Origin: Patescibacteria group bacterium | GTDB lineage: Bacteria; Patescibacteriota; Patescibacteriia; UBA9570 | Assembly: GCA_041665365.1 (NCBI GenBank) | Contig: JBAYIY010000007.1 | Coordinates: forward strand, 11,103 to 75,102 | DNA length: 64,000 nucleotides | Reading direction: 5' to 3' | The notes under the pieces: model-generated | What the model was told of the DNA's origin: nothing | The model's database searches: none | What the model saw: only the letters and a program-made list of their open reading frames with translations | Shown here: positions 1-64,000 of the stretch, in pieces | Numbering within the stretch: position 1 is the stretch's first letter | Layout: every line of letters starts with the position of its first letter | Translations under genes and position numbers: made by a program

Positions 1-15
1 GGGGTCAGTGTTTGG

Positions 16-1548
16 ATGCTTTATTTCAGAAATCCTGACACCATCACTAATGACAATAATATATTTCAAAGTAATGCTCAAGGTTTACAAGTAACGGCTG
101 AAGTTGATCCCGCTGGAGTTACTCAAGATATTTCTTCAGCCGGAGGCGAAATACAACTAGATTCATCAACTGATGCGGCCGCGACCCTAAACTTACCCGA
201 GCAAGCCTTAGCGGGTACAGAATCAATTAGTCTTAATAACATTAACACCTTAACCAATCTACCGTCCGGTATGGAGTTTGTCTTAGGTGTAGTGGTTGGC
301 CCAGATGGAACATTATTGGATAAACCCGCTACCTTAACATTGCCCGTACCGGCCGAGCAAAGCGCTAAAAATTTAGTCGGTTTTTCTTATTCCGGTGACG
401 GTAAAGATTTTCAGTTGTATCCTATAAGTCAAGACAATAATGTAGCCACACTGCAGTTAACTGGCTTTAGCGGTTATGGTATTTTGGTACTGCCAGATAA
501 CACGACCACACCACCGGCGCCGACCACGATTGAAAGGCAAGCCAAACAATATATTGCCAGCATTGTTTTATCATCCGGAAAAAAGACCGGCGGAGTAGAC
601 AGTGATCATTTGGGCAAAATCAAGAATATTTTAACCGGTTGGTTCAATGCTTCCGTTAAACCAAATTTAACCGCCGCCGTGACGGATGATAGCAAGCTTG
701 ATGCAGCCGTGCATGAATTTATTTCTTGGCAAGCTACGGTGCAGTGGTTTGGTTTAGATAGTTCATTTCAGACCGAAATTGATAAATCCCTCAATGATAT
801 TGCCACCGCTATCAATAACGCCAGTGCTAAAGCATCCAAACAGTGCACCACCGACAAAGATCCCACTCAAGCTGTAAAATTATTGCATTATTCCAAAATG
901 GTGCAGTTGTTGGGCTTGGAGGGGAAAGCCGGGGTGAGTAGTGATAAGATCAATCAAATGATTAAGGATTGTGTGAACTTTGAATTAAAGATCACCAGTC
1001 ATATTTCAATGTCGGCCTACGATACTATTTCTGAAATTGAAGCCTCCGGTACGGGGACAATTTCATATCAAGATAATATGAAGCTAGCCGGTAGTGCCGA
1101 AGTAACTGTCACGCGTAATCAAATCGTTACCATGAAACCATGTACGGCTAATGTACCGGAAACTTGGACACTGACAATTCCGGAATTTTCAATAGTCACG
1201 GCCAACACCGGGTCTAAATTTTCCATGCCTTTAGATTTAAGTTTGCCGGTGGATGGCAGTCTGGTCTGGGAATGTGGTGCCAGTTTACGCGATCTTGTGG
1301 CCGATGCCTCTGTGACCGATCCAAATAATGCCTGGGAGTTTGCTTTATTGCATGATGATGAACGTGTCGGTGCGCTGGGGGATCCGACTAGTTATGTTTT
1401 ACCCGATTGGGAAATGATTGGTAAAGGCGGTGTGTTTGCCAAAAAAGTTTATAACCGCACCGTGAATAATCCATTTGGGATTGGTAATGTGACCTATCAA
1501 GAGCAGACTACTTTCGAACTCATTCCAACTCCCAAGACTAGTAAATAA
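16..1548 (+). CDS. hypothetical protein, possibly 5'-truncated at window edge
   Basis: 510-aa ORF. The frame stays open back to base 1. Contains a Thr/Pro linker (PDNTTTPPAPTT). No family recognised. Confidence 0.5.
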   Translation: MLYFRNPDTITNDNNIFQSNAQGLQVTAEVDPAGVTQDISSAGGEIQLDSSTDAAATLNLPEQALAGTESISLNNINTLTNLPSGMEFVLGVVVGPDGTLLDKPATLTLPVPAEQSAKNLVGFSYSGDGKDFQLYPISQDNNVATLQLTGFSGYGILVLPDNTTTPPAPTTIERQAKQYIASIVLSSGKKTGGVDSDHLGKIKNILTGWFNASVKPNLTAAVTDDSKLDAAVHEFISWQATVQWFGLDSSFQTEIDKSLNDIATAINNASAKASKQCTTDKDPTQAVKLLHYSKMVQLLGLEGKAGVSSDKINQMIKDCVNFELKITSHISMSAYDTISEIEASGTGTISYQDNMKLAGSAEVTVTRNQIVTMKPCTANVPETWTLTIPEFSIVTANTGSKFSMPLDLSLPVDGSLVWECGASLRDLVADASVTDPNNAWEFALLHDDERVGALGDPTSYVLPDWEMIGKGGVFAKKVYNRTVNNPFGIGNVTYQEQTTFELIPTPKTSK

Positions 1549-1564
1549 TTGTTATAATTATTTT

Positions 1565-1888
1565 ATGAAATACACACCAAAAACAGCCACCGGTAAATGG
1601 TCTATTGGCCTAATTATTCTTACGCCAATATTATTTTATATGGGCGGTTTATTATCTTCCACCATGTATAGTGGCGTGGCCGCTGGTAATTCGATTTCAG
1701 AAGATATCGCTAATCGACCGGTATTGGCATATTCAATGATGGCCGGAATGATTGCAGGCATCGCCGCTTGCGCTTTTGGCTTGTATGCCATTGTCAAGCA
1801 AAAAGAAACGGCGACGTTGGTTTATATATCCACTACCGCCGGTGCTCTGCTCATGTTATTTCTCATCGGTGAGCTGATTTTTTCATAG
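1565..1888 (+). CDS. small integral membrane protein (about 3 TM)
   Basis: 107-aa ORF with three hydrophobic spans. Tightly spaced after the previous ORF. Confidence 0.5.
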   Translation: MKYTPKTATGKWSIGLIILTPILFYMGGLLSSTMYSGVAAGNSISEDIANRPVLAYSMMAGMIAGIAACAFGLYAIVKQKETATLVYISTTAGALLMLFLIGELIFS

Positions 1889-1890
1889 AC

Positions 1891-2109
1891 ATGATTATAA
1901 ATGTTCACGTCACACCGCGCGCTAAACGCAATGAGGTGAGCGCAGTTGATGCGACTCACTTTAAAATAAAAGTCACCGTGGTGGCCGAGAAAGGTAAGGC
2001 CAATGCCAAAGTGATTACATTCTTGGCCGAGCATTTAGGTGTGGCGAAAAGTTGTCTAGAGATAATAAAAGGGGAGACGAGCCGAGATAAAGTGGTACGT
2101 GTAATCTAA
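1891..2109 (+). CDS. YggU/DUF167 (UPF0235) family protein
   Basis: 72 aa. Pattern V.V.P.AK.N........ K..V.A....GKAN..V..FLA..LGV.KS...I..GETSR.K matches my recollection of DUF167. Confidence 0.8.
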   Translation: MIINVHVTPRAKRNEVSAVDATHFKIKVTVVAEKGKANAKVITFLAEHLGVAKSCLEIIKGETSRDKVVRVI

Positions 2110-2354
2110 TGTTTGATCAATTTTATTATACCCAATAACACTACTGCACCGAGTAAAGCGACCAGGAAACTGTACCAGTTAAAACCAATGACACTACTTT
2201 TACCCAGCCAACTCATTAGCACTCCGCCAATGATTGCTCCAATAATGCCTACTACGATATTCAGTAGTAAGCCCTGTTGAGCGTTTGTACCCATAATCAT
2301 GGAAGCGATCCAGCCCACTAACCCTCCAAAAACGATCCAAAGCAATATACCCAT
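2106..2354 (-). CDS. GlsB/YeaQ/YmgE family transglycosylase-associated membrane protein
   Basis: 82 aa. Gly-rich TM helices GGLVGWIA...GIIGAIIGG typical of the family. Confidence 0.85.
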   Translation of the reverse strand: MGILLWIVFGGLVGWIASMIMGTNAQQGLLLNIVVGIIGAIIGGVLMSWLGKSSVIGFNWYSFLVALLGAVVLLGIIKLIKH

Positions 2355-2453
2355 AGAATTAAAATAAATAATAAGTAGTTTAAGTCTACTCCAATTGATG
2401 TAATAATGCTAGGTTATTCTTAGCTGTTCTATATGATTATTTAGGGCATTCTG

Positions 2454-2909
2454 TTAGTTATATTGTCGCTGTGCGTTGAAAGAACCGCTCCAAGTACAAC
2501 CATCAGAGCTATGGACGTAAGTTCCTTTTATTCTAGTTTGTTTTATCCGACCTTTAATTAATCCATCCAAATAAGTTCCATCAGTAGGATAGATAAAGCG
2601 TACCCGATATTTGTCGTTTTTCTTAAACACTTTTCCCGACATAGCCATACGAGTTTCATCAAATGTCACAGCATTATTTGTTTTCAAGCCGCCCTTTTTC
2701 TTGAGATTAAGAGCCTGAATAATGATAAAACCAGTGTTACCAATATTTTCCGGTCGGCAAGGATCACTCGTAACTTCCCAGGTTCCGTTATAAGAATTTC
2801 CATTAAATCTTTGGCGTATAGACTTGGCTTTTGCCAGCCCTGGTGTTGTCAAAGAAATCGTTAAAGCACCAACAAAAATTGCCAGTAACACATGAGAAAT
2901 ATTTTTCAT
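2454..2909 (-). CDS. secreted hypothetical protein
   Basis: ORF track gives 2454..2951. The internal Met at 2909 begins a classic signal peptide, MKNISHVLLAIFVGALTISLTTPGLAKA. Confidence 0.55.
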   Translation of the reverse strand: MKNISHVLLAIFVGALTISLTTPGLAKAKSIRQRFNGNSYNGTWEVTSDPCRPENIGNTGFIIIQALNLKKKGGLKTNNAVTFDETRMAMSGKVFKKNDKYRVRFIYPTDGTYLDGLIKGRIKQTRIKGTYVHSSDGCTWSGSFNAQRQYN

Positions 2910-3147
2910 AAGTTTATTATTTAAGTAATTATTACTCATATTATAGCACAAACATATATCCTTCTGTACGTGAAGTTAAATATAACCAGTGGCATATTTT
3001 TTTGTCACTAAGCCCAAGCATTTAATGATAGTATTTGGCAGAATGTTGATTCTTGGGTTTATCAATTGCAGGATGCGGATATCAGTGAATTCAGTGATAC
3101 TGAATGTTGAATATATCAAGGCAGCTAAACTCGCTGCATATCTTAAT

Positions 3148-3266
3148 AAAATCACGCAGCAAGAATTTTCTATAATTCCATATCGAGCCGATCCAAATAG
3201 AGAATTAAATACGCATTAATAACCTAGCTGCGTAAGTAACTACTCGAAATGTACTTTTATGCAGGG
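3148..3266. repeat. copy 1 of a 110-120 bp direct repeat (partner at 4603-4713)
   Basis: aaaatcacgcagcaagaattttct[a/g]taattcc[a/g]tatcgagccgatccaaa[t/c]agagaattaaatacg... is shared with copy 2. Copy 1 has a 9-nt insertion (gcgtaagta). Confidence 0.85.
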
Positions 3267-3443
3267 CAATCTTACATAGTTTTTCATTTCACCATGAGGT
3301 AGTTGCTCAGATAAGGCGTTAAAAAATCACGTTTATTGATTAAAGCTGGGGGTGGTTCAGTTGGATTTCCATTTGAGCTCCCTCTATAACATATAAACTA
3401 AGCTCGCCGAAAAAAAGTTGAGTTTTTTAAATATGATTTGATG

Positions 3444-4517
3444 CTAACCCACCGTGACGGTAGTGACGGCACTGGTAATCGTTTTTCCGTTATGACGGTA
3501 TTTTACTTTATACTTGGCAGTTTTCCTAGCTGTATATGTTTGCGTGTAATATCCTATCTCCGCAGTAGTTAAAGTATCAATTTTTGTATAACTAGTTTTT
3601 CCAGACTTTTTTTGCCAGACCGTAACAGTTTGATTCTGTTTCCCATTTTCAAGCCAACCGTATAAGCGGAATTGTTTACCCTTATTTAGTTCCGTCTTGC
3701 TGGCGGCCAAACTAATGGGCAATTGCTCCTGTACTGTTAACGTTTTGGTCACTGTAGTAGCCTTGGCACTTGGAGCAGTGGTTGCAGATTCAGAAAATAT
3801 CACATTGAGCTCAAACACAGCTCCTCCAGTCACTTCGGTAATATCTAAGGAAGCTTGATTGTCGCCGTCAAATACCGCCATGCCAGCCCAGGCTAGCTCT
3901 TGACCACTATATTCACTCAATAAATCCTTAATTCCATCTGGCATGAAAACGGTCATTGAACCAGTCTTACCTACTGGACCAACCAGTGAATAACCAAACG
4001 CCGGAGTGGCTTGATCTGGTGATGGTGGAATCAAGGCCCAATCTTGAACATTGGTGGATAGCCAAAAACCTTTCATTTCTTCCGGTGGACCATCTTCACC
4101 AGCGGCATTATCTGCTACACCAACTAATGCCACCACCGCGATATTCTCTGGACTGGAACTATCGGTAGGTTGCTTCATACCGGATGGCACAAATTGAACA
4201 GTATAGGTACCGGCATCAGCATTGTACACAGGCGGTGTATCCACGGACATAGTTGTGCCTGGTGCAACCACGCCAGCTGGTTCTTCGTCAACGGTAAACA
4301 CAGCGGTATATTCAACACCGTTAGCAATGTCTGCTTCATCAATCAGCCAGCCAGCCAACACCACCCGTTCCGGTGCGCCACCCATCATATCAGTAATATC
4401 CTGCTGTGGTGCTGGGCTGATGCTTTGTAGGTCGGCTGTAAACGCCCAACCCGACAATGGCAGCAACAAACTAACCCCAAGACCTAGAAAATATTGGAAT
4501 GATTTATTCATAAACAT
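3444..4517 (-). CDS. secreted hypothetical protein with C-terminal beta-sandwich-like module
   Basis: 357 aa. Signal peptide MFMNKSFQYFLGLGVSLLLPLSGWA. No catalytic family recognised. Confidence 0.6.
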   Translation of the reverse strand: MFMNKSFQYFLGLGVSLLLPLSGWAFTADLQSISPAPQQDITDMMGGAPERVVLAGWLIDEADIANGVEYTAVFTVDEEPAGVVAPGTTMSVDTPPVYNADAGTYTVQFVPSGMKQPTDSSSPENIAVVALVGVADNAAGEDGPPEEMKGFWLSTNVQDWALIPPSPDQATPAFGYSLVGPVGKTGSMTVFMPDGIKDLLSEYSGQELAWAGMAVFDGDNQASLDITEVTGGAVFELNVIFSESATTAPSAKATTVTKTLTVQEQLPISLAASKTELNKGKQFRLYGWLENGKQNQTVTVWQKKSGKTSYTKIDTLTTAEIGYYTQTYTARKTAKYKVKYRHNGKTITSAVTTVTVG

Positions 4518-4602
4518 TTTTGTGATTATTTTTTTATTAAGTAATTATATCCACAGTGTACTACATCTTATTATTTCTAACAATTTTTCGCTTTGTACGC
4601 TC

Positions 4603-4713
4603 AAAATCACGCAGCAAGAATTTTCTGTAATTCCGTATCGAGCCGATCCAAACAGAGAATTAAATACGTATTAATTACCTAGCTACTATTCGAGATGTAC
4701 TGCTATGCAGGGG
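4603..4713. repeat. copy 2 of the direct repeat, abutting the 3' end of tRNA-Trp
   Basis: Aligned by eye to 3148-3266. Its last bases (tgcaggg) overlap the tRNA acceptor 3' strand. Confidence 0.85.
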
Positions 4714-4778
4714 GTGCAGGAATCGAACCCGCCCTAATGGTTTTGGAGACCACTGTACTACCGATATACGAACCCCCT
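4708..4778 (-). tRNA. trnW: tRNA-Trp (anticodon CCA)
   Basis: The reverse complement folds as a cloverleaf. Acceptor AGGGGGT/ACCCCCT, anticodon stem GTGGT/ACCAT, loop CTCCAAA, T-arm GCGGG-TTCGATT-CCTGC. CCA is not encoded. Confidence 0.85.
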
Positions 4779-4849
4779 AGGTAAAATAATGAGCTAAAAC
4801 ACTATAACTAAAAAGCCCTAGTCTGTAAATCCCTCATTATTTATTACCG

Positions 4850-7105
4850 TTATTCGACGCGCACGGTTACGACGCGGGATAGACCGGCAGCATATTCTTC
4901 GGCTTTTTGGGCAGATGGTGTCCAGCGTACTTTGAATTTGGTTAAAGCGGTGACTGGTTTGTGCCAGCTAACGCGACCAGTGATGGAGGTTCTGGCAGAA
5001 TCAATTAATTTCCAATGGTTGGATGATAGTTTACGATATAATCTGACGCTTTGATGTTTTAACACGCGCCCTGTGGAAGCATCGGATAGTTTAGTGCGTA
5101 ATGTGACACGACTGTCGGTTGGTACGGTCAGGGTGGGCTTTCTGTGTTGATTAGCGCGTAAGGTCATTGCAGGTTTGGATTGCAACAGATAAATACCGCG
5201 ATCATTACCGGCGGTTAAACCATCGAACAATAAAGAGTAATATTGCTCACCGGTTAAACCGGTATAGTATAAGCCCCAGGTAGCACCGGCATCGGTGGAT
5301 TTATAGATTACAGCTTTACTGTTGGAGTCAGAGCCAGCTAAATATAGAGTAGAAGTATTTTGTAGAGTCAAAGCATAGAAGTTACTCAAGTCGAGTGCAG
5401 CGGTCAGTTCTGTCCAAGTGGTGCCACCGTCAGTGGTTTTATAGGCACCAACACTGCCACCACCTAAGGCATACATGATTTGATCGTTAGTTGGGTCAAG
5501 TAATAATTTGCGTATTTCTTCGCTCGGTGCACCGGATAATTGTGTCCAAGTAGCGGCACTGTATTTATAAATACCAACGCCACCGATGGCCGTACCACCA
5601 CTAGCACCAATTCCGGCAAATAAATCACCACTCTGATTCATTATTAAAGTTTGGACAGACAAATCATCTGGCACAACCAGGTCAGTCCAGGTTTCACCTT
5701 GATCGGTGGATTTTAGAACTAAACCGTGTTTATCTCGGTTCGGATTATTATTGGCGACAGCGGCGTAGAGAATAGTGTTATCATTTGGGTCAGCGATAAT
5801 ATCAGATACTTGCTCATCACAAGACACGGTGCCAAATAAAATGTTATCAGACCAGGTTGTACCACCGTCGGTAGTTTTATAGAGGAAACAAATACCACCA
5901 GCTAACACCGTATTCGGGGTTGCCGGATCCAACCAGACAGAGACACCGGCTTCACCGAGCATGGGGAATTGCCAGGTTGGAGCTGAGTCCGTAAAGTTTT
6001 CAGTTTTAGCATAACCATTATATGAGGCTGTCCAGACAATATCTTTATCCGTCGCTTGGACAATATCTGTCACCATTACACCAGTAATACCTAGATTTTT
6101 TGCTGTCCACGTGACACCACGATCAGTACTCTTTAATATACCAACTTGTCCGTCACCATATAAGACATCAATATCAAAGATATCAATCATTAGGTTGTGT
6201 TCCGGTAAACGGAGATGTTCCGTCGGAAAGGCTGTCCAAGTAACACCGGTATCATCGGAGTAATATGAACCAAGATAAGCTCGACCGGTGGTATCGAAGG
6301 TGGTGTTGATGGCATAAATATCGGCAATTTCAGACCAAGTGGCGCCACCATCAAAACTTTGACGTGCTAAATAATCAAAACCGCCGGCTAAAACTAAATG
6401 TAGTGGATTAGTTGGATTCACAGCTAATTCTTCAGACGATGAGGTGTCGGAAATATCGGCAAAAGTATACAACAAACTCCAGGTTGCACCATTGTCGGTT
6501 GAGCGATAGACGATTGGATTAGTTTCATCTGTGTTATTACCCACCACATAAAGAGCCGCATCGGCTGATGAATAAGCCATGTTCCAAGCGGCGAAGTTAT
6601 CGGCGATGTTTACAACATCAAAACTAACACCATTGTCAGTACTGATATTTAAGGTCGCCCCCTCAGTGATTTCGAACAGGCGGTCGTTGGCATATAACAA
6701 TACTCCGGCTGAAGTGTCGGAAATTTTTTGCAAGGTAACACCTTGATCGATGCTGCGATACAGCGCATTCGCGAAAGCCACAAACACAATACCGGTCGCA
6801 GGATCAACTTCAACACTCAAACTAGTACTATAATCTGATCCGGCCGGTACGCCCACCCAATTATCACCGTCATCAGTCGAATAAAAAAAACCATTTGGGG
6901 TATTATTAGCCACCGCGTAGAGAGTATCCGTAATTGGATCTTGCGCCATGTCCCAAACGCTGCCGCCATATAAACCTAAATTAGTGGCGATACTTTGTTG
7001 CTGTTGATCGTCAACAATTAAATCTTCAGCTTGGGCAGTTTTGAGCATACCACTGCCCAACACTACACTAAGCAAACTTACTAAAAATAATATTCGTCTT
7101 TTCAT
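4850..7105 (-). CDS. secreted BNR/Asp-box repeat beta-propeller protein
   Basis: 751 aa with a signal peptide. About 11 Asp-box motifs S/TxDxGxTW, e.g. STDNGATW, SFDGGATW, STDRGVTW, TTDGGTTW, STDQGETW, STDAGATW. Confidence 0.8.
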   Translation of the reverse strand: MKRRILFLVSLLSVVLGSGMLKTAQAEDLIVDDQQQQSIATNLGLYGGSVWDMAQDPITDTLYAVANNTPNGFFYSTDDGDNWVGVPAGSDYSTSLSVEVDPATGIVFVAFANALYRSIDQGVTLQKISDTSAGVLLYANDRLFEITEGATLNISTDNGVSFDVVNIADNFAAWNMAYSSADAALYVVGNNTDETNPIVYRSTDNGATWSLLYTFADISDTSSSEELAVNPTNPLHLVLAGGFDYLARQSFDGGATWSEIADIYAINTTFDTTGRAYLGSYYSDDTGVTWTAFPTEHLRLPEHNLMIDIFDIDVLYGDGQVGILKSTDRGVTWTAKNLGITGVMVTDIVQATDKDIVWTASYNGYAKTENFTDSAPTWQFPMLGEAGVSVWLDPATPNTVLAGGICFLYKTTDGGTTWSDNILFGTVSCDEQVSDIIADPNDNTILYAAVANNNPNRDKHGLVLKSTDQGETWTDLVVPDDLSVQTLIMNQSGDLFAGIGASGGTAIGGVGIYKYSAATWTQLSGAPSEEIRKLLLDPTNDQIMYALGGGSVGAYKTTDGGTTWTELTAALDLSNFYALTLQNTSTLYLAGSDSNSKAVIYKSTDAGATWGLYYTGLTGEQYYSLLFDGLTAGNDRGIYLLQSKPAMTLRANQHRKPTLTVPTDSRVTLRTKLSDASTGRVLKHQSVRLYRKLSSNHWKLIDSARTSITGRVSWHKPVTALTKFKVRWTPSAQKAEEYAAGLSRVVTVRVE

Positions 7106-7181
7106 AAAAAATGGTTTTAAGGCTTTTTTAATATTATTAATACATAAAGCATAAATCTGTTCATGAGATTAGTCAATTATT

Positions 7182-7210
7182 TTGCGATTAATGTATAACT
7201 AAGGTATAGT
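7182..7210 (+). promoter_or_regulatory. sigma70-like promoter, leaderless layout
   Basis: TTGCGA (7182), 17 nt spacer, TATAGT (7205), then 6 nt to the ATG at 7217. Confidence 0.5.
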
Positions 7211-7216
7211 CTGGTT

Positions 7217-7816
7217 ATGTTAGATGTCATCATTATTTTAGGGAAAGGCTTAACGGCTGATGGCACATTACCAGAGATTGTGCAGCATGAGATTGATTAT
7301 GCTTTAAACCTTGCTAAACCAATTATATTTAGTGGTGATTATTGGGGATTGTGTCCAAATCCAGCTCGTACCACTGAGGCTGAAGCCATGAAAAAGTATG
7401 CTCAAGGCAAAATGCTAACACCAGTACAGTTATATTGTGAAAATAAATCAAAAGACACCATCGGTAATATTATTTTCAGTAAAAAGATTATTGATCAAAA
7501 TAATTTTAAGAATATACTGATATTATCAAGTTTTGATCATATCAAAAGGGTACAATATATTTGTGCACAGGTGTTTAAGAACGATTATGATATTAAATAT
7601 CATGGTCATCAGCACACTTACACCGTTTGGCAATACTTTCATACTAAACGTTACGAACAAATTGCATATTATTATGCTCAGTATTTTTTCTGGAAACTAA
7701 AACGATATCAACCCCAAAATTTGGTGCAGTATGTTTGGCAGCATCATTTTATGTATCGTAATAGCCTTGTGAAAAGGATACTAACTAGTTTAGCGAAACG
7801 ACCGCTACACAGATAA
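7217..7816 (+). CDS. DUF218/YdcF family protein
   Basis: Pattern IIILG.GL..DG......  ....FSG......TEAEAM..Y.......ENKS.DT.GN..FS......ILSSFDH..R matches DUF218. Confidence 0.7.
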   Translation: MLDVIIILGKGLTADGTLPEIVQHEIDYALNLAKPIIFSGDYWGLCPNPARTTEAEAMKKYAQGKMLTPVQLYCENKSKDTIGNIIFSKKIIDQNNFKNILILSSFDHIKRVQYICAQVFKNDYDIKYHGHQHTYTVWQYFHTKRYEQIAYYYAQYFFWKLKRYQPQNLVQYVWQHHFMYRNSLVKRILTSLAKRPLHR

Positions 7817-7817
7817 A

Positions 7818-7951
7818 GAAACACCTCCCCAACCCTCCTATCGTAGGAGGGAGTTAAGAAATTATCTTAATATTTATCCTACCCTTCCTACAATAGGAAG
7901 GGTGCCCGAGTCATCGAGGGCGGGATGGTGTTTTCCTGATTGGAGGTGTTC
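7818..7951. repeat. nested G/C-tract palindromic element (family 1), probable bidirectional terminator
   Basis: Fills the convergent gap 7817-7952. Outer arms gaaacacctcc/ggaggtgttc. Inner hairpins ccctcctatcgtaggaggg and cccttcctacaataggaaggg flank an AT-rich core. Confidence 0.8.
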
Positions 7952-7952
7952 T

Positions 7953-9764
7953 TTACTCAATCCCTAACTCTTTGCGGCGTTGGGCACTTTTATCTAAAGT
8001 CATTTTGCGCATGCGAATATTTTTTGGGGTTACTTCCACCAGTTCATCATCACCAATATATTCGAGTGAAGCATCTAAATCCATGATACGAGGGGCTTTG
8101 AAATGTTCATCAGTCCCATCACCTTTAGACCGCATGTTGGATAGCTGTTTGGCTTTGCAGATATTTACACTTAAATCAGCGGATCGGGCGTGTTGACCAA
8201 CCACTTGGCCTTTATAGACCTCAATGCCGGGACCAATAAACATAACACCACGATCTTGCACATTGCGTAAACCATACAAATTACTCTGGCCGGTTTCGTG
8301 TGCTACCAGTGAACCTTGATCGCGTTCTTTCCAGGCACCCGGGTCAGGCATGTATTTATAAAACATCGTATTCATAATACCCAAACCGCGCGTATCGGTT
8401 AAAAACTCATTGCGGTAGCCGAACAAACCGCGAGTGGGAATAATAAATTCTATGTAAACAATACCGTTATCAGACGTCATGTTTTGCATCTCACCATGGC
8501 GGCTGCCTAATTTTTGAATGACCGCACCCGAGTAGGCTTCAGGCACTTCGATAAAGATTTGATCATACGGCACCATTTTTTTACCGTCTATTTCTTTCAC
8601 AATTACTTGAGGGCGAGACACTTGTAATTCATAACCCTCGCGGCGTAAACGTTCGATCAAGATAGCTAAATGCAATTCACCACGACCACATACAACCCAA
8701 TTACTTTGCGGTCCATCGGTCACACGTAAGGCAGTATCAGTTTCCAATTCTTTAAAAAGCCTTTCCCGAATTTGGCGCGAGGTAGTAAAGTCACCTTCTT
8801 TACCAGCGAAAGGGGAATCATTCACCGAAAAAGTCATCTTCACAGTTGGCTCTTCGATTGTTAAGAGGGGAAGAGCAATCGGATTTTCCGGATCAGCAAT
8901 TGTTTCACCGATATTGGCTTCAGGTACACCGGCCAGAGCTACAATATCACCCGCGGTGGCTGTTTCAACTTCCGTGCGTCCTAAACCGGAGAAGGCCATA
9001 ATAGAAGTGAGCTTCAAAGTTTTTTGCACTCCTTTACGGTCGATATGAACCACATTTTGGCCGGCGGTTAATTTACCATTATAGATGCGACCAGTGGCGA
9101 TTCTACCTTTAAAACTATCGGCGGTTAAGGTAGTGACTAACAATTGTAATGGTTTAGCTGGATCACCAGTTGGTTCAGGAATATATTTTATAATCGCATC
9201 AAATATTGGGGTGATATCGGTCATGTCTTCCAACTTTGGTTCTAAACCCGCTTTGCCCATTTTAGCGGCCGCATACAAAATCGGGAAATCAGCCGTGGCA
9301 TCATCGGCGCCTAATTCTATAAACAAATCAAAGGTGCGGTTGAGTACTTCATTTATACGCGCATCTGGCTTATCAATTTTATTGATCACCACAATCACTT
9401 TTAGCTTCATTTCTAAGGCTTTACGCAACACAAACCGAGTTTGCGGCATGGGGCCTTCTTTAGCATCGATCAACAACAAACAGCCATTGGCCATTTGTAA
9501 GACGCGTTCGACTTCACCACCAAAATCTGAGTGGCCGGGGGTATCAATAATGTTGATTTTAGTATCATTATACTGAACCGAAGCGTTTTTGGAGAAAATC
9601 GTAATACCTCGTTCCTTTTCGAGATCATTACTATCCATGATTAACTCGGCGCCGGTTTGTTCCTTATTTAGGAAAGTTTTAGATTGGCGCAATAAAGCAT
9701 CGACCAAAGTAGTTTTACCATGGTCAACGTGAGCAATAATAGCAACGTTTCGTAGATTTGACAT
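7953..9764 (-). CDS. typA: translational GTPase TypA/BipA
   Basis: 603 aa. AHVDHGKTT, DTPGH, NKID G-motifs, and full-length similarity to BipA by recollection. Confidence 0.95.
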   Translation of the reverse strand: MSNLRNVAIIAHVDHGKTTLVDALLRQSKTFLNKEQTGAELIMDSNDLEKERGITIFSKNASVQYNDTKINIIDTPGHSDFGGEVERVLQMANGCLLLIDAKEGPMPQTRFVLRKALEMKLKVIVVINKIDKPDARINEVLNRTFDLFIELGADDATADFPILYAAAKMGKAGLEPKLEDMTDITPIFDAIIKYIPEPTGDPAKPLQLLVTTLTADSFKGRIATGRIYNGKLTAGQNVVHIDRKGVQKTLKLTSIMAFSGLGRTEVETATAGDIVALAGVPEANIGETIADPENPIALPLLTIEEPTVKMTFSVNDSPFAGKEGDFTTSRQIRERLFKELETDTALRVTDGPQSNWVVCGRGELHLAILIERLRREGYELQVSRPQVIVKEIDGKKMVPYDQIFIEVPEAYSGAVIQKLGSRHGEMQNMTSDNGIVYIEFIIPTRGLFGYRNEFLTDTRGLGIMNTMFYKYMPDPGAWKERDQGSLVAHETGQSNLYGLRNVQDRGVMFIGPGIEVYKGQVVGQHARSADLSVNICKAKQLSNMRSKGDGTDEHFKAPRIMDLDASLEYIGDDELVEVTPKNIRMRKMTLDKSAQRRKELGIE

Positions 9765-9772
9765 AAGGCAAG

Positions 9773-9801
9773 AGTATAATAGGTTACCTTAATGTCGTCA
9801 A
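9773..9801 (-). promoter_or_regulatory. sigma70-like promoter of typA, leaderless layout
   Basis: Minus strand: TTGACG, 17 nt spacer, TATACT, then 8 nt to the ATG at 9764. Confidence 0.55.
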
Positions 9802-9823
9802 GTTTTTGACAGTTTTTGTTCTG

Positions 9824-12800
9824 TTATTGTTGTCCCATCAATGCACCCATATCTACTCCAGAGATTCTGACTAGTAATGGTAGTAGTTTTTGCAACTCAG
9901 GTATGCGATAAATGTCTTCAGGTTTTTCGGTAACTAAGGCCGCCATTACTTGTCTTTGTAAACGTTGTTGTAAGGCTTCAAAATTACCACCACTTGAGGC
10001 TAGGGCTTTGATTAAATAGTGAAAGTTTTTATCTGGTGTGCTATGTGGTACGCGCATAATACTGCCCACGAGATCTTTAAATAAATCAGCCGTCGTGGCA
10101 TTATCTCGTAATGCCTTATCAATTACTTCTTGCCAAGTTGCAATAGAACTTCTTTGGCCGGTATATTCATGTACAATTCTTGCCACAGGTTCAGTTTCAC
10201 TGCGCAGGCCTTGTTTAATTAAAATTAATTGTACTGTGAATTCAAGAAAATCTTGCTTCATTTTAGTTGTTTCGCACCGTCCGACACTGCCAGCGTCAAT
10301 TAAACCATAACGTTCATGACCCGGACGCAGATCAACAATACTATTGCCGGCATGAGGGTCGGCATGAAAAATTCCATCATCAGCCACTTGATACAACCAA
10401 TCAATGGCGGCACCGGCTTGAGCCGCTTCAACATCAAAAGTCATATATGGTTCAAGTTCTTTATCAGTTGTACCGGCTGTTTGCAGGCGAATAATCTCAG
10501 CCATAGATAAACCTTCATAAAATTCCTCAACAATCAACTGAATGCGTTGAGCCTCACCCTCACCGCGTTCACGTAAATACAATACCTGCGGCACGGACAC
10601 TGGTAAAGCTAACTTACCGACCTGAATTGTGGCACCACGTTTACGTATTTGCTGACCCAAATCACGGGCGGCGGATGCTTCTTTACCGAAATCAAGCTCA
10701 TCGGTCACTAGTTGGCGTATTTCCGGTACAAACCAATCTGGAATGTTATAACCTTCATGCTGTAAGGCAATAACAACACCATCCAGTACAGTCATATCTT
10801 CCGTAAAATTGCGCGCTGTGTTTGGTCGTTCCACTTTAAAAGCCACCGGTTCACCTTTAGCTGTGGTAGCCTTATGCACTTGTTTAATTGAAGCACTGCC
10901 TCTGCATTCACCAATTTCAGTTAGTTGCACACCGTCAGGACGCGCTTGAAATAACTGAGCGGTTCGAGCATAAGCAAAGACACCTCTTTTATTAAACGGT
11001 GCGCATTTATCTCGTAAGTTTCCTAAATCGGTGCGGATGGTTTCATCGCTAATCAAATCAGGCCGTTCTGATAACACCTGACCAACTTTTACACCCACCA
11101 CGCCTAAACCCTGCAGCACCATACGCAAAGCTTCACCGGGGCGTAACTTTGTTTCACGAATTTTTACTTCGCGTAATTCTTCCAAAAGGTTAACCAAGAA
11201 TTCTACGCGGCGCGCTGGTGAATAACCGGACATGACTTCCTGAAAAATAATTTTACCAATGGTTTGCAGTGGGGGATTATCGGCTAAAGCTTCCATGAAG
11301 ACTAATTCAAAAGTATCTTGAGAAAATTTTTGTAGAGCTTCTTTATCTGGTGTGTGGTTATGACCAACATAAATTGAAAAGGGAGCCACTTCACAGATGC
11401 CACCTTCACCCAATAACGCTGAATAAAAAATGGTACGGCGTTCTTCGGAACTTAACGCCCAAAAGGCGGTGACTTTATCTTGCTCATTAATGTTAAAAGT
11501 TTTACTGGCTAAATAGCGATCATCTGGTAGATCACCACCTAACAACCATAATAAAACCTCAGCCCGTTTGCTTCGATCACTGAACATGGCTAAATAATGT
11601 TTCATTGTTTCGGTAGCGGCAAAAGTCGGTGGTTCACCCGGTGGAAAATCTCCTGGATGATTAGCTTGATAGCGATAGGTTAAACGTTCTAACTCACTAC
11701 ATTGCACTTCGGTGGTGGCTAAGTCTGTCATGAGCGCAAACAAGATTGAATCACGATGATGAGTAGCCTTAGGGAAGCGTATTAATACGTGATCCAATAC
11801 AGCATGAAAGGCTTTATCATTCGCGGCCGCCACCATGGCAGGTAACGGTTCAGCTACATTGCCAAGTGTGGCGACACTGGCTTGGTGGTAATCAACGCGT
11901 AAATGATCAATTTCTAAATCAACGGCTTGACGTTCATACATTTCGCGCAAACCTCCCGTCAGAGACACCGCTGTATCCGTTAAGAAATCCGCGATGATTT
12001 TTTTTTGCGGCACGGAAATAAGATCACCCAAGCGTACTAAACCACTCACTTGAACGCTGGGGTATTTATCCATGTACGCATCTTCAACTATATTGGCACC
12101 AGCTACAACAAAATGATCACGCAAACTAATTGTGCGAGACGCTAAACGAATATTCGCTTTGGCCAGTTGATCCGGCGAACAAAACTTATTAACCACTTGC
12201 CACAATTCATGTTGGGCCAACACATGTAAAAAATAATCGCGAAACATACTTGGTTCGGGCATTAATTCCAGCACGTGAGCTCGAGCAGCCTTAAGTGTGT
12301 CTGGTGCTGACTCCACTCGTTCTAGTTCTGGCAGTAATACTCGTGCTGCATATTTAGCTTTATACATCGGGTCAAGCATAGTTTCGCCCTTATCAGTGCG
12401 TTCAACCGTATCGGAAAACAACAGTAACTCCGCACTGGTTGGGTAAGCCTCCGCGGCAACTTTTTGTTCTTGTTTAAGTTCCCTATGACGCTGTGTCCAA
12501 ACTTTATCACTTACGCTACGGTATTCATATGGATGAGAAGAAGTGTCCCAAGTATGTTTACGTACATTTTCAGCTTCATCCTCCGTTATTTTACCACGAT
12601 CTAATAACCATTTCAGTTTCCAGGCAATACCCGCTGCTGTACCTTCGAAATAGTTGGTTTTAACATACCCATTCACCACATCAGCTGAGCGGTTTACTTC
12701 GGCACCATCACCCAGCTCGGCTTTCATTAAAGCCATGAGTTGTTCAAGTTCAGCTGGTGTGCTGCCGAGACGATCAGCTCTTAACGCCAAACAAAAGTTA

Positions 12801-14179
12801 CGGTAAAAACCTGGCTTGAGTTGTTGCATTTTTTCTAAAGCATCTGGTTCTTGAACAACGGCTTCTAGAATGTGCTTCAGTCTTAATACACGGTTTTTCC
12901 AAAACCACTCTTTGGCCTGTTCTACGACATGTTCAAATGCGGGAGGCGGTGGAAGGTTATTTGGAATATCTTCAATACCATGTTTGTTGATATGTATGTT
13001 TTTAGCAATGGCGCGAGAAGTGATATATCCTTTTGGTGCATCTCGTATTATATCTACCGGATTATCTGGAATATATGGAAAAGCTTCTTTTACACTGACC
13101 GCTAAATCTGCTACGGCCGCTACATCAAAATCACCGCTGGCAACATAGAGCCTAATTAGCGTATCATCATTTATTCCAGCCTCAGCATATTGGGCTTTTA
13201 ATCGATCAGGCGTGAAACATAGTTTATGTAATAATAAAGGCCAAGATAAACGTTTATCTTGATTTTGAGCATCATCAGTAGTGACTAAACTAGTCGGTAA
13301 CAGGTGCAAAATATCTTCCTGGCAAACTCTAGCGTGTTCACTTAACAATGGATTAGCGATTAACCATTGTAGTTCGGCATAATGTTTTGTAAGAACCCGT
13401 AAGTGTTCTGGTGCTTCGGTTTGCCACCGTTTACCCCGTACACCAATAGCTGCTTCCATTAATGGCATCAGCGCAATTAACTCTTCACGACAAGTGTCAG
13501 GATTTTTTGTGTACTCATTGATCAAACCAAGTACATATGGTAAGGCTCCATCTGCTAACTGTAACGCGGCCGTTTCTTGACGAGTTGGTTTCATAGCAAA
13601 CTCGTTATTACGTTCCATTTGCTGAAAACGTTCAACTATAGTAGTGGTGTGTGGTGAACGTTCTTTTTGCAAGGTGCGGACAGTTTCTTTAATATTATGT
13701 TTAGAGAAATATGCCCTAAATAAGGTAATCGTATAACCAAGCTCGGGCGGTGTAGCGGCAATAAAACGTAACATTGGTAGCTCGGGATGCTCTGTGGCGT
13801 GAGTTTGACACCAGTTCTGTAAATGAAGATAGCCATTACCCATTTCTATAAAATCATTACTTTGTAATTGGGTAGTTAACTTTTGATAATTAGCTGGTGG
13901 CCAAACGTGTATTAAATCACGTATGGCATATTCAACTAAACGTTGCCACTGGGCTAATTCAATATCTCTGTTAGCATATCTTCTAGATTCATAAAAACCG
14001 TTCAGGCGACTATCAAAATTATAATCAGTGTATTCACGTTCATCGCTGGTCGTTAAATAGGCTGTTGTGTTATCTCCATAATAACGAGAAGGTATGGGTA
14101 GATCTTGTCCGAATACAACTCGAGCCGAGTGTAATCTATCATGATCGGTTGTATTAATACTATTACCTAGCTTCGTCAT
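9824..14179 (-). CDS. giant protein with C-terminal ABC1/UbiB-type atypical kinase domain
   Basis: 1451 aa. The last ~450 aa carry VKVGQVLSERPDL, ASIKQVHKA, VAFKVERPN, ELDFGKEA and FHADPHAGN..V.....GLIDAG. The N-terminal ~1000 aa are unrecognised. Confidence 0.8.
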   Translation of the reverse strand: MTKLGNSINTTDHDRLHSARVVFGQDLPIPSRYYGDNTTAYLTTSDEREYTDYNFDSRLNGFYESRRYANRDIELAQWQRLVEYAIRDLIHVWPPANYQKLTTQLQSNDFIEMGNGYLHLQNWCQTHATEHPELPMLRFIAATPPELGYTITLFRAYFSKHNIKETVRTLQKERSPHTTTIVERFQQMERNNEFAMKPTRQETAALQLADGALPYVLGLINEYTKNPDTCREELIALMPLMEAAIGVRGKRWQTEAPEHLRVLTKHYAELQWLIANPLLSEHARVCQEDILHLLPTSLVTTDDAQNQDKRLSWPLLLHKLCFTPDRLKAQYAEAGINDDTLIRLYVASGDFDVAAVADLAVSVKEAFPYIPDNPVDIIRDAPKGYITSRAIAKNIHINKHGIEDIPNNLPPPPAFEHVVEQAKEWFWKNRVLRLKHILEAVVQEPDALEKMQQLKPGFYRNFCLALRADRLGSTPAELEQLMALMKAELGDGAEVNRSADVVNGYVKTNYFEGTAAGIAWKLKWLLDRGKITEDEAENVRKHTWDTSSHPYEYRSVSDKVWTQRHRELKQEQKVAAEAYPTSAELLLFSDTVERTDKGETMLDPMYKAKYAARVLLPELERVESAPDTLKAARAHVLELMPEPSMFRDYFLHVLAQHELWQVVNKFCSPDQLAKANIRLASRTISLRDHFVVAGANIVEDAYMDKYPSVQVSGLVRLGDLISVPQKKIIADFLTDTAVSLTGGLREMYERQAVDLEIDHLRVDYHQASVATLGNVAEPLPAMVAAANDKAFHAVLDHVLIRFPKATHHRDSILFALMTDLATTEVQCSELERLTYRYQANHPGDFPPGEPPTFAATETMKHYLAMFSDRSKRAEVLLWLLGGDLPDDRYLASKTFNINEQDKVTAFWALSSEERRTIFYSALLGEGGICEVAPFSIYVGHNHTPDKEALQKFSQDTFELVFMEALADNPPLQTIGKIIFQEVMSGYSPARRVEFLVNLLEELREVKIRETKLRPGEALRMVLQGLGVVGVKVGQVLSERPDLISDETIRTDLGNLRDKCAPFNKRGVFAYARTAQLFQARPDGVQLTEIGECRGSASIKQVHKATTAKGEPVAFKVERPNTARNFTEDMTVLDGVVIALQHEGYNIPDWFVPEIRQLVTDELDFGKEASAARDLGQQIRKRGATIQVGKLALPVSVPQVLYLRERGEGEAQRIQLIVEEFYEGLSMAEIIRLQTAGTTDKELEPYMTFDVEAAQAGAAIDWLYQVADDGIFHADPHAGNSIVDLRPGHERYGLIDAGSVGRCETTKMKQDFLEFTVQLILIKQGLRSETEPVARIVHEYTGQRSSIATWQEVIDKALRDNATTADLFKDLVGSIMRVPHSTPDKNFHYLIKALASSGGNFEALQQRLQRQVMAALVTEKPEDIYRIPELQKLLPLLVRISGVDMGALMGQQ

Positions 14180-16292
14180 AGAAATTTATTTCGATGGGTC
14201 GACCACTGGCATCAGTAAACAAATCTCTCAATTCAGTTGCATCTTCGGCCACACCGGCGGCATACAATTCAGTCGCCAGACGATTCAATGGTCTTTGTAA
14301 TTCAGTCTCGTCAATGGTTGTTAAGTTTGATGGTTTTTTAAAAAAACGCGACATCAACCCAGCCAACCCGGTTGGCTTGTCCAACTCAACCAGAAAGTAA
14401 TTTTCGGGCAAACCAAGTTGCTCAGCCTTGTCTCTTAAAATGTTTACTATTTCTTGCAACCAGGCCGGCCGATTTGGTTCACTAAGGTTAATGCGTAAAC
14501 CTTCTTCCAACCACCGTTTAAACAAAACCCGTTTGATGTCTTTTTGATGAAAAAACGGTGGTTTATATACTGTTCCGGCCACAGTAGCCATGTGGGTTGA
14601 AGGTTTTTCTGGAATACCCCGAGCTAATTGCTGAATATAGGGGTGGTTCTGTAAAGTTTGTACAGTGCGCATGGCTGCCCCAATTTTACCGTGGTCTTGC
14701 GCGTGAATATTCAAACCTAGCGCACCGGTCATTACTTCAAGTAATGGTTTATGTAAATTATTAAAACGATCTACATAATCAAGGCGATCCCCTCGTGTAA
14801 AAGGTAGGTCACTTTGGGCATGTGTATAATCATACACCGGTAAAGTACGCATGACTGTTGGTACAACTTTCCACTGCTGCAAATCTTTTAAATCATCGAA
14901 TAGAATAACATCATGGGCAAATTTTGGATAAATAGTATCATGGGTGGCGCGGCGAAATAGCTCATCTTTAACGGTTTGTGTAACTGTAGTAACTCGTTCA
15001 CCTGTGACGTGTTCAATATGGTCTGGTGTAATAACCGCATCAAAATGATGTCGTAATAATTTTTGTAAACGTTGGTAAATTTTACCAAATCTGGTTTTGG
15101 ATAATCTTGTACCAGAACCAATCATGGCAGCATGTTGAAAAGGCTGAAAAGTTGATTCAAAAGAACGCGTCGGTGGTAATTGATACCCAGTGTTTATTGT
15201 AGCTGGTAGAGCTACTTGTTTTTCAGAGCGTGATAATCGCGCTTGTACAGTAGTGGCGAGTTCGGCTAACGATGATGGTATAGTTGGTAAGGCACTAGTC
15301 GTGATTGAATCAGTGGAAGTTTTGGGTGGTAACTCCTCGAGTAATTTTAAAGCGGCGTTTTTAAGGTCGATAGATTCTTGTCCGGTAAGTGTGTAGTGAA
15401 ATTCAAAACCGCGTAACCAGCGCTGGGCTAAATTAGCTATAAATGTGTCTTTATGTTGTTTAATCTTCGCTTTTTTATCAAAATGTGATTCTATTTTCCA
15501 GTATTTTAATGCGGCTGGATTAGTGTGATCAAATAGATCTTCCAATTTTGTAAATGGCTCAGTGGGTGGGAGTTCTGGAGGTACTAAAACAGCATGTTGA
15601 CGATGGAATTTAATCGCATCTGTCATTATAGTGCGATTAATACTGTCGGGATCATGCAATGTAGTATCTTCTGAAGTTGGGTTTTGGACTAAATCTTCTA
15701 AAACTTTACCGCGATAATCATTATCTGGTGAACGAGGTTGGGAAAACATTCTTGACTCAATGGCTAGTGGATTAATCAATGAACAATATAGACTTTCGCC
15801 CGATAAGGCTAAATTCGCTTCGTAAAGAATAGCGTTGTGATAACCGAATCGGTCATGTTCTAGTGCATCATACACGGCTGCCAGAGCAGTGCGCATATCA
15901 AGCTGTAATCGAAATACTTCTAAAGCCATTAAACCATCTCGAAAAGTGGCGCGAGGATTATTTTCTATATCATCGAGTATATTATTCCAATCTTCAGCAG
16001 TGCGAGCTACTTGTAATTGTTGTAACAGTTTTTCTCGAGCTAAATCTTTGGCGTCTTCTAGTGCCGCATCACTAAACAGTTGCTGCGGTTGATCGGCATT
16101 ATACACAATGCGTTCTGGGCGATGATACTCTTCTTCCAGTGCGGTTAAACGGTTCTGTGTGATGGGGTGAGTTTTTGTAAAATAATGTTCAATCACTTGT
16201 TTCCAGTTTGGGCGACCAGTGGCTTGCAGTAAGACACGTTGTAACTCAATGGCGGCTTGTGGATTATAGCCGGCTAAATCGGCGCCTTCCAT
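14163..16292 (-). CDS. large uncharacterised protein; N-terminus is the distal half of an M48-like peptidase domain
   Basis: 709-aa ORF. It begins MEGADLAGYNPQAAIELQRVL, which resembles the ExxAD...AGYDP third-ligand region of M48. It lies in frame with 16404..17069 across a single TAA. Confidence 0.6.
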   Translation of the reverse strand: MEGADLAGYNPQAAIELQRVLLQATGRPNWKQVIEHYFTKTHPITQNRLTALEEEYHRPERIVYNADQPQQLFSDAALEDAKDLAREKLLQQLQVARTAEDWNNILDDIENNPRATFRDGLMALEVFRLQLDMRTALAAVYDALEHDRFGYHNAILYEANLALSGESLYCSLINPLAIESRMFSQPRSPDNDYRGKVLEDLVQNPTSEDTTLHDPDSINRTIMTDAIKFHRQHAVLVPPELPPTEPFTKLEDLFDHTNPAALKYWKIESHFDKKAKIKQHKDTFIANLAQRWLRGFEFHYTLTGQESIDLKNAALKLLEELPPKTSTDSITTSALPTIPSSLAELATTVQARLSRSEKQVALPATINTGYQLPPTRSFESTFQPFQHAAMIGSGTRLSKTRFGKIYQRLQKLLRHHFDAVITPDHIEHVTGERVTTVTQTVKDELFRRATHDTIYPKFAHDVILFDDLKDLQQWKVVPTVMRTLPVYDYTHAQSDLPFTRGDRLDYVDRFNNLHKPLLEVMTGALGLNIHAQDHGKIGAAMRTVQTLQNHPYIQQLARGIPEKPSTHMATVAGTVYKPPFFHQKDIKRVLFKRWLEEGLRINLSEPNRPAWLQEIVNILRDKAEQLGLPENYFLVELDKPTGLAGLMSRFFKKPSNLTTIDETELQRPLNRLATELYAAGVAEDATELRDLFTDASGRPIEINFYDEAR

Positions 16293-16403
16293 GCCGGCTA
16301 AATCGGCATCATATTCAAAACGGACACTTTCATCAGTTGGTCTATCTGGTTTATCAGGTTGATATTTTTTTTGTTGGAGATGACGTAACTCATGTCCAAT
16401 AAT

Positions 16404-17069
16404 TTAAGCCAAATGATCTTTGGTAAAGACCTTTTTTTGTTCGACAAACATTTTATGCAACTGTGTAATGAACCCAATATTAACAAACACGTGCACTGGT
16501 TCGGTTGAAGGAACGGTGTAATCTTCATCTAATTTTTCAGTACGTAAAACATAAGCATTCATGTCTGTACTACGCGTTAACTCCAATAAAACTGGGCGCC
16601 GAAAACCCATCGCCTCAGACACATTGGCGACAATCTCACCAACTTCTTGATATATGACAGATTCACGTTGTTCAGCTTCTGTTAAAGTTTCAGTGGTCGT
16701 ACGTTTATATTCAAGTTGTAATCGTGTCCGCAAACGGCGGGTGGCTTCTTGTACAGGACGACGGCGTTCTAAAAACTCCTGGCGTTCCGGAACGGATTCA
16801 TCGCCATAATTAAGACGTTCACGATCAATCTCATAACGTAAGGCTCTAATCCACTCCACTGAGTGCGTGGGGTCTTTAAATTCTATTGTAGTTGAATCAC
16901 TTGTAGATTGTGTAAGTTGTTCCAGTGCGACACCGGCTAATTCACTAGTACGGGTATCAGACATCATCAGTCTGGTTAATATCAACAACGTGCGATCATC
17001 ACGCGAGAGCTCTAAAGTTAGTTCAGTACTCTCGCGTTGCTCGCCTCGTTTAGGTTTTATTTCAGGCAT
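16404..17069 (-). CDS. N-terminal fragment of the interrupted M48-like giant gene
   Basis: 221 aa ending ...TKDHLA-TAA. The next in-frame codons read IIGHELRH (HExxH). Confidence 0.55.
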   Translation of the reverse strand: MPEIKPKRGEQRESTELTLELSRDDRTLLILTRLMMSDTRTSELAGVALEQLTQSTSDSTTIEFKDPTHSVEWIRALRYEIDRERLNYGDESVPERQEFLERRRPVQEATRRLRTRLQLEYKRTTTETLTEAEQRESVIYQEVGEIVANVSEAMGFRRPVLLELTRSTDMNAYVLRTEKLDEDYTVPSTEPVHVFVNIGFITQLHKMFVEQKKVFTKDHLA

Positions 17070-17075
17070 GTGATG

Positions 17076-17609
17076 TTATACCAGATGCAACTTGTGTTCG
17101 ATTACCGTCACACGTTGATTGAGCTCGGTCACCTCAAACCGGTAAGCCACGTTGTCTTGGCGTAATTTAAGTTCATCCTGACCTTGTTCAAGATTAGATA
17201 ATCTATAATCAACTCGATCGAAGCGTTCATCGACCGAATCAAAACCCAGTTTAGTGGCCATGGCTAAATCATCTACCGTAGTAGTTAAATTATCCATTCT
17301 TGTGGATAAGCTATCTACTTTACCATCAACATGATCCACTTTAGTAGATAAACTATCAACCTTTGTATCTAAAATATCTGTTTTCGTCGATAAACCATCA
17401 ACTTTGGTATCTAAACTATCCATCCGTGTGGATAGAGTGTCAACTTTAGTGGTTAATTTATCCGTTCTCGTGGATAAACTATCTACAGTTTTAGTTAATC
17501 CATCCGTTTTTGTGGATGAAATACCAACTATATTAACTAAACTACTGACGATTGCTGTCAAACCGTCCATTTTGTCTGCTAGATTGTCTAGCGTGATTGT
17601 TTTCTTCAT
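17076..17609 (-). CDS. heptad-repeat coiled-coil protein
   Basis: ORF track gives 17076..17651; the Met at 17609 (MKKTITLDNL) is more plausible. At least 11 consecutive heptads of the form [VTM]D.L.TK. Confidence 0.6.
   Translation of the reverse strand: MKKTITLDNLADKMDGLTAIVSSLVNIVGISSTKTDGLTKTVDSLSTRTDKLTTKVDTLSTRMDSLDTKVDGLSTKTDILDTKVDSLSTKVDHVDGKVDSLSTRMDNLTTTVDDLAMATKLGFDSVDERFDRVDYRLSNLEQGQDELKLRQDNVAYRFEVTELNQRVTVIEHKLHLV
17265..17513. repeat. 21-bp (heptad-encoding) tandem periodicity inside the coiled-coil gene
   Basis: Repeating gtggataaactatc/tttagt... units are visible on the + strand. Confidence 0.7.
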
Positions 17610-17655
17610 AAAGTGTTTCCCAATACTTTGGCGGCGCTTTTGTAAACACACTAGC

Positions 17656-18477
17656 CTATTTTTTTGGCTTCGTCAACAGTGCATAACTCATTGGATCAAA
17701 CAATATTTCATCAGGTTTAATGCGTTCCTGCAGTAATAATTGCGCTTCCGGATGTCGCTTCTGAAAATCCAGAATGACACCTTCATTCTCGGCTTCATTC
17801 AAGGCACAAGTGGCATAAACTAATCTACCACCGGGTTTTAAAGCTAGCCACAAACCGTTGATTAGCGCGATTTGTTGTTGCTTTAATCTTTTTATACGCG
17901 ATGGTGTCCAAGCGGCTAAATATTTCTCACTGTGCCAGACATGTTTTTCTGAACTACACGGTGCATCCAATAAAATACCAACAAAAAAATCCGGATATTT
18001 TTTAAATAAAATTTCTGATTTTCCCAACTTTATATGAATATTGTTATAACCTGAATTTTGAAAAGTATCTCGTAAACGGTTTATTCTTTTATTGGAATTA
18101 TCATAACAATATAATTTACCGGTATTATTTAATTGGTGAGCCAGCAACGTGGCTTTACCGCCCGGTGCGGCACAAGCATCTAAAATAATTTCACTTGATT
18201 GAACGTTCAAAGCCAACACTGGTTTGAGTGAAGATGCATTCATGATATAGAACCAATTCAGTTCATAACCTGGTAAGGGTATACCAATATCTATACCATC
18301 CGGCCACAACCAAGCCGATTTATACCAATCTAATGGTTTAATACTCAAACCAGCTTTTTCCCATAAGTTAGTTAATTCTGTCAGGTATTTTGGATGAGGC
18401 AGAATGATCGGTTTTGGAGAAAAATTTAACAACTCAATCTGTTTCCCGTAATATTCAATAAATTGTGCTTTAGACAT
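17656..18477 (-). CDS. NOL1/NOP2/Sun-family RNA m5C methyltransferase (RsmB/RsmF-like)
   Basis: DACAAPGGKAT (SAM site), LLDAPCSSEK and YATCAL catalytic Cys motifs. Start moved to the Met at 18477 (MSKAQF). Confidence 0.8.
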   Translation of the reverse strand: MSKAQFIEYYGKQIELLNFSPKPIILPHPKYLTELTNLWEKAGLSIKPLDWYKSAWLWPDGIDIGIPLPGYELNWFYIMNASSLKPVLALNVQSSEIILDACAAPGGKATLLAHQLNNTGKLYCYDNSNKRINRLRDTFQNSGYNNIHIKLGKSEILFKKYPDFFVGILLDAPCSSEKHVWHSEKYLAAWTPSRIKRLKQQQIALINGLWLALKPGGRLVYATCALNEAENEGVILDFQKRHPEAQLLLQERIKPDEILFDPMSYALLTKPKK

Positions 18478-18501
18478 ATTTAGGTATACTATTACCACGA
18501 T

Positions 18502-18912
18502 ATGAAAAAAATTGCGATTCTCACAACTGAGATTAATCCAGAAACAATCACTGCCATGGTAGAGGCCGCTACCATTGAGGCGACTCGGCACGAGGCCACA
18601 ATTGTGACTATAACCAAAACATTGGGGTGTTTGGATATGCCGGTGATAGCAAAACGCTTATTACAACGCAAAGAGGTTGACGGGGTAGTGATATTAGGAG
18701 CCGTAGCACAAGGTGAAACAAAACACGATGAGTTGGTGGTGAACACGATGACGCAGGCCATTGTGCATTTATCTTTGCAGTATCAAAAACCAGTCGGGTT
18801 TGGCGTGATTGGACCCGGTGCGACACGCGAGCAATTCAACCACCGCGAGAGCGAATATGCGACCCGCGCGGTTCAAGCGGTGATGATAAACATCAAATTG
18901 TTACACGAATAA
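18502..18912 (+). CDS. ribH: 6,7-dimethyl-8-ribityllumazine synthase-like protein
   Basis: 136 aa. DGVVILGAVAQGETKHDELV and KPVGFGVIGPG resemble the DMRL synthase motifs (ALG.VIRG.T.H; PV.FGVLT). Confidence 0.6.
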   Translation: MKKIAILTTEINPETITAMVEAATIEATRHEATIVTITKTLGCLDMPVIAKRLLQRKEVDGVVILGAVAQGETKHDELVVNTMTQAIVHLSLQYQKPVGFGVIGPGATREQFNHRESEYATRAVQAVMINIKLLHE

Positions 18913-18947
18913 TTGAAGTGGACGAATATTATTCGTCCACTTCAATT
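18911..18947. terminator. bidirectional hairpin terminator between ribH-like and rpmB
   Basis: Perfect 37-nt palindrome: aattgaagtggacgaata-t-tattcgtccacttcaatt. Confidence 0.6.
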
Positions 18948-18962
18948 ATTTCACACAGGCGG

Positions 18963-19205
18963 TTACTGTTTTGATTTCGCCAACATTTTGCGCAGATCGT
19001 ATTTACGACCGGCTTTGTCCCACTTGGCCAAGGTGCGTAAACCGGAGGCTGTAATAGTGACAGTGATATGTTTACCTGTCGCCGGATTGAGCAAACGACG
19101 CTTTTGCAAATTGGCATAAACGCGGCGTTTGGTGCGGCGTTTAGAGTGGCTGACATTATAGCCAACCGATGAACTGCGTTTTGTTACTATACATTTCTTT
19201 GACAT
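18963..19205 (-). CDS. rpmB: 50S ribosomal protein L28
   Basis: 80 aa. MSKKCIVTKRSSSVGYNVSHSKRRTKRRVYANLQKRR fits the L28 consensus. Confidence 0.9.
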   Translation of the reverse strand: MSKKCIVTKRSSSVGYNVSHSKRRTKRRVYANLQKRRLLNPATGKHITVTITASGLRTLAKWDKAGRKYDLRKMLAKSKQ

Positions 19206-19213
19206 ACCGGAAA

Positions 19214-19242
19214 ACTATACAGTATTATGTAAAACAAGACAA
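19214..19242 (-). promoter_or_regulatory. sigma70-like promoter of rpmB, leaderless layout
   Basis: Minus strand: TTGTCT, 17 nt spacer, TATAGT, then 8 nt to the ATG at 19205. Confidence 0.5.
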
Positions 19243-19269
19243 GTCTAAATCAAATAACCAAAAAACTCT

Positions 19270-20028
19270 ATGGATTCTGGCCTAAATAATGCATTAATAC
19301 GTTTCACCTATATAACTGCGGCTATTATGTTGTTGGTGGGTGTTTATGTTGGCACCAAAACATATATTGAATTTAATCCACAACCAAAAGACCAGCCAAG
19401 CCTCATGGTTAGTGGCACCGGTAAAGCCGTTGGTATACCCGATATTGCCACGATGAGTTTTTCGGTCGTTGAACAAGGCGATACCGTAGCCGCCGTCACA
19501 GCTGCGACTAATACGAGCATGAACAATATTGTCGCCACCATGAAAGGAGCCGGGATAAAAGATGCTGACATAAAAACTACTTCATATAATTTAAACCCAC
19601 GCTATGATTACACTAGAAAAAGTAGTGGCGAAATTATCGGTTATGAACTCACTCAGGGTGTGACAGTAAAAGTACGCAATTTGGATGGCGTTGGAGAAAT
19701 AGTTGATGCTGCTACTCAAGCTGGTGCGAATAATGTGTCTTCGCCGGTTTTTGCCATTGATGATCCTGAAACAGTCAAAACTGAAGCGCGCGCTGAGGCC
19801 TTCGCTAAAGCCAAAACCCGAGCGGAAGATTTAGCCAAAGCCGCTGGTGTCACTTTGGGTGATATTGTGACTTTTTCTGAAAATGACGGTGAAGTGGCGC
19901 CACAACCTTATTATAATGCATATTTATCAGCCGATAGCATGGCAGAAAAATCAGTCGGTGCCGCCATTGCGCCTGGTAGTCAGGAAGTTAATGTGACGGT
20001 TAATGTTACGTACGCGATTCATAATTAA
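19270..20028 (+). CDS. SIMPL/DUF541 family periplasmic-type protein
   Basis: 252 aa with an N-terminal TM anchor. The pattern GTGKAVGIPDIA..SFSV...G and the overall layout are typical of DUF541. Confidence 0.75.
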   Translation: MDSGLNNALIRFTYITAAIMLLVGVYVGTKTYIEFNPQPKDQPSLMVSGTGKAVGIPDIATMSFSVVEQGDTVAAVTAATNTSMNNIVATMKGAGIKDADIKTTSYNLNPRYDYTRKSSGEIIGYELTQGVTVKVRNLDGVGEIVDAATQAGANNVSSPVFAIDDPETVKTEARAEAFAKAKTRAEDLAKAAGVTLGDIVTFSENDGEVAPQPYYNAYLSADSMAEKSVGAAIAPGSQEVNVTVNVTYAIHN

Positions 20029-20033
20029 TTTTT

Positions 20034-20825
20034 ATGCCTGATTTGATTATACAAAATCTACACGCCAGTGTTGATAATAAACCCGTTTTGCAAGGGGTGA
20101 ATTTGACTGTACGGCAAGGGGAGATTCATGCTTTGATGGGTCCGAATGGGTCAGGCAAAACCACTCTTTCACAAGTGATTATGGGTCATCCAAAATATCA
20201 GGTAACAGCTGGCAGTATTGAGTTTAACGGACAGGATATTTTAAAACTAACTCCGGATAAGCGAGCATTATTGGGAATGTTTTTAGCATTTCAATATCCC
20301 AAAGAAATACCCGGTATAAAATTATTCACATTTTTGCGCACGATTTATAACACTAAAACCAAACAGCGTTTAACGATTAAACAATTCCAACAAGTCTTAG
20401 ATGAAAAATTAAATTTGGTGCGGTTAGAAAAAAGTTTTTTGGAACGTTATCTAAACGCTGGTTTTTCTGGTGGCGAAAAGAAAAAAGTTGAGATGCTGCA
20501 GTTAGCTTTACTGCAACCCGATTTAGCCGTGTTAGATGAAACTGATTCCGGTTTAGATATTGATGCTTTACGGACAGTTTGTTCCAGTTTAAAAACAATC
20601 AAAGCCACCCATAATTTAGGTGTGTTATTAATCACTCATTATAACCGCATCTTAGATTATATTGTACCGGATTATGTGCATGTGATGATCGACGGGAAAA
20701 TTGTTCAATCCGGCGATAAAAATTTTGCCAAAGAAGTTGAGGAAAAAGGTTACGATTGGTTGAGAGACCTCACCCCCAACCCCTCTCCTTCTGAAGGAGA
20801 GGGGAGTAAGGGGAGAGGTCAATAA
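20034..20825 (+). CDS. sufC: Fe-S cluster assembly ATPase SufC, with a repeat-derived C-terminal tail
   Basis: Walker A GPNGSGKTT and signature FSGGEKKK. The canonical end ...GYDWL is followed by 18 aa encoded by palindromic element 20765-20820. Confidence 0.9.
   Translation: MPDLIIQNLHASVDNKPVLQGVNLTVRQGEIHALMGPNGSGKTTLSQVIMGHPKYQVTAGSIEFNGQDILKLTPDKRALLGMFLAFQYPKEIPGIKLFTFLRTIYNTKTKQRLTIKQFQQVLDEKLNLVRLEKSFLERYLNAGFSGGEKKKVEMLQLALLQPDLAVLDETDSGLDIDALRTVCSSLKTIKATHNLGVLLITHYNRILDYIVPDYVHVMIDGKIVQSGDKNFAKEVEEKGYDWLRDLTPNPSPSEGEGSKGRGQ
20765..20820. repeat. family-1 palindromic element (short form) inside the sufC 3' end
   Basis: Arms gacctcaccccc ... ggggagaggtc enclose the hairpin cccctctccttctgaaggagagggg. 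Confidence 0.75.
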
Positions 20826-20827
20826 TT

Positions 20828-22264
20828 ATGTCTACTATTCCTCAAACTACCAGGCAGACAACAGACAAAATATTTGCTGGGCTAAATCGTGATACTTTCG
20901 ATCATAAAAATCAATCAAGTTACACCAAACACGCCAGTCGTGGTGTATCGGAAGAACTTGTGCGAAAGATTTCCACACTTAAACATGAGCCAGCTTGGAT
21001 GTTACAAAAACGGCTGGACGGTTTGAAATTATTTTTTGAGAAACCGTTACCAAAATTTGGTCCAGATTTATCGGCTTTGAATTTTGACGAAATTATTTTT
21101 TATGCTTCACCAGATGAAAAAATACCCAGTAAATCTTGGGAGACAGTTTCACCGGATATAAAGAAAACCTTTGAGCGGTTAGGTATTCCTGAGGCTGAAA
21201 AAAAGCTGCTGGCCGGAGTCGGTGCACAATATGAATCGGCGACAGTGTATCATCGTTTAAAAGAGCGTTGGGAAAAACTAGGTGTGATTTTTGAAGATAT
21301 GGATGTAGCTGTCCAAAAATATCCTGACCTGGTGCAAAAATATTTCATGACACGGTGTGTTCCGATTCAAGATCACAAGTTTTCAGCCCTGCATGCCGCC
21401 GTCTGGAGTGGGGGAACATTTTTGTATGTGCCTAAAGGAGTAAAAGTAGATGCACCAATGCAAGCTTATTTTCGGATGAATGCTCAAAACATGGGTCAGT
21501 TTGAGCATACTTTGATAATTATCGAAGCAGAAGCAGAAGCCCATTATATCGAGGGTTGTTCCGCACCGAAATATAATTCAAATTCTTTACATGTGGGCTG
21601 TGTGGAAATATTTGTTGGCAAAAATGCACATTTTCGTTATTCGAGTGTCGAAAACTGGAGCCGCGATACATATAATTTGAATACGAAACGGGCTTTGGTG
21701 GGCGAAGCGGGGAGAATGGAATGGGTGGGTGGTAACATGGGCAGTTGTGTAACGATGTTGTATCCGTGCAGTATTTTGCAAGGGGAACGGGCGCATGCCG
21801 AACATTTAGGTATCGCGTTTGCTGGAGCCGGTCAGATTCAAGATACCGGGGCTAAAGTGATTCACAGTGCGCCTAATACTACGTCTAGTGTAATTATGAA
21901 AAGTCTGAGTAAGGATGGTGGGAAATCAGTCTATCGAGGTTTGCTCACTATTAGTCCTCGAGCCACCGGGTCTGTCTCAAAAATTAAATGTGATGCTTTG
22001 ATTCTAGATGATCATTCTATCTCAGAAACCATTCCGGATATGAACGTGCATACCAGTGATGCTACCATTGGTCATGAGGCCACCGTTGGGCAAATTGGTG
22101 TCGAAGAAGTGTTTTATTTAATGTCGCGCGGTTTATCTGAACAAGAAGCACATGGTATGGTGGTGAATGGTTTCATTGAACCAATCGTAAAAGCCTTGCC
22201 GTTAGAGTATGCCGTGGAAATGAATCGTTTAATTGAATTAGAAATGGAAGGGTCAGTGGGATAA
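20828..22264 (+). CDS. sufB: Fe-S cluster assembly scaffold SufB
   Basis: 478 aa. Full-length SufB-like sequence by recollection, located between sufC and sufD. Confidence 0.9.
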   Translation: MSTIPQTTRQTTDKIFAGLNRDTFDHKNQSSYTKHASRGVSEELVRKISTLKHEPAWMLQKRLDGLKLFFEKPLPKFGPDLSALNFDEIIFYASPDEKIPSKSWETVSPDIKKTFERLGIPEAEKKLLAGVGAQYESATVYHRLKERWEKLGVIFEDMDVAVQKYPDLVQKYFMTRCVPIQDHKFSALHAAVWSGGTFLYVPKGVKVDAPMQAYFRMNAQNMGQFEHTLIIIEAEAEAHYIEGCSAPKYNSNSLHVGCVEIFVGKNAHFRYSSVENWSRDTYNLNTKRALVGEAGRMEWVGGNMGSCVTMLYPCSILQGERAHAEHLGIAFAGAGQIQDTGAKVIHSAPNTTSSVIMKSLSKDGGKSVYRGLLTISPRATGSVSKIKCDALILDDHSISETIPDMNVHTSDATIGHEATVGQIGVEEVFYLMSRGLSEQEAHGMVVNGFIEPIVKALPLEYAVEMNRLIELEMEGSVG

Positions 22265-22266
22265 TT

Positions 22267-22926
22267 ATGATCATTATCGATGGTTCACAATCTATCAATA
22301 AATTAGCCGTTAAACCAAACGAGCAGTTAGAAGTTTTACTATTATTAAAAAAAGCTTGCGCTATTACTTGTTCAATTATATTAGAAGTTGATAGCTCAGT
22401 AAAATTTTATAGTGCTATTTTAGGTGGTAATGTTCAGTGTGAAGTAAATATTAATCATGTGGGTGCCGGTAGCACCAGTGAGCATACCGGAATATTTTTT
22501 GGCACCAAACATGATCAGTTTAAATTAAATTATTGGAACAATCATACTGCTCAACACACGTCTGGTAAAATAAACATTCATGGTGTGTTGTTTGATAGTG
22601 CCTACTGTGATTTTAAAGGGAATATTAAGATTCAACAAACTGCTTTAGATACCAAAGCGTCACTGGATGAACACACCTTATTGTTAGGTGATAAAGCCAG
22701 AAGTGATGCTGTGCCACAATTGGATATTCACACTAATGCTGTGCAAGCGTCGCATAGTTCCGGTATAACCAAGTTAGATGATGAGATCTTGTATTATTGT
22801 GCTAGTCGTGGTTTAACTCCAGAAACAGCTAAGCAATTAATTGTGCGCGGCTGGTTGGCAGAATGTATTACCTCACCAGAGGTGCAAAATTTAGTTGATA
22901 AACAATTAGGTTATGTTGAAGCATGA
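22267..22926 (+). CDS. sufD: SufD-like Fe-S assembly protein (short form)
   Basis: 219 aa. C-terminal beta-helix region similar to SufB/D (LLLGDKARSD..P.L.I....V.ASHS). Operon position supports the call. Confidence 0.7.
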   Translation: MIIIDGSQSINKLAVKPNEQLEVLLLLKKACAITCSIILEVDSSVKFYSAILGGNVQCEVNINHVGAGSTSEHTGIFFGTKHDQFKLNYWNNHTAQHTSGKINIHGVLFDSAYCDFKGNIKIQQTALDTKASLDEHTLLLGDKARSDAVPQLDIHTNAVQASHSSGITKLDDEILYYCASRGLTPETAKQLIVRGWLAECITSPEVQNLVDKQLGYVEA

Positions 22927-24076
22927 TTTCCCAATTTTAAATAATAAGCTGGTTTATCTGGATAATGCCGCTACCAGTCAAAAGCCGGAAGCTGTATGGC
23001 AGGCCATGGATCAGTTTTATCGTACCACTAATGCCAATGTACATAGAGGTTTATACCGTATTGCCGAGCAAGCTACTACACAATATGAAGCGGTGAGAGA
23101 TACGGTAAAAAATTTTATTGGTGCAAACTCACGTGAAGAAATTATTTTCACCAGTGGCACAACGGCTAGTATCAATTTATTAGCTTATTCATTAAGTAAT
23201 TTATTATTACAACCCGGTGATGTAATATTGTTATCTAAAGTTGAACATCATAGTAATTTAGTGCCATGGCAATTAGCTGCGCAGAGACATCAAGCAAAAC
23301 TGGAATTTTTCGATCCAGCCAATTTACCCAACCAATTACCGGAGCGTACTAAAATTGTCTCTATGGCACATATTGCCAATAGTAGTGGTTTAATTTTACC
23401 AATAGAAAAAATTATAGCCTTAGCTCATGTCAATAATATTCCAGTGATTATTGACGCTGCCCAGAGTGTGCCGCATTTAGCAATTGACGTGCAAAAAATA
23501 AACTGTGATTTTATGGCTTTCTCCGCTCATAAAATGTGTGGGCCTACGGGTATTGGTGTGTTGTATGGTAAAAAAAACTGGCTGGAAAAATTAGAGCCGG
23601 TTAATAGTGGGGGAGACATGATTCGAACTGTATCGCTACAAGAAGCCACTTGGAATGATTTACCCTATAAATTTGAAGCCGGCACACCGAATATTGCCGG
23701 GGTAATCGGTTTGGGTGCAGCCATTAAGTATCTTCAGAATATTGGTCTGGAGAAAATACAACAAACTACTAATGATGTTTATCAATATTTATTAGAACAA
23801 ATCCAGCAATTAGATTTTGTCACTACTTATGGGCTTACTAAACATGCCAGCAGTATAGTGTCATTTAATGTTAAAGGCGTTCATGCCCATGATGTGGCCA
23901 GTATCTTAGATCAATCTAATGTGGCGGTGCGCGCTGGCCATCATTGTGCTCAACCAGTGATGGAACAGTGGGGCGTACCAGCTACCGTTCGCGCCAGTGT
24001 GTATTTTTATAATGATAAAGCAGATATTGATAAATTAATTGTGGGGTTAAAAAAAGTGTATGAGAGATTTAAATAG
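22913..24076 (+). CDS. sufS: cysteine desulfurase SufS (class V aminotransferase)
   Basis: YLDNAATSQKP, the PLP-Lys region SAHKMCGPTG, and RAGHHCAQP containing the active-site Cys. Confidence 0.9.
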   Translation: MLKHDFPILNNKLVYLDNAATSQKPEAVWQAMDQFYRTTNANVHRGLYRIAEQATTQYEAVRDTVKNFIGANSREEIIFTSGTTASINLLAYSLSNLLLQPGDVILLSKVEHHSNLVPWQLAAQRHQAKLEFFDPANLPNQLPERTKIVSMAHIANSSGLILPIEKIIALAHVNNIPVIIDAAQSVPHLAIDVQKINCDFMAFSAHKMCGPTGIGVLYGKKNWLEKLEPVNSGGDMIRTVSLQEATWNDLPYKFEAGTPNIAGVIGLGAAIKYLQNIGLEKIQQTTNDVYQYLLEQIQQLDFVTTYGLTKHASSIVSFNVKGVHAHDVASILDQSNVAVRAGHHCAQPVMEQWGVPATVRASVYFYNDKADIDKLIVGLKKVYERFK

Positions 24077-24081
24077 ATAGT

Positions 24082-24441
24082 ATGGATCCCTATCAACAAC
24101 AAATTCTCGAACACTATAAAAACCCACTCAATTTTGGTTTGTTAACCAACCCTTCATATACACGTGTAGAAAACAATCCCACTTGTGGGGATAGTTTTAC
24201 TGTTAGCATCCATGTGAATGACGTTGGTGTGATTGATGCGGTAGGGTTTGCAGGAGTTGGTTGTGCCATTAGTACTGCGGCGGCTTCGATGTTGACTGAA
24301 ACAATTAAAGGCAAACAATTATCTGAGGTGCTCGCTTTAAAACCCCAATCTGTGCTAGATTTACTTGGTATTGAATTAGGTCCAACCAGATTAAAATGCG
24401 CTTTATTACCACTGCAAGCTATTACCAGACTTACCTTATAG
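24082..24441 (+). CDS. sufU: SufU/IscU-like Fe-S scaffold or sulfur acceptor
   Basis: 119 aa. NP.CGD, GCAIS and C-terminal Cys motifs. Confidence 0.8.
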   Translation: MDPYQQQILEHYKNPLNFGLLTNPSYTRVENNPTCGDSFTVSIHVNDVGVIDAVGFAGVGCAISTAAASMLTETIKGKQLSEVLALKPQSVLDLLGIELGPTRLKCALLPLQAITRLTL

Positions 24442-25934
24442 GTTTGCTGATAAGTTTCATCTTACCCAGTACGGTTTTAGCGTACACCGCAACGGGTGAT
24501 GGTTGCTTTGAGCGCGAGCCAGGTGTTATGCGTTTAACTAAACCCAGTTGTAGTTTTATTGTAACACCCACTCAAACTGATGAGTTTGTACAGTTTAGTT
24601 TGGAAAATGTCGATCCAGATACAGTGATTGTAACGCCGGGCTTAACCGGTATACTAAATGAACCAACTACCTTTACAGTGGAACCTTGGTATCAAGTACA
24701 AGACGATCTGTGGTTTGTAGCGTTATCTGATAATCAAGCGCGTGGCACAATTGAAGCTAATCCGGTGTTTGAAGATATCGTACCGCTAGTTGATGCTATC
24801 AACCCACCATTCATGACTAACTCAGGTGATTTAATACAGGGGAGTACCGACCCTGCCATATTGCCGGATATGTTTCAGTCGGTCTTGGATACACTGACTG
24901 ATACTACTGTGCCGATGTATCCAGTGCCAGGTAATCATGATTATGATGAAAATTTAGTGACCTACTCAAGCTATTTTGGTTCACCGGATTATGGTTTTGA
25001 TATTGGACCGGCACGCTTGGTGGCTTTATCAACCGCTGGCAGCACTAGCCGTGGTAGGGTGACTACTGAACAAATCAATTGGTTAGATAATATGTTGGCT
25101 AGCACGTCACTGCAAACCATCGTCTATTTTCATCATCCAATTATTACTCCAGCGTGGGGCAAAACAGCTTGTTGTTTTGAAAATAATACTGAACGAGATC
25201 ATTTAGCAACGGCGCTTAGTACCTATTCCGCCGATCTGGTAATAAACGGCCATTCACAAGGGTATGACTATCAATTATTATCAGCTGGTTTATATCAAAT
25301 CATTACTGGTGGGGCCGGTGGTCGCATTGCGCAGCCGGATGGTGAACAGCACTTTGTTTTGGTGCATGTCACTCCAACTGAGGTTTCCCATATTATGTTT
25401 CCATTGGCTGATACCGCTCTAGCGTTTGATCAAACCAATAACTCTGGCCAGTACACTCAGGCAAAGATAACTAGTGAATATACCGGGTTAACCGATTTAC
25501 CCTATTTACGTTTGAAATTCAAATTACAATATCAACCCGATGCTACCTATGTGGTTTATGATGATCAGGGCAATATTTTGCCATACCAAAGCCAGGTGTA
25601 TGATGATGAGATTATTTTACTAGCCCAAACGCAACAGATAAAAAACACTACCGTAATTTATACGGCGCAAGCATTATTTCAAGTTACACCAAGTAACCTA
25701 ACAACTCAAATTCATCGGGTTAAACCAGTAACCTCCGGGTATAGTTGGGTCGAACGTCCCTTTGATAAAACTGTTGATACCACTTATCAATTAAATCATT
25801 TATCTGGTAAACAGGAAGTTAAGGTGTATGTGAATGGACACCTGCGCCGAAACATACCGGTAAAACAAGGGCAAGCTACTTTCACATTATTCAGTAACGT
25901 TAGGCGCCGCCATGTGATTGTGATATACTCATAA
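24396..25934 (+). CDS. secreted calcineurin-like metallophosphoesterase
   Basis: N-terminal hydrophobic signal. GDLIQG, GNHDYDEN, FHHP and NGHSQGYD motifs. Confidence 0.7.
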   Translation: MRFITTASYYQTYLIGLLISFILPSTVLAYTATGDGCFEREPGVMRLTKPSCSFIVTPTQTDEFVQFSLENVDPDTVIVTPGLTGILNEPTTFTVEPWYQVQDDLWFVALSDNQARGTIEANPVFEDIVPLVDAINPPFMTNSGDLIQGSTDPAILPDMFQSVLDTLTDTTVPMYPVPGNHDYDENLVTYSSYFGSPDYGFDIGPARLVALSTAGSTSRGRVTTEQINWLDNMLASTSLQTIVYFHHPIITPAWGKTACCFENNTERDHLATALSTYSADLVINGHSQGYDYQLLSAGLYQIITGGAGGRIAQPDGEQHFVLVHVTPTEVSHIMFPLADTALAFDQTNNSGQYTQAKITSEYTGLTDLPYLRLKFKLQYQPDATYVVYDDQGNILPYQSQVYDDEIILLAQTQQIKNTTVIYTAQALFQVTPSNLTTQIHRVKPVTSGYSWVERPFDKTVDTTYQLNHLSGKQEVKVYVNGHLRRNIPVKQGQATFTLFSNVRRRHVIVIYS

Positions 25935-25941
25935 ATATAAT

Positions 25942-26301
25942 ATGCGCAGACATCTAAATACATTTATCTTGACGGCCGTTGGTATATTAATCATCGCGCT
26001 CGGTTTATTAATTTACCCCTATATTGTACCTTTTAAAAAAGCTGTACCCATTAACACTAATACCACCGAGAACATAGTATCAGATCGAAACGAGCTGTTA
26101 GTGTTGCATATTGGGCAACTGGTTACGTCCAGTAAAACCGGTTTAGAATTGACTCTTACTAAACAAAACTCTATTCACACATCAGTTGGTGATATAGAAT
26201 TTACCGTTGCTGGTGAGACAAAAACAGTTGGTCAGTATAATATTCGTCTCGTCAGCTCTACCGCTACGGCGGCGCAAGTGTTAGTTATGGCTGTCGAATA
26301 G
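25942..26301 (+). CDS. membrane-anchored hypothetical protein
   Basis: 119 aa with a single N-terminal TM. Confidence 0.45.
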   Translation: MRRHLNTFILTAVGILIIALGLLIYPYIVPFKKAVPINTNTTENIVSDRNELLVLHIGQLVTSSKTGLELTLTKQNSIHTSVGDIEFTVAGETKTVGQYNIRLVSSTATAAQVLVMAVE

Positions 26302-27541
26302 CCCCGGCACTGTTGACTAACCATTTGTAAGTAGTCAAAGCCACTAAACCCATCGGTCCGCGGGCATGGAGTTTTTGGGTAGAGATACCAATTTCAGCAC
26401 CTAAACCAAACTCAGCCCCATCGGTAAACGCCGTAGATGTATTCACATAGACAGCGGCAGCATCAACTTTTTCCTGAAACTGTTTAGCTTTAATTTTATT
26501 TTGTGTGATAAGCGCTTCTGAGTGGCCGGAAGTGTATTTTTGGATAAAATCAAAGCCAGTCTGAAAAGATGGGACGGTTTTTATAGATAATGTGAGAGCT
26601 AAAAATTCTTTACCGTAATCACTGTTATCTGATAATTCTAATAAATTTTTCGGATAAATCTTTTTTAAGATATTAAAACTAAATTGATCAGCTTTAATAA
26701 GAACCTGATGTTGAATTAATTTAGGTAATAAAACAGCATAGAGTTTTTTAGAGATAACTTGTTCGACTACTAAACAATCTAAAGTATTACACACGCTTGG
26801 TCGTCTGGTTTTTGCATTCACAATCACTCGGCTGGCTATTTTAATATCGGCTGATCGTTCCACAAAAGTATGACACACACCAGCTCCAGTTTCTATCACT
26901 GGTATTGTTGCCGTAGCACGGACATATTGTATTAAGCGATTACTACCGCGTGGTATAATCACATCAACTAAACTATGGGCTTGTAATAGTTGAGTGGTGA
27001 GAGATCGATCTGAAGAATCAAGCATTAGTGCACAACTAGGTGAAATTTTTTCGGATTTTAAAATTTTATGAATTATTCTAATCAGTGTTTGATTGGTATA
27101 AAAAGCATCGTGACCACCTTTGAGAATAACGGCATTGCCAGTTTTGAAACAGAGACTAAATACCTCAATGGTGACGTTCGGTCGTGCTTCATAAATTACC
27201 GCCACGACGCCCAGCGGCACTCGTTGTCGTTTGATATATATTCTCGAGGGCATGGTTCGTGTTTCCAATATTTCACCAATGGGGTCGGGCAATTTAATCA
27301 CATTAATTAAACCATCAGCCATAGACTTAATTCTAGATTCGGTTAATGTCAGCCGATCCAGCATGGTGTAACCCACAGGCAAATTACTAATATCTTTTTT
27401 ATTGGCGCGCAATATTAGGGTGGTATTTTGAACAAGTACTAAACTTAGTTTTTTTAAGACCAGATTTTTTTGTTGCGTTGTTAAACCAGCTATTATCCGG
27501 CTGGCTTGTTTGGTTTTAACTAATTGTTTTGTAAGATTCAT
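26285..27541 (-). CDS. proA: gamma-glutamyl phosphate reductase
   Basis: 418 aa. Aldehyde dehydrogenase-like, with the CNTLDCLVV catalytic Cys region. Operon with proB/proC. Confidence 0.9.
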   Translation of the reverse strand: MNLTKQLVKTKQASRIIAGLTTQQKNLVLKKLSLVLVQNTTLILRANKKDISNLPVGYTMLDRLTLTESRIKSMADGLINVIKLPDPIGEILETRTMPSRIYIKRQRVPLGVVAVIYEARPNVTIEVFSLCFKTGNAVILKGGHDAFYTNQTLIRIIHKILKSEKISPSCALMLDSSDRSLTTQLLQAHSLVDVIIPRGSNRLIQYVRATATIPVIETGAGVCHTFVERSADIKIASRVIVNAKTRRPSVCNTLDCLVVEQVISKKLYAVLLPKLIQHQVLIKADQFSFNILKKIYPKNLLELSDNSDYGKEFLALTLSIKTVPSFQTGFDFIQKYTSGHSEALITQNKIKAKQFQEKVDAAAVYVNTSTAFTDGAEFGLGAEIGISTQKLHARGPMGLVALTTYKWLVNSAGAIRQP

Positions 27542-28269
27542 GAGTGTGATAAATCTTTGGCACGTTGATAAGCCACTTGAATAGCCTCACGCCAAATACC
27601 AGATAAATTGTTTTTTTCAAACACTTTTAAAGCTTCTTCTGTTATACCACCCTTGGTGGCTAATCTATTTTTTAAAGTTTCAATATCTTCTTGATTATTT
27701 TCAATTAATGCTAGTGTACCTTTATAAGTTTGTTCCACTAATAGTTTACTTTGCTCAGGAGTAAAACCTAAGTCTTGTGCAGCAGACATATAAATTTGTA
27801 GAATAGTTAAGAGATAAGCCGGTCCACAACCACTAATAGCGGTACTTTTATCAATCCAATCATCATTTTCTACCTGTAATAATTTAGTTTTTTTTGTTAA
27901 TAACTTTGTGAACCAATTGGTTTGATCTGGTGTCACCTGGTTTGTTTGGCACCACACAGTCATACCAACACCAACTTGAATGGTAGTGTTTGGCATACAT
28001 CTTATAATTTGATTACTGCCAGTGATGGTATTAATCTGACCAGTTGTGATGCTAGCCATCACTGAGATGATTAATTTACTTGCAAACGGCAGGGGAGATA
28101 AAGTTTTAAAATCTTGGGGTTTAATGGCAAACACAATACAGTTATATTGATCCCACAAAGTGGTTAAGAAAGTTTGACGAGTAATGATAATACTATCGGG
28201 TATTAATTCATGAATAATAGAACCCATGTTGCCACCACCAATAATGGCTACCTTAAACACATTAGACAT
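27538..28269 (-). CDS. proC: pyrroline-5-carboxylate reductase
   Basis: VAIIGGGNMG Rossmann motif and C-terminal TKGGITEEAL. Confidence 0.85.
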   Translation of the reverse strand: MSNVFKVAIIGGGNMGSIIHELIPDSIIITRQTFLTTLWDQYNCIVFAIKPQDFKTLSPLPFASKLIISVMASITTGQINTITGSNQIIRCMPNTTIQVGVGMTVWCQTNQVTPDQTNWFTKLLTKKTKLLQVENDDWIDKSTAISGCGPAYLLTILQIYMSAAQDLGFTPEQSKLLVEQTYKGTLALIENNQEDIETLKNRLATKGGITEEALKVFEKNNLSGIWREAIQVAYQRAKDLSHS

Positions 28270-29338
28270 AAAGTAATTTCAATTTATCAGCATGAATTAA
28301 TGGTTTTTCTAAAGGACGTTTTTTCTTAACAGTATCGGCATCGTAAGCCACTAAACCGCAGGCGATAATTTGCCCGGCTTGATTTTCGATCGATATAATA
28401 TCTCCATTTTTAAAATCACCTTTTACCTCGGTAATGCCAACCGCGAGTAAACTCTTGCGTTGTTTAATGGCATCTTCGGCACCGACATCTATCACCACAC
28501 TGCCAAAATTATTCCGGGACGATAAAAACCAGCGAATCTTAGCTTGTTCAGAGCGGCTCGGTACGGCCTGTGGAGTGAAGACAGTGCCGGGTGGGTCATT
28601 ATCGGCCAGTAAAGTGTAGGTAGTAAGATTCATACCATTAGCAATCACAGTTTGAATGCCGGCATACCACGCTAAGCGCGCTGCTTCCACTTTGGCATAC
28701 ATGCCGCCAGTACCAACATCGGAAGTTTCGGTACTCAACATGCGTAAAAGCACATCGGGCTGTTTAACCGAATGAAATTTTTTCGCAGTCTTATCGGCAA
28801 AAGGGTTTTTGTCATATACGCCGTCAGTGTTAGTGAGCAGAACTAACCGATCAGCGTCTAAAGCAATGGCGATAACAGCAGCTAAACCGTCGTTACCACC
28901 GGAGGATAATTCAAGTGTGGTAACTACATCGTTACCATTCACGATTGGTACTATACCTTCTTCTAACATGTGTTTAAAAACAGCTGTGGTGTTGTAATAG
29001 CGATTCAATTCAGAAAAAGTATTACGGGTGAGTAAAGCTTGCGCCACTGTGATATTTACCTGATTAAAGGCTTCAATTAAAGCATGAATCAAATACGGCT
29101 GACCAACAGCAGCGTAAAGTTGGCGTCGTGCCATGGTGGTGTATTTACTCTTTTCTTCTGGGGTTAGTTGGACGTGTTGTTTACCAATACTAGCGGCACC
29201 AGAACACACAATCACTAGTTCATGGCCGGCTTGTTTTAAAGCCGCACACTGCTCGGCCACTTGGTTTAACCAACCTTGATTTAATTGTGGCTCACCATGC
29301 AGTAAGACGTTCGAACCAAGCTTAATAATAAGCCGCAT
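28262..29338 (-). CDS. proB: glutamate 5-kinase with PUA domain
   Basis: Start moved to MRLIIKLGSNVL (29338). Amino-acid kinase fold motifs VCSGA, GNDGLAA and TDGVY. C-terminal PUA-like region. Confidence 0.9.
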   Translation of the reverse strand: MRLIIKLGSNVLLHGEPQLNQGWLNQVAEQCAALKQAGHELVIVCSGAASIGKQHVQLTPEEKSKYTTMARRQLYAAVGQPYLIHALIEAFNQVNITVAQALLTRNTFSELNRYYNTTAVFKHMLEEGIVPIVNGNDVVTTLELSSGGNDGLAAVIAIALDADRLVLLTNTDGVYDKNPFADKTAKKFHSVKQPDVLLRMLSTETSDVGTGGMYAKVEAARLAWYAGIQTVIANGMNLTTYTLLADNDPPGTVFTPQAVPSRSEQAKIRWFLSSRNNFGSVVIDVGAEDAIKQRKSLLAVGITEVKGDFKNGDIISIENQAGQIIACGLVAYDADTVKKKRPLEKPLIHADKLKLLYV

Positions 29339-29747
29339 ATTGAAGCAAAGTAAAAACCACTCCACATAAACTGCCTACGGCAATTTGCCAGGGAGTATGC
29401 CCTAAGCGCGTCACAATCAAATCATGTGGAATACTATGATGATGATCTTTGGCATGTTCAGTTAATAAATCTCCTAACATTTTGCCTTGTTTACCCAGTT
29501 GTTGGCGAATACCAGCCGCGTCACGAATAATCACTAAATAGAAAAAGAAACTGAGCGCAAACAAAAAAGAATCGAACCCTTGGGTGAGACCAGCTAAAGT
29601 GGTTAAGGATGCAAATAAAGCTGAATGGCCAGAGGGCATACCACCATAAGTATTCAAAGAGGTTGGCCGATGATAGTAAAAGGTATCAATAGCCATTTTT
29701 ATCAGCTGTGTTATAATCAGGCTAACAAACGGTATGATTAGCAACAT
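29322..29747 (-). CDS. divergent PAP2 (DUF212/YuiD-like) membrane protein
   Basis: GGMPSGHSALF ... RDAAGIRQQLGKQG ... GHTP.Q...G motifs. Confidence 0.75.
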   Translation of the reverse strand: MLLIIPFVSLIITQLIKMAIDTFYYHRPTSLNTYGGMPSGHSALFASLTTLAGLTQGFDSFLFALSFFFYLVIIRDAAGIRQQLGKQGKMLGDLLTEHAKDHHHSIPHDLIVTRLGHTPWQIAVGSLCGVVFTLLQYAAYY

Positions 29748-30516
29748 AGATTTTTATTATGCAGCCATTCTCGGCTTTATACAAGGGGTAACGGAGTTTT
29801 TACCAATCTCCTCGTCGGGTCATTTATTGTTATTGCATGAGTTATTTAACTTTGAGGCGGGTGACGCCTTAACTTTTGACATCGCTCTGCATGTTGGTAC
29901 TTTACTAACAATTTGTTTATATTTTGGTAAAGATATAATTAATTATGCCAAGACTCAACCAAAATTATTGTACATGGCTGCCATTAGTTCTATCCCAGCC
30001 GGTATTATCGGTGCGTTATTTGGGGATTTAATTGATCAAACGTTTCGATTTGATTGGGTAGTGGTTATTATGTTGGTAGTAGTGGCGATTATATTCTTAT
30101 TAGTTGAAAAATTTTCTAAACAAGCTACTAATTTAGAACAATTAACCTGGAAACAAGCCATGATAATGGGTTGTGTACAAGCTTTAGCCTTAATACCCGG
30201 TACATCGCGCTCTGGTATTACTATGTCTTTTGGTATGTTATTTGGTTTAAAGAGGGTAGCGGCCGCTCGGTTCTCTTTTATTATGGTGATTCCATTATTA
30301 TTGGGTTTAACTGTGAAGAAGGGGTATGATTTAAGCCAAGCATCATTATCTAATCATGATCTTTTAGTGATGTTGTTAGGTGCTAGTGTAGCAGCGGTAG
30401 TTGGTTTATTTTGTATTCGCTTTTTATTAGTGTATTTTCAACGCTACACCTTAAAACCCTTCGCCTATTATCGCATTATTTTGGCGGTGGTTGTCAGCCT
30501 AGTGCTTTTCCTTTAG
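29734..30516 (+). CDS. uppP: undecaprenyl-diphosphate phosphatase
   Basis: GFIQGVTEFLPISSSGHL and PGTSRSG motifs. About 8 TM. Confidence 0.9.
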   Translation: MISNIDFYYAAILGFIQGVTEFLPISSSGHLLLLHELFNFEAGDALTFDIALHVGTLLTICLYFGKDIINYAKTQPKLLYMAAISSIPAGIIGALFGDLIDQTFRFDWVVVIMLVVVAIIFLLVEKFSKQATNLEQLTWKQAMIMGCVQALALIPGTSRSGITMSFGMLFGLKRVAAARFSFIMVIPLLLGLTVKKGYDLSQASLSNHDLLVMLLGASVAAVVGLFCIRFLLVYFQRYTLKPFAYYRIILAVVVSLVLFL

Positions 30517-30526
30517 ACTGGGGTAT

Positions 30527-31573
30527 ATGTATGTAGTCATTAGAGCCGGTGGCGTTGGAACACGATTATGGCCGATTTCGCGTAACCGTAAACCAAAACA
30601 ATTACACGCCCTAACGAGCAGCAAAACCATGTTACAAGAGGCGATTGAACGCGTGTTAGATGTTGTACCTTTGGAGCATATTTATGTGTCGTGCAATTCC
30701 GCCACTGAACCGGTGGTGCGAACGGAGTTGGGTGCTGTCCTTGAGCATAACTTGATTATAGAACCGGCGTTACGCGATACCGCTGCGGCGGTCGGTTTAG
30801 AAACCATCATGATCGCGAAAGATCATCCTGAAGCCATTATTGCCAGTTTGGGCTCTGATCACAGCATAAAAGATAACCTTGAGTTTCAAAGAATTTTGCA
30901 GGTAGCCGAGCAAGCTATTATTGCACATCCGGATCATATTTTGTGTATTGGCATTCCACCCACTCATGCCGACACCGGCTTTGGTTATATTGAATTAGAC
31001 GATCTAATTACACCGGAGGTTTACAATGTAATGTCGTTCAAAGAAAAACCTACTGAAGTCAAAGCTAGAGAGTTTGTGCGCGCTGGAAATTATTTATGGA
31101 ATGCTAATATGTTTGTGTGGCGCGCTGATACCCTTTTAAAATTATATGAGCAGTATTTACCGGATATGTATGAGTTACTTGTTCAGATACAAGAGCACCC
31201 TGATCAGTTAAATACAATATATCCCAAATTAAAGAAGATCGCGATTGATTATGCCATTATTGAGAAAACCAATAAGATATTAGCTGTCCCGGGAAAATTT
31301 GGTTGGAACGATATCGGTGATTGGGCAAGGCTAAAAGATGAATTAGTGCCAACTGAGATTCAAAATTATAGTAAGGGTAATCACACTGATATTGGTAGTC
31401 AAAACACGCTGGTGTTTTCTGAAACTGACCGGTTAATTGCTACTATCGACACCCACGATTTAGTTATTGTTGATACACCAGATGCTTTGCTCGTTTGTAA
31501 TAAATATTCTAGCCAAAAAGTAAAAGATCTAGTTGAACAGCTCAAGACTAATAAACAGGATCACTTATTATGA
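30527..31573 (+). CDS. mannose-1-phosphate guanylyltransferase-like nucleotidyltransferase
   Basis: RAGGVGTRLWP...KPKQ N-terminal motif and GYIE. 348 aa. Confidence 0.8.
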   Translation: MYVVIRAGGVGTRLWPISRNRKPKQLHALTSSKTMLQEAIERVLDVVPLEHIYVSCNSATEPVVRTELGAVLEHNLIIEPALRDTAAAVGLETIMIAKDHPEAIIASLGSDHSIKDNLEFQRILQVAEQAIIAHPDHILCIGIPPTHADTGFGYIELDDLITPEVYNVMSFKEKPTEVKAREFVRAGNYLWNANMFVWRADTLLKLYEQYLPDMYELLVQIQEHPDQLNTIYPKLKKIAIDYAIIEKTNKILAVPGKFGWNDIGDWARLKDELVPTEIQNYSKGNHTDIGSQNTLVFSETDRLIATIDTHDLVIVDTPDALLVCNKYSSQKVKDLVEQLKTNKQDHLL

Positions 31574-32535
31574 AGGCAATAACCAAATGGTTGTTGGCCT
31601 TTACCCTAGCTACTTGTCTCCTAGCTACTATTTTATTCACCTGGTACATCGTGCGTGTTAATCAAGTGATTACCTTAACAGAACCGGTTAATATTGAAAT
31701 TCCAGCTGGTGGCACTGAAGCAACGGCTAGAGCCCTACAAGAAGCTGGTATCATTAACTCACCTTGGGCCTTTATTATTCACGCTACTTTAACCGGACAA
31801 CGGGCTGAATTAAAAGCTGGCACCTATCATATATCTGGCCATGTAAATATCCCGGCTGTGATTAATATTATTTCTCAACAAACTGCTTTGCAAAACGAAG
31901 TAGTAATAACTTTATTAGAAGGCTGGAGTACCGAACAAATGGGTGATGAATTGGCCAAACAGTTACCGTTTACTAGTGCACAATATGTCCAAGCGGCTAA
32001 AGCGAAACAAGCTGAGGGTAGGCTTTTTCCGGATACATATAGATTTTTTATTGATGCCACACCAGAACAAGTTGTAGAAACACAATTAGATAATTTTAAA
32101 ACAAAATATACCGCTGAGATGAAAGCGGCCGCTAAACTCAATGATCGCACGGTTGATCAAATTGTGATATTAGCCAGTATTGTCGAAAAAGAAGCGCGCA
32201 CTTTAACAGATAAAGGTTTGGTAGCGGGGGTTTTTTGGAAAAGAATTGATGCCGGTAAGCGGTTAGAATCTGATGTGACATTAAATTATATTACCGGTAA
32301 AAACTCAACCTTTGTGCCATTATCCGATACAGAAATAGATTCGCCGTATAATACCTATCGTAATGCCGGTTTACCACCTGGGCCAATTAGTAATCCTGGC
32401 TATGATGCGTTATACGCAGCGACCTATCCAACCGAATCTAATTACTGGTATTTCTTAGCCACCCCAGACGGCGAGATGAAATACGCCGAAACCTATGAAC
32501 AACATTTAGTTTATAAAAATCAATACTACCCATGA
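31570..32535 (+). CDS. mltG: endolytic murein transglycosylase MltG (YceG-like)
   Basis: N-terminal TM. LASIVEKEA catalytic region, LPPGPI.NPG, YFLA...G...Y. Confidence 0.85.
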   Translation: MKAITKWLLAFTLATCLLATILFTWYIVRVNQVITLTEPVNIEIPAGGTEATARALQEAGIINSPWAFIIHATLTGQRAELKAGTYHISGHVNIPAVINIISQQTALQNEVVITLLEGWSTEQMGDELAKQLPFTSAQYVQAAKAKQAEGRLFPDTYRFFIDATPEQVVETQLDNFKTKYTAEMKAAAKLNDRTVDQIVILASIVEKEARTLTDKGLVAGVFWKRIDAGKRLESDVTLNYITGKNSTFVPLSDTEIDSPYNTYRNAGLPPGPISNPGYDALYAATYPTESNYWYFLATPDGEMKYAETYEQHLVYKNQYYP

Positions 32536-33197
32536 ACACAATTATTATTTCCCTTGGTGGATCACTTATATTTAATGAAGTCACAAAACAACCGTCGGTT
32601 GAACGAATTAGAATCTACAGTAAATGGTTAAAACGTTTAAGTGCACACCAGCGCGTTATTGTAGTGGTGGGTGGTGGTATTCCGGCGCGACAATATATCA
32701 CAGCCGGTAAGACATTCACAAAAAGTTCAGCTCAACTTGATGAATTAGGTATTGCTGTGTCTCGGATTAATGCACACTTATTACAGTTGGCGTGTGGTCA
32801 GTCGGCGGATAAAAAAATAATTAGTGATCCAAGAGTAATCTTACCAAAGCAAAAAAAGATTTTCATTGGGGCTGGTTGGAAGCCAGGTCGATCGACCGAT
32901 TATGATGCCGTGATGTTAGCGGTGAAAAATAAAGTTGATACAGTATATAATTTATCTAACATCACTTATCTTTACAATAAAGATCCTAAAAAATATAGTG
33001 CTGCCGTAAAAATTACTGATATCACCTGGCCAGATTTACAACTTATCATTGGTAAAACCTGGCAGCCCGGTTTGAATGTACCATTCGATCCAATTGCTGC
33101 GCAGCTGGCCGCCAAACATAAGTTGACCGTTAAAATCATGAATGGCCAAAAGGTGGGGGATTTGAAACACTTTGTTGGGACAGTGATACATTCCTGA
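32532..33197 (+). CDS. pyrH: UMP kinase, archaeal-type amino-acid kinase fold
   Basis: IIISLGGSL, VVVGGGIPAR.YI, GAGWKPGRSTDYDAV.LA. Confidence 0.65.
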   Translation: MNTIIISLGGSLIFNEVTKQPSVERIRIYSKWLKRLSAHQRVIVVVGGGIPARQYITAGKTFTKSSAQLDELGIAVSRINAHLLQLACGQSADKKIISDPRVILPKQKKIFIGAGWKPGRSTDYDAVMLAVKNKVDTVYNLSNITYLYNKDPKKYSAAVKITDITWPDLQLIIGKTWQPGLNVPFDPIAAQLAAKHKLTVKIMNGQKVGDLKHFVGTVIHS

Positions 33198-33208
33198 ATT
33201 TACCCCCA

Positions 33209-33303
33209 CGTATAGACATGCAATCATGTAGAGACGTGCCATCATGTAGAGACGTGCCATCATGTAGAGACGTGCCGGCGGCACGTCTCTACATGATGGC
33301 ACG
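33209..33303. repeat. family-2 palindromic repeat cluster (GTAGAGACGTGCC type)
   Basis: About 3.5 tandem 18-bp units catgtagagacgtgccat run into a 21-bp-arm palindrome, gccatcatgtagagacgtgcc-ggc-ggcacgtctctacatgatggc. Confidence 0.85.
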
Positions 33304-33322
33304 TATTTATCCACAAAGGTAT

Positions 33323-33352
33323 TTGACGGACAACAGCGTAATAGAGTATCAT
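33323..33352 (+). promoter_or_regulatory. candidate promoter of the rplJL operon
   Basis: TTGACG (33323), 18 nt spacer, TATCAT (33347). Confidence 0.4.
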
Positions 33353-33359
33353 CCGGTTG

Positions 33360-33435
33360 TATCCACAGACCATAGGCTCAATCGGTAAGACCTATGTAGG
33401 AAAAATGGTCTGCTGGGTATGTAGACCTTTTTAAT
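33360..33435 (+). promoter_or_regulatory. putative L10 (rplJ) leader with terminator/antiterminator alternatives
   Basis: cagaccat (33366) pairs with atggtctg (33405). Alternatively, ggtct pairs with agacc (33423), followed by TTTTT. Confidence 0.4.
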
Positions 33436-33450
33436 TTATAAAGAACGCCT

Positions 33451-33966
33451 ATGCCAAAAAATCGAGCGCAAAAAGCGCAATTGCTTGAGGCAATAACGGG
33501 CGCACTCAATCATAAAGGGGTCGTGTTTTTTTCCCATACTGGGTTAAAAGTCACAGATCTAGAAGCTTTGCGCAAAGACATGCGCAAAGAAAACAGTACT
33601 GTGATGGTGGCTAAACGCAACTTATTATTACTCGCTTTAAAACAGCAAGGCATAGCAGTTGACGCAGCACAGTTGGATGGAGCCGTCGCCGTCGCCGTGG
33701 GTGATGACGAAATCACTCCAGCCAAAGTGGTAGCCACATTCAAGAAGAAACACGAAGCAGTAGCTTTCTTCGGAGGGTTAATGGAACATCGTTTCATGAC
33801 CGCCGCTGAAGTGCAACAGCTTTCCACCTTACCAGGTAAGCAAGAGTTATTAGCCAAATTAGTTGGTTCACTCCAGTCGCCCATGACTGGTATGGTCAAC
33901 GTCTTGGTCGGTAATGTCCGCGGCCTGGTTACAGCATTGGATGCGATTCGTGCCCAAAAAGTGTAG
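33451..33966 (+). CDS. rplJ: 50S ribosomal protein L10
   Basis: 171 aa. L10-like sequence immediately upstream of L7/L12. Confidence 0.9.
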   Translation: MPKNRAQKAQLLEAITGALNHKGVVFFSHTGLKVTDLEALRKDMRKENSTVMVAKRNLLLLALKQQGIAVDAAQLDGAVAVAVGDDEITPAKVVATFKKKHEAVAFFGGLMEHRFMTAAEVQQLSTLPGKQELLAKLVGSLQSPMTGMVNVLVGNVRGLVTALDAIRAQKV

Positions 33967-34016
33967 AGACATGCCATGGCATGACTCAACAAATTATTAA
34001 ATAATCATATATCTTT

Positions 34017-34430
34017 ATGTCAGACGAAGTAAAAAAGGATGAAGTAGTAGAAGTGCCGGCCAAATTTAAAGACTTGGTCGAACAAATTGAAAAAATGTCC
34101 GTGTTGGATTTGGCTGACTTAGTCAAAATTCTAGAGAAAAAATTTGGTGTCTCAGCCGCTGCGCCTATGGCTATGATGGCTATGCCCGGAGCTGGTGCCG
34201 CTGCTCCCGTGGAAGAGAAAGATTCTTTCAATGTTGAATTAACTGAAGTTGGTGCCAATAAAATCGCCGTGATTAAAGTCGTGCGTGAGGTGACAGCGTT
34301 AGGGTTAAAAGAAGCTAAAGACCTAGTCGACGGTGCTCCAAAAGTCGTTAAAGAAGACGTCAAGAAAGAGGAGGCCGAAGCCATGAAAAAGAAAATCGAA
34401 GAATCCGGTGCCAAGGTAACGTTGAAATAG
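34017..34430 (+). CDS. rplL: 50S ribosomal protein L7/L12
   Basis: Ala-rich hinge [19 protein letters not shown]-terminal [28 protein letters not shown]. Confidence 0.95.
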
Positions 34431-34450
34431 ACAACAAAGCCTGTCATAAA

Positions 34451-34485
34451 AAATACCCGGTTGATTATATCGGGTATTTTTTTTA
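34451..34485 (+). terminator. rho-independent terminator after rplL
   Basis: aaatacccgg-ttgattatat-cgggtattt followed by a T-run. Confidence 0.7.
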
Positions 34486-34501
34486 CCACTAAATTGTTGT
34501 C

Positions 34502-34591
34502 TTTACCCCCAACCCCCTTGCAGGGGGCTAAGAAAAGATTTTTCTAAATTTTCTTTCTTATCCCCCTGCAAGGGGGACAGAGGGGGTAAAA
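34502..34591. repeat. family-1 nested palindromic element (canonical copy)
   Basis: tttaccccc-aa-cccccttgcaggggg-ctaagaaaag...ctttcttat-ccccctgcaaggggg-acaga-gggggtaaa. Confidence 0.85.
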
Positions 34592-34603
34592 TCCGAGATG
34601 TTC

Positions 34604-36784
34604 TTACAACCCCACCGAATACACCTTATTGTCTGACACTACGTAAATGATTTTATTAGCCGCATCGTAGGCCACATCTTTGGCATTACTAAAGGCCGGT
34701 GATTTATATTGCGCTTGTAATTTGCCATCAGCTGATAATACCACAACCCGCTGAGTGCTTGGATTCAGAATAATAAACGGATCATCAGCATTATTTTTCA
34801 CCAGTTTTACACTGCCAGCTAAACTGGGGCTAAACTCTGGCAGTTTGAAATTACTAGACGTGCCACCATCATATTGTTTAACATTACCATCACTAAACAA
34901 TATATAGATGGACGAATCAATATCAAAGGAGATGGCATCTTGCAAACTTTCTGAATCACTCAACCAATTAGTTGGTGTGGCATAACTATTACCGCTTTTC
35001 GTTAATTTCACAATTCTATTCTGATCAGCTGCCATAACGTATAAACGATCAGCAAAAATATCAATATCAGTAATAGCAACTTGATCGTCTTTTAAGCCCA
35101 CCGTGACAGCACTGGTTTTTTCTAACACTGGGTTAAACTGAACAAAGTCTTTATCATTTACTACCGCTAGGGTAGTAGCCGCGGTATCATTTTCGACGGA
35201 TTTGAAACCAGTGGTATCTGTGCCTGATTCAATCACACTGGTCACTTCTTGTTTATCAATGTTGACACGCCACACTCCAGTTGAGCTGCCGGAAAACACA
35301 AAGACATTTTTTCCAATTAAACTGAGTTTTAAATTTTGCGCGTCACCCACTTTATCCGATAAATCACCCACTAAGGTTGGGGAGTCTAGAACAGTGACTT
35401 TGTTTAAGGCCGTATCAAGATTATTTATTTTTGTGCTGCGGTCACCCAGTTTATCAGCCGAAACTGTGCTGATTAATGCTTCCGCCTGCGCTAAGGCTGC
35501 TCTGGCTCCAACTTCATCTTTAACTAGTTGTTTTGATTCCGCTTCACTGATAAACTGATCAATCTCCTGCAAAGAAGCAGCCTGGGTATCAGTCTGCTGT
35601 GAATTATTGTTCGAGCGGCTCTTGATAAACAAACTTATTAAAATTACCAACAGAGTTAAAACCAGCAAACCGGCAAAGATTTTTTGGGGTAAACTGATAT
35701 TCCAGCGGGATCGTCCGACCGAGCGCGACATTGAATTACTGCGTTTAAACAACATTTGCCCGAGCTGTACGCTGATTTTAAATAACCACACCAAGCCGAG
35801 CATGATTTGATGGGCTACATTGACAATGAATTGCCAAATAATCAACAGCACATTCACAAATGCATTTTGCGATTTGGCATAATTATCTTCAACCGCGCGG
35901 CGCTGTTCGGTTTTTCCAGCCGATTGATTACCCACGTACTGTAGCCGTTTCTTAATGGTTGGCCAAATCGACGGTGTTAAAAGATCACCGGTGGTGCGTT
36001 CTTGATCGATCAACTTTGACATGGAATCATTCGTTTCTTTGTCCCGGTCAGCCTCAGTAGTTGTAATATCTATTTTAGTCAGTGATTCAATTGTTTCATC
36101 AGATATATCATTTTGGACATCTTCAAATTTGATAAGCAAAGCCGCAATATTAGTGAGCGTATCTTGATCCGATAGCACTGTATTTAAATACTCCACGCCA
36201 TCAGCTGAAGTATGATCAAGGACGGTGCGGCGTAATTTCTCTAACGATAAATAATTTAGTAAGTTATTAGTACAAAATAACAAACCACCGCGTTCAGGGC
36301 ATTTACCAGATACTAATGTATTAAATAACTTGAGCGGCTGAATTGTATTGGTCGGGGAATACTGCACTATATCAATGATCTCATCACCCTGAATTAAGTA
36401 GCCATCAATTTTACCGACCGTACTAAAATAGGCAGTGGTGCCGTGTAAGACACCGACTATGCCATGACAATGATATGTCCAACCCTCACCATGTTGGTTG
36501 ATTTGATCTTGAATGGCCGTATTGACCTTTTGCAAAGCCCGTTCAAAAGCCGCTTCAATTTCAAAATCACTGGCTCGATAATAGGCAGAAGTGAACATTT
36601 CGTCGATGGCTTGGACAATCGTTTCAGTATATGTTTCGACACTATCAAATTCTAACAATACAAAAATACGCCCCAGGTTTTTATCCTCCAGTGGCGATGG
36701 TTGAGAGACATAGAGATGAATGGCATTCCTCCCCTCGGCTCGATCTAAGAACAACTCACCGAACACAGGCTTATTCATAGGCAT
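34604..36784 (-). CDS. large membrane-spanning hypothetical protein
   Basis: 726 aa. Cytoplasmic N-domain, TM segments near residues 300-390, and a C-terminal repeat/propeller-like extracytoplasmic region. No family recognised. Confidence 0.55.
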   Translation of the reverse strand: MPMNKPVFGELFLDRAEGRNAIHLYVSQPSPLEDKNLGRIFVLLEFDSVETYTETIVQAIDEMFTSAYYRASDFEIEAAFERALQKVNTAIQDQINQHGEGWTYHCHGIVGVLHGTTAYFSTVGKIDGYLIQGDEIIDIVQYSPTNTIQPLKLFNTLVSGKCPERGGLLFCTNNLLNYLSLEKLRRTVLDHTSADGVEYLNTVLSDQDTLTNIAALLIKFEDVQNDISDETIESLTKIDITTTEADRDKETNDSMSKLIDQERTTGDLLTPSIWPTIKKRLQYVGNQSAGKTEQRRAVEDNYAKSQNAFVNVLLIIWQFIVNVAHQIMLGLVWLFKISVQLGQMLFKRSNSMSRSVGRSRWNISLPQKIFAGLLVLTLLVILISLFIKSRSNNNSQQTDTQAASLQEIDQFISEAESKQLVKDEVGARAALAQAEALISTVSADKLGDRSTKINNLDTALNKVTVLDSPTLVGDLSDKVGDAQNLKLSLIGKNVFVFSGSSTGVWRVNIDKQEVTSVIESGTDTTGFKSVENDTAATTLAVVNDKDFVQFNPVLEKTSAVTVGLKDDQVAITDIDIFADRLYVMAADQNRIVKLTKSGNSYATPTNWLSDSESLQDAISFDIDSSIYILFSDGNVKQYDGGTSSNFKLPEFSPSLAGSVKLVKNNADDPFIILNPSTQRVVVLSADGKLQAQYKSPAFSNAKDVAYDAANKIIYVVSDNKVYSVGL

Positions 36785-36814
36785 AGTATACGAAATTGTG
36801 TTATACTTGTCTAT

Positions 36815-37375
36815 ATGTTGGAATCATTATTCGGCTCCCGGACTCGGGTAAAGTTATTACGTCTATTTTTAAGCCACTCTGAGCAACGCTGGTTTGTCCG
36901 TGAATTAACGCGCGTGGTGCAAGAACAAATCAACTCGGTTAGGCGGGAGCTGGGTCATTTAGAGCAGTTAGGTTTAATTACCTCAGCTCAAGAACAACGT
37001 AAAAAATATTATCGCGTGAACACGAATTTTACACTCTATCCGGAATTAAAAGCCTTATTCATTAAAGCGCGCGTCACTTTAGAAAAAGATGTGATTGAGA
37101 AATTATGTCGCGCGGCCAAAGTACGCTATGTCAGTTTACACGGTTATTTTGTGGATGACACTGATAGTGTGGTTGATTTGTTCGTCATTGGTGATATGAC
37201 CGAACGTCAGTTGCAACAACTGTTGGATGATTTCAAACAACAGTTTGGCCGTGAGTTACGCTATACACACATGACCCTGGCCGAATACAAATATCGGCAT
37301 GATGTGACTGACAAGTTTTTGTTTAACATCCTACATAGTAAGCACATTGTCTTGTTTGACCAACTAACAAAGTAA
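36815..37375 (+). CDS. winged-helix (ArsR/MarR-like) DNA-binding protein with C-terminal nucleotidyltransferase-like region
   Basis: N-terminal FGSRTRVKLLRLFL....... FVRELTR......NSVRRELGHLEQLGLI. TGtTATACT extended -10 lies 7 nt before the ATG. Confidence 0.5.
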   Translation: MLESLFGSRTRVKLLRLFLSHSEQRWFVRELTRVVQEQINSVRRELGHLEQLGLITSAQEQRKKYYRVNTNFTLYPELKALFIKARVTLEKDVIEKLCRAAKVRYVSLHGYFVDDTDSVVDLFVIGDMTERQLQQLLDDFKQQFGRELRYTHMTLAEYKYRHDVTDKFLFNILHSKHIVLFDQLTK

Positions 37376-37392
37376 GGGATATACTTTTTCCT

Positions 37393-37482
37393 ATGATTAA
37401 GTTAATCGCAAAAATCAATAATGTGTTAGCGGTGTTTGTGTTATTGCTGGCCGCTACCATAATTTATCTTTATTTTAGATAA
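37393..37482 (+). CDS. 29-aa single-TM small protein (not in ORF track)
   Basis: MIKLIAKINNVLAVFVLLLAATIIYLYFR. Preceded by TTGACC, 18 nt, TATACT, 7 nt, ATG. Its TAA abuts the ATG at 37483. Confidence 0.45.
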   Translation: MIKLIAKINNVLAVFVLLLAATIIYLYFR

Positions 37483-38250
37483 ATGTTAATCTTCCAACGT
37501 TTTACTCCATATTGGACCACCGGTGTGGTAATGCTATGTCTGGCTCTCTTAGTAAAATACCCACAAGGGTGGTTAGCTTACTTGGTGATAGTGATATTAG
37601 TACCGATTAGTGCGATCATGATCATGCGCCAACCGCGTTGGCGGTTTGAGTATATTGGTTTATCAGTTCCGATGATATTGCTGGTAGTTGGTGGGTATAC
37701 CTTTTTACTAATTCAATCGACCCTGTGGTTACAAGTGGCGGCGGTGTTGTGTACCGGTATCTTTTTTTTCCTATTTGAGAAAAACCTCGCGGTCTGGTTA
37801 TTTCAACCGAACAAATATATTCCATTTTCCATGGAGCATATTAGTATTTATTGCAACGTTGTAGCATCATTTTATACTTATGTCAGTCTGTTCATGTTTT
37901 CAATTTTACGCTTAACTCAGCTGCGCTATATTTTTATTGCCACTTTATTAGTAACAACGGCGCTGGTGGGGCAAACATTTTGGATTCAGAAGATACCCTG
38001 GGTGAAAGCCAAGTGGTTTGTGTTAGTGATAACTGTTGTTATGACGCAATTAGTAGTAGTGCTCTATTATTGGCCAGTGAGTTTTTTTGTGACCGGTATT
38101 ATTATGACATTACTACTCTATGTCTTATTGCACTTAAGCCGGCATCATCTGACAGAAACCTTAACTAAACAATTGGTCTGGCGGTATTTATTGACCTGTG
38201 GTTTAGGATTAATTTTATTATTAGCCACAGCGCAGTGGTTATATGTATGA
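37483..38250 (+). CDS. polytopic membrane protein (about 7-8 TM), unknown function
   Basis: 255 aa, highly hydrophobic. Confidence 0.55.
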   Translation: MLIFQRFTPYWTTGVVMLCLALLVKYPQGWLAYLVIVILVPISAIMIMRQPRWRFEYIGLSVPMILLVVGGYTFLLIQSTLWLQVAAVLCTGIFFFLFEKNLAVWLFQPNKYIPFSMEHISIYCNVVASFYTYVSLFMFSILRLTQLRYIFIATLLVTTALVGQTFWIQKIPWVKAKWFVLVITVVMTQLVVVLYYWPVSFFVTGIIMTLLLYVLLHLSRHHLTETLTKQLVWRYLLTCGLGLILLLATAQWLYV

Positions 38251-38957
38251 AGAGACTACCGGTACCGACAGCGCCAAGTGAAAGAGCTAAATGGCAAACG
38301 GCTGAACCCGGTCGGTCGGCTTGGTTAATTTTAACACTGCTGTTAAGTTTGATAGCGGGTTTTACCGGTAGTTTAATGGCTGATGTTTATGAATTGGATT
38401 TAACACCAACCGCCCCGAATGTGATTGTAGTGCCGGATAATACTTCGTCGGCGTCGGCTAGTTTAGTAGCCGCTCTACAAAATGATCAGGCCGATGCCTT
38501 AGTGCTGATTCGTGATGAAAATACCATTTTAGGTAATGGGATAGTACAGAGTGGTGATGGTTGGATCGTGGCTGTGTCCGAAATATTTACCGATCAAACA
38601 ACCGTGACCATAGAAACTAATGCCGGTAAAAAATATACCAGTGATCAAATGCGCCTTGATGCAACGACCGGTTTAGCCTACATCCATGTAAATACGACCG
38701 GTTTAAGAATTGCCCAGTTTAGAGATAAGCCAGTTGAGTTAGGGGAAAGCTTAATTGTATATGGCCGTAATCCTGTCACCACGGTGGCATATGCATCAGT
38801 GTCTGGTCTTAATGATAAAGATATTATATTAGATCGCACGGTAGAAAAAAGTTTAGTAGGCGCACCGATTTATGATTTGACCAATGCCATGGTTGGTTTT
38901 GCTACGAATTCAACCAAGATAATCCCGATTGAGTTGGTGGCAGAGCCAGGGTTATAA
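38235..38957 (+). CDS. membrane-anchored trypsin-fold-like protein, probably catalytically degenerate
   Basis: N-terminal TM. Layout resembles S1C/HtrA protease cores, but SLVGAP replaces the GNSGGP serine motif. Confidence 0.4.
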   Translation: MVICMKRLPVPTAPSERAKWQTAEPGRSAWLILTLLLSLIAGFTGSLMADVYELDLTPTAPNVIVVPDNTSSASASLVAALQNDQADALVLIRDENTILGNGIVQSGDGWIVAVSEIFTDQTTVTIETNAGKKYTSDQMRLDATTGLAYIHVNTTGLRIAQFRDKPVELGESLIVYGRNPVTTVAYASVSGLNDKDIILDRTVEKSLVGAPIYDLTNAMVGFATNSTKIIPIELVAEPGL

Positions 38958-38960
38958 AAC

Positions 38961-39035
38961 TTTACCCCCAACCCCCTTGCAGGGGGCTAAGAAAAAATGT
39001 TTTTAAAAAACTTCTTTGGGGGACTAAGGGGGTAC
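38961..39035. repeat. family-1 palindromic element (degenerate right half)
   Basis: tttaccccc-aa-cccccttgcaggggg-ctaagaaaaa...cttctt-tgggggactaa-gggggtac. Confidence 0.8.
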
Positions 39036-39050
39036 ATTCCAGTAAGCCTT

Positions 39051-39079
39051 TTGCGAGTTTTATTTTTTTCTGTTATAAT
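39051..39079 (+). promoter_or_regulatory. sigma70-like promoter of the Wzz-like gene, leaderless layout
   Basis: TTGCGA, 17 nt spacer, TATAAT, then 8 nt to the ATG at 39088. Confidence 0.55.
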
Positions 39080-39087
39080 TTTAACCA

Positions 39088-39951
39088 ATGAATTATCTTC
39101 GCATTGTCTTTGCCCATTGGATTGCCATATTGTTCATCACCACTGCGGCCGCGGCGCTTACGGTCGGGTTATCTTTTATTCCTACCCAGATGTATTCATC
39201 GGAGGTGTCTTTATTGATTGTGCAGAAACAAGCGCAGTATGTTGACCCTTACACATCACAGAAAGCTGCCGAAAAGTTGGGGCAAAATTTAGTGAATGTG
39301 ATCGACTCATTTGATTTTTTAAACCGCGTTTTGGCCACCGGCACAGTCTCACCCGATTTATTTAGTGCTTCCACTGATGCCCGTAAAAAACAATGGGAAG
39401 CCATGACTGATGCGGAAATGTTTAGTAACACTGGTGTGTTGCATATCACCGCTTATGCCCCCACCGCCGGTGCCGCTGAAGATGTGGTGATGGCCATGAG
39501 TACAGTGCTCACTACTAATTCATCAGATTATCATGGTGGGGGAGATACCGTTGAGATTAAGCTCATCGATGGGCCGGTCACATCGGATAGTCCGGTAAAA
39601 CCAAACATTCCATTAAATGGTGCGATTGCGGCTGTGTTAGGCCTAATCGCCTCGGCGGCTGTATTTATTGTTTATGAAGAAACCAAACGGTTACAAGATG
39701 AACAAGCCAAGGTGAGGTATGTGCAAACCGTCACGCCTGGTAGAGACGTGCCGCCGGCACGTCTCTACGATGATCGGATTGAAAAATCTGATCAAATCAT
39801 AGAGCCCCAATATAAGGTATTAGATGAATACCCCAAACAGCCATATGTGTATGGTGCGGAATTGAAGGATGAAGAACCTCGCCAAGGGGCGGGTGAACCT
39901 CGCCAAGGGGCGGGTGAACCGGTGTCGATGCAGGATCATTTGAAAAAATAG
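39088..39951 (+). CDS. Wzz-like polysaccharide chain-length determinant with repeat-derived C-terminal tail
   Basis: TM1 at the N-terminus followed by Y.SEV.LLI, and TM2 (GAIAAVLGLIASAAVFIV) near residue 190. The tail contains a family-2 palindrome and a 21-bp tandem. Confidence 0.55.
   Translation: MNYLRIVFAHWIAILFITTAAAALTVGLSFIPTQMYSSEVSLLIVQKQAQYVDPYTSQKAAEKLGQNLVNVIDSFDFLNRVLATGTVSPDLFSASTDARKKQWEAMTDAEMFSNTGVLHITAYAPTAGAAEDVVMAMSTVLTTNSSDYHGGGDTVEIKLIDGPVTSDSPVKPNIPLNGAIAAVLGLIASAAVFIVYEETKRLQDEQAKVRYVQTVTPGRDVPPARLYDDRIEKSDQIIEPQYKVLDEYPKQPYVYGAELKDEEPRQGAGEPRQGAGEPVSMQDHLKK
39740..39768. repeat. family-2 palindrome inside the coding sequence
   Basis: gtagagacgtgcc-gcc-ggcacgtctctac, translated as GRDVPPARLY. 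Confidence 0.85.
39874..39920. repeat. 21-bp tandem repeat (2.2 copies)
   Basis: gaacctcgccaaggggcgggt x2 plus gaacc, translated as EPRQGAG EPRQGAG EP. Confidence 0.9.
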
Positions 39952-39978
39952 GGGTTTTCCCCAGTAATTTAGGTAAAA

Positions 39979-40008
39979 AAACGAGTTCAAATAAATGGAC
40001 TCGTTTTA
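39979..40008 (+). terminator. hairpin terminator after the Wzz-like gene
   Basis: Stem acgagt/actcgt with a 12-nt loop, followed by TTTTAGTATT. Confidence 0.45.
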
Positions 40009-40011
40009 GTA

Positions 40012-40040
40012 TTGACAAAAAGTAGAAATAATGCTAAATT
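40012..40040 (+). promoter_or_regulatory. sigma70-like promoter opening the high-GC cassette array
   Basis: TTGACA (40012), 17 nt spacer, TAAATT (40035). Confidence 0.5.
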
Positions 40041-40064
40041 GTTCAGTTATTTTTGGGGACATAT

Positions 40065-40213
40065 GTACCCCCTAGCCCCCTTGCAGGGGGTAAAAGATAA
40101 CAATAAACTTATGCACCTTTTCACTATGAACAGTTAGTACGAACGGGGATACCATGAGTGTACCCCCAACCCTCATCTCTTATCCCCTTGAAAGGGGGAC
40201 AGAGGGGGTAAAT
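40065..40213. repeat. family-1 palindromic element, split/expanded copy
   Basis: gtaccccc-tag-cccccttgcaggggg ... about 70 nt insert ... gtaccccc-aac...ccccttgaaaggggg-acaga-gggggtaaa. Confidence 0.75.
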
Positions 40214-40760
40214 TCCGGAGTGGGTAAACACCAGTTAGTCTCACACGAATCAGATGAGAACACCATCAAAGTGAAGGTGTTGCCATGTGGTTCGTCTGTA
40301 TAGCCGGTGATCAGCAATGATCGCTGGCTGTCATGAATCACTCAACCCGAAAGGGTTAAGCACATTTACAATCTACTTTCCTACTTCGACTCGTTTCACT
40401 CGCTCAGTATAAATTTATTGAGCATGTAAGCTTGTCGAATGATCATCGGTAGCGATATACAGACCTCATCAATATACATACTTCTTTGAGTACACCACCC
40501 TAGCCCTCCTATTCTAGGAGGGAATAAGAATAAATTTTCTTACTCCCTTCCTACAATAGGAAGGGCCGGGGATGGTGTATTCCGGAGAGGGATACGTATC
40601 CGGAGAGGTCTCCATATCGCTACCGATGAAACCAACAATATCGGAGCTCGGTTCCCCAACGGGGAGACATTCGTCGCGGCAATTTCGCCGTGATGTATGT
40701 CCACCCGGACGTGAACCGGGACCGATCGACTTCACTCGACTACATGGAGCTACGAAAACA
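40204..40760 (+). promoter_or_regulatory. conserved structured 5' leader, copy A
   Basis: A 91-nt block (40204-40294) is identical to 42545-42635. Block 40443-40625 is near-identical to 42712-42917. Long-range stem cggtagcgatatacagacctc / gaggtctccatatcgctaccg. Confidence 0.6.
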
Positions 40761-42236
40761 ATGACGTTCAAGAACATCCTCGCGATCTTCACGTTCATCT
40801 TCGCCATTCTCGCCCCGGCGACCGTCGCCCAGGCCCAGGAGAAGTGGGAGGATCCAAAAGTGGGTCCGTTCACTCTCGGGTACTGGTCGAAGCTCGATGC
40901 CGGCGCGACCAGTGTCGACGCCGCGGCGGCCGGGATCATGAAGAACTTCAAGGAGTGTGAGAGCAAGTACGGCCAGGGTGGGTGCTACATCCAGTTCGAA
41001 TCATCTACTGACATCAACCGCTGGGACAACACCAAGAATGGCAAGGACGACGCATTGCACGGTGGGCTCGGAGAGGGACGCACCGCGGTCCTCAAGGACG
41101 CGGTGTTTTCTCGATCCGCAAGGATCAAGGAATACTCGGTCACCGACTACCCCCACCACGGTGCGAAAGATGGATGGCGGTACTCCTGGGCGACGATCAT
41201 GCCCAAGGAAGGTGCCTCCGCGATGCCGAAGGTGTCGGCCGACCCCAACAAGAGGTGGAGCTTCCTCACGGAAGTGCTCCTCCGCCAGACCGATAACCTC
41301 TGTCCCACGATGGTGCGGGCGGACGCGGTCACGCGAACCTACACCCTGCAGGGTCAAACCTGCGGGTGCAGCACGTTCGATGCAGTGCCCAGCACCCGCC
41401 AGTTGGAGGTCAGGAACGACCTCACCTGGTTGGGAAAGGTCGTCGCGGACCGCTCGAAGTGGTCCGACGCGAAGACTTTGACCTGGACGGAAGTCCGGGC
41501 CGCTCTCGAGGAGGGCACCGAGTCCCGCGTCATCGAAGTCGACGCGCTCGGCGATCCGTCCTCCACGCCCGACGGTCTGTCCGTTGAGTTCGTGGAGTCG
41601 GAGACCCTGCTCCGGGTGCAGTTCCCGGACAGGTGCTCGCCGATCCTCGACGCCGCGAAGGCAGAGGCCGACGCCAAGGCGCAAGCCAAGGCTCAGGCCG
41701 ACGCCGACGCCCGCGAGTCCGCAAGGCTCGCGGCGTACAACACCGACTTCATGGTCGGTGGGTCGGTCGCGGGTACGGGGACGTTCATCCCCAAGTACAG
41801 CCCCTTCAACCCGGGCAGGGGTTTCGACCTCGCCGGGCACGTCGAGGGCGGTGCGGTGATCGGCGGCGGGTACGGCGCGTGGGCTTTCGGGCTCGGCGTC
41901 GGCCCGTCGTGGGACCCGAACTGCCTGACCCCCGGCCAGGTTGACCTCGAGGCCTTCACCGGCCCGTGGCTCAACAGGCAGGGGAAGGTCGGGTTCTCCG
42001 CCTTCCTGAACGGATCTGCGGGCTTCACCATGTACAACGGTGAAGTCCTCACCCCGCGGTACCGCCTGGGTCTCAACCTGGGCGTGCCCGTGCAGGTGGA
42101 GCGTGAGCTCTACCTGGTTCCCCAGATCGGCCCCGTGGTCGACTGGGTGAGCGGGCAGGTGCAGGCGACCGGCGGCTTCGCGATCACCGAGCGAGTCGGG
42201 ATCGCGGGTGGTCTGCGGATCATCAAGACGTTCTGA
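40761..42236 (+). CDS. high-GC exported protein with C-terminal beta-barrel-like domain (foreign-type)
   Basis: ORF track gives 40572..42236. The true start is likely the ATG at 40761, after GGAG, because it begins the signal peptide MTFKNILAIFTFIFAILAPATVAQA. Strong GC3 bias. Gly/aromatic-rich last ~170 aa, ending in Phe. Confidence 0.7.
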   Translation: MTFKNILAIFTFIFAILAPATVAQAQEKWEDPKVGPFTLGYWSKLDAGATSVDAAAAGIMKNFKECESKYGQGGCYIQFESSTDINRWDNTKNGKDDALHGGLGEGRTAVLKDAVFSRSARIKEYSVTDYPHHGAKDGWRYSWATIMPKEGASAMPKVSADPNKRWSFLTEVLLRQTDNLCPTMVRADAVTRTYTLQGQTCGCSTFDAVPSTRQLEVRNDLTWLGKVVADRSKWSDAKTLTWTEVRAALEEGTESRVIEVDALGDPSSTPDGLSVEFVESETLLRVQFPDRCSPILDAAKAEADAKAQAKAQADADARESARLAAYNTDFMVGGSVAGTGTFIPKYSPFNPGRGFDLAGHVEGGAVIGGGYGAWAFGLGVGPSWDPNCLTPGQVDLEAFTGPWLNRQGKVGFSAFLNGSAGFTMYNGEVLTPRYRLGLNLGVPVQVERELYLVPQIGPVVDWVSGQVQATGGFAITERVGIAGGLRIIKTF

Positions 42237-42429
42237 TCTGAGTAGGAAAGTAGGTTAGGGTGAGGGGGTATAGGTTGTGTCGCAAGTCTGCGAACAATCT
42301 GTACCTCCTCCCCACCTACACAAATATGAATAAGGGATAATGTCTCTCGAGGTAGTGACCTCGGTAAACATGGTTCCTGATTCAACTGAATAAGGAATCG
42401 GTCTTTAAAAATAATCTATGGTTAAAACC

Positions 42430-42553
42430 TTTACCCCCTCTGTCCCCCTCTCGCCTCTGCGAAGCCGCTACGGCGGAGCACGGTGCAGGGGGATAAGAAA
42501 AGAAGTTTTAAAAATATCTTCTCATAGCCCCCTGCAAGGGGGTTGGGGGTAAA
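42430..42553. repeat. family-1 palindromic element (inverted orientation) with a GC-rich insert in one hairpin loop
   Basis: tttaccccc-tctgt-ccccct[38-nt insert]caggggg-ataagaaaag...-ccccctgcaaggggg-tt-gggggtaaa. Confidence 0.8.
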
Positions 42554-43053
42554 TTCCGGAGTGGGTAAACACCAGTTAGTCTCACACGAATCAGATGAGA
42601 ACACCATCAAAGTGAAGGTGTTGCCATGTGGTTCGAAGAGTCATAGTCGATCAGCAATGATCGCTTGTGACCACGAAACACAATTTGTTCTTTAAAATCT
42701 TCTGCTAAGAATCATCGGTAGCGATATACAGACCTCATCAAGCATACACACTTCTTTGAGTACACCACCCTAGCCCCCCGCCTTGCCGGCGTGGCAGGTC
42801 CTATTCTAGGAGGGAATAAGAATAAATTTTCTTACTCCCTTCCTACAATAGGAAGGGCCGGGGATGGTGTATTCCGGAGAGGGATACGTATCCGGAGAGG
42901 TCTCCATATCGCTACCGGTGAAAACAATACCGGCGTGCTCGGTTCCCAGAATGGGAAAGATGCGGTTGTGGGAATGTTCCCATGACATGTGTTCTACCCT
43001 GTTCAAAAGAACCGGGACCGATCGACTACACAATTTCGACTGGAGCTACGACA
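42545..43053 (+). promoter_or_regulatory. conserved structured 5' leader, copy B
   Basis: See copy A. Same block order, with the middle segment shortened and a 22-nt GC-rich insert at about 42786. Confidence 0.6.
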
Positions 43054-43839
43054 ATGACGCTCAAAAACATCGTGATCTCGCTCGCGCTCGTCGTCGGTTG
43101 CAAGATGGGCCCGGTGCAGGAATGTGACTCGGACTCGGACTGCTTCGAAACCAACACCAACTCCGATACCGACACCGACGCGGACACGGACACGGACGCC
43201 GACGCTGATACGGACACGGACTCCGACACCGATACCACCGAAACCGACGTGGACAACGACGGCGACGGGTACACCGTGGACGGCGGGGACTGCAACGACG
43301 CCAACGCCAGCGTCCACCCGGGCGCGACCGAGTACTGCAACGGCGTCGACGACGACTGCAACGGGTCGATCGACGACAATGACACCGACGGGGACGGGTA
43401 CGTCTCCGACGACTGCACGTCATATGACGGAGTCGCCGGCCTCCCCGGTGGTGATTGCGCGGATTCGATCGGGACGACGGCGTCCTGGTCGAACAGCGAT
43501 ATCCACCCGGGGCAGTTGGAAATGTACGACTGGATCGACACTAACTGCGACGGCACCGCCGACGATGGATGTAGTATGTTGTGCGACACCGACGGCGACG
43601 GATACGAGAATTTCGAACAGGGCAGCGGGCCCGAGTTCGAGTGCGTGGACGCGTCGTTCGTGGCGGATCAGTCCGCCTCGAGCAGCCCGTTCGATACGAC
43701 GATCTCGTGGACGTATGCCTCCAGCGGAGTGGTTTACTCCGGTGTGAACGCAACGTGCGAAATGACGGCGGCCCAGCAGGTCGATCCGTCAACCTGGAGG
43801 ACGATCACGTCCATCCAGGCCGAGATGGCCACCCGCTAA
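43054..43839 (+). CDS. high-GC lipoprotein with (D-T)n tract and MopE-type Cys-rich motifs (foreign-type)
   Basis: Start at the ATG at 43054 after GGAG. Lipobox LALVVGC. DTDTDADTDTDADADTDTDSDTDT tract. DGDGYTVDGGDCNDANASVHPGATEYCNGVDDDCNGSIDD. Confidence 0.7.
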   Translation: MTLKNIVISLALVVGCKMGPVQECDSDSDCFETNTNSDTDTDADTDTDADADTDTDSDTDTTETDVDNDGDGYTVDGGDCNDANASVHPGATEYCNGVDDDCNGSIDDNDTDGDGYVSDDCTSYDGVAGLPGGDCADSIGTTASWSNSDIHPGQLEMYDWIDTNCDGTADDGCSMLCDTDGDGYENFEQGSGPEFECVDASFVADQSASSSPFDTTISWTYASSGVVYSGVNATCEMTAAQQVDPSTWRTITSIQAEMATR

Positions 43840-44107
43840 AGGTGGTTATCTCAACCGGAGATTGGTAGTTCTCCGGGCACAGACATAAGTGCAAACAAAA
43901 AACCAAAATCTTCTAGCAGAAGATAGATCAGCTCGGGAGGTGGCATGAGTAGAGCACACAAACGCTCCTCGCCACCTCCCACCTTCGCTCTAAGAAGAGC
44001 TTCGGCGGGCAAGCCCACCTAATAATGTATCCAGAATCAAATAGTATTATGGATAGATTAATGGGAAATAGTAATTAACAAATAGGAGTTAGGAAATAAA
44101 TAGGGGG

Positions 44108-44134
44108 TTGACGTGACCTTTTTTTTGATATAAT
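44108..44134 (+). promoter_or_regulatory. promoter with extended -10, leaderless layout
   Basis: TTGACG, 15 nt spacer containing TGa, TATAAT (44129), then 8 nt to the ATG at 44143. Confidence 0.45.
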
Positions 44135-44142
44135 ATCGATTT

Positions 44143-44391
44143 ATGACTACGGCTAAATTAGTAAAAACAGTAAATTCATGTCCAAAGACAAGTTTGAATG
44201 ACAAACCGGTTGTTATGATACCCATGGAACTATGGGAAACGCTTCAGGTACAATTACTAACAAGACCAGTCCCGACTTATTATTTGCAAGGAAAAGAGGC
44301 AAAACAATTAGATCATCTTGTTCAACAAGGTATAAACGCAGCTCGATCGAGAAAAACTAGAGTAATAACTTCACTTGCAGAGTTAGATTAG
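44143..44391 (+). CDS. putative type II antitoxin (Phd/YefM- or RelB-like)
   Basis: 82 aa. KPVVMIPMELWETLQ resembles the antitoxin N-domain. A toxin-like remnant follows 4 nt downstream. Confidence 0.4.
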   Translation: MTTAKLVKTVNSCPKTSLNDKPVVMIPMELWETLQVQLLTRPVPTYYLQGKEAKQLDHLVQQGINAARSRKTRVITSLAELD

Positions 44392-44394
44392 CCC

Positions 44395-44460
44395 ATGAAC
44401 ATACAGGTCACAGATCGTTTCGTTAAGCAATATAAAAAATTTATCGATGAGGTTAGATGA
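44395..44460 (+). pseudogene. truncated RelE/ParE-like toxin remnant (21 codons)
   Basis: MNIQVTDRFVKQYKKFIDEVR-stop resembles the N-terminus of RelE/ParE toxins (..I.ft.rF.K.lKKl). Confidence 0.35.
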
Positions 44461-44506
44461 TGATTATGGAAAAATAAAAATACGAAGTCACACTGAAAAA
44501 GATATT

Positions 44507-44532
44507 AAAATGTGCTACCAGCACATTTTTTT
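44507..44532. terminator. hairpin terminator, possibly bidirectional
   Basis: aaaatgtgc-tacca-gcacatttt followed by a T-run. Lies between the TA remnant and the 3' end of the ligase gene. Confidence 0.6.
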
Positions 44533-44562
44533 GTATTCAGCGTTATCAGTTCTTTCAGCGCC

Positions 44563-45966
44563 TCAGCGATCCATTTGGCCGTGTGGCCTTGTCTCCACAA
44601 CAATCATGGCTAGCACTGTCATATATGTCCACATCACGGCGGTACCTTGGAGTAGATTATCACTGACACTAATTGTTAGCGCGGCAATAATTAAGGCCAT
44701 ACCAAACAGAGCATAGTGTTTTTGCCAGCTGTCTTCATGGTGGCTAACATAATTCCAGAATAGTGTTACTAACAAACCTAGCCAGAAACCAAGATACAGA
44801 GCCAAACCAACGAAGCCGGTTTCAATGGCTAAACGGAGATAATCATTATGGGCTTCAGGGTCATCAAACAAACCGATATCGCCCTGTTGTCTTAAAGTCA
44901 CAAAGTTGCCTAAACCGTAACCGAGAAGGGGAGAATTGAGGGTTTGCGGTGCCATAGTTTGAAACACCTGTAAGCGCCAATCAATCGAATCGGCTTCCTC
45001 ATCACGACTGGTTAGGCGATGTAAGAGGTTTATTTTATTTAGATCATAATTAAAAGTATTGATGGTAACAGTGTTGATTACTTGCCACAACAAAAATGCA
45101 CCGACTAAGACAGTAGCAATAGTGAGTAATTGTTTACGATAATATTTTAGGCCAATTAATATTTGAATGACGACAAAACCAATCCAGGCACCTCGAGTAT
45201 AGGTGAATAATAACATCACCAACCCCAAGCCGATTAGCCATGGATATATTAAAGACCGTTGTTCAGGTTTTTTAGTCAGTTGGGTGATTAATAATAAATT
45301 TATGATACATACCAAATAAAACCCAAACACATTCGGGTGACCAAAGGTGCCATAGACGCGGTTATCTAAACCACCAAATGATAGCCCGGTGGCGGTAATA
45401 AGCTGCACCAAGCCAGCGGCTAATGGTATCACCAGAGCCACGGCTAGTACCGGTGTTAGCCGCGTGATACTGTGTGGTTGTGTGGTAGCCACGTGGTAGG
45501 CAATTATAAAAATAATCACAATCGAACTGAGGCGGAGCCATTCACTCAATGAGATAAATGTATCCAAGCTGACACCCAAGGTGGCGGCTCCCCAGATTAA
45601 AACTCCAATCAGCCAGCCCAATTGGGTAGTGGCACTAAGTTCAACCCGTTCTCTAAGTAGAATTACTAAGAACCACACAATCACCAATATTGCCACCATG
45701 GAAGTTAAATTTATAGTGACTGATCGAATGGTTAAAAGGCCATAGCCAGAAAATATATCAATGATCGGGCGAAAGATGAGTAGGGCATATAAACCATACT
45801 CGGTTTTTAATAAAAAAATTGGGGCGATAATTACAATGGCCGCTAAGCCAATGGCGGATGTAGCAGAAATATCTCCAAATACTATCCAGCCTAATACACT
45901 TAACACTGTTAGGCTGTATATAATTAAAAGTATGGTGTTGAATTTTGAAAGTGGGGAGAAAGACAT
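44563..45966 (-). CDS. O-antigen ligase-like (Wzy_C/RfaL family) membrane protein
   Basis: 467 aa, about 11 TM. YTRGAWIGF and EAHNDYLRLAIETGFVG motifs. Confidence 0.75.
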   Translation of the reverse strand: MSFSPLSKFNTILLIIYSLTVLSVLGWIVFGDISATSAIGLAAIVIIAPIFLLKTEYGLYALLIFRPIIDIFSGYGLLTIRSVTINLTSMVAILVIVWFLVILLRERVELSATTQLGWLIGVLIWGAATLGVSLDTFISLSEWLRLSSIVIIFIIAYHVATTQPHSITRLTPVLAVALVIPLAAGLVQLITATGLSFGGLDNRVYGTFGHPNVFGFYLVCIINLLLITQLTKKPEQRSLIYPWLIGLGLVMLLFTYTRGAWIGFVVIQILIGLKYYRKQLLTIATVLVGAFLLWQVINTVTINTFNYDLNKINLLHRLTSRDEEADSIDWRLQVFQTMAPQTLNSPLLGYGLGNFVTLRQQGDIGLFDDPEAHNDYLRLAIETGFVGLALYLGFWLGLLVTLFWNYVSHHEDSWQKHYALFGMALIIAALTISVSDNLLQGTAVMWTYMTVLAMIVVETRPHGQMDR

Positions 45967-45987
45967 TGAGATTATTATAACACATCA

Positions 45988-46025
45988 ATCCAGTAGAGAC
46001 ATGCCATGGCATGTCTCTACTGGAT
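45988..46025. repeat. perfect 38-bp palindrome (family 2 variant)
   Basis: atccagtagagacatgcca|tggcatgtctctactggat. Confidence 0.9.
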
Positions 46026-46029
46026 TGAT

Positions 46030-46092
46030 AAAAAAAAGAGGCCCCGGGAGATTGTCATGTACATGCGTAGTACAGACAACCTCAACCGGGGC
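46030..46092 (-). terminator. long-hairpin rho-independent terminator of the third high-GC gene
   Basis: Minus strand: gccccgg...gttgtc-tgtac...gtaca-tgacaat...ccggggc followed by T8. Confidence 0.6.
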
Positions 46093-46103
46093 GTCCAAAT
46101 TCT

Positions 46104-47159
46104 TTACTTGACGGCGACCGTAGGGTTCGCCACCACGAGGATACTCCCCATGATGGTCTCCACGTCGCCGGCGTAATTCCCGCCGGCATTGTGGAGGTCG
46201 ATCCCCTCGGCCTTCACCACCTCTTCCCGGACGCCGTCAGCGACCGGGAAAGCCACCTCGCCCTCGCCGTACGAATCGTCGACGACGAAGAAGAAATGAT
46301 CCCGGGCGACTTCACAAAGTCGTTTGCCCGGGAGAGTGGTCAGACTCGAACACTTGAACCCCTCCGGCAGCACGAGGATGCTGCCCATCGTGAGTTCCGG
46401 AATCGTTCCGGTGTACTCACTCAGGGCGTAGCTATCCCCGGAGCCGGCGAGGGGCCCGGTGAAGCAATCGTAGCCCGACGAGGCGCCATCGCCGCAAGAG
46501 AGGTGGGTATGATCCACCTCAATGGGCAACGGCCGCCCGATCGGGCCAGTCTGAGTCAATTCTCCCACACGCACCGCCTGGGTCGCGGTCGTGTGGGAGC
46601 CACCGTGAGCCCCAACCCAGCGGGTGGAGTCATATCCCTTCTCACACGCGCTGAACGGCGCGGAGTCGGGGAGGACCCACCCGGACGAGCCGTCGAAGTA
46701 GCTGATTTCAACAACGGTACCGTCAGGCTGCAGGGCCGTGACGATCCCATTGTTGTACAGATCATCCGACGTGTCCCTCATGGCGAAGGAATCGGGGAGG
46801 TAAACCTCCCTCGTTCTCCTGCCATCGGGGGCTGTCACGGTCACCGGTGACGAGTCTTTCGACCCGTCGAGGACAAAAACCGGGTCGATGTCGACCCAGT
46901 CAAGTCCTCCGTCCCAGTCCGTCTCGACCGTCCGGGCGATCTTGCGATCAACCTGGAGGTCACGGATCTGGAACGGCACCGAGGCCCAGCACTCGGCCGG
47001 GGTCTCGGTGTCGGTGTCCGCGTCAGTGTCAGAGTCGGTGTCCGTCTCCGCTTCGGGGCAGGTCGCCCCGGGCAGAGACGGATCACAATTGAGCTCTCCA
47101 CACCCCGCCACCAAAATGGTGACCAGGACGAGGAGCAGCTCGATGATGTAGCGCAACAT
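46104..47159 (-). CDS. high-GC lipoprotein with (D-T/S)n tract (foreign-type)
   Basis: 351 aa. Lipobox LVAGC. ETDTDSDTDADTDTE tract. Strong GC3 bias. AAGGAG lies 6 nt before the ATG. Confidence 0.7.
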   Translation of the reverse strand: MLRYIIELLLVLVTILVAGCGELNCDPSLPGATCPEAETDTDSDTDADTDTETPAECWASVPFQIRDLQVDRKIARTVETDWDGGLDWVDIDPVFVLDGSKDSSPVTVTAPDGRRTREVYLPDSFAMRDTSDDLYNNGIVTALQPDGTVVEISYFDGSSGWVLPDSAPFSACEKGYDSTRWVGAHGGSHTTATQAVRVGELTQTGPIGRPLPIEVDHTHLSCGDGASSGYDCFTGPLAGSGDSYALSEYTGTIPELTMGSILVLPEGFKCSSLTTLPGKRLCEVARDHFFFVVDDSYGEGEVAFPVADGVREEVVKAEGIDLHNAGGNYAGDVETIMGSILVVANPTVAVK

Positions 47160-47272
47160 GACTGCTCCTTACCCCTGGTCGGGGTGGGGGGACTGTTTGT
47201 TCGTCAAGTAATATGAATTTGGAAAGAACTAGTGTCGCTTACAGACAAAATTTGCCCATAAACGAACCGCAC

Positions 47273-47301
47273 AATATACCCTATTTTTGACGTTTTGTCA
47301 A
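47273..47301 (-). promoter_or_regulatory. near-consensus sigma70 promoter driving the third high-GC gene
   Basis: Minus strand: TTGACA, 17 nt spacer, TATATT, then a leader of about 110 nt. Confidence 0.55.
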
Positions 47302-47322
47302 GGGTTCTGCTACAATAAGCCC

Positions 47323-48543
47323 GTGAATATTCTGCAAATCAATAAATTCTTCTATCGGCGGCGGGGGGCAGAAACATACTTATTTGATCTCTCTGAATTA
47401 TTAAGAAGTAAAGGTCATAATGTCGCCGAGTTTGCTATGGTTCATCCAGACAACGAACCATCACCGTGGAGTGAGTATTTTGTGTCCGAAGTTGATTATA
47501 GCCAAAAAACTTTAGCGGGAAATATTAAAGCGGCAGCGAGAATGTTTTGGAGTACAGAAGCGCAAAGAAAACTGGATGCGTTGTTGGATGTGTTTAAACC
47601 AGATGTGGCACACATTCATAATATCTATCATCAAATTAGTCCATCTATTTTAGTCACCTTAAAGAAACGGGGGATACCGATAGTATTAACCCTGCATGAT
47701 TACAAATTAATTTGTCCGAATTACGAAATGTTTACGGGCAACCAAGTGTGCATGCGCTGTAAAGGGCGTAAATATTATAATGCGGTGTTGCATAAATGTA
47801 TTAAAGGTTCCGTGGGTATGAGTGCACTGGTTATGTTTGAAATGTATCTGCATAAAATGATGCAAGTGTATGAACATGAGGTTGATTGTTTTATATCACC
47901 ATCACAGTTTTTAAAAAAACAAATGTTGGATTGGGGTGAGCAAGTGAAGCGCATCGAGGTTATACCAAATTTTGTGCGTGCACCCATCACGGACGGTGTG
48001 ATGGACGGGTCGGATGCATCCCGTGTAAACGATGTCTTATACGCAGGTGCTCTTTCCCGCATCAAAGGGGTCGATTTAATCCTTGACAATTTCCGGAAAA
48101 ATCGGTACTCTGGCCGGTTACTATTAGCTGGGTCTGGGCCAATGGAGGCCGAAATAAAAGCTGAGAGTAACGAAAATATTGTGTATTTAGGACAGCTTAG
48201 TAAACAGGAATTAGCCAATCGGGTTAAAGAATGCCGGGCGGTGATTGTGCCATCGCGGTATCATGACAACTTTCCCTATGCAGTGCTTGAAGCTTTTGCA
48301 GCCGGGAAACCGGTGATTGCCAGTCACCGGGGTGGTATGCCAGAATTGGTGCAGCCGCGTCACACTGGCTGGTTATTTGAACCAACTAAACCAGACAGTT
48401 TAACAGCGGCTTTAACCGAAATGTTTAAACGAGACGATTTAGTAAAACAGTTTGGTGAGGCGGCCTGTCAAGTAGCCAAAACACACAACCCAGAAAAACA
48501 CTATGAAACGATTATTTCTCTTTATCAGTCTCTGCTTAGCTAG
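47323..48543 (+). CDS. GT4-family glycosyltransferase
   Basis: ORF track starts at the TTG at 47287. The GTG at 47323 gives the typical N-terminus (V)NILQINKFFY..GGAE. C-terminal EAFAAGKPVIAS..GG.PELV. Confidence 0.8.
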   Translation: MNILQINKFFYRRRGAETYLFDLSELLRSKGHNVAEFAMVHPDNEPSPWSEYFVSEVDYSQKTLAGNIKAAARMFWSTEAQRKLDALLDVFKPDVAHIHNIYHQISPSILVTLKKRGIPIVLTLHDYKLICPNYEMFTGNQVCMRCKGRKYYNAVLHKCIKGSVGMSALVMFEMYLHKMMQVYEHEVDCFISPSQFLKKQMLDWGEQVKRIEVIPNFVRAPITDGVMDGSDASRVNDVLYAGALSRIKGVDLILDNFRKNRYSGRLLLAGSGPMEAEIKAESNENIVYLGQLSKQELANRVKECRAVIVPSRYHDNFPYAVLEAFAAGKPVIASHRGGMPELVQPRHTGWLFEPTKPDSLTAALTEMFKRDDLVKQFGEAACQVAKTHNPEKHYETIISLYQSLLS

Positions 48544-50479
48544 CTTATTGCCGCTAGCTACTAAAGCAGTCACATTACCAGACGAATTTCCTCGCATCGG
48601 TAATTATTTTTTGGATCCAAATATTTCTGATAGTGAAGCCACTCAATTAGCGCAGTGGGATATTGTCATTGTTGGTTTTGAAACCCATTACACCAGCCCG
48701 AATGCGTTCACTATCATGAAAAACCTGAACCCGGATATTATTATTTTGGCTTATGTCACCAGTGAAGAAGTACCGGAAAAACATCTATTAGAAACCGATG
48801 TCAATAGCCCAATCTACCAACTGTATCATCAACTAAACGAGCATGATGATTGGTATTTAAAAAATTCCAGTGGGGCGTATGTAAATTTTTGGCCGGACAC
48901 AAGAATGCTAGATGTTACTGGTCAATGGAGCACTGTTTTGCCCAACTATATGGCAACTAATATAGTGAATACAAATCAAAATCACTGGGATGGAATTTTT
49001 TATGATAATTGTTTTAATGATGTGTCTTGGGTGGATAGTACAATTACCGTCAGTGACAGTCAGTGGAAAGACCGCATGACAACCATCATGCAAAATACGC
49101 GAGAGCAGTTACCTAAGAAAATTATTTTGTGTAATAGTAATGGTAAATTTTATTCATATATCAACGGCCGGTTAATTGAGGCGTTTCCATCAGATAATGA
49201 TGGTGGCTGGGCTGGCGCTATGAGTAAGTATTTCAGTGTTCTAGCCGAGGGGAAACCACCTAGCATCGTAATTGTGAACTCAGTGCAAGATGCTAACGAT
49301 AATAATATTTATCAGCAAATGCGCTATAACCTCACGTCTACATTATTAGGCGATGGTTTTGCTAGTTTTGATCAATCAGTTAGCCAGCATAGTTCTCTAT
49401 CTTGGTATGATGAATACAGCGTGGCTTTAGGTAAACCGTTAGGTGACCCGTATAATGTGGCTACCAACCAAGGGCCTAATCCGGCGCAATGGTCCAAGGG
49501 AGTGTGGCGGCGTAACTTTGAACGGGGGATTGTGTTAATAAATTCGGCCGACACCGAACAGCGGGTTGTTTTGGAAAATGGTTTCGAAAAGATCTTGGGT
49601 AAACAAGATCCAATTGTGAACGACGGTAGTGTCGTGGGGAGTGTTAAAATACCGGCGCATGATGGCATTATATTACAAGGCCGCATTGCGCAAGTAGTGG
49701 ATGATCCGTATGTGAATGGTACTTTTGCAAAAGTGTTTTCAGCGCGGGGCAAGAAAAAACGGAATAGTTTTTTTACTTACAATTCGGCTTATGCCGGCAG
49801 TGATGTTGTGGTTAGTGTGTCAGATATAAATACCGTGTTTGTCGCCGGACAGACTAATGTAACTGTTTATAAGAATGATGTTCAAGTAGCCCAGTTTGCA
49901 CCGTATGGCACAAATTTTCACGGTGGTGTTAACATAACTGTAGAACGGTTAGATGGGCCAAAAAAACCTTATCGGATTATTACCGGTACACAATCTGGTG
50001 GCGCCCAAGTGCGCATATTTTCAACACGCGGTAAATTAATTAACCCGGGTTGTTTTCCGTATGGGACAGGGTTTCATGGTGGCATCAACGTTGCCGTGGC
50101 CAATGTTTTACCAAAATCAGCCAAAAAAGAAATTGTCGTCGGAGCCGGCCAGGGCGGTGGGCCCCAAGTAATTGTGCTAAATAATCGTTGCCAAACAACT
50201 GGACGAAGTTGGTTTGCCTATGAGCAAAGTAGTCGAAGTGGAGTATGGGTCGCAGCCGGTGATGTGAACAATGATGGTAAAGATGATATAGTAACCATAC
50301 CAGGCCAGGGTGCCGCACCACTAATAAAAACCTTTACCGGTCGAGGTAAAAAACTAGCTAAAAGTTTTTATGCTTTTACGCAAACTAATCATAGCGGCGC
50401 TCAGGTAGCCATTAGCGATATTGATGGAGATAGTCTAAATGAATTAATTGCCATGTCTTTTTCCATCTTCAACCAATGA
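48503..50479 (+). CDS. secreted protein: N-terminal glycoside-hydrolase-like region (tentative) plus C-terminal FG-GAP/VCBS-like repeats
   Basis: Signal peptide MKRLFLFISLCLASLLPLATKA. GDVNNDGKDDIVT and SDIDGDSLNELIA repeats. Confidence 0.5.
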   Translation: MKRLFLFISLCLASLLPLATKAVTLPDEFPRIGNYFLDPNISDSEATQLAQWDIVIVGFETHYTSPNAFTIMKNLNPDIIILAYVTSEEVPEKHLLETDVNSPIYQLYHQLNEHDDWYLKNSSGAYVNFWPDTRMLDVTGQWSTVLPNYMATNIVNTNQNHWDGIFYDNCFNDVSWVDSTITVSDSQWKDRMTTIMQNTREQLPKKIILCNSNGKFYSYINGRLIEAFPSDNDGGWAGAMSKYFSVLAEGKPPSIVIVNSVQDANDNNIYQQMRYNLTSTLLGDGFASFDQSVSQHSSLSWYDEYSVALGKPLGDPYNVATNQGPNPAQWSKGVWRRNFERGIVLINSADTEQRVVLENGFEKILGKQDPIVNDGSVVGSVKIPAHDGIILQGRIAQVVDDPYVNGTFAKVFSARGKKKRNSFFTYNSAYAGSDVVVSVSDINTVFVAGQTNVTVYKNDVQVAQFAPYGTNFHGGVNITVERLDGPKKPYRIITGTQSGGAQVRIFSTRGKLINPGCFPYGTGFHGGINVAVANVLPKSAKKEIVVGAGQGGGPQVIVLNNRCQTTGRSWFAYEQSSRSGVWVAAGDVNNDGKDDIVTIPGQGAAPLIKTFTGRGKKLAKSFYAFTQTNHSGAQVAISDIDGDSLNELIAMSFSIFNQ

Positions 50480-50492
50480 GTATGACTTTATT

Positions 50493-52097
50493 ATGAACCC
50501 GCTAAAACTTTTTTTTCCATATCTCTGGCACTACTTCACGGATGATTATAAAGATCGCTTGCATCATTTAGTAGTTGATACGATATTATCGTTCCTGATG
50601 TTGCTGTTAATGGGCGGAAATATTTTACTAGCCGGCTGGTTGTATTTATATTCCATTACACCAGCTGTAACAACCAGTGTCACTGCATCAGACATGGTGA
50701 TTAGCGGCGAAACCATGACCTTTAATGGTTCATTAGTGCCCACCAACAAAACCATCAATAAGGTTGATCTAAAATTTGTTTTACCTACTTCATTTACGAC
50801 GAATGATCCGCTCTCATATCACTATGATCTGTTAAAAAAAGGTGATGAAAAAAAGTTAGCTGTGTCTGGCAGATTTGTTGGTGCAGTCAAAAAAACTTAT
50901 CGCGGTATTTTGTTATATTCTTATCAATATTATGGTCAAACTTACTCCGGTAACACTACAACCGATTTTAAAGTAGATACGACTAGTTTGGAAATTACTA
51001 CAGACATGCCTGATCATATCTTAAACGACGAAACCTTTACTTGGAAAATTGATTATCATAATAGTTCTCAAGTTGAACGCCAGGATACTTGTATCAGGCT
51101 GGATATTCCGGAGTCATTTAAAGTTGAAAGCACCAGTCAACCCATGACCGATAATAAAATCATGTTTACATCAATACCAGCGCAAAGTGGGGGATCAGTT
51201 GATGTGATTGGTTCATTTAGTAATGCTCAAGGTGAAGGAAGCCATGTCCTGGGTATCTTAGGAATGGATGATTGTGCCACTGGTGGTTTTGAACAAGTGG
51301 CTCTACAGCAACCAGTTGATGTTATCGCACCACGGTTAACACTTACTACTTATGGTTCGGCCATGGCTAATATTGGTGACACTGTCACATATTATGTGGT
51401 GTATCATAATGTCGGTGATACGGCTTTAGAAAATATTGTGACAACAGTTGATCTGTCCAATGGCACAACCAAACAATGGACAGATGGTAGTCTAGCCGCA
51501 GGAGATACACGCACGAAAGCTTTTACCATGTCTGTTTCATCTGGCACCAGAACAAAAAATCTTACTCAGAGTTACAGTGTGTCAGCGACCGGCACGATAG
51601 CTGGGGTAAATATACCAATTTATACAAAATCACTTAGTTATCAAACTAAATATAATTCGACTCTGAATTTTAGCCAGGTAGCTCGTTACGATTTAGGTTA
51701 TGGCCCACATCCGATGAGAGCATGGGACGTGTCGGCAGTACGAGTTTTTTGGCAAGTGGAAGATTTTACCAATGATTTGTCTAACGTGACAATTCAAACA
51801 ACCTTACCCACCCAAGTGGAGTGGACTGGATTGTCTGCTGTAACCGAAGGTGGTGCCATGGCCTATAATCCGGCGACCAGAGTAGTCACTTGGCATACCA
51901 GTAGTATCCCCAGTTTTGCCCATGCCCAGGGTTGTAGTTTTGAAGTGAGAGTAATTCCAAACAGCGCTCAGGTTGGTAAAAATATTAATATCACCAATGA
52001 AGTTAAATTCACCGCCCGAGATGGGTTTACAGATGCAGTCTTAACGCGAGTGTTAGGTGCCTTGCGTACCGATCAGCCTATTCAAGCCGCCCGATGA
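50493..52097 (+). CDS. membrane-anchored DUF11-like repeat protein
   Basis: Start moved to MNPLKLFF. N-terminal TM. GDTVTYYVVYHNVGDTALENIVTTVDL resembles the DUF11 conserved repeat. Confidence 0.5.
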   Translation: MNPLKLFFPYLWHYFTDDYKDRLHHLVVDTILSFLMLLLMGGNILLAGWLYLYSITPAVTTSVTASDMVISGETMTFNGSLVPTNKTINKVDLKFVLPTSFTTNDPLSYHYDLLKKGDEKKLAVSGRFVGAVKKTYRGILLYSYQYYGQTYSGNTTTDFKVDTTSLEITTDMPDHILNDETFTWKIDYHNSSQVERQDTCIRLDIPESFKVESTSQPMTDNKIMFTSIPAQSGGSVDVIGSFSNAQGEGSHVLGILGMDDCATGGFEQVALQQPVDVIAPRLTLTTYGSAMANIGDTVTYYVVYHNVGDTALENIVTTVDLSNGTTKQWTDGSLAAGDTRTKAFTMSVSSGTRTKNLTQSYSVSATGTIAGVNIPIYTKSLSYQTKYNSTLNFSQVARYDLGYGPHPMRAWDVSAVRVFWQVEDFTNDLSNVTIQTTLPTQVEWTGLSAVTEGGAMAYNPATRVVTWHTSSIPSFAHAQGCSFEVRVIPNSAQVGKNINITNEVKFTARDGFTDAVLTRVLGALRTDQPIQAAR

Positions 52098-52990
52098 AAC
52101 TAGTTTGTGTCATCGTTACCAAGGATCGTCCGGAAGATTTACGCCGGTGTTTAGCTAGTATTGTTTCAGCTGATCAAATTATTATTGTTGATGGGAGTAT
52201 TACAGCCAAAACAGTGGCTAAAGAATTTCAGTGTGCTTATTATCAATCTAAACCTGGTATTACCAGACAACGTAATCTGGCTAGACAACATATACCTTCA
52301 GACACCGACATTGTGGTGTATTGTGATGATGATACTGAATTATCACCCAACACTTTAATTAAAGTTAGAGAAATTTTTGCAGCTCAACCTGAAGTAGTTG
52401 GCCTAACTGGTAATTTAGATCAAACAGTTAAACACAATTTTTTCAAGAGACTGTTTGGGCGGTTAAGTCTAACATACACAAAACAACCCTACGGTTTTAC
52501 GACGGGTATATTTAATATCATAAATTCAGTAACTCAACCTACTAAAGTTGATTGGCTACCCGGTGCGTTTATGTGTTATCGCTGGTCAGTTGTGCAGGAT
52601 ATAATATTTGATGAATGGTTTACAGAGTACGGTTTAGGAGAAGACTTTGATTTCAGTTATCGCGTGGGTACATTAGGAATTTTGCTCGCTGACCCAAGTA
52701 TTGTTGTAGCCCATCATCATTCTCAAGTGAATCGAAATTGGAAGAAATTTGGCTATATGCGCCTGGTTAATCGCAACTATCTAAGAGTGAAATTATGGCC
52801 AAAACAAGGCCTTTATTGGCTTGGAATGTGGTGGTCTAATATGTGGTTATTGGCCATGCCGTATCGACCGGAGTGGATAGGGGAAATGCAGGGGCTCTTG
52901 ACAATTCTGTTAAAACGCGCTATATTTCCACGTTATGAAAATAACCTTTATAGGACAAAAGGGTATCCCAGCACTGGCCGGCGGCGTTGA
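52094..52990 (+). CDS. GT2-family glycosyltransferase
   Basis: MKLVCVIVTKDRPEDL and DDD motif (YCDDDTE). Confidence 0.7.
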   Translation: MKLVCVIVTKDRPEDLRRCLASIVSADQIIIVDGSITAKTVAKEFQCAYYQSKPGITRQRNLARQHIPSDTDIVVYCDDDTELSPNTLIKVREIFAAQPEVVGLTGNLDQTVKHNFFKRLFGRLSLTYTKQPYGFTTGIFNIINSVTQPTKVDWLPGAFMCYRWSVVQDIIFDEWFTEYGLGEDFDFSYRVGTLGILLADPSIVVAHHHSQVNRNWKKFGYMRLVNRNYLRVKLWPKQGLYWLGMWWSNMWLLAMPYRPEWIGEMQGLLTILLKRAIFPRYENNLYRTKGYPSTGRRR

Positions 52991-54077
52991 ACGGCACGTT
53001 GAGGAATTGGCTGTGCGGCTGGCTAAAATACCCAATACTGAGGTGGTGGCCTACACCCGTCCGTGGTATTCAGCTAAGGCTGTAACGAGCTACGATGGTG
53101 TTAGATTGGTTAGTTTGCCCTCAGTTCATACCAAAAACTTTGATGCCATTACGCATACTTTTTTAGCTATCATTCATGCTGCTCTTATCGAGCGGGCTGA
53201 TATTATTCATATTCAAGCCGTGGGGCCAGCCATTTTAGCGCCTTTGGCCAGATTATTACGCCCTAAAGCTAAAGTGATTGTTACGTTTCATTGTATTGAT
53301 CGCCAACACCAAAAATGGGGTCGATTTGCCAAACTTATGCTGTGGTTAGGTGAGTTTATGACCATGAAATTTGCTCATGAGGTTATTGCCGTGTCTCGTA
53401 CCATTCAGCACTATTCTTATGAATCATATGGTCGCATGGTGAAATATATTCCCAATGGTGCCACGCTTCATGCCATTGTGCCGGCCGATAAAATTACTGA
53501 GCAGTTTGGTTTAAAAAGTAAAGACTATGTTTTGACAGTGGCTCGATTAGTACAACATAAGGGTATTCATTATTTAATTAAGGCTTTCAAAAAACTCGAG
53601 ACAGATAAGAAACTAGTGATTGTTGGCGCCTCAACATTTACCGATGATTATGTACAGGAAATAATCACCTTAGCGGCTGATGATGCACGTATAATTTTCA
53701 CAGGTTTGCAAACTGGTCCGGTTTTACAGGAATTATATTCTAATGCTTATTGTTTTGCCTTACCGTCAGAATCTGAAGGGTTATCGATTGCATTATTAGA
53801 AGCCGGTAGTTATGGATTACCGATAGTGGCCAGCGATATTCCAGCTAACCGAGAAGTGTTAGATGGTAACGGTTTGATTGTTCCGGTCGGTAATATAGAA
53901 GCTTTACGGGCTGCGCTTGCACAATTATTATCTGACAAAAAATTAGCCGAAGGTTTTGGCGAACAAGCCAACCGCATGGTATTAGAGCACTATCAATGGG
54001 ATAGTATTGTAGCCGAAACGTTCGAATGCTACACTACTGGAAGTGCGCTTACCTATCAACCTGCACCAATTCATTAA
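52935..54077 (+). CDS. GT4-family glycosyltransferase
   Basis: MKITFIGQKGIPALAGGVERHVEEL and PSESEGLSIALLEAGSYGLPIVASDI. Confidence 0.8.
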   Translation: MKITFIGQKGIPALAGGVERHVEELAVRLAKIPNTEVVAYTRPWYSAKAVTSYDGVRLVSLPSVHTKNFDAITHTFLAIIHAALIERADIIHIQAVGPAILAPLARLLRPKAKVIVTFHCIDRQHQKWGRFAKLMLWLGEFMTMKFAHEVIAVSRTIQHYSYESYGRMVKYIPNGATLHAIVPADKITEQFGLKSKDYVLTVARLVQHKGIHYLIKAFKKLETDKKLVIVGASTFTDDYVQEIITLAADDARIIFTGLQTGPVLQELYSNAYCFALPSESEGLSIALLEAGSYGLPIVASDIPANREVLDGNGLIVPVGNIEALRAALAQLLSDKKLAEGFGEQANRMVLEHYQWDSIVAETFECYTTGSALTYQPAPIH

Positions 54078-54441
54078 ATTCTGTGTTGTCAGTGGTTTTA
54101 ACACGGTTGTTGACTTGGGTTCGTATTGGATTTTAACGAGATATTTTTCGTGGTGGGCACATCATCTAGTATTGGCTCATATTGTGTCTTTGATTATCAC
54201 CATGGTACATAGTTATGCGTGGAATTCTCTATGGGTTTTTGCCAAAGAGCATACCAACGATATCGTGTCCTTTATCAAGTTTGTGATTGTATCGATGTCT
54301 GGTTTGGTAATGAGTAGTGTTTTGTTTTGGGTAATGCTAGAAATTCACATTAATGATTGGGTTGTAAAGTTAAGTATGATGTTCTTTTTATTTGTGTGGA
54401 ATTTTGCCGGAGATAAGTGGTGGGTGTATACTAAAAAATAA
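54043..54441 (+). CDS. GtrA-like membrane protein
   Basis: 132 aa, 4 TM. FIKFCVVSGFNTVVDLG N-terminal motif. Confidence 0.7.
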   Translation: MRLPINLHQFIKFCVVSGFNTVVDLGSYWILTRYFSWWAHHLVLAHIVSLIITMVHSYAWNSLWVFAKEHTNDIVSFIKFVIVSMSGLVMSSVLFWVMLEIHINDWVVKLSMMFFLFVWNFAGDKWWVYTKK

Positions 54442-54442
54442 T

Positions 54443-55471
54443 ATGGTTAAACACGCAATTTTCGATAAAAAAAATATCTTAGTAGTCGGTGGGGCTGGGT
54501 TTATTGGTTCACATCTGTGTGACGAGTTGGTGAAACAAAATAAAGTCATCTGTGTGGATAATTTCGTCACTGGCCACGTGGAAAACATTGAGCATTTATT
54601 AGGTAATGCCAACTTTATTTTTATTAAGCATGATATTAATGAACCGTTAGATTTAACCAAGTTTCCTGAATTAGAAAAATTTCAAGTACAATTTCAAGGT
54701 GTTCAGGAAATATTTAATTTAGCCGTACCGACTAATAAACATACTTTTGAAGAGAATATTTTTAATACTTTATTGGCTAATTCTTATGCCGTCAGAAATA
54801 CTTTGGAAATAGCGAAACAGTTTCAGGCCAAATATTTATTCGCGTCATCGTCGTCAGTGTACGGTGATCCAATTGATGGACAAGATCTGTTTTCCGAGGA
54901 CTATTGGGGGTTTGTTGATCCAACTGGTCCACGCAGTTGTTATAATGAAGGCAAACGGTTTGGCGAGAGTTTTGTGACTAGTTTTGGTAAGCAATTTGGG
55001 ATTGATGTGAAAATCGGTCGCATCTTTAATACCTATGGTCCACGCATGGCGCTTAATTCTGGTCGCATGATACCTGATTTTGTGACTGAAGCGGCGGCGG
55101 GACACGATGTCTTAATTTATGGCCACGGAGCCGAAACTGATACCTATTGTTTCGTGAATGATATTATTGATGGCTTGTTAAAATTAATGAGCTACAAAGT
55201 AGCCGGACCAATCAATTTAGGTAGCCCAGAACGTTATACGATGTTGGATATTGCCAAAAAGATTATTACGTTTACAGAGTCAAAAGCGCAGATTAAATTT
55301 ACTGATGCGCTACCATTTTTAACAACACCTGGCGTGGCTGATATTAGTAAAGCCAAACAACAGTTGGGTTGGTTTCCGGTAGTGGCTTTAGATGAAGGTT
55401 TACGTCAAACTGTAGCGGATATGTTAGGTAGTCGAGTTTTAACTTATGCTCGAGTCGGTGGATTGACATAG
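54443..55471 (+). CDS. UDP-glucuronate decarboxylase / NAD-dependent sugar epimerase-dehydratase
   Basis: Start moved to MVKHAIF. VVGGAGFIGSHL, SSSSVYG and YNEGKRFGE (YxxxK). Confidence 0.8.
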   Translation: MVKHAIFDKKNILVVGGAGFIGSHLCDELVKQNKVICVDNFVTGHVENIEHLLGNANFIFIKHDINEPLDLTKFPELEKFQVQFQGVQEIFNLAVPTNKHTFEENIFNTLLANSYAVRNTLEIAKQFQAKYLFASSSSVYGDPIDGQDLFSEDYWGFVDPTGPRSCYNEGKRFGESFVTSFGKQFGIDVKIGRIFNTYGPRMALNSGRMIPDFVTEAAAGHDVLIYGHGAETDTYCFVNDIIDGLLKLMSYKVAGPINLGSPERYTMLDIAKKIITFTESKAQIKFTDALPFLTTPGVADISKAKQQLGWFPVVALDEGLRQTVADMLGSRVLTYARVGGLT

Positions 55472-55498
55472 ACGAGATTATTTTGTATAGTTTGCCCC

Positions 55499-56785
55499 AT
55501 GAATATTAGTGTTATCGGTACCGGTTATGTTGGTTTGGTCACAGGAGCCTGTTTAGCTGAGGCTGGCCATCAAGTAACTTGTCTGGATATAAATCAGGAA
55601 AAAATCAGTGGTTTACAACGTGGTATTATTCCTATTTTTGAACCTGGTCTTGAAGCAGTTGTACAAAGCAATGTGCAATTAGAACGCTTAAAATTTACGA
55701 CTGATTTAGCTGACGCCATACCGCAAAGTGAAGTTGTCATCATTGCCGTTGGTACGCCATCTGCCCCTGACGGTACAGCTGATTTGCAGTATGTATTTGC
55801 GGCGGCTGAGGGCATTGCCAAGAAAATGCAACGTTACACAGTGATAGTCACAAAATCAACTGTGCCAGTTGGAACGGGCAAAAAAGTTGAAGCGATAATA
55901 AAACAACATTATACCGGAGATTTTGCCTATGCCTCTTGTCCGGAATTTTTGCGCGAAGGCTGCGCCGTGGATGATTTTTTCTCTCCGGATCGAGTAGTAA
56001 TTGGAGTACGTAATGATCAGGCCAGTGCTGTCATGCTCGATATGTTTAAGCCAATTCGCGGGCAGAAAGTTGTTACCACGGTGGAGTCGGCCGAATTGAT
56101 TAAATATGCTTCAAATGCTTTTTTAGCCACGAAGATTTCTTTTATCAACGAAATTGCTCAGGTGTGTGAGCGCATGGGAGCAGACATTGAGGAGGTGGCT
56201 TATGGGGTTGGGTTAGATCACCGGATTGGTCCTAAATTCTTAAAAGCCGGTATTGGTTGGGGTGGGTCATGTTTTCCAAAGGATGTGTCGGCGCTCGGAC
56301 AAATGGCTGGTGCCTCAGGCTATGATTTTAGGTTATTGCAATCGGTTATTGAAGTGAATCATAATCAACGCAAGCATTTTATTGCTCGGGTGCGTGAACA
56401 TATTGGCGAAATAGATCATAAAAAAATTGGTGTATTGGGGTTGGCTTTTAAAGACAATACCGATGATATTCGAGAGTCAGCCGCGATCGATGTGATTCAA
56501 CAGTTAGTAGCCGCCGGTGTTACCGTAACCGCCTTTGATTATCAAGCCACCGAAGCCGCCCGGCGTGTTTTACCTGATACGGTCAAGTTTGCGAGTGACC
56601 CATATGAGGTGGCTGCTCAAGCCGATGCGGTTTTGGTATTAACAGAATGGAAAGAGTTCAAAGAGCTTGATTGGGTAAAGATAAAAGATAGTATGATTCA
56701 ACCGGTGGTGTTTGATGGCCGAAATTTACTCAAACCGAAAACGATGATTGAATTGGGTTTCCATTATTATTCCATTGGTCGATGA
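55499..56785 (+). CDS. ugd: UDP-glucose 6-dehydrogenase
   Basis: VIGTGYVGLV, GGSCFPKD catalytic Cys, GLAFK.NTDD.RES. Confidence 0.9.
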   Translation: MNISVIGTGYVGLVTGACLAEAGHQVTCLDINQEKISGLQRGIIPIFEPGLEAVVQSNVQLERLKFTTDLADAIPQSEVVIIAVGTPSAPDGTADLQYVFAAAEGIAKKMQRYTVIVTKSTVPVGTGKKVEAIIKQHYTGDFAYASCPEFLREGCAVDDFFSPDRVVIGVRNDQASAVMLDMFKPIRGQKVVTTVESAELIKYASNAFLATKISFINEIAQVCERMGADIEEVAYGVGLDHRIGPKFLKAGIGWGGSCFPKDVSALGQMAGASGYDFRLLQSVIEVNHNQRKHFIARVREHIGEIDHKKIGVLGLAFKDNTDDIRESAAIDVIQQLVAAGVTVTAFDYQATEAARRVLPDTVKFASDPYEVAAQADAVLVLTEWKEFKELDWVKIKDSMIQPVVFDGRNLLKPKTMIELGFHYYSIGR

Positions 56786-57723
56786 AACTCATTGTTACGA
56801 TTCCATGTTATAACGAAGCCGAAAATATTGCGGCTGTTATTCGTGAAATCCCACACTCTATAACTGGTATCGATCAAGTTAATGTTCTTGTGATTGACGA
56901 CGGTTCGAGTGACGGAACGGCCGGAATTGCACGAGCGGCGGGAGCTGAAGTAATTGTAAATACTAAGAATTTGGGTTTAGCGAGAAGTTTTCAGCGGGCG
57001 TTATGGGAAGCAGTTAAAAGAGAGGCGGATATTGTTGTGAATACAGACGGCGATAATCATTATGATCAGTCTAAAATTGGCGATTTAATAGCACCCATTA
57101 TAGCCGGTCAAGCTGATATCGTGATTGGTTCACGCAAATTACTACAAACTAAAAATAAGTTCTTAAACAAAGTGGGCAGTTTGGTTATGACAAAATGGGC
57201 CGGTTTACCAAAATACGATGTATCGACCGGTTTTCGCGCTTATAGTAAAGATGCGGCTCTACGGTTAGGCGTTTATTCCACTCACACTTATGTTCATACT
57301 ACTTTACTCTCTGCCCAAGATCAGGGCTTAACCATGTTAGAGATACCAATTGCCGATCGCATAGTAAAACGTCCGTCACGCTTAATAAAAAGTGTCCCCC
57401 GTCATATTTGGATGGCCGGTTGGAATATAGTACGCAACATTGTCATTTTTAGACCCCTCAGATTTTTTGGCTTAATTGGACTGATTTTGACTATCATTGG
57501 CGCCGTGCCATTGCTGCGCTTTTTTTATCTATATTTAATAAATAAGGGAGATGGGCATTTACAATCAGTGGTGATTGGTACCATGTTTATTTTATTGGGC
57601 TACATTAATGTGGTGTTAGGCTTATTAGGATCATCAATTGGCTGGCATCGAAAAATCACCGAAGAAGTGTTGTACCGTTTGAAAAAAATCGAACTGGATG
57701 ACCATACTCTTCATCACTCGTAA
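56782..57723 (+). CDS. GT2 glycosyltransferase, polyprenol-phosphate sugar synthase-like with C-terminal TM segments
   Basis: VTIPCYNEAENI, DDGSSDGT, DGDNHYD. Two C-terminal TM helices. Confidence 0.75.
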   Translation: MKLIVTIPCYNEAENIAAVIREIPHSITGIDQVNVLVIDDGSSDGTAGIARAAGAEVIVNTKNLGLARSFQRALWEAVKREADIVVNTDGDNHYDQSKIGDLIAPIIAGQADIVIGSRKLLQTKNKFLNKVGSLVMTKWAGLPKYDVSTGFRAYSKDAALRLGVYSTHTYVHTTLLSAQDQGLTMLEIPIADRIVKRPSRLIKSVPRHIWMAGWNIVRNIVIFRPLRFFGLIGLILTIIGAVPLLRFFYLYLINKGDGHLQSVVIGTMFILLGYINVVLGLLGSSIGWHRKITEEVLYRLKKIELDDHTLHHS

Positions 57724-58651
57724 ATATCCACCGTCGATCGGAGGCATGCAGACTTTTAGTGCCGGTTTTGTAGCGGCTTTTAAAACTGACTGTACTTTGG
57801 TTTATAAAAAATTCTGGCGCTCCTTTTGGTTATATAAAAATCATGATGTTATTCATTTAGGTGATGGCGTGTTAGCGGGTTTGGGAGTTATCTTAAAATG
57901 GTATACAAAAAAACCTGTCACGATTACGGTGCATGGTCTAGATGTGACTTATCGCAAGTGGTTTTATCAAGCATATATTAAATACTGTCTACCAAAATTA
58001 GATGGCATTATGGCTGTTAGTCCGGCCACGAAACAAGCGGTTCAAACTATTTTTCCCAAATGTCAGGTAACAGTGATACCGAACGGTTTAAATATGGCAG
58101 ACTGGCCAAGGGGTGATGCACCAAGAAATAATCATTTATTATTTGTGGGCAGATTAGTGCCTCGAAAAGGCTGTGCCTGGTTTGTACAAAATGTGTTCCC
58201 GAAATTACCGGATAATATTATTTTAGATGTAATCGGGGACGGAGAAGAATATGAAAAATTGGTAAACATTGATCGTGTAAAATTACACGGACAGGTAAAT
58301 GATGAAACTTTAAAAAAGTTTTATAGAGAATCGGCCATGTTGCTAATGCCTAATTTGGTGGTACCGGGAAACATGGAGGGTTTTGGGATAGTGGCCATTG
58401 AAGCCGGAGTTTGTGGATTACCTGTGCTGGCTGCCAAACTGGAAGGAATGGAGTCAATTATTATTGACGGAACCACTGGTTTTTTGGTAGACTCGGGTGA
58501 CGTGGCAGCGTGGCTAGAAAAAATAAAGGCTTTACAACAAAAGCCTTTAACTAGTGTGGTGATTCAAAATGAAATAGTAAAAAGATATAATTGGGATAAT
58601 GTTAAGCAACAATATTTAAAGATATTTTATGGCCTCAATACAAATAAATGA
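57698..58651 (+). CDS. GT4-family glycosyltransferase
   Basis: MTILFITRKYPPSIGGMQTF and MEGFGIVAIEAGVCGLPVLA. Confidence 0.75.
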   Translation: MTILFITRKYPPSIGGMQTFSAGFVAAFKTDCTLVYKKFWRSFWLYKNHDVIHLGDGVLAGLGVILKWYTKKPVTITVHGLDVTYRKWFYQAYIKYCLPKLDGIMAVSPATKQAVQTIFPKCQVTVIPNGLNMADWPRGDAPRNNHLLFVGRLVPRKGCAWFVQNVFPKLPDNIILDVIGDGEEYEKLVNIDRVKLHGQVNDETLKKFYRESAMLLMPNLVVPGNMEGFGIVAIEAGVCGLPVLAAKLEGMESIIIDGTTGFLVDSGDVAAWLEKIKALQQKPLTSVVIQNEIVKRYNWDNVKQQYLKIFYGLNTNK

Positions 58652-58853
58652 TCAGTTACTGGCTGACTTACAAAAGATTGTGTCCGCTAGCCAAGAATTC
58701 AAAAGTGTTGATGAATATGTTGGTTATATTTTAGGGCAAGTAGTTGAGAAAAAATCCCGTCAAGCCAGTAGTACAGCTCCTGTGACACAATATTCAAAAG
58801 CCGATGAGGATAAAATTAGAGAGCGCTTAAAGAATTTGGGTTACCTCGACTAG
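58629..58853 (+). CDS. small hypothetical protein
   Basis: 74-aa ORF overlapping the previous stop. No family recognised. Confidence 0.35.
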   Translation: MASIQINDQLLADLQKIVSASQEFKSVDEYVGYILGQVVEKKSRQASSTAPVTQYSKADEDKIRERLKNLGYLD

Positions 58854-58867
58854 CTCGGTATAAATAT

Positions 58868-59878
58868 ATGGATATTTTTGGGGATATTGGTGGACGCACA
58901 AACGGGGTGGTGATCCATCATTGGGATACTGATGGTTTAGTATCGGCCGCTCTATTGCGCAATTACTTTCAACAACACTATCCAGAAAAAAAACTGGCTT
59001 TGTTCACGCCGATTATCACAAACTATTATTTAACGAGCGATCAATACGATTATTTGCAACAACAGGGCTATGAATTTATTATCACCTGTGATTTGAATTT
59101 CCCCAGTACGACAGTGCAAAATTTAGCGCAGCGTTGGCCGGGGCAAGTGTATTTTTTTGATCATCATCACCATCCGGCACCACATGATAATGTACATTAT
59201 TATAACGCCGAACATCCGGCGTGTGCATCGCATATCGCCGAGCGTTTACACTTACCGTACGATATTTTGCCGGTTATTGCCATGGTGGGTGATCGGGAAG
59301 ATGGCATTCAGCAAGATAAGTTATATTACCCTTATGTGCAGGCGGTGCTGGGCGAATATAATTTAACGTTTGGTCAATTACTGGAGGCCAGACGATTAAT
59401 TGATTCTAATTACATCGCCGATGATTATACGGGTATTACTGAGACGGTTCAATTATTGCAAGATGATCCGATGTCGATTTTTAGCGATCTTAGATTAAAG
59501 GATAATTTAACCAAAATTGATGAAGAGATGACTCGCCTTATAGTATTATCCGGGCAAGAATTATCTGCCGGTGTTATGTATTGGGAAATTAATACGCATT
59601 TTAATTTGTTGTCACATATTACTCGGGCTTTATCCCGCCAGTACCCTGATAAAATTATTGTCACTAGACAACTAAAAAATAATCAGCATAATTGTTATGT
59701 GCGGAGTCGCTTAAATAACTTTGACGCTCGTCCATTAATTGCTTTAGCTCATGAATTGGGCTTAAATAGCGGCGGTAAACCGGAAGTAGCTGGGATTATT
59801 ATACCACCAGAGCAATTAGATACTGTCTTTCCAAAAATACAAAGCTACCTGGTCTCAACTTATGGCCAGCCACATTAA
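58868..59878 (+). CDS. DHH-family phosphoesterase (NrnA-like)
   Basis: [12 protein letters not shown] (DxD) and FFDHHHH (DHH) motifs. Overlaps cysC by 17 nt. Confidence 0.55.
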
Positions 59879-60419
59879 ATGGCACGGCGGTACAGTGCAG
59901 CGTTCACATGGCCGTATTATTTGGTTAACCGGATTATCTGGCTCAGGGAAATCCACATTGGCGGTTGCTCTGGAACAACATTTATTTGATCAGGGCAAAC
60001 TAGTTTATCGTTTAGACGGTGATAATATCAGACACGGTTTAAATAAAGATTTGGGTTTTAGTGCAGCTGACCGTGTAGAAAATATTCGGAGAATAGGTGA
60101 AGTGAGTAAATTATTTGTCGCTGCCGGAGTAACAGTTATTACAGCCTTTATTTCACCCTATCAGGCTGACCGTGACTTAGTAAGGCAACTAGTAAAGCCT
60201 GGAGAGTTTATTGAAGTATTTGTGAATTGCCCATTAGAAATTTGTGAACAACGTGATGTGAAGGGTTTATATGCCCAAGCCAGGGCCGGTGAAATTAAAG
60301 ATTTTACCGGTGTGAATGCACCTTATGAGGTGCCAACTCACCCTGAAGTAGTTATCAATACTGAAAAACAATCCATCGATCAAGCTCTCCAGCAACTCGT
60401 GCTATGTTTAAATATATAG
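59862..60419 (+). CDS. cysC: adenylyl-sulfate (APS) kinase
   Basis: [37 protein letters not shown] and FISPY. Confidence 0.9.
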
Positions 60420-62053
60420 ACGCTATTATTATTTTAGGGTTGTTAGTTATAAGTGGTCTTTGGTTTGGCTGGCATCATGCTTATGGAGCCTATGGTGATG
60501 ACGCACCGGGTTATATATATTTAGCTCATGACATGCTCACTGGTGGAGATTTAGTTAAACAGGATCCGCTAGTTAAACAAGCCTTAGATTGGTTCGGTGC
60601 TGAACCATTGGCTCGGTTTGTGGCGCCAGCTCATTATGAAATAATTTCACCAATTGGCTGGACTGCATCTCGTTATCCGATTGGATTGAGTTTGTTGATG
60701 GCGGGAGCGGCACTAATAACAGGAAATGTTTTGGCGATGTATTGGGTAGTACCGCTTTCGGCCATGAGTGTAGTAATACTAACTTACTTAATCAGTTTGA
60801 AACTGTTCAACTTATCTGAGCCATGGAAAAGATTAGTTGGTTTAGGTAGTGCCGTAGTTGTTTTGGGTTGCGGCCTATTTGCCCAATATGCGGCGGCGCA
60901 ACCCATGCGTGAGATACCCTCGATGGTCTTTTTTATGTTAGCCTTTTACTTAATATTATTATCAAAAAAATGGTACGTTGTTTTGTTGGCCGGTCTGAGT
61001 ATGGCTCTAAGTTTAGGGATTAGGGAGACAAGTATTATATTGTTAATCCCTCTGGTTCTAACAGTATTTATGTTTAATAAAAAGAACTGGAAAGTAGTAG
61101 GAGTTTGTTTAATGGGAATAATATTAGGGTATAGTATTTTTTTAGTGCAAGCGGTTGATATTACACTGCATAAAGAAAAATTTCGTGATAAAGATGTTAC
61201 CCGAATTGCCATCACTTCAAATATTGATCATATTCAATCATTGGCTATTCATAATTTATGGAACAATCAGGGTAAATTTAAACCGGGGGTAGGTGGCCTA
61301 AAACAATATTGGGAAGTAACGCAACAGTTTAGCGCTTGGCCATTATTTATAATCTTTATTATCGTTGGGGCGGTTTATCTATGGAAGAAACAGCGGGCAG
61401 AATTTTGGGTGCTGCTTAGTTGGGTGAGTGGGATAATATTATTATTCGGCATGTGGATAAACCCATATCCGAGATATATCCTGCCGATTCTGCCGGTGTT
61501 GGGTTGGCTTAGTCTAGTTGGATTATTTTACAGTCATGAATTATTTGTTAAACTATTAAAAATACAGAAGACTATTAGTGTTTTTATTCTGGTTTTATTG
61601 GGATTATCTTTTGTTTTATCATATCAACCGATCTATGCTGCTCAACAAACACGCCTACAAACCGGTGCGCCGCTTGACCGCGAGTTAACCTATGATGATT
61701 TGATAAATATTCAAACGGCTATAACAACAGTGCAGACTGATGCTGGCACAACTGGTAAGACACCATTATTATTAATGTTGGGTGCAACCAAAGGCGGTCT
61801 ATCCGAAACGATTATGAGCCATACCACCATTAAGGTGATTCGTTTTCCGAGTAAAGATAAAGAGCAACCCCCATTAGAGCAACTCACATCCTTTATTAGT
61901 CAGTTACAAGAGACATATACGATCTATTTATGGTATGATGCCAGTGTTAGTGCACAGGAACAAAGGTTTTATAATCAATATGTGGTGCGTCCTGTAACAA
62001 CCACTACTACTTCATTTCAACCAAATATTAGTATCTATGCCATTACCGAATAA
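60404..62053 (+). CDS. polytopic GT-C-like membrane glycosyltransferase (ArnT/PMT-like, tentative)
   Basis: 549 aa. About 11 TM followed by a soluble C-terminal domain. Early acidic motif YGDDAPGY. Confidence 0.45.
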
Positions 62054-62714
62054 AATTAGTGATATTAATGCTTATCAACAACCACATGATAGTATTTTTA
62101 GTCGTTTAATCTATCGCAAGATTTCAAAGGTTTTAACCTTTTACATGGTGCGTTATATTCCTGGTATTGCGGCACCGGATGTGACGATCATTTCATTTAT
62201 CTTCGGTTTGATTGGAGCCGTTGGCTTAATGTATCCTGCGTGGTGGGCGCGTATTTTAGCTTTTATCTGTATACAATTATCATTTTCTTTTGATTGTTCA
62301 GATGGGGAAGTGGCGCGTATGTTGGGACGGGGCAGTAAGTTCGGCATTTGGTTTGATAGTATATCTGACCGCACTAAAGAAATTTTATGGTTTTTTGCTA
62401 TCGCGTGGCAATACCAACATGCTTACCCCCAGGTGTGGTACTTAGCCGGTGGTGCGGCGATTGGTAATTTACTAGTGGGGTATTTACGGGAAGCCAAAAA
62501 GAGTATTTTCTTGGAACAACGCAAACCAGAAATAATATTAAAATCCGGTCTGCATATTGGTACGGTTGATGTTATCACTGTATTGCTCTCCTGGGGCGCA
62601 ATTTTTGGTCTGAGTTATTATGTATTATGGATTGTATTATTACCTACGCCCTTATTGTTGCTTAAGCAAATAGTGAGCACCTATCGGCAATCGCCGAAGC
62701 CAAACCGTCAATAA
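62037..62714 (+). CDS. CDP-alcohol phosphatidyltransferase family protein
   Basis: DCSDGEVARMLGRGSKFGIWFDSISDR matches D(x)2DG(x)2AR...G(x)3D(x)3D. Confidence 0.8.
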   Translation: MPLPNKISDINAYQQPHDSIFSRLIYRKISKVLTFYMVRYIPGIAAPDVTIISFIFGLIGAVGLMYPAWWARILAFICIQLSFSFDCSDGEVARMLGRGSKFGIWFDSISDRTKEILWFFAIAWQYQHAYPQVWYLAGGAAIGNLLVGYLREAKKSIFLEQRKPEIILKSGLHIGTVDVITVLLSWGAIFGLSYYVLWIVLLPTPLLLLKQIVSTYRQSPKPNRQ

Positions 62715-63986
62715 CGCGCCATAACACAGGAGCCCCAGGCTTGATACTGCCACACAAGTGATCAGAGTCATTGGTTTGGTGGTGGAAAAACCAATCCACC
62801 AGGGTTTACTGAACCATAAAGTTAAACCAACTAAACCACCACTGATGATAGATGGTACGACAGGTTTAAAACTCGCCCAGAGTGGTGCTTGAATGATGCG
62901 ACGGGAAATAACAAAAAATATACCCTGGGAAAATAATTCAATGATAAAACTCGCGATCGCTCCACCCAGAAAACTAAACCACGGCATCAAAATTAAATCC
63001 AAAACAACATTACCAACTACGGCTACACCTTCTTGTTTAGTTCTGAGTGGCTGATTTTCAGTCGTTGCAAAAATTTGGCTGGATGTTATGCCGATAAACC
63101 GGACAATAAAAAAAGCCCCAAATAACATCAAAGCTGGAATGGCATTCCAGAAGGCCGGTTTGTACAAAATGTGCATGATCAAATCAGCTTGAGTAATTAT
63201 TAACACACCGATAATAATACCAGCTGAACTCATATATTCAGTGGAGCGGCTAACAATTTTACGGTATTTGTCTAATTGATCAGGGTAGGCCGCGTATAAA
63301 TAAGGTGTGATCACTTGCAAGCCAATGCGATGAAACACAAGAAAAAAAACGACGATGCGCGATGAGGCACCGTAGCGGGCAATGTCACCATCGGCGATAT
63401 TGGCCCAGCCGGTAATTTGGAAAACCCGCAGCACCCATTTATCAACCTCAAAATATACTGTCATTATTAAAGCCTGCATGGCAAACCACACGCCCTCTCG
63501 AATCATGGGTTTAGCCAGAGCCCAATCTAGGGTTGGGCGTACTAAATGGAATGAGTTGAGTAAATAAATCACCATGAAAAATATGGTGGTGAGGGTATAC
63601 CAGCCGGCTATAATGTATGCGCCCAAGGTAATGTCAGTAATCAGGTATGTAATTAATACAATCCCCAAAAGTTTACTTAAACCATCGAGCACTTCAAGGT
63701 AGGTAATTTTTTCGTGGCTATGTTTACTGCGAAAAATTGACCGAATCGGCACACGATATTGAATGGCGGCTTGGTTAAGACCCAGTATCGCCATTAGCCA
63801 AAACAACACGGTTAAACCATTAAACAAAGCATATCCACCCAATATCACCACAAAGATTAACATCCAAGCTATAGTTTCTATAGTGAGGGCAGTACCATAG
63901 TGGCGTTCACTGGTGTGTTTCATTAGCACCATGCTCATACCTACCTCACTGGCGATCATCACGATACTAACAATGGAGCTGGCCAA
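62652..63986 (-). CDS. polysaccharide flippase-like (MOP/Wzx) membrane protein, possibly extending past the window
   Basis: 444 aa, 12 or more TM. Located in the glycan locus. The N-terminus lies within 14 nt of the window end. Confidence 0.5.
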   Translation of the reverse strand: MASSIVSIVMIASEVGMSMVLMKHTSERHYGTALTIETIAWMLIFVVILGGYALFNGLTVLFWLMAILGLNQAAIQYRVPIRSIFRSKHSHEKITYLEVLDGLSKLLGIVLITYLITDITLGAYIIAGWYTLTTIFFMVIYLLNSFHLVRPTLDWALAKPMIREGVWFAMQALIMTVYFEVDKWVLRVFQITGWANIADGDIARYGASSRIVVFFLVFHRIGLQVITPYLYAAYPDQLDKYRKIVSRSTEYMSSAGIIIGVLIITQADLIMHILYKPAFWNAIPALMLFGAFFIVRFIGITSSQIFATTENQPLRTKQEGVAVVGNVVLDLILMPWFSFLGGAIASFIIELFSQGIFFVISRRIIQAPLWASFKPVVPSIISGGLVGLTLWFSKPWWIGFSTTKPMTLITCVAVSSLGLLCYGALLTVWLRRLPIGAHYLLKQQ

Positions 63987-64000
63987 ATCAAACGAATCGG

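Follow-up and report, generated by a model that had tools for sequence, protein, structure and literature searches.

BoxC, PIT and TMECO repeats are G/C-rich class II intrastrand triplex motifs (Hoyne et al. 2000; Holder et al. 2015, PMC4666352). In this class, a 3' reverse-Hoogsteen domain mirrors the purine domain in G*G-C, A*A-T and T*A-T triads, with stems of at least 6 nt, no more than one mismatch in the longer stems, and short loops (PMC4666352). The motifs are abundant in Enterobacteria and Cyanobacteria, where they are multi-copy, intergenic and not linked to transposons, occur in "palindromic" pairs and have small deletions nearby, their loci being prone to small indels; TMECO has been reported from 262 proteobacterial genomes and G/C-rich motifs from cyanobacteria (PMC4666352). 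One study (PMC4666352) obtained no evidence that stable triplexes form in vivo and identified no function; PIT elements showed neither terminator nor promoter activity in Escherichia coli, and RNA does not form triplexes of the purine-motif type (PMC4666352). Judged by their sequence, the palindromes described here extend this known repeat class and do not represent a new kind of element.

The window, a 64-kb stretch of an 85-kb contig from a Patescibacterium, contains eight sites which an earlier note had read as one family of nested palindromes. A cyanobacterial origin of the window, suggested by the style of the repeats, is rejected because the host is a Patescibacteria MAG. The sequences described there are present, and perfect C-run/G-run hairpins occur at all eight sites. 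Across the whole window, 16 perfect hairpins with a CCC start and a stem of at least 5 were counted, compared to 4.56 ± 2.0 in block shuffles, and 13 of the 16 lie inside the eight sites. Likewise, six TACCCC...GGGGTA pairs no more than 170 nt apart were observed, with 0.25 ± 0.48 expected. An independent JGI assembly (L035) matches window positions 33940-40010 with 99.98% identity and reproduces the copies at 34502 and 38961, which are therefore no assembly artefact. This sole second assembly of the strain is identical, and near-identical strains showed no insertion polymorphism. The contig L035 stops at 40010, just short of the leader repeats.

Instead of one family, the sites comprise three sequence families: F1 with TTTACCCCC ends and the hairpin CCCCCTTGCAGGGGG, F2 with ACACCWCC ends (closing with GGWGGTGT) and F3, a single unit at the sufC/sufB junction. 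The proposed shared plan of outer pair, hairpin, core, hairpin and closing arm is real, but 20765-20820 has one hairpin and several copies are truncated or interrupted. Altogether, the window holds nine element pieces, listed here with the triplex-motif halves of two copies and with the folding z-score or other source of each assignment:

7818-7951, unstranded, F2 doublet in the convergent DUF218/bipA spacer (z = -6.5)
20765-20820, unstranded, F3 single unit at sufC/sufB (z = -5.0)
34502-34591, unstranded, F1 doublet, the only intact copy (z = -8.2)
34505-34527, minus strand, and 34561-34588, plus strand, triplex-motif halves of the 34502 copy (motif scan)
38961-39035, unstranded, F1 in A-to-B orientation, second hairpin without 5' arm and loop (z = -0.7)
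40066-40092, unstranded, solo F1 end, TACCCCC-TAG-CCCCCTTGCAGGGGGTA (motif scan)
40158-40213, unstranded, F1 in A-to-B orientation with an internal deletion (motif scan)
40490-40580, unstranded, F2 doublet in leader 1 (z = -7.6)
40494-40522, minus strand, and 40545-40576, plus strand, triplex-motif halves of the 40490 copy (motif scan)
42430-42553, unstranded, F1 in the opposite, B-to-A orientation (z = -5.3)
42760-42872, unstranded, F2 doublet in leader 2, paralogue of 40490-40580 (comparison)

Several limits had to be redrawn. The supposed single element at 40065-40213 consists of two F1 pieces with ~65 nt of unrelated sequence between them, 38961-39035 is not a full copy since its second hairpin lacks the 5' arm, and 20765-20820 forms a single hairpin instead of two. 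The F2 copies of the leaders end at 40580 and 42872, not at 40600 and 42900, and the second one starts at 42760. Furthermore, four of the eight sites lie in one duplicated leader of ~700 nt; these leader copies, counted as separate instances before, are not independent events because a single segmental duplication carries them. Copies are found both ways round, as had been proposed. Folding z-scores against shuffles lie between -5.0 and -8.2, apart from the truncated 38961 copy (z = -0.7); triplexes are not modelled by ViennaRNA.

The main regularity, which is missing from the earlier description, is that the outer arms mirror the purine arms of the hairpins. Each unit is composed of a 5' pyrimidine arm, a short loop, the complementary purine arm, a second short loop and a mirror repeat of the purine arm, in which T is tolerated in place of A. 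Mostly, two units are inverted around an AT-rich core (TAAGAA...TTCTTA), so that the mirror arms are outermost and complementary to each other. The "outer inverted pair" is thus formed by the two third-strand segments of two inverted motifs, which explains the nested plan seen earlier. An ITxF-like scan detected 13 class II motifs in the 64 kb, compared to 0.07 ± 0.25 in shuffled sequences, and all 13 lie within the eight sites (stems of 6-12 nt, first loop 1-5 nt, second loop 1-7 nt). For F1 the mirror rule is trivial and hence uninformative, because its stems are C5/G5 homopolymers. Restricted to non-homopolymer stems with a length of at least 7, the mirror rule gave seven matches and a direct-repeat control three; F2 satisfies the mirror rule only. 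The third arm follows the type of the stem, as GGGAGGTG or GGGTGGTG occurs with TAGGAGGG, GGGATGGTG with TAGGAAGGG and GGGGAGAGGT with AGGAGAGGGG. Hairpin pairing alone can hardly account for this covariation over three stem sequences. The term triplex motif is used here as the name of a sequence class and is no proof of structure.

F1 copies always combine one A end with one B end; their motif halves are near-invariant, and the core is variable. In the intact copy at 34502, the A end reads TTTACCCCC-AA-CCCCCTTGCAGGGGG-CTAAGAA, followed by the AT-rich core, and the B end TTCTTAT-CCCCCTGCAAGGGGG-ACAGA-GGGGGTAAA. It is located between the stop of a 726-aa gene (34604, minus strand) and the bidirectional terminator of rplL (34450-34485). 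The 38961 copy begins 4 nt past the stop of a trypsin-like gene and lies upstream of a wzz-like promoter (39051-39079), and the solo end at 40066-40092 is directly downstream of the leader-1 promoter (40012-40040). The copy at 40158-40213 (TACCCCC-AA-CCC / TCATCTCTTAT-CCCCTTGAAAGGGGG-ACAGA-GGGGGTAAA) adjoins a 91-nt block common to both leaders, and 42430-42553 occupies the same position relative to this block.

The F2 copy at 7818 fills the entire spacer between the convergent DUF218 and bipA genes, and its outer stem reaches across both stop codons (7814-7955). It reads ACACCTCC-CCAA-CCCTCCTATCGTAGGAGGG, core and CCCTTCCTACAATAGGAAGGG, followed by a 19-nt insertion (7903-7921), GGGATGGTGT and a second closing arm GGAGGTGT. 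In leader 1, the F2 doublet (GTACACCACC-CTAG-CCCTCCTATTCTAGGAGGG-AATAAGAATAAATTTTCTTACT-CCCTTCCTACAATAGGAAGGG-CCGGG-GATGGTGTAT) is nested within a larger 26-nt inverted repeat (40442-40467 and 40605-40629). An ORF start at 40572 falls inside this doublet. The first hairpin of its paralogue in leader 2 is interrupted by 22 GC-rich nt (42777-42798), and the first-hairpin loop of the F1 copy at 42430 by 34 GC-rich nt (42450-42483). Three copies are thus broken up by short GC-rich insertions, which measure 19, 22 and 34 nt; neither the 22-nt nor the 34-nt insertion occurs a second time in the window.

Having mirror-repeat arms on both sides of its one hairpin, F3 (ACCTCACCCCC-AA-CCCCTCTCCTTCTGAAGGAGAGGGG-AGTAA-GGGGAGAGGT) reads as a triplex motif on both strands. 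It is translated as the final 20 aa of the sufC ORF, in which the SufC profile stops at aa 243 of 263 (nt 20762), and its G-rich arm is positioned 8-17 nt upstream of the sufB ATG. This purine-rich arm may be the ribosome-binding site of sufB. Rickettsia palindromic elements (RPE) can likewise be translated in frame, and they share with MITEs such as Correia/NEMIS, RUP, ERIC and Nezha the character of short palindromic non-coding repeats beside genes. In contrast to the copies here, those MITEs are defined by the terminal inverted repeats (TIRs) of a parent IS and RPE by CGTC tags, and none of the RPE or other bacterial MITEs is constructed from mirror-repeat triplex motifs.

Compared with BoxC/PIT/TMECO, the elements follow the same unit rule with G/C-rich stems of 6-12 nt and short loops, are intergenic and occur as inverted pairs, show small deletions that spare a hairpin and have no linked transposase. 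The sequence type of F3, and of a motif in relative L039, is almost that of TMECO (CCCTCTCCC...GGGAGAGGG...GGGTGAGGG), whereas F1, with C5/G5 stems and a TTGCA loop, and F2, with CCCTCCTA and CCCTTCCTA stems, are new sequence types. Further differences are the host, a Patescibacterium, and the inverted doublet with a conserved TAAGAA...TTCTTA core, which is the rule here and the exception there. The strict definition of TMECO/BoxC includes a stable triplex of the isolated strand in vitro, as seen by CD and NMR. The strict TMECO/BoxC consensus (CCCTCNCCC-N3-6-GGGNGAGGG-N3-GGGNGAGGG) has no match in the window, even with a second loop of 2-5 nt; it is matched in L039, in Pseudanabaena plasmids and in E. 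coli K-12. An identical doublet plan was found in the lldD-trmL spacer of E. coli K-12. On plasmid pPg_03 of Pseudanabaena galeata we counted 16 motifs over a length of 49.7 kb, of which 14 form seven inverted doublets of 72-104 nt, one with F1-like stems of the C5 type, and a Pseudanabaena doublet has 79 matching places across 27 plasmid records. These unannotated plasmid doublets are multi-copy and identical to ours in plan and size (72-104 nt), and their core is rich first in purines and then in pyrimidines (AGCAAGAGAAG...TTTTCCTGCT). Their stems include the CCCCTCTCCC type as well as the C5 type, and some of the doublets lie inside annotated CDSs. The identity to F3 is just 84-90% over 40-49 nt and the phylum is a different one; F1 had no match in plasmids.

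Non-coding DNA makes up 9.3% of the window and the copies, confined to gene 3' ends and non-coding DNA, fill 13.6% of it (chance probability ~6e-7); four independent copies start 0-12 nt past a stop codon. The rplL spacer measures 173 nt here, compared to 44-75 nt with a single terminator in relatives L039, L040 and L041. L033 and L034 lack an element at the 38961 site (spacers of 43-65 nt). At the sufC/sufB junction, L052 has an empty site whereas L051 and the window have a filled one, and occupancy is patchy across SufC homologues. Motif density amounts to 13 in 64 kb here compared to 3 in 124.6 kb of relatives. At both the rplL and the sufC/sufB junction, relatives carry different motifs at the same place, which could reflect long retention or a local function and not repeated insertion. 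Sequence searches for F1, F2 and F3 in five relatives found none, and the 8.7 kb of the contig downstream of the window contain no copy.

A full F1 with 82% identity is present on L026 (Ga0172379_10001718), a non-syntenic, unrelated metagenome contig. The exact pattern of the F1 ends was matched by 30 stretches in JGI metagenomes, of which L026 is the only genuine F1; the remainder, in unrelated contigs of mostly high GC content, are lone C5/G5 motifs of the triplex type, and contig Ga0078972_1003759 holds a 78-nt tandem array with this pattern. Among GTDB species representatives, the only match was a chance terminator in a gammaproteobacterial MAG. Viral contigs gave six single-end F1 matches and none for the F2 hairpin. 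Rfam at gathering thresholds detected only tRNA-Trp in the whole window, and in E-value mode the leaders yielded only sub-threshold, microRNA-like hairpin noise on F2. Our literature search on MITEs or REPINs in Patescibacteria/CPR found no report.

One alternative is a role at the RNA level, in which transcribed hairpins would terminate transcription or protect mRNA 3' ends and would structure the 5' leaders of the surface-protein genes, and the elements would be kept for that. This would agree with the four copies right behind stop codons, the F2 copy as sole sequence between two convergent genes, the very stable predicted RNA folds and the leader copies downstream of a promoter-like site. 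In addition, C-run hairpins of the same type with T runs are the rplL terminators of L033, L034 and L039. The copies of the window, however, lack such a tail: the hairpins are followed by CTAAGAA, AGTTAAG or AGTAAGG and not by a T run, none is among the nine terminator-like sites scanned in 33900-44600, and rplL has its own separate, canonical terminator upstream of the F1 copy; the modular terminator suggested before is therefore not supported. F3 lies within the sufCB operon, where a stop of transcription would do harm, an RNA hairpin leaves the mirror-repeat arm without a role, triplexes of the purine motif are not formed by RNA (PMC4666352), PIT elements are inactive as terminators and promoters (PMC4666352), and truncated and interrupted copies persist. 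Altogether, we consider selection for an RNA function improbable. In another reading, the elements would be recombination sites, analogous to integron attC sites, that delimit and exchange the high-GC cassettes. Conserved architecture with variable sequence is the hallmark of attC sites, and four sites are in the leaders of two high-GC ORFs. Yet no integrase or recombinase domain is encoded by the contig genes examined, the R''/R' core sites (RYYYAAC / GTTRRRY) are absent from ends that read TTTACCCCC/GGGGGTAAA and ACACCWCC/GGWGGTGT, half of the sites are associated with housekeeping genes (bipA, sufC, rplL), and one segmental duplication accounts for the leader copies. The idea that the copies mark cassette borders is not supported either: at the high-GC ORFs, they are limited to the duplicated leaders that precede two of the three, ~200 nt ahead of the probable start codons, and neither the third ORF nor the syntenic high-GC ORFs of L033 have copies. 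An attC-like role can thus be virtually dismissed. The protein of high-GC ORF1 is an orphan, as a homologue search found none.

Two further explanations assume a transposase. As true REPINs or PATE-like derivatives, the doublets would be moved single-stranded by a HUH tyrosine transposase of the RAYT or IS200/IS605 type via subterminal hairpins and inserted beside a short target word. The architecture matches, since two inverted imperfect palindromes and a spacer fold as one joint hairpin of ~70-110 nt (PMC3116915). Like REPINs, the doublets are extragenic, are accompanied by singlets and decayed copies, and show a spacer that is less conserved than their ends (Bertels and Rainey 2011, PMC3116915). 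A one-sided flank is conserved irrespective of A/B orientation (GGGGGTA-(A/C)A(T/A)TCC(G/A) at 34502, 38961, 40213/42553 and L026) and resembles an IS200/IS605 target word, F2 is followed by the conserved flank GTATTCCGGAG, and no target-site duplication is obvious. A weak clue is GGGGACAG within the B end, in agreement with the GGGGWSAS word described from TIRs that flank TIRYT genes. However, the flank may simply belong to the element, the copies of the two leaders are paralogous, and ATTCCGGAG as a dispersed word is not significantly enriched in the window (15 matches, 10.2 expected) and is relevant only as element flank. No gene of the Y1_Tnp type or RAYT was found in the ~73 kb examined of the 85-kb contig or in ~125 kb of relatives. 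The GTAG tag characteristic of RAYT-linked REPs (PMC3733652), or CGTC, is at no element end; the sole occurrences are internal, as CTAC or GTAG in F2 loops and stems and as one CTAC in the 34-nt insertion of 42430. Unlike REP sequences, moreover, the halves bear a mirror-repeat arm. We therefore regard movement by a RAYT-type enzyme as doubtful. The alternative of a classical TIR-type MITE, derived from a DDE transposon (IS630/Tc1-like, with TA duplication), would be in line with terminal inverted repeats, a length of 75-135 nt, the intergenic position and the TA-CCCCC...GGGGG-TA ends of all F1 copies. In most copies, though, TTTA/TAAA is conserved beyond the TA, which thus seems to belong to the repeat itself; F2 and F3 do not end in TA, and no parent IS or DDE transposase is encoded on the contig examined. 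Besides, single units without partner exist (F3, L039, L051 and E. coli singles), so two TIRs are not needed. This origin is very unlikely.

Confinement to non-coding DNA, occurrence in both orientations, presence or absence relative to relatives and the full copy on L026 uphold the idea of a REP/MITE-like dispersed repeat. On the whole, we favor with good confidence that the eight sites are short dispersed repeats of the BoxC/PIT/TMECO class, several of them damaged; they probably represent mobile or unstable repeat DNA of a REPIN-like kind. According to this preferred explanation, the doublet would be non-autonomous and would be copied or lost in one piece via single-stranded hairpin or triplex intermediates. 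This would be driven by replication or repair or by a trans-acting enzyme encoded outside the contig; the genes in the ~73 kb examined of the contig contain no transposase or recombinase domains, and no clear case of a target-site duplication is visible. The doublets would be essentially selfish, unstable DNA, and effects on neighboring genes, such as hairpins in 3' UTRs and leaders or the 20-aa tail of SufC, would be incidental. Such incidental effects include strong predicted hairpins which the leader copies bring into the leaders of two surface-protein genes. More tentatively, and with limited weight, F1 and F2 doublets may form an actively mobile family that transposes through single-stranded hairpins or triplexes beside a GGAAT word, using a host replication or repair enzyme or an unrecognised enzyme that reads the mirror arm.

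If this is true, BoxC/PIT/TM elements in general would be REPIN-like mobile DNA with the triplex-forming arm as recognition feature. The doublet with defined A and B ends and a one-sided flank offers a testable handle on REPIN-like movement. In practice, repeats such as these break assemblies, mislead gene callers and can pass for terminators or structured RNAs. The mirror rule in a Patescibacterium shows that the class is far wider than reported, and that it can expand in a small, gene-dense genome, where the copies take up ~14% of the non-coding DNA in this stretch.

The eight G/C-rich palindromic sites of the earlier note are real and present as described. The window contains 16 perfect hairpins with an initial CCC and a stem of 5 or more (4.56 ± 2.0 in block shuffles), and 13 of them fall within these sites. 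TACCCC...GGGGTA pairs not more than 170 nt apart were observed six times (0.25 expected), and single-strand folding of the copies yielded z-values of -5.0 to -8.2, except for the truncated copy at 38961 (z = -0.7). An independent JGI assembly of the same strain (L035) matches positions 33940-40010 at 99.98% identity, including the copies at 34502 and 38961. Instead of one family with a single plan, as had been proposed, the sites represent three sequence families, F1, F2 and F3:

Copies of the three families in the window
F1, 34502-34591: sole intact F1 copy
F1, 38961-39035: half of the second hairpin lost
F1 solo end, 40066-40092: first piece of a site formerly read as 40065-40213
F1, 40158-40213: second piece of that site, internally deleted
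F1, 42430-42553: opposite orientation, 34-nt GC-rich insertion inside a hairpin loop
F2, 7818-7951: 19-nt insertion
F2, 40490-40580
F2, 42760-42872: 22-nt insertion
F3, 20765-20820: one hairpin with a flanking arm on each side

Every F1 copy has one A end (TTTACCCCC-AA-CCCCCTTGCAGGGGG-CTAAGAA) and one B end (TTTACCCCC-TCTGT (or TTAGT)-CCCCCTTGCAGGGGG-ATAAGAA), and F2 consists of the arms ACACCWCC / GGWGGTGT with the hairpins CCCTCCTATYSTAGGAGGG and CCCTTCCTACAATAGGAAGGG. F1 and F2 have the word TAAGAA in common; it follows immediately 3' of the first hairpin, and the complementary word precedes the second one. F3 has AGTAAG at the equivalent position. Copies do occur in both orientations, F1 at 42430-42553 being in the opposite one.

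The outer arm of each half forms a mirror repeat with the purine arm of the hairpin next to it, T occasionally standing in for A. Such a rule defines the class II (purine-motif) intrastrand triplex motif, which was named BoxC, later PIT and then TMECO in E. coli (PMC4666352). A scan for such motifs with stems of 6-12 nt, permitting one mismatch from 8 nt, returned 13 in the window (loops of 1-7 nt), all inside the eight sites, compared to 0.07 ± 0.25 in 30 block shuffles. The mirror relation is trivial for F1 because its stems are C5/G5. With homopolymer stems excluded and a stem length of 7 or more, the mirror rule gave seven hits with stems of up to 12 and a direct-repeat control three weak ones; F2 satisfies the mirror rule only. 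The arm follows the stem: TAGGAGGG is paired with GGGAGGTG or GGGTGGTG, TAGGAAGGG (one extra A) with GGGATGGTG (one extra T) and AGGAGAGGGG with GGGGAGAGGT. In the doublets, two units inverted around the core, the minus strand carries the left motif and the plus strand the right one; therefore both mirror arms are outermost and complementary, and this accounts for the outer inverted pair seen before. No stable triplex was found in vivo (PMC4666352), and triplex motif is used here as the name of a sequence class, not as proof of structure. The family is one more member of the G/C-rich intrastrand triplex motif repeats (BoxC/PIT/TM), a class already known but still without explanation.

Each of the three GC-rich insertions (7903-7921, 19 nt; 42450-42483, 34 nt; 42777-42798, 22 nt) splits one triplex-motif half and can fold into a small hairpin of its own; neither the 34-nt nor the 22-nt insertion recurs within the window. 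All three are reminiscent, by their length and placement, of the small dispersed repeats of Nostoc, which are 21-27 nt long and insert into other repeats.

The same doublet plan is found in the lldD-trmL spacer of E. coli K-12, where the left half (CCCCTCACCC-TAA-CCCTCTCCC TCA GGGAGAGGG) is followed after 58 nt by the right half (CCCTCGCCCC TCC GGGGAGAGGG-CCG-GGGTGAGGGG); this doublet is among the 'palindromic TM occurrences' of PMC4666352. F3 resembles cyanobacterial plasmids with 84-90% identity over 40-49 nt. Plasmid pPg_03 of Pseudanabaena galeata carries 16 motifs in 49.7 kb; 14 of them make up seven inverted doublets, 72-104 nt long, whose core is purine, then pyrimidine. The stems of one doublet are of the C5 type seen in F1, and several doublets fall within annotated CDSs. 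Searching with a pPg_03 doublet gave 79 matches, spread over 27 plasmid records; a repeat annotation is absent from all of them. In 185,579 GTDB species representatives, the only exact match to the F1 end was a chance terminator, and among 30 JGI metagenome stretches a full F1 was present only in the unrelated contig L026 (82% identity over 101 nt, motif halves nearly unchanged), upstream of an mfd-like gene and without synteny to the window. Another unrelated contig of 42% GC, Ga0078972_1003759, has a 78-nt tandem array (L024 1466-1726, L007 1220-1456), whose unit includes both TACCCCCAACCCCCTTGCAGGGGGCTTAA, a perfect 26-nt match to the F1 A end, and another hairpin, CCCCTGTCAGGGG.

One protein encoded in the window has a 100% identical NCBI counterpart assigned to a 'Patescibacteria group bacterium' MAG, and related proteins come from Kerfeldbacteria. 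For comparison, we used syntenic loci from organisms with orthologues 45-59% identical in protein; F1, F2 and F3 were absent by sequence from all of these loci, and motif density was 13 per 64 kb in the window versus 3 per 124.6 kb in the relatives. The spacer between rplL and the 726-aa gene measures 173 nt in the window versus 44-75 nt in three relatives (L039, L040, L041) with one bidirectional terminator each, that of L039 being itself a TMECO-type motif; L033 has two convergent CCCTCTCC hairpins, one a full triplex motif. Equivalents of the 38961 site are spacers of 43 nt (L034) and 65 nt (L033) that retain the promoter part alone. Most SufC homologues end in GYDWL(R/K) plus 0-5 residues, and the PSPxEGEG-like tails of P0030, P0033, P0035 and P0047 are the translated CCCTCTCC/GGAGAGGG motif. 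On the DNA level, one sufC/sufB junction is empty, with the stop of the first gene overlapping the start of the second (L052), and another holds a single triplex motif (L051). No same-species empty site was found.

All copies lie in the non-coding 9.3% of the window and occupy 13.6% of it (p ~6e-7 for six independent copies). The described siting at gene 3' ends was borne out, with four independent copies starting 0-12 nt past a stop codon. F2 at 7818 takes up all of the space separating DUF218 from bipA, two convergent genes, and F1 at 34502 lies between the stop of the 726-aa gene and the rplL bidirectional terminator. The SufC family profile stops at residue 243 of the 263-aa ORF, i.e. at nt 20762; therefore, F3 is translated as a 20-aa tail. 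Its purine arm GGGGAGAGGT, 8-17 nt upstream of the sufB ATG, may serve as ribosome-binding site. With a promoter-like site at 40012-40040, the leader-1 copies come to lie in a 5' leader. Side effects on genes would be the SufC tail, the purine arm ahead of sufB, and stable hairpins wherever a copy lies in a 3' UTR or 5' leader.

Other repeats in the window are an 82-nt direct repeat (3148-3229 and 4603-4684, 94% identical) that flanks ORF 3444-4517, possibly as a trace of an integrated element or of a local duplication, with the second copy ending 23 nt before tRNA-Trp (4707-4778); an 18-nt tandem repeat (CATGTAGAGACGTGCC...) at 33207-33276 in the spacer upstream of rplJ; and a 21-nt periodic repeat (17271-17544) within ORF 17076-17651.

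Copies are indeed embedded in both cassette leaders, but they are not four independent events: leader 1 (39990-40830) and leader 2 (42380-43080), each ahead of a high-GC ORF, form one ~700-nt segmental duplication (repeat families D2, D4, D19), so that their F1 and F2 copies are paralogous. The leaders share a 91-nt block of 100% identity (40204-40294 and 42545-42635), a 26-nt inverted repeat enclosing the F2 copy (40442-40467 / 40605-40629) and, shortly ahead of the probable start codons, a conserved stretch (GAACCGGGACCGATCGACT...ACAATGACG). Position 40572, taken as a start by the gene caller, falls inside F2 and is probably wrong. Their F1 copies have the same boundary in opposite orientation, either by a flip of the palindrome or by re-insertion at the same site.

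The three high-GC ORFs (40791-42236, plus strand; ~43054-43839, plus; 46104-47159, minus) have 60-70% GC in a 41% GC genome and lie in a wzz/wzy/glycosyltransferase cluster. They are conserved and no assembly chimera, since the syntenic ORFs of L033 (1438-4731; ~57% protein identity between the genomes) are equally GC-rich. ORF1, for which no homologues were detectable, carries a signal peptide; ORF2 combines a lipobox with MopE-like metal-binding repeats. The 12-mer GTAGGAAAGTAG (2 matches, 0.18 expected) forms an inverted pair, 40373-40384 (minus) and 42242-42253 (plus), around ORF1 and most of its leader; it recurs, extended to GGTAGGAAAGTAGATTGTAAAG, after the stop of a syntenic high-GC ORF in L033 (1368-1379) and may serve these genes in recombination or regulation. 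Directly past the ORF1 stop lies a site missing from the earlier list (42255-42320), in which a small hairpin is enclosed by two arms 35 nt apart, first the G-rich GGGTGAGGGGGTA and then the C-rich TACCTCCTCCCCACC; these are similar to the third strands of TMECO, though their polarity is reversed and C/G hairpins are missing. Further hairpins pair a strong Shine-Dalgarno sequence (GGGAGGTGG) and start codon with downstream CCACCTCC, which encodes Pro-Pro-Pro:

Shine-Dalgarno/Pro-Pro-Pro hairpins
Window, 43935-43985: on a 25-aa ORF after cassette 2
L033, 4830-4740, minus strand: start of a high-GC ORF (MFYIVL.PPP)
L034, 100-40, minus strand: start of a high-GC ORF (MFYIVL.PPP)

In L033, the stretch from the wzz-like gene to the high-GC ORFs also encodes a bAvd / 23S-rRNA-IVP family four-helix protein (4963-5343). 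As no reverse transcriptase lies within 10 kb, there is no evident diversity-generating retroelement.

The suggestion that the elements mark cassette borders, here taken as an attC-like role, fails, as they are absent from the third high-GC ORF and the syntenic L033 ORFs, and an integrase is missing from the contig. A role as terminator, also suggested earlier, finds no support, and this or an mRNA-stabiliser role is weakened: none of the element hairpins is followed by a T tail or passed the terminator scan of 33900-44600, rplL already has its own terminator, a distinct canonical hairpin with T runs (34450-34485), one copy sits inside the sufCB operon, and a mirror arm is useless in an RNA hairpin.

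The REP/MITE-like reading, in contrast, was broadly right: the elements are dispersed, non-coding, built of triplex-motif units and gained or lost between related genomes. They are prone to internal deletions and small insertions, a behaviour reported for E. coli TMECO loci (PMC4666352). A true REPIN/RAYT system is still conceivable, although the elements lack GTAG/CGTC tags, no transposase or recombinase domain occurs in the genes of the 85.6-kb ENA metagenome contig that holds the window, and no Y1 gene was seen in the ~73 kb of host genome covered. F1 alone could possibly be a DDE-type MITE with TA duplication.

That the triplex-motif elements are mobile as such is an evenly balanced proposition. 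The doublet would be the replicating unit, as in REPINs, because it has defined A/B ends, conserved halves, a variable core and decayed singlets. A conserved flank, hard to account for in another way, occurs on one side, independent of internal orientation (GGGGGTAAAATCCGAG at 34502, GGGGGTACATTCCAG at 38961, GGGGGTAAATTCCGGAG in both leaders, GGGGGTAAATTCCGAAG in L026; GTATTCCGGAG after F2), and may be a target word as for single-strand HUH transposases, or part of the element. To the BoxC/PIT/TM class, these repeats add the new sequence types F1 and F2, the inverted doublet as dominant form and a new host phylum.

Follow-up and report, generated by a model that had tools for sequence, protein, structure and literature searches.

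Predicted structured leaders with a boxA-like motif before three GC-rich exported-protein genes in a Patescibacteria glycan locus

Polysaccharide operons are antiterminated by NusG paralogues, as in the RfaH/ops-JUMPStart, UpxY and LoaP systems. The mRNAs of S-layer and other major surface proteins carry long structured 5' leaders that give them a long half-life, and in rrn operons an RNase III stem lies downstream of boxA. Processive antitermination by boxA and Nus factors acts in the leader and spacer of rRNA operons, at suhB and in the leaders of CRISPR arrays (PMC5725501, PMC7665894), and RfaH and ops have been described as well (PMC2871177). In the vls antigenic-variation system of Lyme-disease Borrelia, surface-lipoprotein DNA lies about 20 GC points above an AT-rich genome across species despite divergence (PMC11499132). 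We compared these systems with a glycan locus in a 64,000-nt stretch of DNA from an uncultured Patescibacteria bacterium (the window), where three GC-rich exported-protein genes (ORFs A, B and C) were found.

As judged from sequence comparison, the part repeated in units A and B forms a 5' leader that is both conserved and highly structured, and the same design precedes ORF C. It runs from a promoter through a 5' hairpin, a boxA-like motif, a long stem and a 3' domain to the Shine-Dalgarno site (Table 1). As in boxA/Nus systems, a GYTCTTT..AA motif preceded by a hairpin lies in the promoter-proximal transcript ahead of a long untranslated RNA, the long stem follows the motif as the RNase III stem does in rrn transcripts, and the motif recurs before the second gene like boxA in the 16S-23S spacer. 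However, the motif here precedes exported-protein genes of a glycan locus, its binding of NusB/NusE is putative, and nothing in rrn operons corresponds to the 3' domain of the leader. The likeness to RfaH/ops is a leader element before surface or polysaccharide-locus genes with atypical codon usage, and the stem base CGGTAGCG coincides with ops GGCGGTAGnnTG in eight bases. These bases, however, vary here with compensating partners, and pairing is therefore what is constrained, not the ops sequence. RfaH is moreover proteobacterial, and we saw no paralogue of NusG encoded in the window. Like A, B and C, S-layer genes encode exported envelope proteins behind a long 5' leader with a very stable structure, but they are not known to show the GC3 anomaly of A, B and C. 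With vls, the locus shares surface-protein coding DNA that stays GC-enriched despite sequence divergence, segmental, mosaic variation and a conserved 5' end; in contrast, A, B and C show no G-run bias, have a GC skew of ~0 and no silent cassette array within the 64-kb window, vary between lineages and not within a clone, and belong to three protein families. Integron cassettes are likewise repeated head-to-tail units with one ORF each, but no intI was among the scanned window ORFs, and no attC-like 3' site was found at units A and B. The repeat here is instead a transcribed leader on the 5' side that brings its own regulatory signals, and all lineages have a fixed gene content.

The pairing of the long stem was examined at its base in 13 leaders. 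Ninety-six percent of cells were paired, compared with 17-48% in slid controls; the arms had been chosen as complementary, which inflates the paired percentage but not the compensatory changes, and 10 of 13 pairs had changed on both sides. The 3' helix showed one UA/AU swap. Fold z-scores of leaders A and B were -15.8 and -10.5, respectively, with boxA unpaired, and the long stem had an equal position in all three gene classes. The boxA-like label denotes a resemblance: the core GYTCTTT with its A-rich tail fits the published GYTCTTTAANA, a consensus from other phyla. A sequence model of the motif (R1) was searched against 194 kb, and all 16 matches at E <= 0.02 were leaders of GC-rich genes, including two that were independent and held out; the match that came next had E 0.37. 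Model R1 missed the other six of the eight independent held-out leaders.

Table 1. Features of units A and B and of ORF C (positions in the window)
Feature	Position	Strand	Remarks
Sigma-70-type promoter of unit A, TTGACA-17-TAAATT	40012..40040	+	scores 10/12, TG extension
Variable 5' part of leader A: dispersed REP-like palindromes and start of 91-nt repeat	40041..40286	+	
Hairpin closed by GTGGTTC / GAATCAC, in boxB-like position before boxA	40287..40341	+	sequence, MFE fold
Degenerate boxA-like motif and tail ACATTTACAATCTACTTTCCTAC	40362..40384	+	unpaired in MFE fold
Long stem of leader A: arms 40443-40467 / 40605-40629, apical palindromic inserts	40443..40629	+	
GC-richer 3' domain of leader A: CGGTTCC...GAACCGGGACCG helix around variable hairpin, then GGAG 40746-40749	40630..40760	+	
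ORF A: 491-aa secreted protein, type I signal peptide, GC 0.65, GC3 0.86	40761..42236	+	
B-type hairpin GGTTCCTGATTC...GGAATC, then GGTCTTTAAAAAT	42372..42412	+	
A-type leader copy within unit B: 91-nt exact repeat, hairpin, boxA GTTCTTTAAAAT at 42687-42698	42545..42698	+	
Long stem of leader B: arms 42712-42736 / 42897-42921	42712..42921	+	
3' domain of leader B, GGAG at 43042-43045	42922..43053	+	
ORF B: 261-aa lipoprotein-like, LVVGC lipobox, D/T-rich linker, two MopE-type Cys/Asp motifs, GC3 0.85	43054..43839	+	
ORF C: 351-aa lipoprotein (LVAGC), D/T-rich linker, conserved domain with GAHGGSHxTATQA motif, GC3 0.79	46104..47159	-	
ORF C promoter and short leader	47160..47301	-	TTGACA-17-TATATT (47301-47273), scores 11/12

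The promoter-like site originally predicted for unit A was confirmed in the sequence. L005, L006 and L007 conserve this segment where their A leaders start, and its counterpart in L012 is TTGACA-17-TATTCT. The variable 5' part differs in sequence in L012, and REP-like palindromes of its kind are scattered through the genome. The GTGGTTC / GAATCAC closing helix also occurs in L005_A, L007_A and L012_A. The boxA-like motif of unit A itself is degenerate (ACATTTACAAT) and aligns with GTTCTTTACAATCTACTTTCCTAC of L007_A and L012_A. The 25-nt arms of the long stem of leader A are 92% complementary. Orthologues of ORF A were found in L006, L007, L011, L012, L014 and L015, with a fragment in L005.

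Unit B repeats leader A in several blocks: 40204-40294 is identical to 42545-42635 (91 nt), 40507-40635 and 42799-42927 share 98% identity over 129 nt, and 40442-40778 and 42711-43071 are ~80% identical. The last block spans the GGAG sites and the first six codons, as the original prediction had described, and ORFs A and B are otherwise unrelated (BLASTP E 0.11), again in agreement with it. We take the segment 42372-42412 to be the boxA module that leader B had ancestrally, and its counterpart in L006_B and L011_B is atatGGTTCCT...GTTCTTTG(A/T)AAA. Unit B retains its own B-type hairpin and boxA and has in addition received an A-type leader copy with stretches of 100% identity to leader A. Recombination between leaders, one of the mechanisms first proposed, is therefore visible in the genome. 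The boxA at 42687-42698 matches GYTCTTTAANA perfectly (a consensus from other phyla, PMC5725501), and model R1 matches 42685-42714. ORF B matched PF11617 (E 4.7e-17) and has orthologues in L005, L006, L007, L011 and L015.

ORF C, which the original prediction did not include, is preceded by a separate promoter and by a leader built like those of A and B. This leader has a 5' hairpin beginning GGTTCG and a boxA-like GTTCTTTCCAAA at 47229-47218 (model match E 0.0017); the promoter lies ~45 nt 5' of this motif, indicating that the motif would be transcribed. ORF C lies between GT4 and Wzy in ten other lineages. Its close family comprised 14 clusters among 5.8 billion proteins, in the same glycan locus in all cases with readable context.

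The 45 other ORFs of the window have GC3 of 0.26-0.47, far below ORFs A and B. The earlier G+C counts of 41/60 (41521-41580) and 19/60 (44401-44460) were exact. A switch of composition inside the leader had also been described; there is indeed a modest enrichment 3' of the long stem (~0.53), but the main jump is within the coding sequences of ORFs A and B. These two ORFs had been taken for foreign cargo. Orthologues of A, B and C were found by tblastn or protein search in ten other Patescibacteria lineages (L005-L007, L010-L012 and L014-L017), syntenic between Wzz, Wzy and the GT4 gene, with the A-B block inverted between lineages. GC3 of the orthologues was mostly 0.78-0.93 (0.51-0.62 in L006), against 0.27-0.50 in neighbouring genes. 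The GC-rich codon usage is conserved in other lineages and therefore does not itself indicate recent import. GC1 and GC2 were raised too, and four-fold sites held 2-6% A. The GC3 bias sets in with the first codons and stays even up to the stop, in the conserved centre of A as elsewhere, which points to selection on mRNA or codons as its most likely cause.

The coding parts differed strongly between L007 and L012, whose flanking genes were close: GT4 and Wzy showed 98% and 96% protein identity (dS 0.19 and 0.29), respectively. ORF C had 52-54% identity (pS 0.55), and in ORF A a block with pS 0-0.14 lay between blocks with pS 0.5-0.7. Nucleotide identity returned within 8 nt of the ORF C stop and persisted through Wzy and all of leader A into the first ~80 nt of ORF A. 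Identities of ORF C were uncoupled from those of the flanking genes. Leaders and signal-peptide codons are thus conserved, and mature coding parts are replaced or mosaic in close relatives. Because these parts are hypervariable while the flanks are 96-98% identical, alleles do turn over in a cassette-like manner behind the conserved leaders.

The sharp compositional contrast is the only feature to suggest that the assembly is chimeric or contaminated with a high-GC organism from the same co-assembly. Every GC junction, however, was identical in three assemblies (MEGAHIT, JGI and Logan), and homologous GC-rich genes lie at the same place in the ten other lineages; an artefact is thus excluded in practice. 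The JGI contig L001 corresponds to 40549-45007 of the window and the Logan contigs L002 and L004 to 40596-42554 and 42888-46013, and the ENA contig L003 spans 33036-53839 without a mismatch, its single 18-nt indel lying elsewhere. A, B and C were identical in the window and all these contigs, and therefore there is no sign of ongoing switching in this population. It is very improbable that the inverted repeats are DNA-level elements, namely an invertible promoter switch or MITE insertions. Both units have 25-nt inverted repeats around 137-160 nt, and the dispersed palindromes and the inverted A-B block would fit such elements, but the arms differ among leaders with compensatory changes where recombinase sites would keep their sequence, the three assemblies show a single orientation, no promoter-like site was seen in the loop on the gene's strand, and the stem position is constant across the gene classes. 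A modular site that captures and expresses foreign exported-protein genes was the original proposal; the route could be an integron-like, IS200/IS605-like hairpin or other cassette mechanism. Repeated leaders before unrelated ORFs, atypical composition, plentiful hairpins and palindromes, and coding parts swapped between lineages speak for it. The cassette-like evolution of the coding parts holds, but foreign capture is very improbable: in ten other lineages these slots are filled by the same three families, the repeats lie 5' of the genes as regulatory RNA with compensatory changes and are not 3' attC-like sites, and homologue searches found no high-GC donor. In addition, a Pfam scan that covered 39 of the ~48 window ORFs with at least 150 aa found no integrase or other recombinase, transposase or reverse transcriptase, and none had been noted at first. 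The two-unit array is better read as one regulatory leader reused before each gene.

It is unlikely that a hot spot of recombination raised the GC content through GC-biased gene conversion, in parallel with the Borrelia vls cassettes (49% GC vs 28.6% for the chromosome, PMC11499132). Mosaic recombination is evident and the leaders are homogenised within the genome, but heteroduplex repair should enrich homologous arms and the leaders and flanks stay low-GC; GC3 is equally high in conserved and variable blocks, and the near-zero skew and lack of a silent array in 64 kb are unlike vls. Repeated import, in which alleles of unsampled high-GC relatives or hosts replace residents and bring their GC with them, is unlikely too, but the least so of these alternatives. 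Codon usage at the three positions, including the elevated GC1 and GC2, and amino-acid make-up resemble a 65-70% GC organism, the alleles are deeply diverged, the ORF C phylogeny is decoupled from its flanks, and host GC varies by lineage, with the L014 flanks at ~0.5. ORF B also carries MopE-type motifs, which are common in high-GC Myxococcota. On the other hand, all close homologues with readable context are in a low-GC Patescibacteria locus, GC3 is also high in the signal-peptide codons and the centre of A that are conserved with the flanks (L007 and L012), and flanks with 45-78% protein identity in most lineage pairs are too diverged for easy homologous replacement.

On balance, A, B and C seem to be native, co-regulated genes for exported or lipid-anchored proteins of a Patescibacteria-clade envelope glycan locus, standing behind boxA-type structured leaders, with coding parts that turn over. 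We consider them native and specially regulated, not captured, because the GC-rich codons are kept, variation is fast and each has the same leader. Each gene would be expressed behind a long 5' leader that folds strongly and follows a common design, and this leader may load a Nus-type, termination-resistant elongation complex, like an rRNA operon with boxA in both leader and spacer. The long stem may be a processing or stabilising element. RNA polymerase could thereby pass through ~0.7 kb of untranslated RNA and go on into ORFs with host-atypical codon usage. A and B are probably a single transcript from the 40012 promoter, with unit B re-supplying boxA. A gene-specific force, most likely the mRNA or codon selection considered above, would hold the coding parts at GC3 ~0.8-0.9, while alleles are replaced and segments recombine behind the conserved leaders and signal-peptide codons. 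Our literature searches found no earlier report of this phenomenon, and GC-rich exported genes with structured leaders appear to be new to the literature. The turnover pattern fits that of arms-race proteins at the cell surface.

We examined the two head-to-tail units (A and B) of the glycan locus, each consisting of a long leader RNA region followed by a GC-rich ORF for an exported protein. As originally predicted, a promoter-like site, TTGACA-17-TAAATT, was present at 40012-40040 directly past the Wzz-like gene. The two units shared an exact 91-nt block (40204-40294 and 42545-42635), a 129-nt block with 98% identity, and a similarity of about 80% between 40442-40778 and 42711-43071 that took in both GGAG sites and codons one to six. 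The G+C counts made by hand in that prediction (41/60 and 19/60) were exact, ORF A and ORF B were unrelated (BLASTP E 0.11), and a Pfam scan of 39 window ORFs revealed no integrase, transposase or reverse transcriptase. Apart from these units, the gene content of the window was unremarkable, with housekeeping and glycan genes, and the genome is classed by NCBI as a Patescibacteria MAG.

Three separate assemblies gave this sequence, and therefore each GC junction was independently spanned. A JGI contig was identical to window 40549-45007, and two Logan contigs were identical to 40596-42554 and 42888-46013, being interrupted only at the leader repeats, as expected of a de Bruijn assembler. An 85-kb ENA contig (L003) spanned 33036-53839 with 0 mismatches and one 18-nt indel far from the GC-rich region, which corresponded to one unit of a tandem repeat, CATCATGTAGAGACGTGC, at 33205-33260. 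For practical purposes, the three matching assemblies thus ruled out the assembly chimera that the original prediction had wished to exclude.

Coordinates of features of the A/B/C locus in the window and in relatives (L numbers), and parts of the leader
Feature	Sequence	Position	Strand	Description
Wzz-like gene	window	39088-39951		PF02706
ORF A	window	40761-42236	+	GC3 0.86
ORF B	window	43054-43839	+	GC3 0.85
ORF C	window	46104-47159	-	GC3 0.79; third GC-rich exported-protein gene, absent from the original prediction
ORF C promoter	window	47301-47273	-	near-consensus; 5' hairpin and boxA-like motif also within 46104-47301
A-B block	window	40012-43839
A-B block	L005	12417-16084
A-B block	L007	12778-16911
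A-B block	L012	5190-7432
ORF A-type C-terminus	window	42150-42236
ORF A-type C-terminus	L005	14400-14477
ORF A-type C-terminus	L007	15100-15169
ops-like stem base	window	40446-40454; 42715-42723
ops-like stem base	L007	around 15393
Toxin-antitoxin-type insertion	L010	11369-12727
Toxin-antitoxin-type insertion	L016	9397-9932
Leader part (a)				sigma-70 promoter
Leader part (b)				hairpin; in the C class begins at the predicted transcript start
Leader part (c)				motif G(T/C)TCTTT-N2-(A/C)A(A/T) with TCT..CTT tail
Leader part (d)				long perfect stem, 13-18 bp, TCGG-anchored; loop ~20-150 nt with REP-like palindromes
Leader part (e)				A and B only: GC-richer 3' domain, closing helix of CGGNUCC / GGGNCCG type
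Leader part (f)				Shine-Dalgarno site

Homologues of ORF C fell into 13 clusters with 43-60% identity. In all cases with a readable contig (L005, L006, L007/L008, L010, L011, L012, L014, L015, L016 and L017), the homologue was flanked by the same two genes, for a GT4 glycosyltransferase and a Wzy-like protein. Orthologues of ORF A and ORF B, detected by tblastn with 28-59% identity, adjoined Wzy in the loci of relatives. Single-sequence and then profile searches of a 5.8-billion-protein database with ORF A returned only ORF A itself; the orthologues had been called on the wrong strand, and low-complexity words crowded the candidate list. For example, the true A and B orthologues in L005, L006 and L011 are on the strand opposite to the public gene calls L005 14831-16138(-), L006 13403-14611(+), and L011 6402-7877(+) and 8019-9803(+). 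ORF A seems to be an orphan in protein databases because gene callers choose wrong-strand ORFs in GC-rich DNA. A genome-contig scan with the ORF C profile returned one locus, which was previously known, and two scans of metagenome contigs, one with the 20-mer TTTACAATCTACTTTCCTAC and one with that profile, gave no match, the collection evidently being without these contigs.

Relative to Wzy and Wzz, the A-B block together with its promoter had one orientation in the window, L006, L011 and L015 and was inverted in L005, L007, L012 and L014. Small genes of toxin-antitoxin type (HicAB, CopG, DUF433/DUF5615, YafQ/ParE) were found at differing points of the locus in relatives, and an 82-aa gene of no known family occupied the corresponding place in the window (44143-44391). 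The record containing L005/L009 (CAYLOJ010000001.1, GCA_964385285.1) is titled 'uncultured Gammaproteobacteria bacterium', yet its locus is that of the Patescibacteria window, with GT4, GHL15, ORF C, Wzy and the GC-rich genes A and B; the label is probably wrong.

ORFs A, B and C had GC3 values of 0.79-0.86, as opposed to 0.26-0.47 in the 45 other window ORFs. Their orthologues in relatives formed GC islands of 0.58-0.70 in backgrounds of 0.33-0.50, with GC3 of 0.78-0.93 versus 0.27-0.50 in the background; L006 was milder (0.51-0.62). At the four-fold sites of the GC-rich genes, A was reduced to 2-6% and T to 4-15%. The bias began at the first codons and stayed level up to the stop codon. A GC3 of about 0.8-0.9 in genomes at 0.27-0.5 persists over divergence that saturates synonymous sites. 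Since orthologues share the GC-rich composition, it belongs to these genes as a conserved trait and does not mark them as newly arrived. Another segment of GC 0.58 was observed at a contig end (L017 1-500; genome 0.33-0.38) and might represent one more gene like A, B and C.

Comparison of two close relatives, L007 and L012, showed how the coding parts change. GT4 and Wzy were 98% and 96% identical at the protein level, with dS of 0.19 and 0.29, respectively, whereas ORF C was only 52-54% identical with a pS of 0.55, near saturation for two-letter third positions. ORF A was a mosaic, in which codons 200-360 were 88-100% identical (pS 0-0.14) and the parts on either side were 17-56% identical (pS 0.5-0.7). 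Nucleotide identity was 91-96% across the flanking genes, leaders and signal-peptide codons, dropped in the mature coding part, and returned no more than 8 nt from the stop codon. Furthermore, ORF C identities were out of step with those of the flanks; between the window and L006, ORF C was 59% identical but Wzy 45%. This pattern is the signature of swapped and recombined old alleles rather than of steady divergence. The A, B and C locus of the window strain was the same in all three assemblies, and rapid within-population switching was not seen.

The original prediction regarded the units as a modular capture site for foreign exported-protein genes. Its observations were confirmed and extended, and its idea of cassette-like units was borne out for the turnover of the coding parts; the capture of foreign genes by mobile machinery was not, because the same A, B and C families hold the same slots in 10 other lineages and no such machinery appeared among the scanned window ORFs. 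The content is therefore not variable in the way expected of gene-cassette capture, and the tyrosine-recombinase integrase of an integron was absent among the 39 Pfam-scanned window ORFs. The IS200/IS605-type hairpin element that had also been proposed found no counterpart: no TnpA (Y1) or TnpB gene turned up among the scanned ORFs of the window, and the hairpins occurred only 5' of each ORF and covaried like RNA helices. A recently transferred island would account for the atypical composition, but every relative that we examined had the locus in syntenic position; the window has a single tRNA, at 4707-4778. No further GC-rich or homologous segments that could serve as vls-like silent cassettes were found within the 64 kb. 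A diversity-generating retroelement was rejected, as no reverse transcriptase was found among the scanned ORFs, a repeat search gave no pair resembling a template and a variable repeat, and the allele differences included indels and all base types as opposed to the adenine-specific changes expected. An inverton was rejected as well, given the single orientation in three assemblies and the compensated variation of the long-stem arms.

What raised the GC content of these genes is a separate question. Recent transfer was excluded by the synteny and conserved GC3 in relatives, and strand-asymmetric mutation was excluded by the enrichment of both C and G with a skew of ~0. Translational selection for high expression is unlikely, since the GC3 of ribosomal protein L10 is only 0.47. 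Biased gene conversion would agree with the observed recombination, but the homologous arms, which should then have gained GC, remain AT-rich, and conserved blocks should not be left as GC-rich as variable ones; we consider this explanation unlikely. If an unsampled high-GC pool were the source of repeated imports, the codon and amino-acid make-up would be explained, although no high-GC donor was found. We tentatively give most weight to CDS-wide selection on mRNA or codons, because the GC excess is sharply limited to the CDS. Such selection might make the mRNA more stable, protect it from AU-directed RNases or toxin endoribonucleases, or tune translation and its kinetics. The nearest precedent for a GC excess conserved in a variable surface-protein locus is Borrelia vls, with 49% GC versus 28.6% and a GC skew of 0.52 (PMC11499132). 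However, vls has silent cassettes and a strong skew, whereas in the A/B/C locus GC is raised with a skew of ~0.

One leader design with six parts preceded A, B and C in every lineage. The stems of hairpin (b) covaried (GGTTCG/CGAAC, GGTTGC/GCAAC, GGTTCC/GGAAC and GGTTATTTT/AAAATAAT). In 13 distinct leaders, the long stem was 96% paired and 10/13 pairs had changed on both sides, compared with 17-48% pairing and at most 4 such pairs in slid registers used as a control. Folding of the two window leaders gave z scores of -15.8 and -10.5 relative to shuffles, with motif (c) single-stranded. Rfam searches with the leaders at gathering and permissive thresholds gave only chance microRNA-like hairpin hits and no matching family. 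The base of the long stem, CGGTAGCG(T), agrees over eight to nine bases with GGCGGTAGnnTG, the ops element of RfaH; this match is probably coincidental, because the ops-like bases vary with compensating partners in other leaders.

Motif (c) resembles boxA, whose published consensus in gamma-proteobacteria is GYTCTTTAANA (PMC5725501). At window 42687, GTTCTTTAAAA matched this consensus, which comes from another phylum, perfectly. Other leaders were one or two positions off (GTTCTTTACAA, GTTCTTTGAAA, GCTCTTTGACA and GTTCTTTCCAA), and the copy in unit A was degenerate. In the C class of the window, L006, L007, L010, L012 and L017, a TTGACA-17-TATATT promoter preceded the motif by ~45-80 nt, and the A and B motifs have the promoter at 40012 upstream. 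The motif thus lies within the predicted transcribed leader, and a promoter role for it was rejected given its position downstream of a near-consensus promoter in the C class. Both strands of 194 kb were searched with model R1, a sequence-only motif model derived from 12 copies. Leaders of GC-rich genes accounted for each of the 16 hits at E <= 0.02 (two of the 16 were independent held-out leaders), and the next hit had an E of 0.37. The bare heptamer GYTCTTT occurred 20 times in the window. No rRNA gene was found in the window or in the loci of relatives.

The leader and spacer of rRNA operons have the order hairpin, boxA and long stem. The A/B leaders share this order, which is repeated ahead of the second gene. 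BoxA elements are also known to be active ahead of long untranslated RNAs of other kinds, CRISPR arrays among them (PMC7665894). From these two points, we infer that the leader serves in antitermination and in processing or stabilization. It would take RNA polymerase across ~0.7 kb of untranslated RNA and then into ORFs that are probably poorly translated by the cell.

Unit B had a B-type hairpin and boxA at 42372-42412, matching the B leaders of L006 and L011, and 3' of this module 42545-43071 was a copy of the A-type leader with stretches 100% identical to unit A. In relatives, the stretch common to the A and B leaders was much shorter, at 75 nt for L007 and 97 nt (74% identity) for L005. 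The near-identity of the window leaders into the first six codons hence reflects recent gene conversion from leader to leader in the window lineage, and the A-type copy inside unit B bears out recombination between leaders as originally proposed. A REP-like palindrome, CCCTTCCTACAATAGGAAGGG, occurred three times (7882-7902, 40545-40565 and 42837-42857; 0 expected by chance), two copies being at the apex of long leader stems. Related small palindromes were present at 34502-34595 and 38961-39017. Palindromes of the type GTAGAGAC(G/A)TGCC, related to the CATCATGTAGAGACGTGC repeat, lay inside the 3' part of the Wzz ORF (39740-39768), and a perfect 46-nt palindrome of this kind lay between Wzy and ORF C (45984-46029). 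The C-terminal part of the Wzz-like gene also contained an exact 21-nt tandem duplication (39874-39915) that encodes EPRQGAG twice.

The ORF A product has a type I signal peptide, a conserved center that contains Cys, and a C-terminal part rich in Gly; in those of ORFs B and C, a lipobox precedes a D/T/S-rich linker. ORF B contains two MopE-type Cys/Asp motifs (PF11617), while Pfam and NCBIfam assigned no family to ORF A or ORF C. The conserved domain of ORF C is widespread (922 representatives at E <= 0.001), and other proteins carry it in fusions with lectin, PA14, beta-helix and FG-GAP modules. In several orthologues of ORF A, the C-terminus is a Gly-rich, beta-strand-like segment with a terminal Phe (..LRIIKTF, ..MGIWAF, ..TGLEF). 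It resembles the signal found at the C-terminus of outer-membrane beta-barrels, an unexpected feature in a bacterium presumed to have a single membrane. Being exported, linked to a glycan locus and fast-evolving, the three proteins would suit a function at the cell surface or in contact with a host.

Literature searches turned up no account of this system; they covered Patescibacteria or Candidate Phyla Radiation genes that are GC-rich or hypervariable, boxA in polysaccharide loci, and gene conversion in connection with antigenic variation. The known kinds under which it is best filed are the BoxA-type structured leader and the hypervariable surface-gene locus; the conserved, gene-specific GC3 island is an odd feature that is apparently unreported. 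In standard theory, atypical composition indicates recent transfer and decays to that of the host. Contrary to this, a 40-point GC3 excess is bound to specific orthologues and kept across at least 11 lineages, and therefore a gene-specific force must maintain it. Composition-based screens would misflag A, B and C as contamination or horizontal transfer. Moreover, since callers trained on the low-GC genome choose wrong-strand ORFs in these genes, these families are largely absent from protein databases. It is possible, though we hold this tentatively and with well under even confidence, that the clade actively keeps three exported-protein genes at GC3 ~0.8-0.9 by mRNA-level selection, with an undescribed class of boxA leaders enabling their expression, as a dedicated system for fast-evolving host-interaction proteins. 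To our knowledge, transcription control in the phylum Patescibacteria is essentially unstudied. The leader is a candidate new cis-regulatory RNA that would extend BoxA-type antitermination to protein-coding surface genes, and A, B and C are good candidates for fast-evolving surface or host-contact proteins of episymbiotic Patescibacteria.

What the first reader, a model, noticed from the sequence alone, without database searches (positions are those of the whole stretch)
43054..43839. High-GC lipoprotein with (Asp-Thr)n spacer and MopE-type Cys-rich metal-binding-like motifs
The protein has the lipobox LALVVGC. A Cys-containing stretch follows, then DTDTDADTDTDADADTDTDSDTDT, then two units of the form DGDGY...DC.D....V.PGA.E.CNG.DDDCNG..D. 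From memory this is the 'putative metal-binding motif' repeat, found mainly in Myxococcota-type and other high-GC diderm genomes. The acidic D-T spacer directly after the lipidated Cys is also characteristic of those lineages. Its presence as a single-gene GC island behind leader copy B supports foreign origin.
Basis: partly seen in the sequence, partly recalled or inferred. Interest (0 to 1): 0.6.

Follow-up and report, generated by a model that had tools for sequence, protein, structure and literature searches.

The report
GC-rich MopE-repeat lipoprotein native to Patescibacteria
The gene does encode a membrane-anchored, cysteine-rich surface protein as described, but it is not a recent foreign import: it is one of three envelope genes that stay extremely GC-rich in every sampled relative of this low-GC ultra-small bacterium, and that persistence is the real puzzle.

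Summary
Window 43054-43839 (+) encodes a 261-aa protein with a lipobox (VVGC, Cys16), a (Asp-Thr)n spacer (residues 38-61) and PF11617 'Cu-binding_MopE' motifs (62.3 bits, cutoff 27).

The 'single foreign GC island' reading is not supported. The window is a Patescibacteria MAG with GC3 0.36±0.05. It holds three GC3-rich envelope genes: A 0.87, B 0.85, C 0.79. The arrangement is 100% identical in three independent assemblies.

Homologues sit in the same synteny (Trypsin-Wzz-A-B-Wzy-C-GT4) in ten other low-GC contigs and are GC-rich there too (GC3 0.55-0.93). Four-fold sites between distant orthologues are saturated. No high-GC donor contig was found. Only B's repeat matches Myxococcota-type proteins. 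Its C-terminal region has about five relatives, all with the same architecture.

Two near-identical strains (Wzy DNA identical) carry B alleles only 40% identical, so B is exchanged as a cassette.

Best reading: B is a clade-native, hypervariable surface lipoprotein whose GC-richness is actively maintained, by biased gene conversion or by selection on the mRNA. B is not a MopE copper-protein orthologue.

The parts
43054..43839 (+). Gene B: 261-aa lipoprotein precursor (the finding)
   Evidence: ORF and translation. PF11617 scores 62.3 bits. GC3 is 0.854.
43042..43045 (+). Shine-Dalgarno-like GGAG, 8 nt before the ATG; also conserved before gene A
   Evidence: Sequence and leader alignment.
43054..43101 (+). 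Signal peptide with lipobox VVGC; Cys16 is the predicted lipidated residue
   Evidence: Regex and residue inspection. The PROSITE PS51257-type rule was applied from memory.
43102..43164 (+). Short Cys24/Cys30 segment after the anchor
43165..43236 (+). (Asp-Thr)n acidic spacer, residues 38-61
   Evidence: TRF finds period 6/12/24 repeats.
43249..43377 (+). Canonical PF11617 / MopE-type unit 1 (residues 66-108)
   Evidence: Best Pfam stretch is 79-108. It matches MopE 2vov residues 5-44, E 3.8e-4. It is the only high-confidence part of the AF2 model, pLDDT 80-97.
43378..43563 (+). Degenerate, expanded MopE-type unit 2 (residues 109-170)
   Evidence: Motif map. Query residues about 22-70 of the C-terminal query are what hundreds of multi-repeat proteins match.
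43564..43836 (+). Clade-specific C-terminal region (third DGDGY, four Cys). It lacks the family's C..RTPAL..EC.ALF tail.
   Evidence: Alignment with orthologues. Only P0158, P0159 and P0007 match it among 1.84e9 representatives.
42545..43053 (+). Leader copy B: structured non-coding region directly upstream of B
   Evidence: Mosaic identity with copy A. Fold z-score is -9.4. 144 shared pairs, 10 compensatory. No Rfam family.
40204..40760 (+). Leader copy A upstream of gene A
   Evidence: z -14.8. Partly homologous to the leader of the nearest relative L006.
40012..40040 (+). Sigma-70-like promoter (TTGACA-17-TAAATT, TG extension) ahead of leader A
   Evidence: Similar sequence lies upstream of the A orthologues in L006, L007 and L013.
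40761..42236 (+). Gene A: 491-aa secreted protein (signal peptide ..VAQAQE), GC3 0.866, ends ..GLRIIKTF; orphan family
   Evidence: No Pfam or PDB match.
46104..47159 (-). Gene C: 351-aa lipoprotein (LVAGC) with D/T spacer, GC3 0.792
44563..45966 (-). Wzy_C (O-antigen ligase/polymerase-like) membrane protein of native composition, the syntenic anchor between B and C
   Evidence: PF04932, E 8e-21. GC3 0.413. Present in all related loci.
38235..39951 (+). Trypsin_2-like peptidase and Wzz-like protein, the conserved left flank of the module
   Evidence: The same pair precedes the A/MopE genes in L012 and in Uhrbacteria L020.

Best explanation
Gene B encodes a surface-exposed lipoprotein that is native to a clade of Patescibacteria (CPR), not a recent import.

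Shown:
- B has a Sec/lipobox signal, an acidic (Asp-Thr)n linker, one canonical and one degenerate PF11617 unit, and a C-terminal region found only in a handful of proteins with the same architecture.
- B sits in a conserved envelope locus: Trypsin_2 - Wzz - A - B - Wzy_C - C - GT4.
- Genes A, B and C are strongly GC3-enriched in every sampled relative, although their synonymous sites are saturated between distant lineages.
- Gene C tracks the flanking Wzy phylogeny. B does not, and B is swapped as a cassette between strains whose Wzy DNA is identical.

Inferred mechanism of the protein:
- After export, Lgt/LspA attach Cys16 to the membrane.
- The polyanionic D-T linker holds the Cys-rich module away from the membrane.
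- The 12 remaining cysteines, and probably Ca2+ bound by the DxDxDG-like loops, rigidify small repeat units with almost no secondary structure.
- The module acts as a variable binding or adhesion surface toward a host cell, a glycan or a phage-exposed epitope. This would explain the allele turnover.

Inferred mechanism of the composition: GC-richness is a maintained state of this recombining locus. The most likely cause is GC-biased gene conversion at a recombination hot spot. The alternative is selection for GC-rich, RNase-resistant, long-leadered mRNAs of abundant envelope proteins. The ultimate origin, possibly an ancient acquisition from a high-GC diderm, is undetermined.
For: Protein features:
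- Pfam PF11617 at 62.3 bits.
- Lipobox, spacer and Cys map.
- The AF2 model is confident only for the repeat and nearly devoid of helices and strands.

Host identity: NCBI names genes A and C, and ribosomal proteins L10 and L7/L12 of the same contig, 'Patescibacteria group bacterium'.

Not an artefact: three independent assemblies are 100% identical.

Composition:
- GC3 is 0.87/0.85/0.79 against 0.356±0.051.
- Codon choice is inverted: TTA 0.48→0.00, ATC 0.20→0.90, AAA 0.81→0.15.

Conservation: the same synteny and the same GC excess occur in L005, L006, L007, L011, L012, L013, L015, L016 and L018 (GC3 0.55-0.93 against 0.34-0.51 for the neighbouring genes). A milder version occurs in Uhrbacteria L020.

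Divergence:
- Four-fold-site identity equals the saturation expectation for the distant A/B/C pairs.
- C-versus-Wzy identity matrices give r = 0.86. B-versus-Wzy gives r = 0.12.
- L005 and L013 are 96-100% identical over Wzy, C, the 3' part of A and the intergenic region. B plus about 130 nt upstream, and the 5' half of A, are unalignable or about 70% identical.

No donor found:
- Gene C has 15 homologues in 5.8e9 proteins, and every one with genomic context lies in a low-GC syntenic contig.
- Only three full-length relatives of B's C-terminal region occur among 1.84e9 representatives, and these have the same lipoprotein architecture.

Evidence for active conversion and regional GC excess:
- GC excess spills 100-150 nt into non-coding flanks (0.54 against about 0.40).
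- The two leader copies hold 91- and 129-nt blocks that are 100% and 98% identical, amid diverged segments. This is consistent with ongoing gene conversion at this locus.
- An Lgt gene lies next to the orthologous module in L007.
Against: - No experiment or expression data exist. Lipidation, metal binding and surface exposure are all inferred.
- A GC3 shift from 0.36 to 0.87 is far larger than the GC-biased conversion effects I recall being proposed for bacteria (my own knowledge).
- Wzy, which lies between B and C, is only slightly GC-elevated (0.41-0.51). Any conversion effect would therefore have to be confined to tracts about as long as a gene.
- The window's B is the shortest family member (261 aa against 381-464 aa). 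It lacks the N-terminal Cys module and the C-terminal tail, so it could be a decaying allele.
- Diderm-like traits of its neighbours would fit a foreign origin at some depth: A ends in an aromatic residue like an outer-membrane beta-barrel signal, and C has a weak MltA-like fold.
- Only about 20 kb per relative was examined, so it is unknown whether other GC-rich genes exist elsewhere in these genomes.
Confidence: 0.6

Rival explanations
1. Recent horizontal transfer. B is a single gene newly acquired from a high-GC diderm such as a Myxococcota member. It is still GC-rich because it has not had time to ameliorate.
For: - GC3 lies about 10 sd above the background and codon usage is inverted.
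- The best-scoring database hit, P0001 (E 4e-70), lies in a 59% GC contig with FHA, Ser/Thr-kinase and PEGA genes.
- Named hits are mostly Myxococcota and other diderms.
Against: - P0001 and similar hits match only the PF11617 repeat, many times over.
- Orthologues of B, A and C occupy the same slots in ten related low-GC contigs.
- Four-fold sites between them are saturated.
- C co-diverges with Wzy.
- No integrase, tRNA or border repeats flank the gene.
- AGG makes up 27% of Arg codons and CTC outnumbers CTG. From my own knowledge this is not a typical high-GC bacterial pattern.
Confidence: 0.05
2. Recurrent import. Each lineage repeatedly replaces A/B/C with alleles from an unsampled high-GC pool, such as the organisms these epibionts live on or a high-GC mobile element. 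GC-richness then reflects the donor rather than a force acting within the CPR genome.
For: - B alleles are swapped between near-identical strains, and the B phylogeny is incongruent with Wzy.
- TA modules accumulate next to the genes, as at integration hot spots.
- A and C have diderm-like features.
Against: - No donor homologue of C or of B's C-terminal region was found in 5.8e9 or 1.84e9 proteins.
- Every homologue with genomic context lies in a low-GC syntenic contig.
- C tracks Wzy (r = 0.86) yet keeps GC3 of about 0.8.
- GC3 levels of A, B and C co-vary within a genome: about 0.55-0.66 in L007 and about 0.8-0.93 in L005, L012 and L013. This suggests a genome-specific equilibrium.
- Recombination breakpoints lie inside homologous gene ends. 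This fits exchange within the clade.
Confidence: 0.15
3. Assembly chimera or contamination. High-GC reads from another organism were joined to a low-GC contig.
For: Composition switches sharply at the gene borders.
Against: - Identical junctions appear in three independent assemblies from ENA, JGI and Logan.
- The same pattern appears in ten further contigs from other samples.
- The leader upstream of B is shared with gene A and joins seamlessly to low-GC flanks.
Confidence: 0.01
4. B is a functional MopE/CorA-type copper-acquisition protein.
For: Pfam calls the motif 'Cu-binding_MopE', and MopE 2vov matches at E 3.8e-4.
Against: - The match covers only residues 5-44 of the MopE* chain.
- The Cu(I) site of MopE* is His132, His203 and kynurenine-130. 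The N-terminal 46 residues, which hold the motif, are disordered or cleaved in the crystal. Only weak Cu(II) binding is tentatively assigned to the first 24 residues (PMC3423442).
- B has just two His, both in HPG motifs, and no MopE* core.
Confidence: 0.04

Closest known systems
PF11617 'Cu-binding_MopE / putative metal-binding motif' repeat proteins of Myxococcota and other diderms ('MopE-related protein', 'putative metal-binding motif-containing protein')
   Same: - The same roughly 40-residue unit: DGDGY..DC.D....HPGA.E.C.G.D.DC.G.
- These proteins are often lipoproteins with D/T/S-rich acidic spacers after the Cys (for example P0092, P0115, P0118).
   Different: - Those proteins usually carry many tandem units, up to 35 matched stretches, in genomes that are uniformly high in GC.
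- B has one canonical and one degenerate unit, plus a C-terminal region restricted to a tiny Patescibacteria-type family.
- B sits in a 41% GC genome.
MopE of Methylococcus capsulatus (PDB 2vov/2vow/2vox)
   Same: They share the N-terminal motif: B residues 66-105 against MopE* residues 5-44, E 3.8e-4.
   Different: B has no MopE* core and no His/His/kynurenine Cu(I) site (PMC3423442). It is not an orthologue.
MopE-repeat lipoproteins of Candidatus Uhrbacteria GW2011_GWA2_52_8d (P0009 and two neighbours, locus L020)
   Same: - A CPR host.
- Lipobox plus PF11617 repeats.
- Located downstream of Trypsin_2-Wzz.
- GC3 above that of the neighbours (0.48-0.65 against 0.34-0.42).
   Different: - The GC excess is much milder.
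- More repeats and different C-terminal parts.
- No detectable homologue of A or C by BLASTP.
Hypervariable surface-polysaccharide or antigen loci (O-antigen/capsule clusters) with atypical composition and allele replacement by flanking homology
   Same: - It sits in a Wzz/Wzy/glycosyltransferase cluster.
- Cassette-like replacement occurs between otherwise identical strains.
- Composition is atypical.
   Different: - From my own knowledge, such loci are classically lower in GC than the genome and are read as imports.
- Here the protein genes, not the sugar genes, are anomalous.
- The anomaly is towards high GC and is conserved across a clade.
GC-biased gene conversion as proposed for recombining bacterial genes (my own knowledge of the hypothesis; the topic appears in PMC11879095, listed but not read)
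   Same: - GC3 is elevated in the genes that show recombination.
- The excess spills into adjacent non-coding DNA.
   Different: - The size of the effect (+0.5 in GC3) and its restriction to three genes are far beyond the effects I recall being reported.
- The substitution bias itself was not measured here.

Membership tests
PF11617 Cu-binding_MopE motif-containing proteins | hmmscan score at or above the Pfam gathering threshold (27 bits) | tested here: met
   62.3 bits, E 4.7e-17, 2 stretches.
PF11617 Cu-binding_MopE motif-containing proteins | Conserved pattern DGDG[YF] .. DC.D .. [HY]PGA.E .. C.G.D.[DN]C[DN]G with three Cys per unit | tested here: met
   Unit 1 (residues 66-108) matches completely. 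Unit 2 (residues 109-170) keeps DGDGY, DCAD, HPGQ.E and D.NCDG but carries insertions.
MopE/CorA copper-binding surface proteins (Methylococcus-type) | MopE* core domain with the His-His-kynurenine(Trp) Cu(I) site | tested here: not met
   The PDB match is limited to residues 5-44 of 2vov. B has only His88 and His151, both in HPG motifs. Site definition comes from PMC3423442.
Bacterial lipoproteins (Lgt/LspA substrates) | N-terminal positive residue, uncharged hydrophobic core, lipobox [LVI][ASTVI][GAS]C with Cys within the first 35 residues | tested here: met
   K4, IVISLALVV, VVGC with Cys16. No dedicated predictor (SignalP/LipoP) was available.
Bacterial lipoproteins (Lgt/LspA substrates) | Lgt and LspA encoded in the genome; actual lipidation | tested here: inconclusive
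   Neither was identified among the roughly 20 of about 50 window ORFs scanned with Pfam, so the test within the window is incomplete. An Lgt gene (PF01790) lies 6 kb from the orthologous module in L007. Lipidation itself is not testable here.
Recently acquired genomic island | Atypical base composition and codon usage | tested here: met
   GC3 0.854 against 0.356±0.051. Codon usage is inverted.
Recently acquired genomic island | Absent from, or patchy among, related genomes at that locus | tested here: not met
   Orthologues lie in the same slot in L005, L006, L007, L012 and L013. C orthologues occur in ten contigs.
Recently acquired genomic island | Closest full-length homologues in a donor lineage of matching composition | tested here: not met
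   High-GC hits share only the repeat. Full-length relatives are the syntenic CPR genes and the look-alikes P0158 and P0159.
Recently acquired genomic island | Mobility signatures at the borders (integrase, tRNA, direct repeats) | tested here: not met
   None between 38 and 48.5 kb. The only tRNA is at 4708-4778.
Hypervariable, recombining surface-protein locus | Near-identical flanks with deeply diverged alleles and discrete breakpoints | tested here: met
   In L005 against L013, Wzy is 100% identical in DNA. B is 40% identical in amino acids, with four-fold sites at saturation. Breakpoints lie about 130 nt upstream of B and 20 nt before its stop. This was shown in relatives, not in the window's own population.
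GC-biased gene conversion tract | Excess of AT→GC over GC→AT fixations relative to polymorphism, correlated with recombination | not tested
   This needs population read data. Only indirect signs were seen: GC excess in 100-150 nt of non-coding flank and conversion-like identical blocks in the duplicated leader.
Known RNA families (for the leader upstream of B) | Rfam covariance-model match | tested here: not met
   No hit at gathering threshold. Only chance-level hits at E up to 10.

The most novel reading that the evidence does not exclude
A clade of Patescibacteria keeps a small set of envelope-protein genes (A, B, C around Wzy) at GC3 0.8-0.9 inside genomes of GC3 about 0.36, over divergence times that saturate synonymous sites.

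If so, this is a stable, gene-sized compositional domain. It would be created either by unusually strong GC-biased conversion at a cassette-exchanging locus or by selection for GC-rich, long-leadered, stable mRNAs.

It would be a natural counter-example to the rule that an atypical-GC gene is a recent import that then ameliorates. It would also be a tractable system for measuring biased gene conversion against selection on GC in bacteria.

A more speculative variant is that the codon usage and the diderm-type features are tuned to a high-GC host.
Probability: 0.45. Interest if true: 0.8.

Novelty: new variant of a known kind. Interest (0 to 1): 0.62.

Why it matters
Taken alone, the protein is one more PF11617-repeat lipoprotein. 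Its context is what matters.

Atypical GC and codon usage are routinely used to call recent horizontal transfer. Here the same three genes are extreme GC outliers in every sampled relative, despite saturated synonymous divergence and conserved synteny.

The signal must therefore be maintained, not inherited from a donor. That bears on three issues:
- How HGT is called in CPR/Patescibacteria genomes.
- Whether GC-biased gene conversion or selection on GC operates strongly in bacteria.
- Which surface proteins these epibiont-like cells diversify, which makes them candidate host-contact or phage-exposed molecules.

There is also a practical point. Gene callers put several of these GC-rich genes on the wrong strand (L006, L007, L012), so the family is under-represented in protein databases.

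Tried and rejected
- Rfam scans of the whole window and of 39.9-43.1 kb found no family for the leader.
- NCBIfam gave nothing meaningful for A, B or C.
- The word-indexed homologue search for gene A returned only itself, because candidates were capped at 8000.
- The genome-contig scan with the C-family alignment returned only the contig already held (L006 = L008) and one marginal hit.
It gave one weak locus in a 69% GC contig (L010), which I did not pursue.
- blastn of the leader against related loci found only the promoter block and one 25-nt block, so I built no covariance model.
- The B model is poor outside the repeat, and its PDB fold search gave only non-significant AOAH matches.
- A profile of the A family hit nothing in PDB or Pfam.
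- Literature searches found no description of GC-rich envelope genes in CPR.
- Considered and rejected:
  - Upstream in-frame starts for B (ATG at 42982) and A (ATG at 40572). The two leader copies differ in frame there, while the GGAG-8 nt-ATG arrangement is conserved.
  - A diversity-generating retroelement. No template/variable repeat pair was seen, no reverse transcriptase was found among the roughly 20 of about 50 window ORFs that I scanned with Pfam, and the coding strand is A-rich rather than A-depleted.
Full report
**1. The observation**

The ORF at 43054-43839 (+) starts with ATG, 8 nt after a GGAG, and ends in TAA. Its product has 261 residues.
- It begins MTLKNIVISLALVVGC, with one Lys, an uncharged hydrophobic core and the lipobox VVGC (Cys16).
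- Cys24 and Cys30 follow.
- The run DTDTDADTDTDADADTDTDSDTDT occupies residues 38-61. TRF sees it as period 6/12/24 DNA repeats.
- DGDGY occurs at residues 69, 112 and 180.
- Residues 66-108 form a canonical unit: DGDGY..DCND....VHPGATEYCNGVDDDCNG.
- Residues 109-170 form a stretched, degenerate second unit.

hmmscan gives PF11617 (Cu-binding_MopE) at E 4.7e-17 and 62.3 bits against a cutoff of 27, in two stretches. The mature protein has 59 Asp+Glu against 3 Lys+Arg, and 12 Cys after the anchor Cys.

**2. The composition**

The window averages about 41% GC. Forty-seven other ORFs have GC3 of 0.356 ± 0.051 (maximum 0.468). Gene B has GC3 of 0.854.

It is not alone:
- Gene A (40761-42236, +, 491 aa, cleavable signal peptide) has GC3 of 0.866.
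- Gene C (46104-47159, -, 351 aa, lipobox LVAGC followed by ETDTDSDTDADTDTE) has GC3 of 0.792.

Codon choice in the three genes is the inverse of the background:

| Codon | Background | A+B+C |
|---|---|---|
| TTA | 0.48 | 0.00 |
| CTC | 0.06 | 0.59 |
| ATC | 0.20 | 0.90 |
| AAA | 0.81 | 0.15 |
| TTC | 0.20 | 0.95 |

Amino-acid composition is also shifted, with more GARP residues (in A and C) and fewer FYMINK residues (all three). GC rises within about 150 nt before the start codons and falls within about 100-150 nt after the stops. The immediate non-coding flanks are at about 0.54, against about 0.40 further out.

**3. It is not an artefact, and the host is a CPR bacterium**

The same DNA was assembled independently three times: in ENA ERZ27249449 (85.6-kb contig), JGI 3300037810 and Logan SRR6484324. 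The two shorter contigs are 100% identical to the window. The long one differs only by one copy of an 18-nt tandem unit at 33259, outside the region.

NCBI names genes A and C, and ribosomal proteins L10 and L7/L12 of the same contig, 'MAG... [Patescibacteria group bacterium]', locus tags WCV88_04145 and WCV88_04165. The other genes scanned are chromosomal housekeeping and envelope genes: BipA, RsmB, L10, L7/L12, Wzz, Wzy_C, GT4, GT2 and GHL15.

**4. What the database hits mean**

The word-indexed search gave 167 hits.
- The top hit, P0001 (E 4e-70), is a protein made of at least seven PF11617 units. It lies in a 59% GC contig with FHA, Ser/Thr-kinase and PEGA genes.
- Named hits are Myxococcota, Desulfobacterales, Planctomycetota and Pseudomonadota, plus one Candidatus Uhrbacteria.
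- All of these share only the repeat.

I then ran an exhaustive phmmer search with residues 120-261 against 1.84 billion representatives. It found 637 proteins. Almost all matched only query positions about 22-70, which is the repeat, up to 35 times per protein. Only P0158, P0159 and P0007 match the whole C-terminal region. These three are lipoproteins with the same modular layout and the tail C.RTPAL..EC.AL[F/V].

So B consists of a widespread repeat plus a region specific to a very small family. The window's B is the shortest member. It lacks the family's N-terminal Cys module and the C-terminal tail.

**5. The neighbours and the relatives**

Gene C has only 15 homologues among 5.8 billion proteins. 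I retrieved the contigs of nine of them plus that of the B homologue P0013. This gave loci L005, L006, L007, L011, L012, L013/14, L015, L016/17 and L018/19.
- In every case the C homologue lies between a GT4 glycosyltransferase and a Wzy_C gene in a low-GC contig.
- In every case it is a GC island: GC3 0.55-0.91, against 0.34-0.51 for the neighbouring genes.
- Beyond Wzy_C lie B-like and A-like genes in L005, L006, L007, L012 and L013, with GC3 of 0.62-0.93. L018 carries an A-like gene (GC3 0.92) at the contig end.
- Several of these were called on the wrong strand by the source annotation.
- In L012 and in the window, the left flank is Trypsin_2 followed by Wzz.
- In Candidatus Uhrbacteria GWA2_52_8d (L020), Trypsin_2-Wzz is likewise followed by secreted proteins and three PF11617 lipoproteins. 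These have GC3 of 0.48-0.65, against 0.34-0.42 for their neighbours.

The conserved unit is therefore Trypsin_2 - Wzz - A - B - Wzy_C - C - GT4 - GHL15, and so on. Only A, B and C are compositionally anomalous.

**6. Why this is not unameliorated recent transfer**

For all distant ortholog pairs of A, B and C, identity at four-fold degenerate sites of conserved residues equals the value expected at saturation given each gene's base frequencies. Example pairs for the window's B are 0.33-0.45 observed against 0.34-0.39 expected. The native flanking genes Wzy and GT4 are also near saturation (0.27-0.41 against 0.25).

Pairwise identities of C correlate with those of Wzy (r = 0.86). For example, the window's closest relative is L006 for both genes (C 0.62, Wzy 0.68). 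This points to vertical descent, yet C keeps GC3 of about 0.79 in both lineages.

A neutral sequence in a genome whose equilibrium GC3 is about 0.36 would have lost most of its excess after that much divergence. This step is inference. L007 alone shows lower values for all three genes (0.55-0.66), which suggests a lineage-specific strength of whatever force is acting.

No homologue of C, or of B's specific region, was found in a high-GC context.

**7. B is a cassette**

L005 and L013 come from two runs of one series. Their Wzy genes are 100% identical in DNA, C is 91% identical in amino acids, and A is 64% identical. B is only 40% identical, with four-fold sites at saturation.

blastn shows about 96% identity across the 3' part of A plus most of the A-B spacer, and again from the last 20 nt of B through the TA genes, Wzy and C. 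B plus about 130 nt upstream, and the 5' half of A, are unalignable or about 70% identical. B identities do not track Wzy (r = 0.12).

B, and part of A, are therefore exchanged between lineages by recombination at the gene ends, and both alleles are GC-rich. This is the behaviour of a variable surface antigen or adhesin.

**8. The leader**

B is preceded by a copy (42545-43053) of the roughly 560-nt region that precedes A (40204-40760).
- The two copies are mosaics: blocks that are 100% and 98% identical (91 and 129 nt) alternate with diverged hairpins and indels.
- Both fold far better than shuffles, with z-scores of -14.8 and -9.4.
- A joint fold has 144 pairs, 10 of them with compensatory changes and none broken in the variable hairpins.
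- No Rfam family matches.
- A sigma-70-like promoter at 40012-40040 is conserved upstream of A in L006, L007 and L013.
- The 450-630-nt regions between that promoter and A in those loci, and the spacer before B in L013, are also strongly structured, with z-scores of -6.8 to -10.1.
- The nearest relative, L006, shares a hairpin with compensatory changes and the motif GTCATGAATCAC...GCACATTTACAATCTACTTTCCTAC; within it, a 25-nt stretch is invariant (blastn). It also shares the GGTAGCGAT/ATCGCTACC stem.

A long structured 5' leader is thus a conserved trait of the module. Its duplication in front of B is specific to this genome.

**9. What B probably does**

Shown: export and lipobox signals, an acidic linker, PF11617 units, a cysteine-rich composition, and an AF2 model that is confident only for unit 1 (pLDDT 80-97) and almost free of helices and strands.

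The motif matches residues 5-44 of MopE* (2vov, E 3.8e-4) and, non-significantly, the N-terminal part of the AOAH large subunit. In MopE*, the high-affinity Cu(I) site is His132, His203 and kynurenine-130, far from this motif. The motif-bearing N-terminus is disordered or cleaved in crystals. Only weak Cu(II) binding is tentatively assigned to its first 24 residues, and Ca2+ stabilises the protein (PMC3423442). B has no MopE* core and only two His. So 'copper-binding' is a family label, not an inference I accept.

My reading is an inference. B is a membrane-tethered module, rigidified by disulfides and probably by Ca2+, held away from the membrane by a polyanionic linker. It serves as a variable contact surface within an envelope locus.

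Its partners in the locus are:
- A, an orphan secreted protein ending in an aromatic residue.

**10. What keeps it GC-rich**

Two candidates fit the data and neither is proven.

(a) GC-biased gene conversion at a recombination hot spot. In favour:
- demonstrated allele exchange;
- conversion-like identical blocks in the duplicated leader;
- GC excess spilling into non-coding flanks;
- a slight GC3 rise in Wzy, which lies between the islands.

Against: the effect size is far beyond the effects I recall being reported.

(b) Selection on the transcript. GC-rich, highly structured, long-leadered mRNAs could be unusually stable or specially regulated, which would suit abundant envelope proteins. 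This is an analogy from my own knowledge of stabilising 5' UTRs such as that of ompA.

Recurrent import from an unsampled high-GC donor remains possible but lacks any donor. It also conflicts with the co-divergence of C with Wzy.

**11. Verdict**

The family assignment of the motif is confirmed. The 'recent foreign single-gene island' interpretation is not supported.

The protein is a new member or variant of a known repeat class. The surprising result is the clade-wide, long-lived GC3 anomaly of three envelope genes in Patescibacteria, together with cassette exchange of B.

Noticed in passing
window 40204-40760 and 42545-43053: A duplicated non-coding leader of about 560 nt lies in front of genes A and B. 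It is strongly structured (z -14.8 and -9.4) and alternates 100%/98%-identical blocks with hairpins that carry compensatory changes. No Rfam family matches. It is a candidate new cis-regulatory or stabilising RNA.
   Followed up: partly
window 40330-40398 and L006 12870-12910: The motif GTCATGAATCAC...GCACATTTACAATCTACTTTCCTAC is shared between leader A and the leader of the nearest relative; a 25-nt stretch of it is invariant (blastn). Four-fold sites of the flanking genes are near saturation over the same distance. The block is largely deleted in leader copy B.
   Followed up: partly
window 40443-40629 (and 42712-42921): A long hairpin with 25-nt arms (TCATCGGTAGCGATATACAGACCTC / GAGGTCTCCATATCGCTACCGATGA) encloses a second near-perfect hairpin. 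In L006 the same GGTAGCGAT/ATCGCTACC stem closes only a short loop, so the inner roughly 140 nt look like an insertion (MITE-like?).
   Followed up: partly
[not shown]
   Followed up: partly
window 40761-42236 (+), gene A: Gene A is an orphan secreted protein. Its Gly-rich C-terminal roughly 160 residues end in ..GLRIIKTF; orthologues end ..VGWDF or contain ..LRWTF near the end. This resembles the C-terminal signal of outer-membrane beta-barrels, which is odd for a lineage thought to lack an outer membrane. There is no Pfam or PDB match.
   Followed up: partly
L006 13077-16138, L007 13403-14611, L012 6402-9803: The source annotations called the GC-rich A-like and B-like genes on the wrong strand, giving ORFs with GC3 of about 0.5-0.64 and nonsense products. 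Several family members are therefore missing from protein databases.
   Followed up: yes
L006 / L008 (CAYLOJ010000001.1, GCA_964385285.1): The record title says 'uncultured Gammaproteobacteria bacterium'. Yet the contig shares the whole locus in synteny with the Patescibacteria MAG, with 68-70% amino-acid identity in Wzy and GT4. It is probably mislabelled.
   Followed up: no
window 34501-34595, 38960-39007, 40069-40090, 40178-40217, 42430-42553; also 33207-33309, 39740-39768, 45984-46029: Two families of dispersed intergenic palindromes occur: CCCCC(A/T)..CCCCCTTGCAGGGGG-type and GTAGAGACGTGCC..GGCACGTCTCTAC-type. They look like REP-like or terminator-like elements. The 18-nt unit of the second type varies in copy number between assemblies (at 33259).
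   Followed up: partly
window 44143-44391 (+); L005 3230-3700; L011 11369-12727: Small low-GC genes, some of them toxin-antitoxin genes (HicAB, CopG, DUF433/DUF5615 in L011), differ from genome to genome in the gap between B or C and Wzy. This is a variable insertion spot inside the conserved module.
   Followed up: no
window 3148-3229 and 4603-4684; tRNA at 4708-4778 (-): An 82-nt direct repeat (94% identical) brackets a 1.4-kb segment with one unannotated 357-aa ORF (3444-4517, -), right next to a tRNA gene. It may be a small integrated element.
   Followed up: no
L020 1-13245 (Candidatus Uhrbacteria GW2011_GWA2_52_8d): Trypsin_2 - Wzz is followed by two paralogous secreted proteins and three PF11617 lipoproteins with moderately raised GC3 (0.48-0.65 against 0.34-0.42). 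This suggests that the locus type and a milder GC excess extend beyond the clade studied.
   Followed up: partly
P0122 (Logan contig, 440 aa): One C-family member carries a PF11617 unit inserted between its acidic spacer and the catalytic-looking domain. The repeat is therefore shuffled among the module's proteins.
   Followed up: no
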